Positions 1 to 12,434 of a DNA stretch of 12,434 nucleotides are shown here, piece after piece. Below the pieces are notes generated by a model, which worked only from the letters and a program-made list of their open reading frames with translations, had not been told where the DNA came from and did not search any database. Origin of the DNA: an uncultured Burkholderiales bacterium (lineage in GTDB: Bacteria > Pseudomonadota > Gammaproteobacteria > Burkholderiales > Burkholderiaceae_C). Both the position numbers and the translations under genes were made by a program. Positions within the stretch are counted from its first letter, which is position 1. Each line of letters begins with the position of its first letter. Location of the stretch: assembly GCA_903956845.1 (NCBI GenBank), contig CAJBOO010000238.1:1-12434 (forward strand), written 5' to 3'.

Positions 1-134
1 GCCAACTCGATCATGTCCAACGTCAGTAAATCATTGATCTTGCGGTGAAGCATGGCGGGTGAGCCGATGTGGCTCAAGCCCATGGCTTGGGTCACGTTCA
101 AAGGCTTACCTGCATGGTTTTCACTGTTGGTCAA
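1..134 (-). CDS. Partial CDS (N-terminal end only, continues past window start); possible winged-helix/HTH DNA-binding protein
   Basis: Not in the supplied track because it runs off the window. Manual minus-strand translation from TTG at complement(132..134) gives (M)TNSENHAGKPLNVTQAMGLSHIGSPAMLHRKINDLLTLDMIEL..., open to position 1. An in-frame TAA lies 8 codons upstream. An alternative ATG start is at complement(81..83). The segment LNVTQAMGLS...LHRKINDLL resembles a helix-turn-helix. Family and start codon are unverified. Confidence 0.25.
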   Translation of the reverse strand, partial: MTNSENHAGKPLNVTQAMGLSHIGSPAMLHRKINDLLTLDMIEL

Positions 135-314
135 GACTAACCATAGCGCATTTATTTAAGAAATGCTTTAACCTACATCAACCATCGGCTTTTTTCGCTA
201 ACTGTTGTCTTTGAAAAAATCAAAAAAGAACACCATTTTGAAAATGAATACCGTTGTGAACCCAGTTGGCGTGACCGTCGTGTGCCTGGGTACAAAGAAG
301 TCAGAGGGTGGTGC

Positions 315-1148
315 TCATGCCGATTGCAATGCGTCGCGTGTGCGCTGTGCCACTTGGCGTGCCGCATGCGCAAAGTCCGCTTCTGAGGATGCATACAACA
401 CCGCGCGTGACGAGTTGACAACGATGTTGCCGCTCACCCGTCCATCGGTGTGGCGCAAACCTGCTTTGACCGTGGCCGCGGCATCACCACCTTGGGCGCC
501 CACGCCCGGGATCAGCAAGGGCAGCGTCGGCGCGATGTGGCGCACGCGTTCAATCTCGGCTGGGTAGGTGGCGCCCACCACCAAACCGAGTTGACCGTTC
601 AAGTTCCAAGGCCCTTGGGCCAAACGGGCAATGTGTTCGTACAGCAAAGGTTGTCCCTCCACCGAAGCCAAGCGCTGGTTTTGCAAATCGTCGCCACCCG
701 GATTGGACGTGCGGCACAGCAAAAAAGCGCCCTTGCCATGCCGCTTCAGGTAGGGCTCAACCGAGTCAAATCCCATGAATGGCGACAAGGTCACGGCATC
801 GGCGCCATAGCGCTCGAAGGCTTCGATCGCGTATTGCTCAGCGGTGGAGCCAATGTCACCGCGCTTGGCATCCAAAATCACGGGCACATGGGGCGCGACA
901 TCGCGCATGTGTCGGATCAGTCGCTCGAGTTGGTCTTCTGCGCGGTGCGCTGCAAAGTAAGCGATTTGCGGTTTGATGGCGCAAACCAGGTCGTGGGTCG
1001 CGTCAACGATGTGGGCACAAAAGTCGTGGATCTTGGCCGCATCCTGGTGCATGGCGGCGGGGAATCGGTGGGGCTCAGGGTCCAGGCCCACACACAGCAG
1101 TGATTGGGCGCGTTGGCTGGCTTGTTGCAGCATGTCGGTGAAGGTCAT
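315..1148 (-). CDS. pyrF: Orotidine 5'-phosphate decarboxylase (type 2, long form)
   Basis: 277-aa ORF. Motifs typical of type-2 OMP decarboxylases: LCVGLDP near the N-terminus, [38 protein letters not shown]. The start ATG is at complement(1146..1148). Confidence 0.9.
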
Positions 1149-1179
1149 GCGGCAGATTGTAGAAGTCGGGGCAGGGCCT

Positions 1180-1977
1180 TCAGGCGGGGCGCACCTGTTG
1201 CATCGCCAGGCACAGGTCTGCCCAGGCTTTGGCTTTGTCGGAGGGGGTGCGCAACAAATACGTGGGGTGGTAGCTCACCACCACCGGGCGACCATGTGCC
1301 TGGTGTACCTGGCCACGCAACTTGCCCAGGGGCTGCGAAGCCCCCTCGCCGAGGGCGGGGGTCAACAAGGACTGCGCAGCAAAGCGACCCAAGGCCAAGA
1401 TCACCTTGGGCTGCAACAACTCGATTTGCCGCTGCAAGAAAGCATGGCAATGCGCGATGTCTTCGGCGCTGGGGTTGCGATTGTCATGCGGGTGGCATTT
1501 CACCGCACTGGTCACCACGGTGTGTTCTGGCCCAGGGTGTTGGGCTTGGCGTGACAAGCCCATGGCTTGCAGCATCGCGTCCAGCAACACACCCTCATCG
1601 CCCACAAAAGCATGGCCTGCTCTGTCTTCGGCGTCCGTGGGTGCGTCGCCCACGATCAACCAATCGGCGGTTTGGCCGGGCGCGGCCGAGCCGCTGGCAA
1701 ACAAGCTGTGCTGGCGACCTTGGCACAGGCCACAAGCCTGGCAAGTCTGGGCCGCATGCGACAGCGCAGCCCAATCCATCTGCGCCAAACCCTCGGGCAG
1801 GGGCGACAAGGCCACGGCAGAGGAGCGAGCGACCACAGCGGCCGCTGTGGGTGATGGCACCGCTGGCTGCACCGGCACCGCTGGCTGCACCGGCACAGGC
1901 GTGTTGGCTGGCGACCACACCCGCACGCCCATCTCAGCCAAGATGGCGCGTTGACGGGTGTCCAAGTTCAAGCTCAT
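1180..1977 (-). CDS. Uracil-DNA glycosylase, family 4 (Fe-S type) with N-terminal Pro/Ala-rich extension
   Basis: 265-aa ORF. It has the Cys cluster [10 protein letters not shown], the motif [30 protein letters not shown] (a variant of family-4 GEAPG..E...G.PFVG.AG.LL), [23 protein letters not shown] and a C-terminal YHPTYLLR. It follows rimI, a common arrangement in betaproteobacteria. Confidence 0.8.
1856..1896. repeat. Perfect 18-bp tandem repeat (about 2.3 copies) inside the UDG linker
   Basis: GGCACCGCTGGCTGCACC occurs at 1856-1873 and again at 1874-1891, followed by a partial GGCAC. It is in frame and encodes the duplicated [12 protein letters not shown] in the minus-strand protein. 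Confidence 0.9.
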
Positions 1978-1987
1978 GGGTCAAACC

Positions 1988-2461
1988 TTAACACTGCAAG
2001 CCCATGACCACCGCGTCCTCGCGTTGCTCGAGGTTGAGGGGGTAATAGTTTTTGCGCCAACCCTCTTGCACAAAACCGTGCGCTTGGTAGACAGCGATCG
2101 CCCGTTGGTTGCTGGCCCGCACCTCTAACCAAATGGTGTGGGCGTCTCGGCTGCGGGTCCAGTCGAGCAAGGCCTGCAGCATCATGCGCGCCCATCCTTG
2201 GCGTTGGTAAGCCGGGGCGACGGTGAGGTTGAGCAAATGCACCTCGTCCACCCCGCGCATGGCAACCAGGTAGCAAGCCACCTCTTCACCCACGTGCCAA
2301 ACAGGCATGTGGTAACCCGAGGCGATCGAGTCGACAAAATGACCGCGTGTCCAGGGGTGGGAATACGCACTTTGCTCGACGTGCAAGACCTGGGGCAGGT
2401 GGTCGACGTTCATCGGCACAGACGGGGGGAAGGGCGCTGATGTGCCCCACAAACGTTTCAT
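1988..2461 (-). CDS. rimI: Ribosomal-protein-alanine N-acetyltransferase (GNAT family)
   Basis: 157-aa ORF. The GNAT core is LLNLTVAPAYQRQGWARMMLQALL...LEVRASNQRAIAVYQAHGF, with an N-terminal E..AYSHPWT motif typical of RimI. The start ATG overlaps the tsaB stop in an ATGA at 2458-2461. tsaB-rimI adjacency is conserved. Confidence 0.85.
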   Translation of the reverse strand: MKRLWGTSAPFPPSVPMNVDHLPQVLHVEQSAYSHPWTRGHFVDSIASGYHMPVWHVGEEVACYLVAMRGVDEVHLLNLTVAPAYQRQGWARMMLQALLDWTRSRDAHTIWLEVRASNQRAIAVYQAHGFVQEGWRKNYYPLNLEQREDAVVMGLQC

Positions 2462-3162
2462 GCAGACGCGGCTTTCACTGCAGCGCGTTCGAGGGTGGTC
2501 AAGGCCACTTGGTCGCGCACGTATACCGGCAGGGCCAGTTCGGGAGGCACGGCCTCACCGCGCTGCCAAGCCAAGTCAGCCAAACGCAACATGGCGCTGG
2601 CGGTTGGCCATTGCTCAAGCCCTTGCACGCCCGCTCCCAGAAGGTGTTGCAAACCTTCTGCGTGAGCGGCTTGTGCATTGCCCGCCAAGACCACCGATGT
2701 GGCTGACCATTCGGCAGGCAACGCCAAGGCAGCCGCGGTGGTGAGCATGGGCGCTTGCACCACTTGCCAAGCCTGACCCTCCCAGGCACAGGCCGAGGCA
2801 TACACCTGCCCCATGCGCGCATCCATCACGCTCATGACGCGCGTGCCTTGCCCACGCGCGGCTTCGGCCACGCACATCAAGGTGTCGATCGGCAGCAGCG
2901 GCAGGTTGGCACCCAAGGCCAAACCTTGCGCCACGGCACACGCGGTGCGCAAGCCAGTGAACGCGCCGGGGCCTTGGCCAAACGCGATGGCATCCAGTTG
3001 CTGCAATGCCATGCCGGCTTGCGACAGCAAACCCATGATGGCGGGGATCAGGCTGGCAGAGGACTGCTGGCCGCCCACACCGTCATGGGTCCATACCTGT
3101 CCTTGGGCTTGCAGCGCCAAGCTCATGCGCTCAGTGCTGGTGTCAATGGCCAAGCACTTCAT
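2458..3162 (-). CDS. tsaB: tRNA N6-threonylcarbamoyladenosine (t6A) biosynthesis protein TsaB
   Basis: The track ORF 2458..3615 is 385 aa, but the recognisable TsaB begins at residue 152. That sequence is MKCLAIDTSTERMSLAL...IAFGQGPGAFTGLRTACAVAQGLALG...PLLPIDTL. The ATG at complement(3160..3162) overlaps the upstream EamA stop (ATGA). The upstream 151 aa are antisense to the EamA gene and are rejected. Confidence 0.85.
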   Translation of the reverse strand: MKCLAIDTSTERMSLALQAQGQVWTHDGVGGQQSSASLIPAIMGLLSQAGMALQQLDAIAFGQGPGAFTGLRTACAVAQGLALGANLPLLPIDTLMCVAEAARGQGTRVMSVMDARMGQVYASACAWEGQAWQVVQAPMLTTAAALALPAEWSATSVVLAGNAQAAHAEGLQHLLGAGVQGLEQWPTASAMLRLADLAWQRGEAVPPELALPVYVRDQVALTTLERAAVKAASA

Positions 3163-4139
3163 GCGCTCACCTTGGCCAAGGGCGCTTTGCGCACCCCAAA
3201 CAAAATGCCGGCGGTCACCAGCGACAAGCCCAAGAGCAAATGCATGCCCAAGGGTTCGCCCAAAAACACCACCGCCCCCAGCGCCGACAAGCCCGGCACG
3301 AGAGAGGTGATCATGGTCGAGCGCACCGGGCCAAAGTAACGGATCATTTGGGTGAAGGTGATGCCCGAGATGACCACCGAGCCGCCGCCTTGGAACGCTG
3401 CTTGGAACAACAACTCGCTGGCGGGGGCACTGAGCAAATGGCTGGGGATGGCCCCGCTCACGGCCAGCAGGCTGTAGACAGGCACAAAGCTGAAAAAGGC
3501 AAAACACGTGATCGCGATGGTGGCGGGCACGGCTTGCAGGCCATATCGGCGGCTGATCACGCTGTAGGTAGACCAACACAAACTCGCGCTCAAAAAGAAC
3601 AGATCGCCCATCCACACGCTGCCACCATCGAAGGCGTGCAACAAACTGCTGCCGCCGACCAACATGCCGCCACTGACGATGAAGGCCAGGCCTGCCAATC
3701 GGTTGCCATGCAGACGCTCACCCAACAAGCCCAAGGCCAGCAGGCTGGTCCACACTGGCAAAAAGCCAGGCATCAACACCGAGGCGTGCGCGGCAGGTGC
3801 AAAGAAGAAACCGCTGTAACTGAGCACCGCGTAGGCCAAGCCGCCGAAAAAACCGATCCGCAGCGTCACGCCCCAGGGCAAGGGCGACAGCGACCACATC
3901 GAGCCGCTGTGTTCGCCGCGCAGGCGCGCTTGTCGGTTGAGCCAAAACCCCCAGGGCAGCAACACCAGGCTGGCGCCGACGATGCGCGCCCAGGCGATGT
4001 CCAAGGGAAGCAAATGGCGCGACGCCGAGGCTCGGGCGATGACGATGAAGGCGCTCCAAATCAAGACAGTGATGAGCGCAGCGAGCAGGCCCACGGTTCG
4101 AGGCGAGAGTTGCCGCAGGCGCTTTAAGGGTGAATGCAT
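3159..4139 (-). CDS. EamA/DMT-superfamily permease (about 10 TM)
   Basis: Hydrophobic ORF with two EamA-like halves (LLAALITVLIWSAFIVIARAS...; LFFLSASLCWSTYSVISRR...). The start was chosen at MHSPLKRLRQ (ATG complement 4137..4139). The longer 4181 start would overlap the divergent dacB region. The substrate is unknown. Confidence 0.7.
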   Translation of the reverse strand: MHSPLKRLRQLSPRTVGLLAALITVLIWSAFIVIARASASRHLLPLDIAWARIVGASLVLLPWGFWLNRQARLRGEHSGSMWSLSPLPWGVTLRIGFFGGLAYAVLSYSGFFFAPAAHASVLMPGFLPVWTSLLALGLLGERLHGNRLAGLAFIVSGGMLVGGSSLLHAFDGGSVWMGDLFFLSASLCWSTYSVISRRYGLQAVPATIAITCFAFFSFVPVYSLLAVSGAIPSHLLSAPASELLFQAAFQGGGSVVISGITFTQMIRYFGPVRSTMITSLVPGLSALGAVVFLGEPLGMHLLLGLSLVTAGILFGVRKAPLAKVSA

Positions 4140-4183
4140 CCAGGGATTATCTGTGGTGCAGCCGTGGGTTTCATAATGCACAG

Positions 4184-5644
4184 ATGTTTGCTCTGTCGCG
4201 CGTCACCCTGTTGCAAGCCGTTGGCTTGGGGCCCCCCACTCGTCGCCTGTGGGCCACCCGCTTGGCATGGCTTGCGCTGTGTTGGAGCACCCACACGTGG
4301 GCTCAAGCCACCCTGGGCGCCTTGCCCCCGGCGGTCGAAGACGCCTTGCAACGCGCCAAACTGCCGCGCGAGGCTTTGAGTGTCGTGGTCTTGCCCGTGG
4401 GCGCGGCAGGCCCTGCGCGTTTATCGCACCAAGCCGAGGCAGTGCGCAACCCGGCGTCCCTCATGAAGTTGGTCACCACCAGCGCTGCTTTGGACTTGCT
4501 CGGCCCCGCCTTTCAATGGCGCACCCCCGTGTTTGTGGACGGCAAGTTGCGCGACGGTGTGTTGCAAGGCCATGTGTATGTGCAAGGCAGTGGTGACCCC
4601 AAGCTGGGGGTCGAGCAACTGTGGCTGCTGATGCGCAGGTTGCATGGCTTGGGCATTCGCCAGATACAGGGCGACATCGTGCTCGACCGCAGTGCGTTCA
4701 GCTTGCCCCCGCATGACCCCGCTGGCTTTGATGGAGAGCCACTGCGCCCGTACAACGCTGCCCCTGATGCTTTTTTGGTGAACTTCAAATCCCTGTCCCT
4801 GCAGTTCGTACCCGACCCAGCCAACAAGCTCGCGCATGTGCATGTCGAGCCGCCCTTGGCTGGCGTGCAGGTGCAAAGCACCGTGCCTTTGATGGGCGGC
4901 GACTGCAGCGATTACCGCGCGGCCTTGCGTGCCGAATGGGGCAACCCATTGCAAGTGCGGTTCATGGGGGGGTTCCCGGCGAGTTGCAGCGAGAAGCTGT
5001 GGCCGGTGGCGTATGCCGACCCTGAACGCTTTGCCGCGCGTGCCGTGCAGGGCATGTGGCAACACGTGGGCGGCCAACTCAATGGCAGTGTGCGCGATGG
5101 TGTGGTGCCTGCGGGTTTGAAGCCCGTGTTCCTGGTGGAGTCACCCACTTTGGGCGAGGTGGTGCGCGACATCAACAAGTTCAGCAACAACGTCATGGCC
5201 GAGCAGGTGTTCTTGAGCTTGGCTTTGCAAAAGCGCGGTCAAGCCACGCCCTCTGTGGCCAAAGAGGTACTCGAGGTTTGGTGGCGTGAACGTCTGGGCA
5301 CCGAACCTCCCTTGCTCGACAAAGGCTCAGGTTTGAGCAGAGACCAGCGCATCAGCGCGCAAGCCTTGGCCCACTTGTTGCAATGGGACTGGCGACAAGC
5401 CTTCATGCCTGAGTTGATCGCTTCCTTGCCCTTGACGGGGGTGGACGGCACCTTGAAGCGCAGCAAGAGCAGTGCGAATGCGCACCTGAAGACGGGCAGC
5501 TTGAAGGACGCGATGGGCATCGCCGGTTATGTGGATGGGCAAAACGGGCAACGTTTTGTGTTGGTGGCGATGGTCAACCACGCCAACGCCAACCAAGCCA
5601 GACCGGTGATGGATGCTTTGATCGACTGGACCGCTGGGCGCTGA
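4184..5644 (+). CDS. dacB: D-alanyl-D-alanine carboxypeptidase/endopeptidase, PBP4 (peptidase S13)
   Basis: It has the active-site SxxK (NPASLMKLVTTSAAL), the SNN motif (INKFSNNVMAEQVF) and KTG (HLKTGSL), with an N-terminal signal-like segment ...LAWLALCWSTHTWAQA. The start is ambiguous: ATG 4130 in the track, ATG 4184 preferred (MFALSRV...), and later non-ATG starts are possible. Confidence 0.85.
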   Translation: MFALSRVTLLQAVGLGPPTRRLWATRLAWLALCWSTHTWAQATLGALPPAVEDALQRAKLPREALSVVVLPVGAAGPARLSHQAEAVRNPASLMKLVTTSAALDLLGPAFQWRTPVFVDGKLRDGVLQGHVYVQGSGDPKLGVEQLWLLMRRLHGLGIRQIQGDIVLDRSAFSLPPHDPAGFDGEPLRPYNAAPDAFLVNFKSLSLQFVPDPANKLAHVHVEPPLAGVQVQSTVPLMGGDCSDYRAALRAEWGNPLQVRFMGGFPASCSEKLWPVAYADPERFAARAVQGMWQHVGGQLNGSVRDGVVPAGLKPVFLVESPTLGEVVRDINKFSNNVMAEQVFLSLALQKRGQATPSVAKEVLEVWWRERLGTEPPLLDKGSGLSRDQRISAQALAHLLQWDWRQAFMPELIASLPLTGVDGTLKRSKSSANAHLKTGSLKDAMGIAGYVDGQNGQRFVLVAMVNHANANQARPVMDALIDWTAGR

Positions 5645-5691
5645 CCGACGGTCATCCCCACTTCTTTTGCGTGCACTATTTTGCATAAACT

Positions 5692-5715
5692 GGTTGTGCA
5701 TTGTGTTGCACAACC
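5692..5715. promoter_or_regulatory. Perfect 9-bp inverted repeat (GGTTGTGCA-N6-TGCACAACC) in the dacB/xmoC intergenic region; operator or non-canonical terminator hairpin
   Basis: Read directly: 5692-5700 GGTTGTGCA, loop TTGTGT, 5707-5715 TGCACAACC. No T-run follows on either strand, so it is not a classical intrinsic terminator. It is surrounded by further TTGCA/GTGCA words (GTGCAC 5671-5676, TTGCAT 5681-5686). Confidence 0.4.
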
Positions 5716-5780
5716 CACAAGATGGGCATTCAGACAAGAAATCAGATGAAAAACCCTTCATGAACTAGGTATTAACACCA

Positions 5781-5809
5781 TTGTTCAGGGGGTCTTTCTT
5801 TTCAAGAAT
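5781..5809 (+). promoter_or_regulatory. Candidate sigma70-type promoter for the monooxygenase operon (TTGTTC-N17-AAGAAT)
   Basis: -35-like TTGTTC at 5781-5786, a 17-nt spacer, and -10-like AAGAAT at 5804-5809, about 55 nt upstream of the xmoC ATG. This is pattern matching only, and other AT-rich hexamers in 5660-5830 are equally possible. Confidence 0.2.
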
Positions 5810-5851
5810 GCGAATGTCCGTTGCCTGGCAATGGTTTTTCATACCGCACCT

Positions 5852-5857
5852 AAGGAG
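5852..5857 (+). promoter_or_regulatory. Shine-Dalgarno sequence (AAGGAG) of xmoC
   Basis: AAGGAG lies 7 nt upstream of the ATG at 5865. It is the strongest SD in the window and fits a first gene of an operon. Confidence 0.75.
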
Positions 5858-5864
5858 TCATTAG

Positions 5865-6644
5865 ATGTCCACCTTGAGCAGCCGAGATCTCCATCTCAAC
5901 CCGACCACCGACACCACGTCGCGTTTCACCCTGAGTTATGTTTGGTTCGCCGTCGCCATGACCGTGTTGACAGGCGTGTATGTGTCTTACCGCGTCTACC
6001 AACAGATGTACGGCATGTCTGCCGGCCTGGACTCCACCGAGCCGATCTTCCAAGACATTTGGATGCGTTTGTTTTGGATCCAACTGCCCGTTTTGTTCGG
6101 CATCGTCGCCTTGATCCAGGTTTATCTGTTTGTCACACGTGACCGCAACATCGACGCGATCACCCCTGAGGTCGAACTCAAACGCTATTTCGCGCTCACC
6201 ATGTGGTTGGTGGTGTACACCTTCACCTTCTATTGGATTGGCAGCTTTTTCGGCGAAGGCGATGGCAATTGGCACCAAACCGTGCTGCGCGACACGCCCA
6301 TCACGCCCAGCCATGTGGTGCTGTTTTACGCCTGCATCCCGCTGTACCTGATGTTTGGCATTGGCAGCTTCGTCTATGCCATGACGCGCATCCCCGCGTT
6401 CTGCAAAGGCATCTCTTTGATGCACGTGTTCGCGGTGGTGGGTCCATTCCTTATCCTGCCTAACTTGGGCTACAACGAATGGGGCCATGCCTACTGGTTG
6501 ACCGAAGAAATCTTCTCTCATCCATTGCATTGGGGCTTTGTGGTGTTGGGCTGGAACGCCTTGTCGCTGGCTGGCGTCTTGATGCAAATCATCTCGCGTT
6601 TTCGTGATTTGATGCCCATCGTTTTCAAGAACGAAACCGCCTGA
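5865..6644 (+). CDS. xmoC: Copper membrane monooxygenase subunit C (PmoC/AmoC family; methane/ammonia/hydrocarbon monooxygenase)
   Basis: 259-aa polytopic membrane ORF with family signatures FYWIGSFFGEGDGNWHQTVLRDTPITPSHVVLFY and NEWGHAYWLTEEIFSHPLHWGFVVLGW. Asp133/His137/His150 have the spacing D-x3-H-x12-H, identical to M. capsulatus Bath PmoC Asp156/His160/His173. Asn204/His208/His222 have the spacing N-x3-H-x13-H, as in Asn227/His231/His245. Confidence 0.92.
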   Translation: MSTLSSRDLHLNPTTDTTSRFTLSYVWFAVAMTVLTGVYVSYRVYQQMYGMSAGLDSTEPIFQDIWMRLFWIQLPVLFGIVALIQVYLFVTRDRNIDAITPEVELKRYFALTMWLVVYTFTFYWIGSFFGEGDGNWHQTVLRDTPITPSHVVLFYACIPLYLMFGIGSFVYAMTRIPAFCKGISLMHVFAVVGPFLILPNLGYNEWGHAYWLTEEIFSHPLHWGFVVLGWNALSLAGVLMQIISRFRDLMPIVFKNETA

Positions 6645-6670
6645 ACGGCCTCCTCACCTAGGAATTCACC

Positions 6671-7522
6671 ATGAACACAGAAACACTGCAACACCCCCGG
6701 GGTGCTGCGGCAGGACAAACGCACGCCCACGATACCGTGGAAAGCGTATCAGGTCTGTCGCCCAAGGCCCTGCATTTCTCCCGCGTCTTCGAACTCTTTG
6801 TGGTCGCGGCCATCATCATGCTGTTTGCTGGCGCCATCCATTTGCATGTGCTGCTGTTGGCGGGCGACTGGGACATGTTCTTGGATTGGAAAGACCGCCA
6901 GTACTGGCCGCTGCTCACGCCCGTGGTGATGATCATGTTCCCAGCCGCTTTGCAGGGCATTTTCTGGACCTACTTCAGGCTGCCCATCGGTGCCACTGTC
7001 GGCGCGACTTGTTTGATGTTGGCCGTGTCGATATCACGACCCGCATCGTTCATGTGGTGGACCGACTACCCACTCAACCTGGTGTTGCCCGCGCAAATGA
7101 TTGCCAGTGCCATCGTCTTGGATGTGTTCCTGCTGGTGTTTCGCAATGCCTTGTTCACCGCGATCTTCGGTGGCTTTGCGTTCGCATTTTTGTTCTACCC
7201 TTCCAATTACGCCATCTTCGCGCCGTTTTACGTGCCAGTCAGCCACCAAGGCATGATGGCTTCCATGGCCGACATGATTGGCTACGTCTATCCGCGATCA
7301 GCGACGCCCGAGTACATCCGCATCATTGAACGCGGCACGCTGCGCACCTTTGGTGACTCGGCCAGTTGGGTGTCGGCCTTGTTTGGTGGCTTCATCTGCA
7401 TCTTCATGCACTACGCCTGGTGGTATTTGGGCATTGCCATGTCCTCCATGAAATTCCTGCCCAACAACGCCAAAGTCATGGCCTTGATGGGAACCAAACC
7501 AGATGCCAAAGCCGGTGCTTGA
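6671..7522 (+). CDS. xmoA: Copper membrane monooxygenase subunit A (PmoA/AmoA family)
   Basis: 283-aa membrane ORF with signatures GDWDMFLDWKDRQYWP, FRLPIGAT, FYPSNY and TPEYIRIIERGTLRTFG, which are near-universal PmoA/AmoA motifs. By eye against my recollection of M. capsulatus PmoA, the N-terminus is about 19 aa longer, with a His/Ala-rich GQTHAHD, and the C-terminal tail is also longer. A weak SD (AGGAA) precedes the ATG. Confidence 0.92.
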   Translation: MNTETLQHPRGAAAGQTHAHDTVESVSGLSPKALHFSRVFELFVVAAIIMLFAGAIHLHVLLLAGDWDMFLDWKDRQYWPLLTPVVMIMFPAALQGIFWTYFRLPIGATVGATCLMLAVSISRPASFMWWTDYPLNLVLPAQMIASAIVLDVFLLVFRNALFTAIFGGFAFAFLFYPSNYAIFAPFYVPVSHQGMMASMADMIGYVYPRSATPEYIRIIERGTLRTFGDSASWVSALFGGFICIFMHYAWWYLGIAMSSMKFLPNNAKVMALMGTKPDAKAGA

Positions 7523-7568
7523 GCACCCAACCTTCAAGGGGAAAATTGTGCTGTTGATTCAAAAAACA

Positions 7569-8807
7569 ATGAAGCAGTTCGCGCTTTGGCTGGGTTTGGC
7601 ATTGGTGGCGGGTGTCGCCACCGAATCCGCCTGGGCCCATGGCGAGCGTTCACAAGAACCATACCTGCGCACCCGCACCGTGCAGTATTACGACGTGCAC
7701 TACGACAAACAAACCGTCAAGGTCAACGAAGAGTTCACCTCGATTGGCAAGTTTCGTTTGATGGAAGACTGGCCCGATGCCGTGAGCCTGCCAGAAACAG
7801 TGTTTTTGGCCGCTTATGCACCCGGCCCCATGATCACGCGCGTGGAAAGCTACCTCAATGGCGTGCCTGCGCGCCAATCGTTTTCCAAGCTGGAATTGGG
7901 CCGTGATTACGAATTCAAATTGGTCATGAAGGGGCGTGTGCCTGGGCGACACCACATCCATCCCTTGTTGTCCGTCGAGGGCTCAGGCCCCTTGGTCGGT
8001 CCGGGTCAATGGATTGAAGTCACTGGCAACAAAGCCGATTACGTGATGCCGGTCACCACCATGAACGGTTTGAAAATCGACAACATCGAGTTTTATGGCA
8101 CGGCACGTGCGCTGAAATGGTATGGCGTTTGGATTGCGTTGGCTGCCTTTTGGTTGCTGTTCTGGTTGGTCCGCCCCTTGCTGTTGCCGCGCTGGATTGC
8201 TTTGAACAAAGGCCGTGAAGACGTGCTGATCACCAGCCGCGACATCACCGTGGGTGTGGTCTTGGGGGTGGTGGTGGTGGCCATCAGTTTCGGTGGATAC
8301 ATCTACGCCAACAAAGAGTACCCCTATGTGGTGCCTTTGCAGGCTGGTACCAACAAAGTCGACCCCTTGCCCTTGCCCAAGAGCGATGTGAAAGTCGTGG
8401 TCACCAAAGCCACCTATGACGTGCCTGGGCGCGCCATGTATGTCACAGCCCGCATGACCAACAACGGCCCTGAAGCGGTCTCCATTTTGGAGTTCGCCAC
8501 CGCCAACCTGCGTTTTGTCAACTTGCAAGCGCCCGGCGCTGACAAGGTCATCTCGCCAGACTATCCGCGCGACTTGGTGGCACGCGCTGGCATGGGGTTG
8601 ACCGACCAGAAACCCTTGATGCCGGGCGAAACCCGTGAAATCAAATTCGAAGCCAGTGACGCCATGTGGGAAGTCGAGCGCTTGGTCAGCTTCTTGACCG
8701 ACGTGGACTCCAAATTCGGTGGTTTGCTGTTCTTCGTCGACAAGTCGGGCAACCGCATGATGACCGAAATTGGCGGCCCCATCCTGCCCACCTTCACGGC
8801 GCTTTGA
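7569..8807 (+). CDS. xmoB: Copper membrane monooxygenase subunit B (PmoB/AmoB family), periplasmic cupredoxin subunit with signal peptide
   Basis: The signal peptide MKQFALWLGLALVAGVATESAWA is followed by mature HGERSQEPYLRTRTVQYYD (compare the PmoB HGEKSQ N-terminus). The HxH ligand pair is in PGRHHIHPLLSVEGSGPLVGPGQWIEV. There are two TM helices (WYGVWIALAAFWLLFWLV; ITVGVVLGVVVVAISFGGYIY) and a C-terminal cupredoxin domain (ATYDVPGRAMYVTARMTNNG...EFATANLRFVN). Alternative starts are GTG 7548 (preceded by AAGGGG) or the track ATG 7503. Confidence 0.9.
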   Translation: MKQFALWLGLALVAGVATESAWAHGERSQEPYLRTRTVQYYDVHYDKQTVKVNEEFTSIGKFRLMEDWPDAVSLPETVFLAAYAPGPMITRVESYLNGVPARQSFSKLELGRDYEFKLVMKGRVPGRHHIHPLLSVEGSGPLVGPGQWIEVTGNKADYVMPVTTMNGLKIDNIEFYGTARALKWYGVWIALAAFWLLFWLVRPLLLPRWIALNKGREDVLITSRDITVGVVLGVVVVAISFGGYIYANKEYPYVVPLQAGTNKVDPLPLPKSDVKVVVTKATYDVPGRAMYVTARMTNNGPEAVSILEFATANLRFVNLQAPGADKVISPDYPRDLVARAGMGLTDQKPLMPGETREIKFEASDAMWEVERLVSFLTDVDSKFGGLLFFVDKSGNRMMTEIGGPILPTFTAL

Positions 8808-8808
8808 C

Positions 8809-9384
8809 ATGTCAATCAAACACCTGTTGTTGACTGGGTGCCTGTGGCTGAGCGCCACAGGTGCTTGGGCGCACGGTGGCTTGTCCATGGACCAAGACAT
8901 GTGCAAGCTCACCGTCGGCCCTCACATGATGCATTTCGCGGGCTACCAAGAAGACGCGCAACGCACCGAGTTTTGTGAAGACATTCCGCACAACGGGCCG
9001 ACCGTCATCGTGCTCGATGTGGTGGACTTGGCGCTGCGTGATTTGCCCATCGAATTTCGCATCGTTCGCAAAACCGACGGCCCCTTGGAGGCAGCGCCTG
9101 AGGTCTTCAAACTCGCGCCTGCGGTTTATCCCAAGGGCACGGTGTTGATTCGCCACGATTTCATAGACGATGGCGACTATGTCGGCATGGTCTATGCGGG
9201 CGCTGACCGCAAGTATGCGTCGGTGTTTCCTTTCTCGGTGGGCAATCCCCGCGTGCCATATTGGAAATACACCTTGGGCTTGGTGGCTTTGCTGTTGCTC
9301 GCGGTGGCGGGCCTTCAGGTCGGCCGCCAACGGTTGCAAAGAGACGTGGCCATGCAAAGCCCCAACGACACGCAAGGGACTTGA
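8809..9384 (+). CDS. pmoD: PmoD/AmoD/AmoE-like periplasmic copper protein with C-terminal membrane anchor
   Basis: The ATG at 8809 lies 1 nt after the xmoB stop; the track ORF started earlier, at 8770. The signal peptide MSIKHLLLTGCLWLSATGAWA is followed by HGG. A C-x7-M-x-H motif (CKLTVGPHMMH, nt 8902-8934) matches, as I recall it, the CuA-forming motif described for PmoD. There is a beta-rich periplasmic domain of about 150 aa, then a single C-terminal TM (YTLGLVALLLLAVAGLQVG) followed by RQRLQR. Its position directly after subunit B matches amoCAB-amoE/D and pmoCAB-pmoD loci. Confidence 0.6.
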   Translation: MSIKHLLLTGCLWLSATGAWAHGGLSMDQDMCKLTVGPHMMHFAGYQEDAQRTEFCEDIPHNGPTVIVLDVVDLALRDLPIEFRIVRKTDGPLEAAPEVFKLAPAVYPKGTVLIRHDFIDDGDYVGMVYAGADRKYASVFPFSVGNPRVPYWKYTLGLVALLLLAVAGLQVGRQRLQRDVAMQSPNDTQGT

Positions 9385-9386
9385 AC

Positions 9387-9749
9387 ATGTGCGCGGGGTG
9401 GCGCTGGTGGGGTTTGTGCATGGTGGGCTTGCCTGTGTGGGCAGGGGCCCACGCACACTTGCTGGGCACTGAGCCCCCCAGCAACGCCCTCATCAGTCAA
9501 TCACCCCAGCAACTGCGCTTGCGGTTTTCTGAACCGATTGAGCAACAGTTCGTGCGCATCCAGGTCATGGCGGATGCCAAACCGCTGCCGCTGAATCCAG
9601 CCAACATGCAGTGGGAAGCTTCCGCCAAAACCCTGGTGGTCAACCTGCCCGCCCACCAAGCCAGCAGTTACCAAGTGCAGTGGTCCATCTTGGCCAAAGA
9701 TGGACACGCTGGGAAAGGGCAATACACCTTCAAAGTCAAGTCACCTTAG
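9387..9749 (+). CDS. copC: Periplasmic copper-binding protein CopC (Cu(II)-site-only type)
   Basis: The ATG at 9387 lies 2 nt after the pmoD-like stop, with AAGGGA as SD. The signal peptide ...GLPVWAGA is followed by a mature HAHLLGTEP N-terminus (His1 of the CopC Cu(II) site). The C-terminal W.ILAKDGHAGKGQYTFKV carries the conserved D-x-H. A Met-rich Cu(I) loop is absent. Confidence 0.85.
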   Translation: MCAGWRWWGLCMVGLPVWAGAHAHLLGTEPPSNALISQSPQQLRLRFSEPIEQQFVRIQVMADAKPLPLNPANMQWEASAKTLVVNLPAHQASSYQVQWSILAKDGHAGKGQYTFKVKSP

Positions 9750-9751
9750 CC

Positions 9752-11638
9752 GTGGATCCCATCCCTGTCCTGCGCGGTGTTCAAACTGCCCTGATGGCAT
9801 GGGCGTTTGGGCTGTTGTTCACCTCATGGCTTGGTTCACCCACACCGCGTCAAATGACGGCGCGCCGACTGGCATGGTGGCTGACTTGGGCGGCATGGCT
9901 GGTTGCACTGGCCCGGCTGGCCGACATGGCTTGGCATCTCTCGTCATTGAGCGAGGCTGAGCCCAGCGTTGGACTGGTGGCGCAGACTTATGTCGGTCAG
10001 GTGTTATTGACCCAGGTGGTTTGTCTGTCCCTGGTGCTGGTCTCGATATGGCAGGCGCGTGCGGTCAAACTCGGTCTGTGTGGGATGGTGTTGGCCATGC
10101 TGTGCACCGCCTTGGCCGGTCACGTCACGGCGGCTGCCGAGGGTTGGCGGCAAATCGTGGTGTCGCTCACACATGTGTTGCTCGCGCAGTTGTGGCTTGC
10201 AGGCGTGTGGGGTCTGTGGTGGCAAAGCCGGCGCAGCGACGAGGCGGTCGAGTCTTGGCGTCAATCCTTGGCGCGCTTTTCCAAGCTGGCCTTGCCAGGC
10301 ATGCTGCTGCTCTTGCTGTCAGGGCTGGGCTTGGCGTATTGGACTGTGGGCAGTTGGCCGGCTTTGCTGGCCACGGCGTATGGGCAACAGTTGCTCATCA
10401 AATCAGGGTTGGTGGTGGGTGTCTTGGTGTGTGCGTGGCAATTGCGCCAATGGTTGGTTAGGCCAAGCGACACAGGCAACCTGGGTCGTGCATGGCTGAG
10501 CAGTGAGAGCAGTGTGGCCTTGGCGGTGTTGTTGATGGCCAGTGTGATGGCGGCCACCGTGCCGGCGGCGCACGACACCATCGCGTGGCCATTCGCATTT
10601 CGTTGGGCCCCAGTGTTGGCTTGGCGGCAAGACCCGATAGGCACAGGCCAAAGCTTGGCGTGGGCAGCGGGCTGGTGTGTGCTGGGGGGCGTTTGCTGGG
10701 CCATCTGGCGTCGCGGCCATCGGCAGCGTGCACGCGGGGCTTTGGTCGCAGGCATCGTGGGTGGGTTGGTCGTGGCTTTACCGGCCACCAGCATTTCCGC
10801 TTACCCAACCACTTACATGCATTCGTCGGCGCGTTTGGATGCGGCATCTGTCTCGGCCGGCGAACAGCTCTATGGTCAGCACTGCTTGGCCTGCCATGGC
10901 GTGCACGGGCATGGCGATGGCCCGGTGGCGGCACTGAACCGACTCAAACCCGCCAACCTGACCGAGCCCCATGTCAGTTGGCACACCCATGGTGACATGT
11001 TTTGGTGGCTCAGCCACGGCAAAGGACCCATGCCAGGCTTTGCCGATGTCTTGTCAATCGACGAACGTTGGCACCTGATCAATTGGTTGATCGCGATGTC
11101 TTTGGGATACGAAGCCCGCACGCTCACCAGCACACCTTCGCCCTTCAACCCCTGGTTGCCCAGCATCGATTTCCGTTTTCAAATGGACAACAACCAATTC
11201 ATGTCCTTGTCTGAGTGGCGCGGCTTGCATGCGGTGCATTTGGTCATCGTCAACCATGAAAGCCAATTGCAGCGCGTGCGTGACTTGTTGCAAGACATGA
11301 AGGGTTTTCCGGCGCAACTGGTGATCGTCAGCCGGCCCGCATGGTTGAAGGACTTGGTCAAAGGCCCGTGCGAGGCTATTTTGGTGAGCGACCCGCAAGG
11401 CGAGATCGCACAAGCGTGGGCGAACTACCGCCGAAGCTTTGCTGCACCCGATTTGCTGAATGAAGAAACCCAGGTGCCACGCATGGAGTTTTTGATCGAT
11501 CGGTACGGCTTTGTGCGCGCACGCTGGCGCTCAGACGAGTCGCCCTCGGCCTTGTCTGTGAGCGAACTCAAAGCGGTTTACGACAGCTTGTCTGTGGAAG
11601 GTGAAATCAAATCCGCAGCGATACATCAACATGACTGA
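9752..11638 (+). CDS. copD: CopD-family membrane protein fused to a periplasmic class-I cytochrome c domain and a C-terminal Cys-less thioredoxin/redoxin-fold domain
   Basis: The likely start is GTG 9752, 2 nt after the copC stop, giving (M)DPIPVLRG...; the alternative is ATG 9794. About 10 predicted TM helices carry CopD-like LAGHV...SLTHVLLAQLWLAGVWGL. A positively charged loop RRGHRQRAR lies between the last two helices. Next comes heme motif CLACH (nt 10883-10897) with downstream GPMPGF as the likely Met ligand. The C-terminal segment of about 160 aa (FMSLSEWRGLHAVHLVIVNHES...ILVSDPQGEIAQAW...MEFLIDRYGFVRARW) has an AhpC/TSA/TlpA-like pattern but no Cys at the catalytic position. Confidence 0.75.
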   Translation: MDPIPVLRGVQTALMAWAFGLLFTSWLGSPTPRQMTARRLAWWLTWAAWLVALARLADMAWHLSSLSEAEPSVGLVAQTYVGQVLLTQVVCLSLVLVSIWQARAVKLGLCGMVLAMLCTALAGHVTAAAEGWRQIVVSLTHVLLAQLWLAGVWGLWWQSRRSDEAVESWRQSLARFSKLALPGMLLLLLSGLGLAYWTVGSWPALLATAYGQQLLIKSGLVVGVLVCAWQLRQWLVRPSDTGNLGRAWLSSESSVALAVLLMASVMAATVPAAHDTIAWPFAFRWAPVLAWRQDPIGTGQSLAWAAGWCVLGGVCWAIWRRGHRQRARGALVAGIVGGLVVALPATSISAYPTTYMHSSARLDAASVSAGEQLYGQHCLACHGVHGHGDGPVAALNRLKPANLTEPHVSWHTHGDMFWWLSHGKGPMPGFADVLSIDERWHLINWLIAMSLGYEARTLTSTPSPFNPWLPSIDFRFQMDNNQFMSLSEWRGLHAVHLVIVNHESQLQRVRDLLQDMKGFPAQLVIVSRPAWLKDLVKGPCEAILVSDPQGEIAQAWANYRRSFAAPDLLNEETQVPRMEFLIDRYGFVRARWRSDESPSALSVSELKAVYDSLSVEGEIKSAAIHQHD

Positions 11639-12434
11639 ACGCGCTTCCAACCTGTGGATGCAGCGAGGGCAATGGCTGATCGCCGCCTTGGCCGTGAGCG
11701 GTTTTTTGTACCTGGTGGCGCAAAGTTGGCTCAAACCACCGTTGCCCGCAGCGGCAGCCTCGCTGACCCCCTTGCCTGAAGGCTGTGCCCCTGGCTTGAC
11801 GGGTCAGCCCGGGCGACACATGGATGTGCAGACCCCCCATGGCTTGCGCTACTCGGTGGTGGCCCCCAGCAACTACCAGCCCACGCAACGCCACGGTTTG
11901 TTGATGATGTACCCACCCGCAGGTTTTTCCAACGACCTGGCAGAGCGCTATTACCGTTTGAGCGAAGAAGCCAATCGCCATGGGTATGTCGTGGTGTTCA
12001 GTGACGCCATCCCCTTGTCCGCACGAGCGTTGCGCCTGCAAAGCGAGGTCGTGCCCGATGTCGTGGCGCACTGGTGCATCGATCCCGAGCGGGTGGTGTT
12101 TGCGGGGCATTCGGATGGTGGGAGTGTGACCACGGGCTTGACGGTGCGTGCATCGGTCTCGCCGCCACCCACCCGCATCGTGTCGAGTGCCGCGGGCATC
12201 ACAGCGCAAGACTTGCAGCAAGAGCGATGCCCAGCACCTTTGCATGTCACGGTGTTGCACAACCCCAAGGACCAGTTGTTTCCGGGCTATGGCGAGGGTG
12301 TGGTCACGTGGTGGGGGCAGTGCATGCAATGCACCGAGCAAGTGCAAACCGAGCCCTCAGGATGTGTGGTGCGCCAGTGCGCGCAAGGCAAGGTGTTGCG
12401 GCACTGTGTGACTTCCGAGCCGCATGTGGTCTGG
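11631..12434 (+). CDS. Membrane-anchored alpha/beta-hydrolase (esterase / PHB-depolymerase-like family), partial, continues beyond window end
   Basis: Absent from the track because it has no stop in the window. My manual translation from ATG 11631, which overlaps the copD-fusion stop by 8 nt, is open for all 268 codons. It reads MTERASNLWMQRGQWLIAALAVSGFLYLVAQSW (TM anchor)...RHGLLMMYPPAGFS...HGYVVVFSD...IDPERVVFAGHSDGGSVT (G-x-S-x-G nucleophile elbow)...VTVLHNPKDQLFP...SEPHVVW. The 246-aa minus-strand ORF 11607..12347 is its antisense shadow. Confidence 0.5.
   Translation, partial: MTERASNLWMQRGQWLIAALAVSGFLYLVAQSWLKPPLPAAAASLTPLPEGCAPGLTGQPGRHMDVQTPHGLRYSVVAPSNYQPTQRHGLLMMYPPAGFSNDLAERYYRLSEEANRHGYVVVFSDAIPLSARALRLQSEVVPDVVAHWCIDPERVVFAGHSDGGSVTTGLTVRASVSPPPTRIVSSAAGITAQDLQQERCPAPLHVTVLHNPKDQLFPGYGEGVVTWWGQCMQCTEQVQTEPSGCVVRQCAQGKVLRHCVTSEPHVVW

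What the first reader, a model, noticed from the sequence alone, without database searches (positions are those of the whole stretch)
5865..8807. Complete, apparently functional copper membrane monooxygenase (xmoCAB) in a housekeeping context that looks like neither a nitrifier nor a classical methanotroph
Seen in the sequence:
- Three consecutive ORFs carry unmistakable PmoC/AmoC, PmoA/AmoA and PmoB/AmoB signatures in C-A-B order.
- Every metal ligand I can align by eye is retained. Subunit B has an N-terminal His directly after the predicted signal cleavage (AWA|HGERSQ) plus HxH (H129/H131 of the precursor).
- Subunit C has D133/H137/H150 and N204/H208/H222, with exactly the spacings of M. 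capsulatus Bath Asp156/His160/His173 and Asn227/His231/His245.
- By eye, the positions matching the dispensable Bath PmoB bis-His site (His48/His72) are Gln and Arg.

Established knowledge: the CuMMO family includes pMMO, AMO and short-chain alkane/alkene monooxygenases, and substrate cannot be inferred from these motifs.

Inference:
- The sequences are divergent from textbook Pmo/Amo (for example FYWIGSFFGEGDGNWHQTVL versus FYWGASYFTEQDGTWHQTIV).
- The flanks (pyrF, udg, rimI, tsaB, dacB at about 67-72% GC) look like a heterotrophic Burkholderiales genome.
- This is therefore a candidate orphan CuMMO of unknown substrate.

Caveat: CuMMO operons in non-methanotroph, non-nitrifier Proteobacteria have been noted in genome surveys. 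The novelty would be functional rather than the mere presence of the genes.
Basis: partly seen in the sequence, partly recalled or inferred. Interest (0 to 1): 0.85.

Follow-up and report, generated by a model that had tools for sequence, protein, structure and literature searches.

The report
Copper monooxygenase cassette in freshwater Comamonadaceae
This is an intact, selectively maintained copper membrane monooxygenase gene cassette from an abundant freshwater Comamonadaceae (Limnohabitans-like) bacterium; the gene family has been reported in such bacteria before, but what it oxidises (ammonia, methane or short alkanes have each been claimed from sequence alone) is still untested.

Summary
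The unit is larger than reported. It has seven genes: xmoC-A-B, a PmoD homologue (xmoD), copC, a copD-cytochrome c fusion, and a conserved membrane-anchored esterase-like gene (orfX).

It is not an assembly chimera. Four independent metagenome contigs match the whole window at 99.4-99.8%. The genes are under strong purifying selection (dN/dS 0.03-0.09).

XmoA+XmoB are only 42-45% identical to solved AMO, pMMO and a Pxm sequence, and 32-33% identical to actinobacterial hydrocarbon monooxygenases. They fall in a separate clade with 100% bootstrap support, together with Comamonadaceae, Methylibium, Acetobacteraceae and Bradyrhizobium sequences.

In sister subclades the same cassette is followed by acyl-CoA synthetase, aldehyde dehydrogenase, thiolase and enoyl-CoA hydratase genes. 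Some also have a MimR-type activator upstream. This favours short-chain alkane or ketone oxidation over methane or ammonia.

The presence of these genes is already published: Limnohabitans 2012, Rochman 2020, GROWdb 2024. I rate it a new member of a known kind. The substrate question is open and testable. Interest is moderate.

The parts
5671..5686 (.). Conserved upstream inverted repeat, GTGCA-N6-TGCAT (ATGCA-N6-TGCAT in relatives). Candidate operator.
   Evidence: TGCA...TGCAT is invariant in 6/6 aligned xmoC upstream regions, although at least three different genes lie upstream in those genomes. A regulatory role is inferred, not shown.
5746..5783 (.). Second conserved non-coding block (ATGAA-N6-TTCAT followed by TAGGTATTAACACCATTG). 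Candidate promoter/operator of the cassette.
   Evidence: 23 invariant columns across six genomes. The sigma-70 consensus scan found no canonical promoter in 5500-12434.
5865..6644 (+). xmoC, CuMMO subunit C (259 aa). Carries the CuC (D133/H137/H150) and CuD (N204/H208/H222) ligand sets.
   Evidence: Pfam AmoC E 7e-88. Alignment to solved PmoC. Residues checked. AAGGAG ribosome-binding site at 5852-5857. dN/dS 0.03-0.06.
6671..7522 (+). xmoA, CuMMO subunit A (283 aa). Keeps the Glu equivalent to Bath PmoA Glu195.
   Evidence: Pfam AMO E 6e-80. Scores fall below both NCBIfam equivalog cut-offs. PDB alignments. dN/dS 0.025-0.045.
7503..8807 (+). xmoB, CuMMO subunit B (434 aa from ATG 7503, or 412 aa from ATG 7569). 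Signal peptide ends ...AWA|HGERSQ. CuB ligands are the N-terminal His plus HxH.
   Evidence: Pfam Monooxygenase_B E 1e-136. Best PDB match is AmoB 9leg_B, E 4e-111. Alignment to Bath PmoB. dN/dS 0.08-0.09.
8809..9384 (+). xmoD, a PmoD/AmoD-family protein (191 aa). Signal peptide, periplasmic domain with C-x7-M-x-H, C-terminal membrane helix.
   Evidence: No Pfam or NCBIfam hit, but it matches PDB 6cpd_A PmoD at E 1.7e-17 with the Cys/Met/His motif aligned. Conserved after xmoB in all 14 genome loci.
9420..9749 (+). copC, periplasmic copper-binding protein.
   Evidence: Pfam CopC E 9e-19. Gene call of 109 aa in identical contigs.
9854..11638 (+). copD fused to a c-type cytochrome domain (CLACH) and a C-terminal domain of unclear fold.
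   Evidence: Pfam CopD, Cytochrome_CBB3 and Cytochrom_C. The same architecture is seen in every relative examined. The C-terminal part gives only non-significant peroxiredoxin-like hits.
11631..12434 (+). orfX (268 of 280 codons; cut by the window end). Membrane-anchored alpha/beta-hydrolase, esterase-like, overlapping the copD stop codon by 8 nt.
   Evidence: Full length in L015. Only 72 homologue clusters found. Invariant GHSDGG, D214, H265 and 7 Cys. AF2 pLDDT 93.4. Best Foldseek matches are feruloyl esterase, PHB depolymerase and acetyl-xylan esterase. It lies next to a CuMMO cluster in every context looked at, including a homologue only 40% identical.

Best explanation
The window carries a functional seven-gene copper membrane monooxygenase cassette, chromosomally fixed in a freshwater Comamonadaceae (Limnohabitans-like) heterotroph.

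Proposed mechanism:
- XmoC, XmoA and XmoB assemble in the cytoplasmic membrane like pMMO/AMO, by homology a trimer of CAB protomers.
- They use the conserved copper sites (CuB in XmoB; CuC and CuD in XmoC) to insert one oxygen atom from O2 into a small hydrophobic substrate.
- XmoD (PmoD-like), CopC and the CopD-cytochrome c fusion supply and handle copper in the periplasm.
- orfX is a periplasm-facing serine esterase-like protein of unknown role that always travels with the cassette.

The enzyme belongs to a clade separate from characterised ammonia and methane monooxygenases. Its most likely physiological substrates are short-chain (C2-C4) alkanes or closely related small volatile organics such as acetone. 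These would be oxidised to alcohols and fed into ordinary alcohol, aldehyde and fatty-acid metabolism encoded elsewhere in the genome.

Shown here: gene identity, ligand conservation, cassette composition, clade placement, purifying selection.
Inferred: quaternary structure, copper-delivery roles, substrate.
For: Family and ligands.

Integrity and selection:
- dN/dS is 0.03-0.09 at dS 0.5-1.4.
- The identical XmoA occurs on at least 17 contigs.
- The window is 99.4-99.8% identical to four independent contigs.

Distinct clade:
- XmoA is 41-43% identical to solved AmoA and PmoA, which are 48-51% identical to each other.
- All 126 relatives exclude the AMO/pMMO references in 100/100 bootstraps.
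- In the A+B tree rooted on NBB4 Hmo and Rhodococcus ZPP, the clade has 100% support.

Alkane or ketone leaning:
- In sister subclades L009, L019, L021 and L022 the same cassette is directly followed by an AMP-binding acyl-CoA synthetase and a thiolase. Aldehyde dehydrogenase, SDR and enoyl-CoA hydratase follow in some of them, and an AraC regulator in L019 and L021.
- A MimR_N/HTH_8 activator lies upstream in L019 and L008.
- The functionally studied actinobacterial alkane CuMMO loci (NBB4, Rhodococcus ZPP) are also followed by an AMP-binding gene that is 32-33% identical.
- A hydantoinase/acetone-carboxylase-like gene lies near the L032 cluster.
- Rochman et al. 2020 described xmoCABD in alkane-utilising Rhodoferax/Polaromonas (title cited; details are from my own knowledge).

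No hao/cycAB, methanol dehydrogenase or formaldehyde-pathway gene occurs within +/-10 kb.
Against: - In the window's own subclade (window, L001-L007, L015-L018, L033) the cassette stands alone among housekeeping genes, with no adjacent catabolic genes or regulator. The alkane inference is therefore borrowed from relatives that are 74-76% identical.
- Substrate cannot be read from CuMMO sequence.
- The rest of the genome could not be searched, so hao, xoxF/mxaF or alcohol dehydrogenases elsewhere are not excluded.
- Authors close to Rochman 2020 still list these enzymes as of 'unknown function'.
- GROWdb placed the Limnohabitans genes with methanotrophs on tree position.
- My trees are neighbour-joining. 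They lack Emo, gamma-AOB, alpha-MOB and Rochman's own sequences.
Confidence: 0.55

Rival explanations
1. It is a divergent particulate methane monooxygenase. The freshwater Comamonadaceae host oxidises methane in oxic surface water, either cometabolically or for supplementary energy.
For: The GROWdb authors denote Limnohabitans MAGs with this gene as methanotrophs from tree placement, and write 'possibly methane ... divergent particulate methane monooxygenase'. L004, a GROWdb MAG, is 92.5% identical in XmoA+B and shares the upstream gene order. All pMMO copper ligands are retained.
Against: XmoA is 42-43% identical to PmoA, no closer than to AmoA. The clade excludes gamma-proteobacterial pMMO with 100% bootstrap support. 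No methanol dehydrogenase or C1-assimilation genes lie within +/-10 kb. The TIGR03080 and TIGR03078 scores fall below their cut-offs. The downstream genes in sister clades suit substrates of C2 or longer. From my own knowledge of Rochman 2020, stable-isotope probing showed no methane assimilation by carriers of related genes.
Confidence: 0.12
2. It is an ammonia monooxygenase. It would give the heterotroph or photoheterotroph a form of (heterotrophic) ammonia oxidation.
For: The Limnohabitans Rim28/Rim47 genome announcement is titled as indicating 'ammonia oxidizers' (citations). NCBIfam AmoC_BACT (342 vs cut-off 319) and AmoB_BACT (514 vs 336) score above their cut-offs, so PGAP names relatives 'bacterial ammonia monooxygenase'. 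The best PDB matches for XmoB and XmoA are AMO structures. From my own knowledge, the order CAB, D-type gene, copCD resembles that of beta-proteobacterial nitrifiers.
Against: The sequences lie outside the beta-AOB-type AMO clade (100% bootstrap; 43-44% identity, against 84-94% among the AMO sequences). AmoA_BACT scores below its cut-off (284.5 < 290). No hao/cycAB lies nearby, though these genes are not adjacent to amo in nitrifiers either. The family is widespread in taxa not known to nitrify, such as Bradyrhizobium, Acetobacteraceae and Methylibium.
Confidence: 0.1
3. It oxidises a different small molecule that is neither alkane, methane nor ammonia. Candidates are a ketone such as acetone, an alkene such as ethylene, or an ester-forming or ester-derived volatile. 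The conserved esterase orfX would be part of that pathway.
For: orfX is a confidently modelled serine-hydrolase fold, found essentially only next to CuMMO clusters. MimR-type regulators sit next to relatives; from my own knowledge these respond to acetone in mycobacteria. A hydantoinase/acetone-carboxylase-like gene lies in L032. There is precedent: a verrucomicrobial pMMO homologue oxidises acetone (PMC8630023).
Against: No Baeyer-Villiger monooxygenase, epoxide-handling or CoM genes were seen in any neighbourhood examined. orfX's substrate is unknown and it may serve enzyme or membrane maturation instead. This reading overlaps with the main explanation, because propane, 2-propanol and acetone belong to one pathway.
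Confidence: 0.2
4. It is a decaying or silent relic, or an assembly artefact.
For: There are no adjacent catabolic genes or regulator in this subclade. No canonical sigma-70 promoter was found.
Against: All seven reading frames are intact. dN/dS is 0.03-0.09. GC3 equals that of the flanks. Conserved non-coding blocks lie upstream. Four independent assemblies are 99.4-99.8% identical over the full window.
Confidence: 0.02

Closest known systems
xmoCABD clusters of non-nitrifying Betaproteobacteria (Rhodoferax, Polaromonas; Rochman et al. 2020, ISME J 14:714)
   Same: C-A-B-D gene order with a PmoD homologue. The host is a Comamonadaceae-type heterotroph. Both are divergent from Amo and Pmo. Relatives have an alkane-type downstream context.
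   Different: I could not obtain their sequences, so it is untested which of their lineages (if any) this subclade matches. Here the habitat is river and lake plankton, not oil-sands tailings. The cassette here also includes copC, a copD-cytochrome c fusion and an esterase-like orfX.
Putative amoA/pmoA genes of Limnohabitans (Zeng et al. 2012 genome announcement; GROWdb, Borton et al. 2024)
   Same: Probably the same gene family in the same kind of organism. A GROWdb MAG (L004) shares gene order and 92.5% XmoA+B identity. An orfX homologue is labelled Limnohabitans sp..
   Different: Those reports assigned ammonia or methane from annotation or tree position alone. My comparison places the family outside both characterised clades, and the gene neighbourhoods of relatives point to substrates of C2 or longer.
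Ammonia monooxygenase of beta-proteobacterial nitrifier type (PDB 9leg, 9cl6, 9pxf)
   Same: Best sequence matches among solved structures. All copper ligands are shared. The accessory D-type and copCD genes are similar.
   Different: Only 43-44% identical in A+B, against 84-94% within AMO. It lies outside the clade. No nitrifier context is present.
Particulate methane monooxygenase (M. capsulatus Bath, M. alcaliphilum 20Z, Methylocystis)
   Same: Same fold family. The CuB, CuC and CuD ligands and PmoA Glu195 are conserved. A PmoD homologue is present.
   Different: 42-43% identical. The bis-His site residues (Bath His48/His72) are Gln/Arg. It lies outside the clade. No C1 pathway genes are nearby.
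Actinobacterial hydrocarbon monooxygenases (HmoCAB of M. chubuense NBB4; CuMMO of Rhodococcus sp. ZPP)
   Same: C-A-B order. An AMP-binding acyl-CoA synthetase gene lies downstream, as in the sister subclades of this family.
   Different: Only 32-33% identical. They serve as the outgroup in the tree. They are plasmid-borne and lack xmoD and copCD in the regions fetched.
CuMMO of unknown function in Bradyrhizobium sp. ERR11 (Khadka et al. 2018)
   Same: Same clade (100% bootstrap), with xmoCABD-copCD order.
   Different: 58-62% identical. It lacks orfX, is followed by PCuAC and an integrase gene, and sits in a different genomic setting.

Membership tests
Copper membrane monooxygenase (CuMMO) superfamily | Three adjacent genes for subunits C, A and B matching PF04896, PF02461 and PF04744 | tested here: met
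   E-values 7e-88, 6e-80, 1e-136.
Copper membrane monooxygenase (CuMMO) superfamily | CuB ligands in subunit B: N-terminal His of the mature protein plus HxH | tested here: met
   H24 and H129/H131 (M23 numbering) align with Bath His33 and His137/139.
Copper membrane monooxygenase (CuMMO) superfamily | CuC (Asp/His/His) and CuD (Asn/His/His) ligands in subunit C | tested here: met
   D133/H137/H150 and N204/H208/H222, aligned to solved PmoC.
Copper membrane monooxygenase (CuMMO) superfamily | Copper-dependent, acetylene-sensitive monooxygenase activity in membranes | not testable with these tools
   Needs whole-cell or membrane assays.
Bacterial ammonia monooxygenase (AmoCAB of beta-proteobacterial nitrifier type) | Sequences nest within the characterised AmoCAB clade | tested here: not met
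   41-44% identity, against 84-94% among the AMO structures. Excluded in 100/100 and 200/200 bootstraps.
Bacterial ammonia monooxygenase (AmoCAB of beta-proteobacterial nitrifier type) | NCBIfam equivalog cut-offs for AmoC_BACT, AmoA_BACT and AmoB_BACT | tested here: inconclusive
   C 342 > 319 and B 514 > 336 pass. A 284.5 < 290 fails.
Bacterial ammonia monooxygenase (AmoCAB of beta-proteobacterial nitrifier type) | Genome encodes hydroxylamine oxidoreductase and cytochromes c554/cM552 (hao, cycAB) | not testable with these tools
   None within +/-10 kb.
Particulate methane monooxygenase (PmoCAB) | Sequences nest within a characterised PmoCAB clade | tested here: not met
   42-43% identical to Bath and 20Z; outside that clade. 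Alpha-proteobacterial PmoA is a weaker PDB match. Verrucomicrobial and NC10 references were not tested.
Particulate methane monooxygenase (PmoCAB) | Methanol dehydrogenase and formaldehyde/formate oxidation or assimilation genes in the genome | not testable with these tools
   None within +/-10 kb.
Actinobacterial hydrocarbon/butane monooxygenase (HmoCAB/BmoCAB) | Sequences cluster with NBB4 HmoCAB or the Rhodococcus ZPP CuMMO | tested here: not met
   32-33% identity; they form the outgroup.
Betaproteobacterial xmoCABD (Rochman et al. 2020) | xmoC-A-B followed by a pmoD-type gene in a non-nitrifying Comamonadaceae-type host | tested here: met
   xmoD matches PmoD 6cpd_A at E 1.7e-17. The nearest genomes are Comamonadaceae MAGs with shared gene order.
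Betaproteobacterial xmoCABD (Rochman et al. 2020) | Sequence clusters with one of the three Rhodoferax/Polaromonas lineages | not tested
Betaproteobacterial xmoCABD (Rochman et al. 2020) | Transcription induced by, and growth on, C2-C4 alkanes | not testable with these tools
   Experimental.
PmoD/AmoD copper protein family (for ORF 8809-9384) | Signal peptide, periplasmic domain with conserved C-x7-M-x-H, C-terminal membrane helix | tested here: met
   Alignment to 6cpd_A pairs C/M/H. The signal peptide and the hydrophobic C-terminal stretch are read directly from the sequence.

The most novel reading that the evidence does not exclude
The seven-gene module (xmoCABD-copCD plus a dedicated periplasmic esterase) defines a functionally new type of CuMMO in some of the most abundant and transcriptionally active freshwater bacterioplankton. 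Its native substrate would be a climate- or ecosystem-relevant trace compound in oxic surface water, for example methane, ethylene or ethane, acetone, or another algal or photochemical volatile. It would be used as a supplementary energy source by photoheterotrophs. That would add an unrecognised sink to freshwater trace-gas budgets.
Probability: 0.15. Interest if true: 0.8.

Novelty: new member of a known kind. Interest (0 to 1): 0.4.

Why it matters
Carriers of this cassette are Limnohabitans-like Comamonadaceae, a group that is among the core, active bacteria of rivers and lakes. Sequence-based papers have labelled their CuMMO in three conflicting ways: ammonia oxidiser (2012), alkane oxidiser (2020, for relatives) and methanotroph (2024).

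Automatic annotation (NCBIfam/PGAP) calls relatives 'bacterial ammonia monooxygenase'. That label can inflate nitrifier or methanotroph counts in metagenome surveys.

Showing that the family is a separate clade argues against the ammonia and methane labels. So do its own conserved seven-gene composition and the fatty-acid-type downstream genes in relatives. Together they give a concrete hypothesis that can be tested on cultured strains.

Tried and rejected
1. Assembly chimera: rejected. The window is 99.4-99.8% identical end to end to four independent contigs, and the same gene order was seen in the places listed from at least 17 contigs.
2. Recent horizontal acquisition, suggested by the lower G+C of xmoCAB (0.54-0.57 against 0.61-0.65): not supported. 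GC3 is the same in the cassette (0.71-0.76) and the flanks (0.69-0.79), so the dip reflects membrane-protein composition. The cassette does sit in different housekeeping contexts in different MAGs, so older mobility is likely.
3. A sigma-54 promoter read by eye at 5826-5841 (TGGCA-N-TTTCA): rejected. The GG/GC core is imperfect and not conserved in the alignment.
4. Terminator-like hairpin at 5818-5834: ignored. Terminator counts are at chance level, 9 found against 9.5 expected.
5. Reading Rochman 2020, Zeng 2012 and Kasalicky 2018: none is held. I relied on citing papers and on memory, and have marked this where it applies.
6. Getting organism names for the closest protein hits: cluster look-up returned only generic names.
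7. Looking for catabolic genes next to the Bradyrhizobium cluster: none found, only PCuAC and an integrase.
8. Assigning the CopD C-terminal domain: only non-significant peroxiredoxin-like hits.

Full report
**What is there**

The + strand of the window carries consecutive ORFs at 5865-6644, 6671-7522 and 7503-8807.
- They match Pfam AmoC (E 7e-88), AMO (6e-80) and Monooxygenase_B (1e-136).
- They also match the NCBIfam Amo/Pmo models.
- Against solved structures, XmoB and XmoA match ammonia monooxygenases best (9leg, 9cl6, 9pxf; E 1e-105 to 1e-111 for XmoB and about 1e-66 for XmoA).
- XmoC matches Methylocystis PmoC best (E 2e-71).

**Ligands**

- XmoC has D133/H137/H150 and N204/H208/H222. 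These align with the Asp/His/His and Asn/His/His of solved PmoC.
- XmoB has the N-terminal His after AWA and the HxH. These align with Bath His33 and His137/139.
- The Bath bis-His positions His48 and His72 are Gln and Arg.
- XmoA keeps the Glu equivalent to Bath Glu195.
Gene callers choose 7503. The mature protein is the same either way.
The flanks are 0.60-0.66.

**The unit is seven genes, not three**

- ORF 8809-9384 has no Pfam hit, but it matches PmoD (PDB 6cpd_A, E 1.7e-17) with the C-x7-M-x-H motif aligned. It has a signal peptide and a C-terminal membrane helix.
- Next come copC (9420-9749) and a copD-cytochrome c fusion (9854-11638).
- Overlapping the copD stop, an eighth-of-a-kilobase-short ORF (11631 onward) runs off the window end. 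It is 280 aa in identical contigs.

This 'orfX' has the following properties:
- It has only 72 homologue clusters in a database of 5.8 billion sequences.
- It has an invariant GHSDGG elbow, D214, H265 and seven Cys.
- It models at pLDDT 93.4 as an alpha/beta hydrolase with an N-terminal membrane helix.
- Its closest solved folds are feruloyl esterase, PHB depolymerase and acetyl-xylan esterase.
- It follows copD in almost all members of the clade examined. Even a homologue only 40% identical lies beside an xmoCABD-copCD cluster.

**Is it real and functional?**

- The identical XmoA is encoded on at least 17 contigs from several samples, and every place listed has the same neighbours: uvrA, pyrF, udg, rimI, tsaB, EamA, dacB | cassette | sua5, purK, purE.
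- Four of those contigs are 99.4-99.8% identical to the whole window.
- MAGs L001 and L004 share the upstream gene order at 58-87% protein identity.
- Against Comamonadaceae relatives, dN/dS is 0.03-0.09 with dS 0.5-1.4.
- GC3 of the cassette equals that of the flanks, so there is no compositional sign of recent import.
- In other MAGs of the same subclade the cassette lies between quite different housekeeping genes.
- About 190 bp of upstream non-coding sequence, including two short inverted repeats, is conserved and travels with the cassette.

**Where it sits in the family**

- XmoA is 41-43% identical to solved AmoA (beta-nitrifier type) and to gamma-proteobacterial PmoA. Those two are 48-51% identical to each other.
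- In a 131-sequence neighbour-joining tree, all 126 relatives form a group that excludes those references in 100/100 bootstraps.
- I also built an XmoA+XmoB tree (599 columns, 200 bootstraps). It was rooted on NBB4 HmoAB and the Rhodococcus ZPP CuMMO, which were retrieved from plasmid records.
- That tree gives a 100%-supported clade. It contains a 624-kb metagenome contig, Bradyrhizobium, Acetobacteraceae, Methylibium, Burkholderiaceae and the freshwater Comamonadaceae subclade.
- The subclade, with the window in it, is itself 100% supported and 91-94% identical internally.
- The clade is sister to AMO + Pxm + pMMO, though this deeper node has only 54% support.
- Identity to Hmo and ZPP is 32-33%.
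- Limits: the method is neighbour-joining only. There are no Emo, gamma-AOB, alpha-MOB, verrucomicrobial or Rochman reference sequences.

**Clues to substrate**

- Around the window's own subclade there are no catabolic genes.
- In the sister subclades (L009, L019, L021 Methylibium, L022) the cassette is directly followed by an AMP-binding acyl-CoA synthetase and a thiolase. Aldehyde dehydrogenase, SDR and enoyl-CoA hydratase follow in some of them, and an AraC regulator in L019 and L021.
- L019 and L008 have a MimR_N/HTH_8 activator upstream.
- The actinobacterial alkane CuMMO loci are likewise followed by an AMP-binding gene.
- One distant cluster lies near a hydantoinase/acetone-carboxylase-like gene.
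- This pattern fits oxidation of substrates of C2 or longer (alkane to alcohol to aldehyde to acid to acyl-CoA), or of ketones. It does not fit methane or ammonia.
- It is an inference by association, not a demonstration.

**Literature**

- CuMMO genes of unknown function are recorded for Polaromonas, Rhodoferax, Solimonas and Bradyrhizobium ERR11.
- Rochman et al. [quoted passage not shown] The paper was not readable here, and details in this report are from my own knowledge.
- The GROWdb river catalogue reports a 'divergent particulate methane monooxygenase' in core active lineages. Its preprint legend states that Limnohabitans genomes carry a putative amoA/pmoA of unconfirmed substrate, which the authors denote as methanotrophs.
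- The 2012 Limnohabitans Rim28/Rim47 genome note is titled as indicating ammonia oxidisers.
- So the presence of these genes is known, and the function is contested and untested.

**Verdict**

This is a new member of a known kind. What this analysis adds:
- the seven-gene definition of the cassette, including a dedicated esterase-like protein;
- the demonstration that the family lies outside the solved AMO and pMMO clades;
- gene-neighbourhood evidence that favours short-chain alkane or ketone oxidation.

Noticed in passing
window 1856-1896 (inside udg, - strand gene 1180-1977): A perfect 18-bp tandem repeat (2.3 copies) encodes the PAVPVQ repeats near the N-terminus of the family-4 uracil-DNA glycosylase. 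The udg product length differs among otherwise near-identical contigs (259, 265 and 267 aa), which suggests copy-number variation in the population.
   Followed up: partly
window 11078-11635 (C-terminal ~185 aa of the copD fusion): After the CopD and cytochrome c domains there is a further conserved domain with no Pfam match. It gives only non-significant peroxiredoxin/Bcp-like hits (FLIDRYGFVRARW motif). It may be a thioredoxin-fold module and is present in all relatives.
   Followed up: partly
window 7503-7568: The 22 codons upstream of the internal Met of xmoB (MPKPVLEHPTFKGKIVLLIQKT) overlap the end of xmoA. They are conserved at protein level in L001, L003 and L004 (full-length tblastn matches), so the long form may be the real precursor, with an unusually long signal-peptide n-region.
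   Followed up: no
L019 16237-20650; L021 12691-16786; L022 5625-11334; L009 14809-17718: In sister subclades the CuMMO cassette is followed by an acyl-CoA synthetase and a thiolase. Aldehyde dehydrogenase, SDR and enoyl-CoA hydratase follow in some of them, and an AraC-type regulator in L019 and L021.
   Followed up: yes
L032 (GCA_041603255.1 contig JBFIER010000011.1) 1-16867: This is a more distant xmoCABD-copCD cluster with the esterase gene transcribed divergently. It has a MerR regulator, DUF1329, two MMPL transporters, a MalT-type regulator and a hydantoinase/acetone-carboxylase-like gene.
   Followed up: no
L010 14503-16200 (Bradyrhizobium shewense ERR11): The Bradyrhizobium cluster lacks orfX. 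It is followed by a PCu(A)C copper chaperone and an integrase-core (IS) gene, with a Peptidase_C58 virulence-type gene upstream. This suggests it sits on a mobile or symbiosis island.
   Followed up: partly
window 5865-8807 (annotation issue): The NCBIfam equivalog models AmoC_BACT and AmoB_BACT score above their cut-offs for this non-nitrifier clade, while AmoA_BACT does not. Relatives are therefore auto-named 'bacterial ammonia monooxygenase', a likely source of false nitrifier calls in metagenomes.
   Followed up: partly
window 223-260: An 18-bp imperfect tandem repeat (2.1 copies, 80% match) lies in the AT-richer region downstream of pyrF. The first 500 bases have G+C of 0.52.
   Followed up: no
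L024 3173-5984 (Methylomagnum ishizawai plasmid pRS11DPr1): A pxm-type (A-B-C order) CuMMO operon is carried on a 274-kb plasmid of a methanotroph. It sits next to a LysR regulator and an MFS transporter. I used it here only as a reference sequence.
   Followed up: no

Follow-up and report, generated by a model that had tools for sequence, protein, structure and literature searches.

A probable CuMMO (XmoCAB) operon with copper-handling genes and a CuMMO-travelling serine hydrolase in an uncultured Burkholderiales bacterium

The region analysed here, within a 12,434-base stretch of contig CAJBOO010000238.1 (the window, in full), is best explained as a single CuMMO (XmoCAB) operon that includes copper-handling genes and a hydrolase travelling with CuMMO clusters; we put the probability of this reading at about three in four. 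CuMMOs are copper membrane monooxygenases, a family of enzymes acting on methane, ammonia or small hydrocarbons. Going by the closest relatives, the host is most likely an uncultured freshwater Comamonadaceae/Burkholderiales bacterium. Genes one to six correspond to the 'extended' CuMMO operon known from earlier work, which was described together with the PmoD motif classes (PMC6189053). The seventh, encoding the hydrolase, is the addition.

Layout of the seven-gene cassette

We took every junction from the DNA sequence itself, and the seven plus-strand genes lie where a preliminary description of this DNA had placed them (Table 1). The gene identities proposed there were likewise confirmed, by Pfam and NCBIfam models (XmoC, XmoA, XmoB, CopC, CopD and cytochrome c), by PDB entry 6CPD and by AlphaFold folds. 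The gaps are 26 nt (xmoC/xmoA), 46 nt (xmoA/xmoB), 1 nt (xmoB/pmoD-like; TGAcATG), 2 nt (pmoD-like/copC) and 2 nt (copC/copD), and the copD fusion overlaps the hydrolase gene by 8 nt (ATGACTGA, from the hydrolase ATG at 11631 to the copD stop at 11638). The mechanically called xmoB ORF begins further upstream, at an alternative in-frame ATG (7503) that lies within xmoA. The GTG start of copD is supported because homologues align from residue 1.

Table 1. Features of the cassette; start and stop codons were read directly from the sequence
Feature	Coordinates	Strand	Start codon	Stop codon	Description
Leader	5645..5864	+			220 bp, AT-rich; putative promoter/operator region
xmoC	5865..6644	+	ATG 5865	TGA 6642-6644	CuMMO subunit C, 259 aa; Pfam AmoC 294.5 bits
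xmoA	6671..7522	+	ATG 6671	TGA 7520-7522	CuMMO subunit A, 283 aa; Pfam AMO 269 bits
xmoB	7569..8807	+	ATG 7569	TGA 8805-8807	CuMMO subunit B, 412-aa precursor with signal peptide; Pfam Monooxygenase_B 456 bits
pmoD-like	8809..9384	+	ATG 8809	TGA 9382-9384	pmoD/amoD-family, cupredoxin-like, 191 aa; signal peptide and C-terminal membrane anchor
copC	9387..9749	+	ATG 9387	TAG 9747-9749	Periplasmic copper-binding protein, 120 aa; Pfam CopC 69.8 bits (cutoff 23.3)
copD fusion	9752..11638	+	GTG 9752	TGA 11636-11638	Three parts, below
copD part 1	9752..10789	+			CopD-type membrane domain, residues 1-346, 10 predicted TM helices
copD part 2	10829..11101	+			Monohaem class-I cytochrome c domain, residues ~360-450
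copD part 3	11144..11638	+			Cysteine-less peroxiredoxin (AhpC/TSA)-fold domain, residues ~465-628, including stop codon
Hydrolase	11631..12434	+	ATG 11631	Runs off window end	Predicted Ser-Asp-His alpha/beta-hydrolase, periplasmic and membrane-anchored; the window covers 268 of about 280 codons

The same seven genes occur in the same order in 13 further loci, with XmoB identity ranging from 94% down to 50%, and the accessory genes keep their synteny with xmoCAB in homologous loci, a comparison that the preliminary description had itself proposed as a test. The tight spacing, including the 8-nt copD/hydrolase overlap, recurs in the three relatives whose junctions were taken from gene calls (L001, L003 and L004 only). 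In L003 the cassette is kept amid different flanking genes, and in L001 and L004 a convergent Sua5 gene lies downstream of the hydrolase, which would place the operon end after the hydrolase gene. Consensus scans, the only method used for such signals, found no sigma-70-like promoters inside the cassette (2.2 expected) and no enrichment of terminator-like sites (9 found vs. 9.5 expected). From the spacing and the absence of these consensus signals we infer that the seven genes are probably carried on one transcript; with the four periplasm-facing accessory genes so tightly spaced, coupled translation is most likely, on one mRNA that would begin within the 220-bp leader.

The leader stands out, as had been noted from the sequence, by its AT-richness (GC 0.44 vs. 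0.60 for the window), and it contains two boxes, the first of the TGCA-N8-TGCA type (5671-5686) and the second consisting of ATGAA-N6-TTCAT followed by CTAGGTATTAACAC (5746-5778). Both are invariant or nearly so across nine loci, including the differently flanked L003. A consensus scan found no consensus sigma-70 site in the leader; it is the probable promoter/operator of the operon, and the boxes may have a regulatory role. Anti-SD duplex energies agree with the earlier remark that only xmoC has a strong Shine-Dalgarno sequence (AAGGAG at 5852-5857; -8.6 kcal/mol), with copC (AAGGGA; -5.0 kcal/mol) and xmoA (AGGA; -4.2 kcal/mol) as weak exceptions and values of ~0 kcal/mol for xmoB, pmoD, copD and the hydrolase gene.

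Copper-handling genes and the CopD fusion

The pmoD-like product matched PmoD (PDB 6CPD) with E=1.7e-17 and had no match among Pfam models. It has a TM helix at about residues 149-167 and the motif C32-x7-M40-x-H42...C56, readable also as Cx8MH, in which C32, H42 and C56 are invariant among nine homologues; the motif Met varies among homologous cassettes and is not kept in, for example, L007 and L020. Since its Cx7MxH...C motif is that of the CuA-forming class, this PmoD would support copper-dependent enzyme activity as its counterparts do in methanotrophs. The presence of a single D/E-type gene had been put forward as a departure from known systems, a claim that did not stand, as alphaproteobacterial pmo and gammaproteobacterial amo operons normally have one PmoD. 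The alphaproteobacterial methanotroph pmo operon (Rockwell) is alike in having a single PmoD with Cx7MxH...C right after pmoB, followed by copC and copD, and the cassette PmoD is 6CPD-like. The methanotroph operon differs in its PCuAC gene, which is absent from the window and replaced by the hydrolase overlapping copD, and the XmoCAB of the cassette shows no greater similarity to alphaproteobacterial pMMO than to AMO; a PCuAC gene also ends the related locus L005. CopC scored 81.9 against the NCBIfam model copper_CopC, under the equivalog cutoff of 95; its signal peptide is followed by a His, it carries a D105-G-H107 motif, and it may bind periplasmic Cu(II).

In the fusion protein, part 1 scored 57.5 bits against Pfam CopD (cutoff 32.1), and its AlphaFold model consists of 10 long helices (pLDDT 92), with H124, H141, H274, W148 and W279 invariant among 57 homologues. 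Part 2 carries the haem motif CLACH (10883-10897) and matched Pfam Cytochrome_CBB3 (43.7 bits) and cytochrome c552 (PDB 9vr0, E=1.3e-14), with a Foldseek target TM-score of 0.81; C378, C381, H382 and M427 are invariant among homologues. The third part had been labelled a redoxin. This holds for the fold: Foldseek matched the AlphaFold model to AhpE and Bcp peroxiredoxins (PDB 1XXU, 3DRN, 3HJP; E from 6e-4, target TM-score about 0.6), and while Pfam AhpC-TSA was sub-threshold (E=0.09), the homologues P0056 and P0064 exceed its cutoff. The label fails for catalysis, since no Cys was found at the peroxidatic position in any of the 106 aligned family members, which makes a thiol peroxidase impossible. 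In contrast to these peroxiredoxins, the fusion family has a conserved C-terminal HxH. We propose that the 10-helix CopD domain would move copper across or into the membrane, that the fused cytochrome c would give an electron, which either reduces Cu(II) to Cu(I) so that it can be transported or goes to PmoD or the enzyme, and that part 3 with its terminal HxH may be a docking or metal-binding module rather than a peroxidase.

The tri-domain architecture is not, as had been suggested, a departure from ammonia oxidisers: canonical amo-operon copD genes are built alike. NE2058 of N. europaea (715 aa, 10 TM helices) has CopD and Cytochrome_CBB3 domains, Nmul_A2760 of N. multiformis (702 aa) has CopD, Cytochrome_CBB3 and AhpC-TSA domains, and each lies directly 3' of copC in the amo cluster (Fisher et al. 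2018 supplement, PMC6189053). The amo cluster of beta-AOB (amoCAB-amoE/orf4-amoD/orf5-copC-copD; NE2064-NE2057, Nmul_A2759-) has in common with the cassette the CAB order, a PmoD family protein, CopC and a ~700-aa fusion protein in which a 10-TM CopD is joined to cytochrome c and to a domain resembling AhpC/TSA. It differs in having two PmoD genes instead of one and, after copD, a ~185-aa secreted hypothetical protein (NE2057, Nmul_A2759) instead of the ~280-aa serine hydrolase.

The accessory genes might go further and, along the lines of the electron delivery that the preliminary description had raised as possible, form a dedicated, redox-self-sufficient chain running from the CopD cytochrome c through the PmoD CuA to the XmoCAB copper site, a reading compatible with the main operon explanation that we nevertheless regard as unlikely. 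The haem c domain with its invariant CxxCH and Met and the PmoD with its CuA-forming motif are co-encoded and both periplasmic, the physiological reductant of CuMMOs is not established, and in cytochrome c oxidase electrons are known to enter by transfer from cytochrome c to CuA. Contact among the cytochrome domain, PmoD and XmoCAB is, however, conjecture, the cassette encodes no reductant for the cytochrome, and the motif Met is lost in the homologous cassettes named above. Moreover, sharing one polypeptide with a copper transporter, the cytochrome fits a cupric-reductase role at least as well, and one locus (L008) has the same fusion without any CuMMO.

The monooxygenase and its probable substrate

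To judge from their sequences, XmoC, XmoA and XmoB are intact, with all CuB, CuC and CuD ligands conserved. XmoC exceeded the NCBIfam AmoC_BACT cutoff (342 vs. 319 bits) and has the CuC (D133/H137/H150) and CuD (N204/H208/H222) ligands at canonical spacing. XmoB exceeded that of AmoB_BACT (512.6 vs. 336 bits); its HxH motif is H129/H131, and residue 1 of the mature AmoB chain aligns to H24, giving His24 as the mature N-terminus. XmoA (284.5) fell 5.5 bits short of the AmoA_BACT cutoff of 290.

As the substrate we favour a short-chain alkane or alkene; ammonia is the less likely candidate, kept in view by the scores of XmoC and XmoB above the equivalog cutoffs for bacterial AMO. That the cassette encodes the AMO of a betaproteobacterium not yet recognised as a nitrifier or ammonia co-oxidiser, with accessories serving AMO as in Nitrosomonas and Nitrosospira, we consider distinctly unlikely. 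Besides the model scores, it is favoured by the solved structures, among which AMO is by a narrow margin the best match for XmoA and XmoB, by the NCBI label of 74-77%-identical relatives ('bacterial ammonia monooxygenase') and by a CopD fusion of the same type as in amo operons. Yet pMMO is nearly as good a match for XmoA (E=3e-63 vs. 2e-66 for AMO) and the best PDB match of XmoC is a pMMO subunit. The window contains no hao or cycAB, neither gene was seen within 10 kb in L001, L003 or L004, the two PmoD paralogues of beta-AOB (amoE, amoD) are matched here by one, and beta-AOB have no hydrolase. The nearest relatives of the cassette come from Comamonadaceae-type MAGs and not from known nitrifiers, and coenzyme-M biosynthesis and acyl-CoA mutase genes adjoin related loci. 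Related betaproteobacterial CuMMOs were reportedly enriched on C2-C4 alkanes in the work of Rochman and colleagues from 2020, who are also said to have described alkane-use CuMMOs in Burkholderiales hosts (Rhodoferax, Polaromonas; also Zoogloeaceae), with xmoCAB distinct from AOB amoCAB.

Two neighbourhoods give a hint of a hydrocarbon substrate. In L006 a related pmoD-copC-copD trio lies 3' of genes of the bacterial coenzyme-M biosynthesis type, and in L007 an IcmF-type mutase adjoins the cassette.

The hydrolase and its linkage to CuMMO genes

The predicted product of the seventh gene is a serine hydrolase with competent catalytic residues that would be exported and held by an anchor on the periplasmic side of the inner membrane. 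Its nucleophile elbow GHSDG lies at 12105-12119, and the full-length orthologue in L001 has 280 aa and is 96% identical. S161, D214, H265 and seven Cys are invariant in the family, and an eighth Cys is nearly so. The AlphaFold model (pLDDT 94) shows an alpha/beta-hydrolase fold with an N-terminal helix at residues 6-33; some family members have, as judged by eye, lipobox-like N-termini instead of this anchor. The best Foldseek matches were PHB depolymerase and feruloyl/acetyl-xylan esterases (8DAJ, 9BYU, 8JH8, 9J07, 3WYD; E=2e-11, 13-19% identity), which have in common with the hydrolase the fold, the GxSxG elbow and the Ser-Asp-His triad; the hydrolase family differs from them in its N-terminal anchor, eight conserved Cys and CuMMO-linked context. 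JGI names its relatives 'PHB depolymerase' or 'esterase'. No family was reached in Pfam or NCBIfam, and the family is small: at E<=1e-30, 1.84 billion representatives yielded 133 clusters.

The hydrolase had been proposed as an extra operon member, and this addition proved real and conserved. Of 27 informative loci, 20 place it next to genes of a CuMMO cluster; these include three arrangements and span XmoB identities of 37-94%. In two Nevskiales MAGs (L020, L021) it lies upstream on the same strand, and in L046 it is divergently transcribed beside merR-xmoCAB. Three of the 27 loci (L019, L029, L030) have it beside a pmoD-like gene only. Hydrolase identity tracks XmoB identity (Spearman 0.85, n=16 phylogenetically non-independent loci). 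At the same time, linkage to CuMMO is not obligatory, because the gene is solitary in Beijerinckiaceae-type loci, where no CuMMO gene was found within 10 kb; conversely, L006 has the CopD fusion and no hydrolase.

It is very unlikely that the hydrolase is a passenger, that is, a general periplasmic esterase beside the operon with no functional tie to the monooxygenase, for although it occurs in a solitary housekeeping context next to gyrA in L016 (with a similar ORF layout in L017 and L026), a distant relative (P0441) sits in a beta-oxidation-like, fatty-acid-type cluster and canonical amo operons have no hydrolase, its adjacency to CuMMO genes in three orientations or positions, the recurrent 8-nt overlap with copD, the pairing with a pmoD-like gene that persists where xmoCAB is not nearby and a family very small for a general esterase all speak against it.

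The hydrolase would act in the same periplasmic/membrane compartment as the monooxygenase, most likely as a carboxyl-esterase that attacks either a small ester or the membrane lipid beside the complex. What is new in the cassette would be an unnamed hydrolase family, one without a Pfam model, that in many uncultured bacteria appears, on comparison of the loci, to stay with CuMMO clusters through rearrangement.

Gene layout and leader of the cassette

Direct reading of the gene junctions bore out all coordinates that the preliminary description had given for the seven-gene cassette. The intergenic gaps measure, in cassette order, 26, 46, 1, 2 and 2 nt and are followed by an 8-nt overlap between the copD and hydrolase genes (ATGACTGA). 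The mechanical ORF of xmoB begins at an ATG at position 7503, within xmoA; we prefer 7569 as the probable start: the signal peptide is then a textbook one that ends in AWA/H, and residue 1 of mature AmoB from solved structures aligns to that His. By its gene content, the region is shown to encode an intact copper membrane monooxygenase (CuMMO) with four predicted exported or periplasm-facing partners, forming one tightly packed unit.

Genes of the cassette (plus strand), with junctions read directly from the sequence
Gene	Position	Remark
xmoC	5865-6644	
xmoA	6671-7522	
xmoB	7569-8807	
pmoD-like gene	8809-9384	
copC	9387-9749	
copD fusion	9752-11638	GTG start
hydrolase	from 11631	runs past the window end at 12434

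The 220-bp leader has a GC content of 0.44 vs. 0.60 for the window. Strong anti-Shine-Dalgarno pairing is confined to xmoC (-8.6 kcal/mol), as had been noted earlier; it is weaker at copC (-5.0 kcal/mol) and xmoA (-4.2 kcal/mol) and absent at the starts of xmoB, pmoD, copD and the hydrolase gene. Consensus scans of the window and of L001 (the loci compared with the window are numbered L001 to L046) revealed neither promoter-like sites within the cassette nor an enrichment of terminator-like hairpins, weak negative evidence that neither supports nor refutes internal signals. An Rfam scan of the whole window gave no RNA family.

The xmoC leader holds two boxes that show little or no variation over nine loci, among them L003 with its unrelated flanks, and that are likely to represent operator and promoter elements. 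The first (5671-5686) has the consensus ATGCAATATAnTGCAT, and the second (5746-5778) consists of ATGAAAAACCCTTCAT followed by CTAGGTATTTACAC. No regulator gene lies beside the cassette in the window; related operons have a Crp-family gene upstream in L007 and a MerR-family gene upstream in L046. At 5692-5715 there is a perfect 9-bp inverted repeat, GGTTGTGCA-N6-TGCACAACC, but as its segment occurs only in the window and L001 it is lineage-specific and was rejected as a conserved operator. A sigma-54-like TGGCA-N..-TTTCA motif picked out by eye at 5827-5842 was also rejected, its TGGCA not being conserved in L001 or other loci.

GC3 values of all seven cassette genes (0.70-0.76) agree with those of the flanks (0.69-0.79), giving no compositional sign of recent horizontal acquisition. 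The window, L001 and L004 carry the cassette at the same chromosomal site, bordered on one side (window 1-5644, L001, L004) by pyrF, UDG, rimI, tsaB, EamA and a PBP4-type gene (Peptidase_S13) and on the other (L001, L004) by Sua5, purK and purE; in L003 it is located elsewhere, between entirely different neighbours. Against L004, identity at four-fold degenerate sites is 0.71-0.78 for xmoA, xmoB and pmoD, 0.52-0.54 for the flanking housekeeping genes and 0.41-0.55 for copC, copD and the hydrolase gene, and protein identities in the comparison of the window with L004 and L010 split in parallel (XmoA 99%, CopC 55%). This split could reflect strong codon-level constraint on highly expressed genes or a more recent exchange of the 5' half between lineages.

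The monooxygenase and its copper proteins

By Pfam and NCBIfam, the identities of XmoC, XmoA and XmoB are unambiguous. In C-A-B order, the subunits far exceed the Pfam cutoffs for AmoC (294.5 bits), AMO (269 bits) and Monooxygenase_B (456.4 bits). The CuB ligands of XmoB are present (H24, which aligns with residue 1 of mature AmoB, and the HxH pair H129/H131), as are those of XmoC in canonical spacing (CuC, D133/H137/H150; CuD, N204/H208/H222).

Comparison with solved structures placed the three subunits about equidistant from AMO and pMMO. No hao, cycA or cycB gene for hydroxylamine oxidation and electron relay was seen in the 12-kb window or within 10 kb on either side in L001, L003 and L004. 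A short-chain hydrocarbon is favoured over ammonia as the putative substrate, since hao and cycAB are missing from view, L006 offers a coenzyme-M-type and aldehyde/CoA-handling context, and an IcmF gene lies beside the L007 cassette. The counterpoint is that two of the three subunits score above the NCBIfam AMO equivalog cutoffs (AmoC_BACT, 342.1 vs. 319; AmoB_BACT, 512.6 vs. 336), with AmoA_BACT (284.5) below its cutoff of 290.

In L006 (1-12000; Betaproteobacteria MAG GCA_016183615.1), a pmoD-copC-copD::cytc trio lies directly 3' of coenzyme-M-biosynthesis-like genes (ComA, two aspartase/fumarase-family lyases and a PLP enzyme), and the locus also carries a CoA ligase, an aldehyde dehydrogenase and a pyridine-nucleotide disulfide oxidoreductase. 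This context suggests alkene or epoxide metabolism; neither xmoCAB nor the hydrolase gene was found within 10 kb. In L007 (GCA_945900965.1; 1424-4684 and 13191-20720), the seven-gene cassette is divergent, with an IcmF-type fused acyl-CoA mutase gene and the Crp-family regulator gene upstream and genes for TetR, a second alpha/beta-hydrolase, a tautomerase, an acetyl-CoA hydrolase/transferase, an acyl-CoA synthetase and an ABC transporter downstream, neighbours that would fit short-chain alkane or acid metabolism. The XmoA relatives P0200 and P0212 (74-77% identical; Burkholderiaceae and Methylibium MAGs) are named "bacterial ammonia monooxygenase, subunit AmoA" by NCBI. Such AMO labels on these Burkholderiales genes, given without hao/cycAB evidence, may inflate nitrifier counts and call for caution in nitrogen-cycle surveys.

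The fourth gene has no Pfam match; its product begins with a signal peptide, has a membrane helix at the C-terminus and matches the PmoD crystal structure 6CPD_A over residues 30-133 (E=1.7e-17). Its motif C32-KLTVGPH-M40-M41-H42 ... C56 agrees with both the Cx7MxH and the Cx8MH definitions, and all nine homologues compared retain C32, H42 and C56. Either motif together with two invariant cysteines defines the in-operon, CuA-forming PmoD class (Fisher et al. 2018, PMC6189053), and the motif marks the product as a predicted member. CopC scores 69.8 with Pfam CopC (cutoff 23.3) and 81.9 with the NCBIfam equivalog, short of the stricter cutoff of 95; its signal peptide is directly followed by a His, and it contains a D-G-H motif.

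The copD product joins a ten-helix CopD domain, a monohaem cytochrome c and a peroxiredoxin-fold domain in one polypeptide, encoded after copC. Pfam scores are 57.5 bits for CopD and 43.7 bits for Cytochrome_CBB3, and the AlphaFold model built with 57 homologues (pLDDT 92) has ten helices. The CopD domain keeps invariant His and Trp residues within its helices, and in the cytochrome c C378, C381, H382 and M427 are invariant. Foldseek matched the protein to cytochrome c552 (target TM-score 0.81) and to AhpE/Bcp peroxiredoxins; the window protein falls short of the Pfam AhpC-TSA cutoff (E=0.09), which two homologues pass. None of the 106 aligned family sequences (the window protein and 105 homologues) has the peroxidatic Cys of the PxxxT/SxxC motif, so the domain is a peroxiredoxin fold without thiol chemistry; its only Cys, C540, occurs in 24 of them. 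The C-terminal His-x-His (window 11612-11635) is conserved across the family, with H625 nearly invariant, and may be a copper-binding tail.

This tri-domain CopD had been taken as a departure from ammonia oxidisers. In the neighbourhood tables of PMC6189053, however, the genes that follow copC in their amo clusters encode the same architecture: NE2058 of Nitrosomonas europaea (715 aa, 10 TM helices) with CopD and Cytochrome_CBB3, and Nmul_A2760 of Nitrosospira multiformis (702 aa) with CopD, Cytochrome_CBB3 and AhpC-TSA. The fusion is therefore shared with ammonia oxidisers, a standard but rarely discussed part of amo-type operons that is easily misread; its "redoxin" domain is incapable of thiol chemistry. 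It also occurs without the hydrolase, in L006, L008 and betaproteobacterial ammonia oxidisers.

Both pmoCAB-pmoD-copC-copD(-PCuAC) and amoCAB-amoE-amoD-copC-copD are textbook extended operons, and a single PmoD, likewise put forward as a special feature of this locus, is already the norm in alphaproteobacterial methanotrophs (PMC6189053). As both the tri-domain CopD and the single PmoD are known elsewhere, only the hydrolase survives of the three proposed differences. In the beta-AOB amo clusters of N. europaea and N. multiformis, the gene after copD encodes a secreted hypothetical protein of about 185 aa in place of the hydrolase (PMC6189053), and the hydrolase shows conserved linkage to CuMMO loci. 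The operon itself is a further member of a well-known kind; the novelty is its conserved, unnamed hydrolase.

The hydrolase and its linkage to CuMMO loci

The window cuts the hydrolase gene after 268 codons; its orthologue in L001 is 96% identical and has 280 aa, and a convergent Sua5 gene comes next, so that the operon ends after the hydrolase. The N-terminus forms a membrane helix, in place of which some relatives, judged by eye, have lipoprotein-box-like N-termini. The nucleophile elbow reads GHSDGG (GHSDG at 159-163), and all 37 aligned sequences keep S161, D214 and H265. Seven Cys residues are invariant and an eighth nearly so, the pattern expected of a disulfide-bonded exported enzyme. 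The model has an alpha/beta-hydrolase fold (pLDDT 94), and the nearest solved folds in Foldseek are PHB depolymerases and feruloyl/acetyl-xylan esterases, at 13-19% identity (8DAJ and 9BYU, E=2e-11).

The window hydrolase has no Pfam match, and none of the 37 alignment members reached a Pfam gathering cutoff; Esterase_PHB was matched in four of them, with a best E of 0.042. NCBIfam e_dPHAscl_type1 scored 31.8 against a cutoff of 150 and covered the elbow only. By these scores, the protein lies outside the named curated families Esterase_PHB and dPHAscl depolymerase, and NCBI names its relatives "hypothetical protein". As no Pfam or TIGRFAM model matches this family, gene-neighbourhood surveys that rely on those models would overlook it. 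An exhaustive profile search of 1.84 billion representatives returned 133 clusters at E<=1e-30; an outer member, P0441 (E=1e-48, GHSNG elbow), is located in a beta-oxidation-like cluster. We found no mention of a CuMMO-linked esterase or hydrolase in the literature searched, which lay outside Rochman et al. 2020, the most relevant work on betaproteobacterial CuMMOs.

Loci were gathered by look-up of fusion homologues, by scans of genomes and metagenomes with hydrolase alignments (17 sequences for the genome scan) and by look-up of further hydrolase relatives, and each locus was screened with the seven proteins of the window. Metagenome-scan loci L031-L044, in which the match was confined to the nucleophile-elbow region, were discarded as generic hydrolases, and P0347 lies on a 1.3-kb contig without usable context. 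Among the 27 informative loci, window included, the hydrolase gene adjoins CuMMO cluster genes in 20, adjoins only a PmoD-family gene in three and has no cassette gene nearby in four.

The same seven genes in the same order were found in 13 loci (L001, L003, L004, L005, L007, L009, L010, L011, L013, L015, L022, L023 and L024), with XmoB identities that drop from 94% to 50%. The arrangement is carried, where a name is given, by Comamonadaceae MAGs, a Betaproteobacteria MAG (isolate WB5_2A_047), a deep Lake Baikal Limnohabitans MAG and a Burkholderiales MAG. On the early-ending contigs L002, L025 and L045, the 3' part of this arrangement is visible. Rearranged forms were seen as well: the hydrolase gene precedes xmoCAB-pmoD-copC-copD, in the same orientation, in the Nevskiales MAGs Sinimarinibacterium and Panacagrimonas (L020, L021), and divergent from merR-xmoCAB-pmoD-copC-copD in L046. 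In a Methylococcaceae MAG (L019) and two metagenome contigs (L029, L030) it is found 3' of a pmoD-like gene, at a spacing of 17 nt in L019, and xmoCAB was not detected on the available sequence of these three. In L016, a Beijerinckiaceae MAG with the label USCa_MF, it is solitary amid housekeeping genes, beside gyrA; a "Methylocella sp." MAG (L017) and L026 have a similar ORF layout, and no cassette gene was detected near the hydrolase gene in L018. Identity of the hydrolase rises and falls with that of XmoB (Spearman 0.85, n=16, among phylogenetically non-independent loci).

Several of these loci have features of their own. L005 (12772-13296; GCA_964491825.1) carries an eighth cassette gene after the hydrolase, for a PCu(A)C copper chaperone (Pfam 42.5 bits), the same chaperone as that encoded by the last gene of the alphaproteobacterial pmo operon. 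L015 (CAZZMV010000048.1), with its full proteobacterial-type cassette, was deposited as "uncultured Bifidobacterium sp." and is most likely a mis-binned contig. In L046 (695-1189; GCA_041603255.1), a 164-aa protein without a Pfam match is encoded 3' of the CopD fusion; likened by position alone to the ~185-aa secreted hypotheticals NE2057 and Nmul_A2759 of ammonia oxidisers, it may represent another unrecognised accessory family.

A candidate accessory factor

In the working scheme that we propose, CopC would capture Cu(II) and the CopD domain would move copper, with the fused cytochrome c either reducing Cu(II) to Cu(I) for transport or passing electrons towards PmoD or the enzyme. The Cys-less peroxiredoxin-fold domain and its HxH tail might serve as a docking or metal-binding module, and PmoD would support copper-dependent activity by analogy with Methylosinus (PMC6189053). 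The hydrolase is a putative active serine esterase at the periplasmic face of the membrane, where its target could be a small ester linked to the chemistry of the enzyme or lipid that surrounds the complex. As the pair of PmoD and hydrolase recurs, PmoD may be its closest functional partner.

We tentatively propose, at a probability of roughly 0.3, that the hydrolase is a dedicated CuMMO/PmoD accessory: a periplasmic, membrane-tethered serine esterase that the enzyme would need for assembly, lipid environment, repair or by-product removal, and that would serve freshwater Comamonadaceae, other Burkholderiales, Nevskiales, a Methylococcaceae-type lineage and the USC-alpha-labelled MAG USCa_MF. 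CuMMOs catalyse the first step in the aerobic oxidation of methane, ammonia and short-chain hydrocarbons, and they work poorly once purified; to our knowledge, neither their helper proteins nor their physiological reductant has been identified. Because this small, unnamed family stays beside CuMMO clusters through several rearrangements, it provides a concrete, testable candidate, drawn from gene context, for an accessory factor of an enzyme family whose helper proteins are still being sought. If the proposal is true, the hydrolase would be one "missing component" that could explain the poor performance of isolated CuMMOs.

Follow-up and report, generated by a model that had tools for sequence, protein, structure and literature searches.

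The window, by which we mean the whole 12,434-nucleotide stretch of DNA analysed, carries a block of three copper membrane monooxygenase (CuMMO) genes, xmoC, xmoA and xmoB (5865..8807, + strand), followed on the same strand by a PmoD/AmoE-type gene, by copC, by a long gene in which CopD is fused to two further domains, and by an alpha/beta-hydrolase-like gene. The operon is tightly packed, with 2-nt gaps and an 8-nt overlap. Its features, and the parts of the fusion gene, are the following:

5865-6644, + strand: xmoC (Pfam AmoC, E 7e-88; NCBIfam also scored)
6671-7522, + strand: xmoA (Pfam AMO, E 6e-80; NCBIfam also scored)
7503/7569-8807, + strand: xmoB (Pfam Monooxygenase_B, E 1.4e-136; NCBIfam also scored)
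8809..9384, + strand: PmoD/AmoE-type gene (phmmer against PmoD 6cpd, E 1.7e-17)
9387..9749, + strand: copC, predicted periplasmic Cu(II)-binding partner (Pfam CopC, E 8.9e-19)
9752..10570, + strand: fusion gene, CopD core, TM1-TM8, aa 1-273 (Pfam PF05425, YebZ alignment, helices)
10571..10798, + strand: fusion gene, family-specific extension, aa 274-349 (YebZ ends just upstream; hydropathy, loop charges, AlphaFold2 helices)
10799..11092, + strand: fusion gene, class I c-type cytochrome domain, predicted periplasmic, aa 350-447 (Pfam, phmmer, Foldseek)
11093..11602, + strand: fusion gene, AhpE/BCP-like thioredoxin-fold domain without peroxidatic Cys, aa 448-617 (AlphaFold2, Foldseek, family profile)
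11603..11638, + strand: fusion gene, flexible C-terminal tail ending in His625-x-His627 (IHQHD, nt 11624-11632), then the stop
11631..12434, + strand: alpha/beta-hydrolase-like gene, Cys-rich, with a GHSDG motif, running off the window

The product of the PmoD/AmoE-type gene, for which no Pfam model gave a match, combines a Cx7MxH...C motif with a TM helix at its C-terminus. CopC aligns with the PDB CopC 6nfq (E 3.8e-13) from the AHAH cleavage region onwards and, since its signal peptide ends in AHA, the mature protein should begin with a histidine. At the other end of the fusion, the ATG of the hydrolase-like gene overlaps the fusion stop (ATGACTGA) by 8 nt. The product of this last gene is predicted to be secreted or membrane-anchored and gave weak esterase-family matches only; in 22 of 80 loci, a homolog of the gene lies beside the fusion.

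The fusion gene is one uninterrupted 628-aa ORF (bases 9752-11638, + strand), and in the ORF listing the open frame around it spans 9611-11638 without a break. The start is the GTG at 9752, 2 nt past the copC stop; homologs align with the protein from residue 1. The layout is a 10-helix membrane part, consisting of the CopD core and two extra helices, then a class I cytochrome c domain, and finally a C-terminal peroxiredoxin-fold domain. The original prediction, made from the sequence, of a single ORF of about 628 aa with about 10 hydrophobic helices was confirmed, the ORF by the continuous frame and by homologs sharing the same architecture end to end, and the helices by a hydropathy scan with which the AlphaFold2 (AF2) secondary structure agrees. 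The full-length AF2 model (pLDDT 90.2, pTM 0.82) suggests a defined arrangement of the domains.

The Pfam search proposed for CopD and cytochrome c matched both families. For the membrane part, the CopD model PF05425 scored 57.5 bits against a cut-off of 32.1 (E 2e-15). The NCBIfam equivalog NF033808 (copper_CopD) stayed below threshold (60.3 bits against a cut-off of 195), which indicates a divergent subfamily, distinct from the classical CopD of resistance operons. Two helices had been singled out as CopD-like for their histidines, LAGHV (His124, nt 10121-10123) and SLTHVLLAQLW (His141, nt 10172-10174), and the comparison bears this out: both histidines face the periplasm, are invariant in the 112 family members on which all our conservation counts are based, and align on His135 and His154 of E. 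coli YebZ. In YebZ, the H135A change lowered copper uptake and H154A abolished it (PMC11923076). The core has in addition the invariant residues Trp148, Lys217 and Glu252. Judged by family model and alignment, the protein is thus a member of the CopD family (PF05425) with a predicted eight-helix core. The extension that follows is made of a periplasmic segment, PAAH(274)DxIxW(279)PFxFR, in which His274 and Trp279 are conserved in 112/112 members, then TM9, a cytoplasmic Arg-rich loop RRGHRQRAR (aa 320-328) and TM10, with AF2 helices at residues 295-319 and 324-345. Hydropathy and loop charges place the N-terminus and everything past residue 349 in the periplasm. The topology argued earlier from the Arg-rich loop between the last two helices, with all downstream residues periplasmic, therefore holds, as the positive-inside rule is obeyed by all loops.

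The heme domain is, as far as family models, conservation and fold comparison can tell, a class I c-type cytochrome with predicted His/Met ligation. It matches PF13442 (Cytochrome_CBB3; 43.7 bits against 27, E 3.6e-11) and PF00034 (30 bits against 21.3, E 1.4e-06). The heme motif CLACH (aa 378-382, nt 10883-10897) and the candidate Met of GPMPGF, both pointed out in the original prediction, proved to be general features of the family, with CxxCH and Met427 (nt 11030-11032) each present in 112/112 members. Also conserved in this domain are an AYPTTY motif, Trp418/Trp419, His407 (109/112) and His411 (110/112). The nearest solved cytochrome is cytochrome c552 of Thioalkalivibrio paradoxus (phmmer E 7e-16), and the heme domain superimposes on its structure 9vr0 by Foldseek with a TM-score of 0.81, an rmsd of 1.3 and 34% identity; by manual count, Met427 aligns with the axial Met region of the T. 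paradoxus protein (Met103, in GRGPMPGF). That protein is the electron partner of a tri-copper thiocyanate dehydrogenase, has an Em of about +160 mV, and its His83 has been modelled as the gateway that links a Cu ion to the heme 7-propionate (PMC9456337). In our alignment, His83 corresponds to His407 of the fusion. Electron exchange between heme and copper in the fusion thereby gains indirect support from sequence comparison, both from the tri-copper enzyme that the nearest solved relative serves and from the match of its proposed gateway histidine with the conserved His407. Nevertheless, the role of His407 and His411 in this cytochrome subfamily could be structural and nothing more.

The claim of a redoxin pattern lacking the catalytic Cys held for both of its elements, the fold through AF2 and Foldseek and the absence through a Cys census. 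The AF2 model of the domain (pLDDT 87.3, pTM 0.87) matches AhpE (1xxu, E 1.1e-7) and Bcp1 (3drn, E 1.7e-7) in Foldseek, and the family profile matches PDB AhpE (E 1.1e-8), while the single domain sequence failed against Pfam AhpC-TSA (PF00578; 13.2 bits against a cut-off of 26, E 0.089). Some distant homologs do have a precomputed PF00578 match. By the family profile, the active-site loop is 3 residues shorter than that of AhpE, exactly at the 'gic' (Gly-Ile-Cys) segment, and the peroxidatic Cys of the PxxxT/SxxC loop is absent from the fusion. The domain's one cysteine, Cys540, is clade-specific, with a position elsewhere in the fold; neither a CxxC outside the heme motif nor a CxxxC in this domain was found. 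About 95% of the family have no Cys at or near the active-site loop, most members have none in the whole domain, and a peroxidatic-loop Cys with a second Cys occurs only in a few (P0047, P0053, P0055, P0060). The position of the catalytic Arg is Arg in the fusion and His in 49/112 members. Conserved residues of the domain include Asp473, Arg508, Glu579, Asp583, Arg584, Arg589, Arg591, Trp592 and Glu616. The tail beyond it, with pLDDT below 50 for residues 626-628, has an HxH within the last 6 residues in 96/112 members, with His625 kept in 109/112 and His627 in 97/112.

The three-domain fusion is widespread, being found end to end in more than 110 protein clusters of 600-700 aa and matched in 481 species genomes; its best matches are Comamonadaceae MAGs. 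The C-terminal domain occurs in 212 clusters at 50% identity, nearly all in proteins of 600-700 aa. The suspected link to the monooxygenase was substantiated by synteny, in that the fusion begins directly behind copC and the gene order xmoCAB-pmoD-copC-fusion of this window recurs in 31 of the 49 loci with enough upstream sequence (63%). No CuMMO gene was found within 10 kb in 18 of the 49 well-flanked loci. The gene after the fusion is often PCuAC in related loci, for example in Bradyrhizobium. Elsewhere, Beijerinckiaceae have a copC-fusion pair inside a conserved housekeeping neighbourhood, and the neighbours of the fusion in Deltaproteobacteria, Binatia and Rokubacteria are rhodanese, amidohydrolase and VWA genes. 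In Burkholderia, a cytochrome and redoxin-like pair without CopD lies beside unrelated genes, and the CopD-less Burkholderia homolog has neither of the counterparts of His407 and His411.

This architecture is already in the literature, and the protein described here is a further member rather than a one-off. About 4% of proteobacterial CopDs carry a cytochrome and a Sco1/thioredoxin-like domain, and the CopD of the pmo operon of Methylosinus trichosporium OB3b is counted among them (PMC11923076). The OB3b operon, pmoCAB-pmoD-copC-copD-pCuAC, follows the same logic as ours (PMC6189053), and the published order of its CopD (CopD, cytochrome cbb3-type, Sco1/thioredoxin-like; PMC11923076) is that of the fusion, which shares both the three-domain order and the place after pmoD and copC, downstream of xmoCAB. 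Two differences are that the host here is betaproteobacterial and that the next gene is esterase-like, not PCuAC. With YebZ, Pseudomonas CopD and PcoD (PF05425, 8 TM) the fusion shares the membrane core, a paired CopC homolog and, invariant throughout its family, the two histidines on which copper uptake by YebZ depends; YebZ, however, stops after TM8, whereas in the fusion TM8 is followed by the His274 segment, two more TM helices and a periplasmic part of about 280 residues. Bacillus subtilis YcnJ (CopC-CopD-YtkA) is likewise a multidomain CopD with a C-terminal extracytoplasmic domain, and that YtkA domain has a target-specific role in CuA assembly in cytochrome caa3 (PMC13344008). In YcnJ the appended domain is YtkA, and CopC is part of the same chain, whereas the fusion carries a cytochrome c and a peroxiredoxin-like domain and has CopC as a separate gene.

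The appended domains have their own relatives. The T. paradoxus cytochrome c552 (PDB 7O9U, 9VR0) shares with the fusion the E-H-x3-H-x-x-G-D loop that includes His83, as well as His-rich disordered ends, but is a soluble, stand-alone protein that takes electrons from thiocyanate dehydrogenase and has no transporter tether. The last domain has the fold of AhpE/BCP (PrxQ) 1-Cys and atypical 2-Cys peroxiredoxins, with their APDF and (F/L)(L/V)(I/V)DRxG motifs, and departs from them in its missing peroxidatic Cys, its shortened loop and its added HxH tail. Sco1/SenC and TlpA/ResA resemble it as periplasmic, membrane-tethered thioredoxin folds tied to copper enzymes; the similarity of fold found by Foldseek is weak (BsSco 1xzo, E 1.7e-3; ResA, E about 1e-6), and the domain has neither the CxxxC + His copper site that marks Sco nor the CxxC found in TlpA/ResA. 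In the literature searched we found no description of the Cys-less state of the redoxin-like family, the conserved flexible HxH tail, the invariant periplasmic His274 with the AYPTTY motif, or the kinship of the cytochrome to the partner of a tri-copper enzyme with its gateway His, and nothing relevant on CuMMO with copD in Comamonadaceae or Betaproteobacteria. The contribution here is the set of conserved residues and the synteny statistics, the architecture itself being known.

How copper is delivered to the membrane monooxygenases that oxidise methane, ammonia and alkanes is unsettled, as is its oxidation state on arrival. The reading we favour, though we rate it somewhat short of an even chance, is that the fusion is a specialised CopD that would act as a redox-assisted module for copper acquisition and hand-off, serving the monooxygenase. 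Cu(II) would be delivered to CopD on its periplasmic side by CopC, which possesses the histidine-brace ligands for Cu(II) but lacks a Met-rich loop for Cu(I). By the predicted topology, the two extra helices return the chain to the periplasm, where the cytochrome and the redoxin-like domain are tethered above the mouth of the transporter; there, the HxH tail and the invariant His274 may aid capture or relay of the copper ion. The tethered heme, kept reduced by the periplasmic electron-transport chain, might pass one electron to the bound copper via His407 and the heme-propionate edge, and copper would then leave its tight Cu(II) site as Cu(I) and either pass through CopD or be taken over by the monooxygenase and by partners of the PmoD/PCuAC type. 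Having lost its thiol chemistry, the redoxin-like domain would be a scaffold or a docking or metal-handling module and not a reductase. A precedent that supports redox-assisted acquisition is YcnJ, whose appended extracytoplasmic domain supports the metalation of one oxidase (PMC13344008). On the other side, YebZ imports copper without any cytochrome, and reduction is thus not a general requirement of CopD. Furthermore, the copCD genes of M. trichosporium OB3b are reported, from a mutant, not to be critical for copper uptake or for the copper switch (PMC7558416), and this mild phenotype counts against the redox-assisted model, as do the 18 CuMMO-free loci and the CopD-less Burkholderia pair. 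OB3b has methanobactin and redundant systems.

A stricter form of this idea, which we regard as rather doubtful, makes the fusion a self-contained bacterial cupric reductase-transporter that would produce Cu(I) specifically for the copper sites of membrane monooxygenases, a heme fed by the respiratory chain reducing Cu(II) held on CopC, on the HxH tail or on His274 at the mouth of CopD. Its logic resembles that of the eukaryotic pair of a Fre/Steap reductase and Ctr1. We know of no demonstration in bacteria of such a dedicated metalation route by reductase and transporter. Less likely still, and in our view unlikely, is a general role, in which the fusion acquires copper for whatever cuproenzymes the periplasm or the membrane contains (oxidases and N2O reductase among them), without being specific to the monooxygenase. 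Its place in the xmo operon would then reflect only a high copper demand, and its cytochrome might sense how reduced the respiratory chain is or couple uptake to that state. The loci without CuMMO nearby and the other neighbourhoods in Beijerinckiaceae, Deltaproteobacteria, Binatia and Rokubacteria would fit a general role, and so would the occurrence of the fusion form among proteobacterial CopDs at large (PMC11923076) and the frequent presence of CopC and CopD in organisms that oxidise neither methane nor ammonia (PMC6189053). Set against this is the adjacency to CuMMO genes, in fixed order with pmoD, in 63% of well-flanked loci. CuMMO genes are rare in bacteria, which gives weight to that proportion, and many of the taxa whose fusion has no adjacent CuMMO genes (USC-alpha-like Beijerinckiaceae, Methylomirabilota, Binatia and Rokubacteria) are groups known to have CuMMO elsewhere, which also speaks against a general role.

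The original prediction had also considered that the heme might relay electrons to the monooxygenase, and the corresponding reading, with the tethered cytochrome as the donor or part of a donor chain and CopD as a mere anchor, appears improbable. The physiological reductant of these monooxygenases is unsettled, which leaves room for it, and the gene is operonic with xmoCAB in the 31 syntenic loci; the structural group of the cytochrome includes methylotroph cytochromes cL and the copper-enzyme partner (PMC9456337). The CopD core, however, retains all the residues linked to transport, needless in an anchor, some loci with the fusion have no CuMMO genes close by, and with a potential like that of the nearest homolog, near +160 mV, the heme is an unlikely sole donor for O2 activation. 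We found no specific support for the donor role, nor data pointing to contact with XmoB or XmoC, and the reportedly mild phenotype of the OB3b copCD mutant (PMC7558416) weakens it further. A role of the C-terminal pair in oxidative stress or thiol redox chemistry, as a peroxidase or as a Sco/TlpA-like reductase for copper-site assembly, is very improbable. The fold is indeed nearest to AhpE/BCP peroxiredoxins and then to ResA/TlpA and Sco, a few members have the two cysteines, and the domain has been called Sco1- or thioredoxin-like (PMC11923076), but the fusion and about 95% of its family lack the active-site-loop Cys, the loop is short, the domain has neither CxxC nor CxxxC, and the heme is by conservation six-coordinate His/Met, not a peroxidase arrangement. 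A thiol peroxidase or Sco-like function of the fusion itself is rejected for want of the Cys. The original prediction had also allowed for an artefact, in which a frameshift or misassembly runs separate copD, cytochrome and redoxin genes together into the long ORF. The chance of this is virtually nil: a search for evidence of such joining found none, and the idea is refuted by the comparative data on clusters, species genomes and domain context, with more than 110 independent clusters sharing the full architecture, together with the high confidence of the full-length model.

One polypeptide of this locus joins a copper-histidine transporter, a one-electron carrier and a His-tipped arm; the carrier is kin to the partner of another copper enzyme, and the fusion stands directly after pmoD and copC in most well-flanked loci. 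Heme-driven reduction of Cu(II), coupled to uptake or hand-off, is in this form a concrete hypothesis that can be addressed with a soluble 280-residue fragment. The fusion also hints at a reason for the difficulty of interpreting isolated enzymes and knockouts of single genes.

Two minor observations concern relatives of the C-terminal part. Matches of about 200 aa that looked like stand-alone C-terminal domains start 21-22 residues upstream of the domain and are probably fragmentary gene calls, as their starts probably correspond to the conserved Met427; they are not counted here as an architecture of their own. A search of a plasmid collection returned only distant CopD-less relatives, located on secondary replicons of Burkholderia and Ralstonia, the genes on these replicons being ORFs read by hand.

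The open reading frame at 9752-11638 (+) had been read as one uninterrupted fusion of a CopD membrane part, a cytochrome c and a redoxin-like fold, and this original prediction was correct in every checkable respect (reading frame, helices, topology, three domains and absence of Cys). The frame encodes 628 amino acids from the GTG at 9752, with homolog coverage starting at residue 1. A Pfam search recognised CopD (E 2e-15), Cytochrome_CBB3 (E 3.6e-11) and Cytochrom_C (E 1.4e-06), with no match over the last 180 residues. About ten helices were expected, and ten were found by hydropathy scan and AlphaFold2 secondary structure alike; the RRGHRQRAR loop, predicted to be cytoplasmic, lies between TM9 and TM10. 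Loop charges follow the positive-inside pattern throughout, so that the N-terminus and everything beyond residue 349, including the heme domain, are periplasmic as proposed, where a c-type cytochrome domain has to be. Aligned with YebZ, a CopD-type copper uptake protein of E. coli, the CopD core of the fusion stops where YebZ stops, and its His124 and His141 correspond to YebZ His135 and His154. In YebZ, H135A lowers copper uptake and H154A abolishes it (PMC11923076).

Among solved proteins, the heme domain comes closest to cytochrome c552 of Thioalkalivibrio paradoxus, with E 7e-16 and, by Foldseek, TM 0.81, rmsd 1.3 and 34% identity. This cytochrome co-purifies with the tri-copper thiocyanate dehydrogenase, from which it accepts electrons. 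Its Em is about +160 mV, its heme is exposed to an unusual degree, and its ends are disordered and rich in His; in the best of the modelled electron paths, the electron leaves a copper ion and reaches the heme 7-propionate by way of His83 (PMC9456337). His83 and His87 of c552 align with His407 and His411 of the fusion. This fits a heme domain that would be built for electron exchange with a copper centre, by homology to a modelled pathway and not as proof.

Searched as a single sequence, the C-terminal domain gave only AhpC-TSA at E 0.089. A profile of 29 family members matched AhpE, a 1-Cys peroxiredoxin, and peroxiredoxins of the BCP type at about 1e-8, and the AlphaFold2 model of the domain (pLDDT 87.3, pTM 0.87) retrieved the same proteins by Foldseek at about 1e-7, with ResA/TlpA-like proteins close after and Sco much weaker, which bears out the proposed redoxin-type fold. 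The predicted lack of Cys at the expected site also held: the profile alignment with AhpE has none there, the family being three residues shorter exactly at the 'gic' (Gly-Ile-Cys) segment, and Cys is entirely absent from the last domain in most full-length members. In four family proteins (P0047, P0053, P0055 and P0060) the peroxidatic-loop position is occupied by a Cys (VSSCG, FSCRQEN), with another Cys 35-40 residues further on, and nearly all other members have neither; from this small subclade, a thiol-active ancestor or variant is possible.

A word-indexed protein search found 132 relatives, almost all 600-700 aa long and sharing the two Pfam domains, some with a precomputed AhpC-TSA match, and with one CxxCH in every full-length member. 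An exhaustive search with the C-terminal-domain profile gave 212 clusters (50% identity, E<=1e-30), nearly all forming the C-terminal end of proteins 600-700 aa in length; matches of 200 aa begin about 21 residues upstream of the domain, at the conserved Met427, and so are most simply read as fragmentary gene calls. A relative is encoded in 481 stretches of a species-representative genome collection. The fusion is a family, not an accident.

Conserved residues among 112 aligned family members
His124, His141, Trp148, Lys217, Glu252: invariant (112/112)
His274, Trp279: periplasmic end of TM8, past the end of YebZ; invariant (112/112)
AYPTTY: immediately following TM10; conserved
CxxCH, Met427: invariant (112/112)
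His407: 109/112
His411: 110/112
Trp418 and Trp419: 110/112 and 109/112
Asp583, Arg589: 111/112
Arg591 and Trp592: 106/112 and 108/112
C-terminal HxH in the last six residues: 96/112
His625: 109/112
His627: 97/112

Because model confidence is low over the tail, the tail is probably flexible.

Genes of the monooxygenase cluster in the window, all on the same strand
5865-6644 (+): xmoC
6671-7522 (+): xmoA
ending at 8807 (+): xmoB
8809-9384 (+): PmoD homolog gene, between xmoB and copC (PDB 6CPD match, E 1.7e-17)
9387-9749 (+): copC
9752-11638 (+): fusion, GTG start at 9752
11631 to past the window end at 12434 (+): alpha/beta-hydrolase-like gene

The cluster is compact and co-oriented from xmoC to the last gene. 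Its last genes are 1-2 nt apart and the downstream gene overlaps the fusion stop codon in ATGACTGA, consistent with a single transcription unit with translational coupling. Against the cut-offs that NCBIfam sets for bacterial ammonia monooxygenase, the subunits score above those of AmoB (514 vs 336) and AmoC (342 vs 319), and narrowly under that of AmoA (284.5 vs 290). The PmoD homolog, without a Pfam or NCBIfam match, has a TM helix at its C-terminus and the Cx7MxH...C motif found in operon-type PmoD/AmoE. The downstream product is Cys-rich, signal- or TM-anchored and alpha/beta-hydrolase-like, with a GHSDG motif and weak esterase or PHA-depolymerase matches only; of the 80 related loci, 22 have a homolog of it next to the fusion or pmoD, most of these with CuMMO genes, and it may so far have gone unrecognised as part of the CuMMO accessory set.

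Among the best 80 genome loci, 35-38 carry xmoC, xmoA or xmoB and a PmoD homolog, in nearly all cases upstream of the fusion and in the same order (exceptions: L062, inverted; L067 and L071, downstream), and copC adjoins the fusion in 64. Monooxygenase genes lie within 10 kb of the fusion in 31 of the 49 loci with at least 5.5 kb of upstream sequence. Hosts include Comamonadaceae and other Burkholderiales MAGs, Bradyrhizobium (including B. shewense ERR11), Polaromonas, Rhodoferax, Methylibium and Hydrogenophaga, and the gene 3' of the fusion encodes an esterase-like alpha/beta-hydrolase, as in the window, or PCuAC. Loci lacking CuMMO genes nearby form two blocks, one in Beijerinckiaceae (Methylocella/Methylocapsa-labelled MAGs, USCa_MF), with copC-fusion in a conserved housekeeping neighbourhood, and one in Deltaproteobacteria, Binatia, Rokubacteria and Methylomirabilota, with rhodanese, amidohydrolase and VWA genes as neighbours.

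Relatives without the CopD core also occur. On a Burkholderia cenocepacia secondary replicon (locus L081, 5788-6846), a protein with 29% identity to the C-terminal half of the fusion (E 1e-21) has two TM helices, a cytochrome c and a Cys-poor peroxiredoxin-like domain, lacks His407/His411 and the HxH tail, and adjoins ABC-transporter and luciferase-like monooxygenase genes. Similar tblastn matches come from L082 (Ralstonia sp.) and B. stagnalis replicons.

The fusion unites a CopD core bearing uptake-linked histidines, a periplasmic heme domain, a Cys-less redoxin-like domain and a conserved His tail, and its gene shows synteny with pmoD, copC and xmoCAB. A mechanism of redox-assisted copper acquisition and hand-off is plausible, and we advance it tentatively, as somewhat short of probable. 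The window CopC has the mature N-terminal His and DGH motif of a Cu(II) histidine brace and, by sequence, no Met-rich Cu(I) loop, so that tightly bound Cu(II) would need releasing, which one-electron reduction by the heme tethered at the CopD mouth would achieve. The resulting Cu(I) would be transported, or handed to PmoD/PCuAC and the monooxygenase, with the HxH tail and His274 as candidate relays and the redoxin-like domain as a putative scaffold or docking module. A precedent is YcnJ of B. subtilis, whose extracytoplasmic C-terminal domain contributes a target-specific function to the assembly of an oxidase (PMC13344008).

Against this mechanism, YebZ functions without a cytochrome (PMC11923076), and from a mutant of OB3b, copCD is reported not to be critical either for uptake or for the copper switch (PMC7558416). 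CuMMO genes are missing from the neighbourhood of about one third of the well-flanked loci, which also counts against it; a general-purpose copper uptake device appears unlikely but worth keeping in mind. That the tethered cytochrome donates electrons to the monooxygenase we consider rather improbable. Thiol or peroxide chemistry in the C-terminal part, for which the four Cys-bearing proteins might speak and the Cys-less majority does not, is very hard to credit, and an artefactual reading frame, with homologs covering it from residue 1, harder still.

Both the architecture and the operon context of the fusion are already in print, though uncharacterised. About 4% of some 50,000 proteobacterial CopD sequences, that of M. 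trichosporium OB3b among them, carry a cytochrome cbb3 domain and a C-terminal Sco1- or thioredoxin-like domain (PMC11923076), and the extended operon pmoCAB-pmoD-copC-copD-pCuAC is on record (PMC6189053). The window contributes a betaproteobacterial member of this known type, neither newly discovered nor surprising for specialists, which offers a tangible way into the question of how CuMMOs receive their copper. A limited literature search found no mention of the family-wide Cys absence, the fold nearer AhpE/BCP than Sco, the terminal HxH, His274, AYPTTY, the c552/His83 correspondence, the 31/49 synteny or the CopD-less relatives.

The xmoCAB genes are flanked by ordinary chromosomal genes, and the genomes closest to the window locus are Comamonadaceae MAGs. 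In the 5501-9000 stretch, G+C is 0.52-0.58 over xmoCAB; the housekeeping genes on either side, and the greater part of the fusion gene, have 0.60-0.66, which may hint at horizontal acquisition of xmoCAB. A contig labelled 'uncultured Bifidobacterium sp.' (L009) carries a Burkholderiales-like xmoCAB-pmoD-copC-fusion cluster, the label probably reflecting faulty binning in the public database. Among solved CopC matches to the window CopC is chain 5n1t_M (E 1.4e-07) of entry 5N1T, which may be a T. paradoxus flavocytochrome c complex and in that case would be a precedent for physical contact of CopC with a c-type cytochrome protein. His-rich tails recur beyond that of the fusion: small secreted proteins with His-rich C-termini (cluster c16; for example ...QKGHHEHH) adjoin copC or the fusion in L012, L015, L021, L044 and L046, and PCuAC, with ends such as ...PIHHHTQH, does so in L013-L017 and L020.
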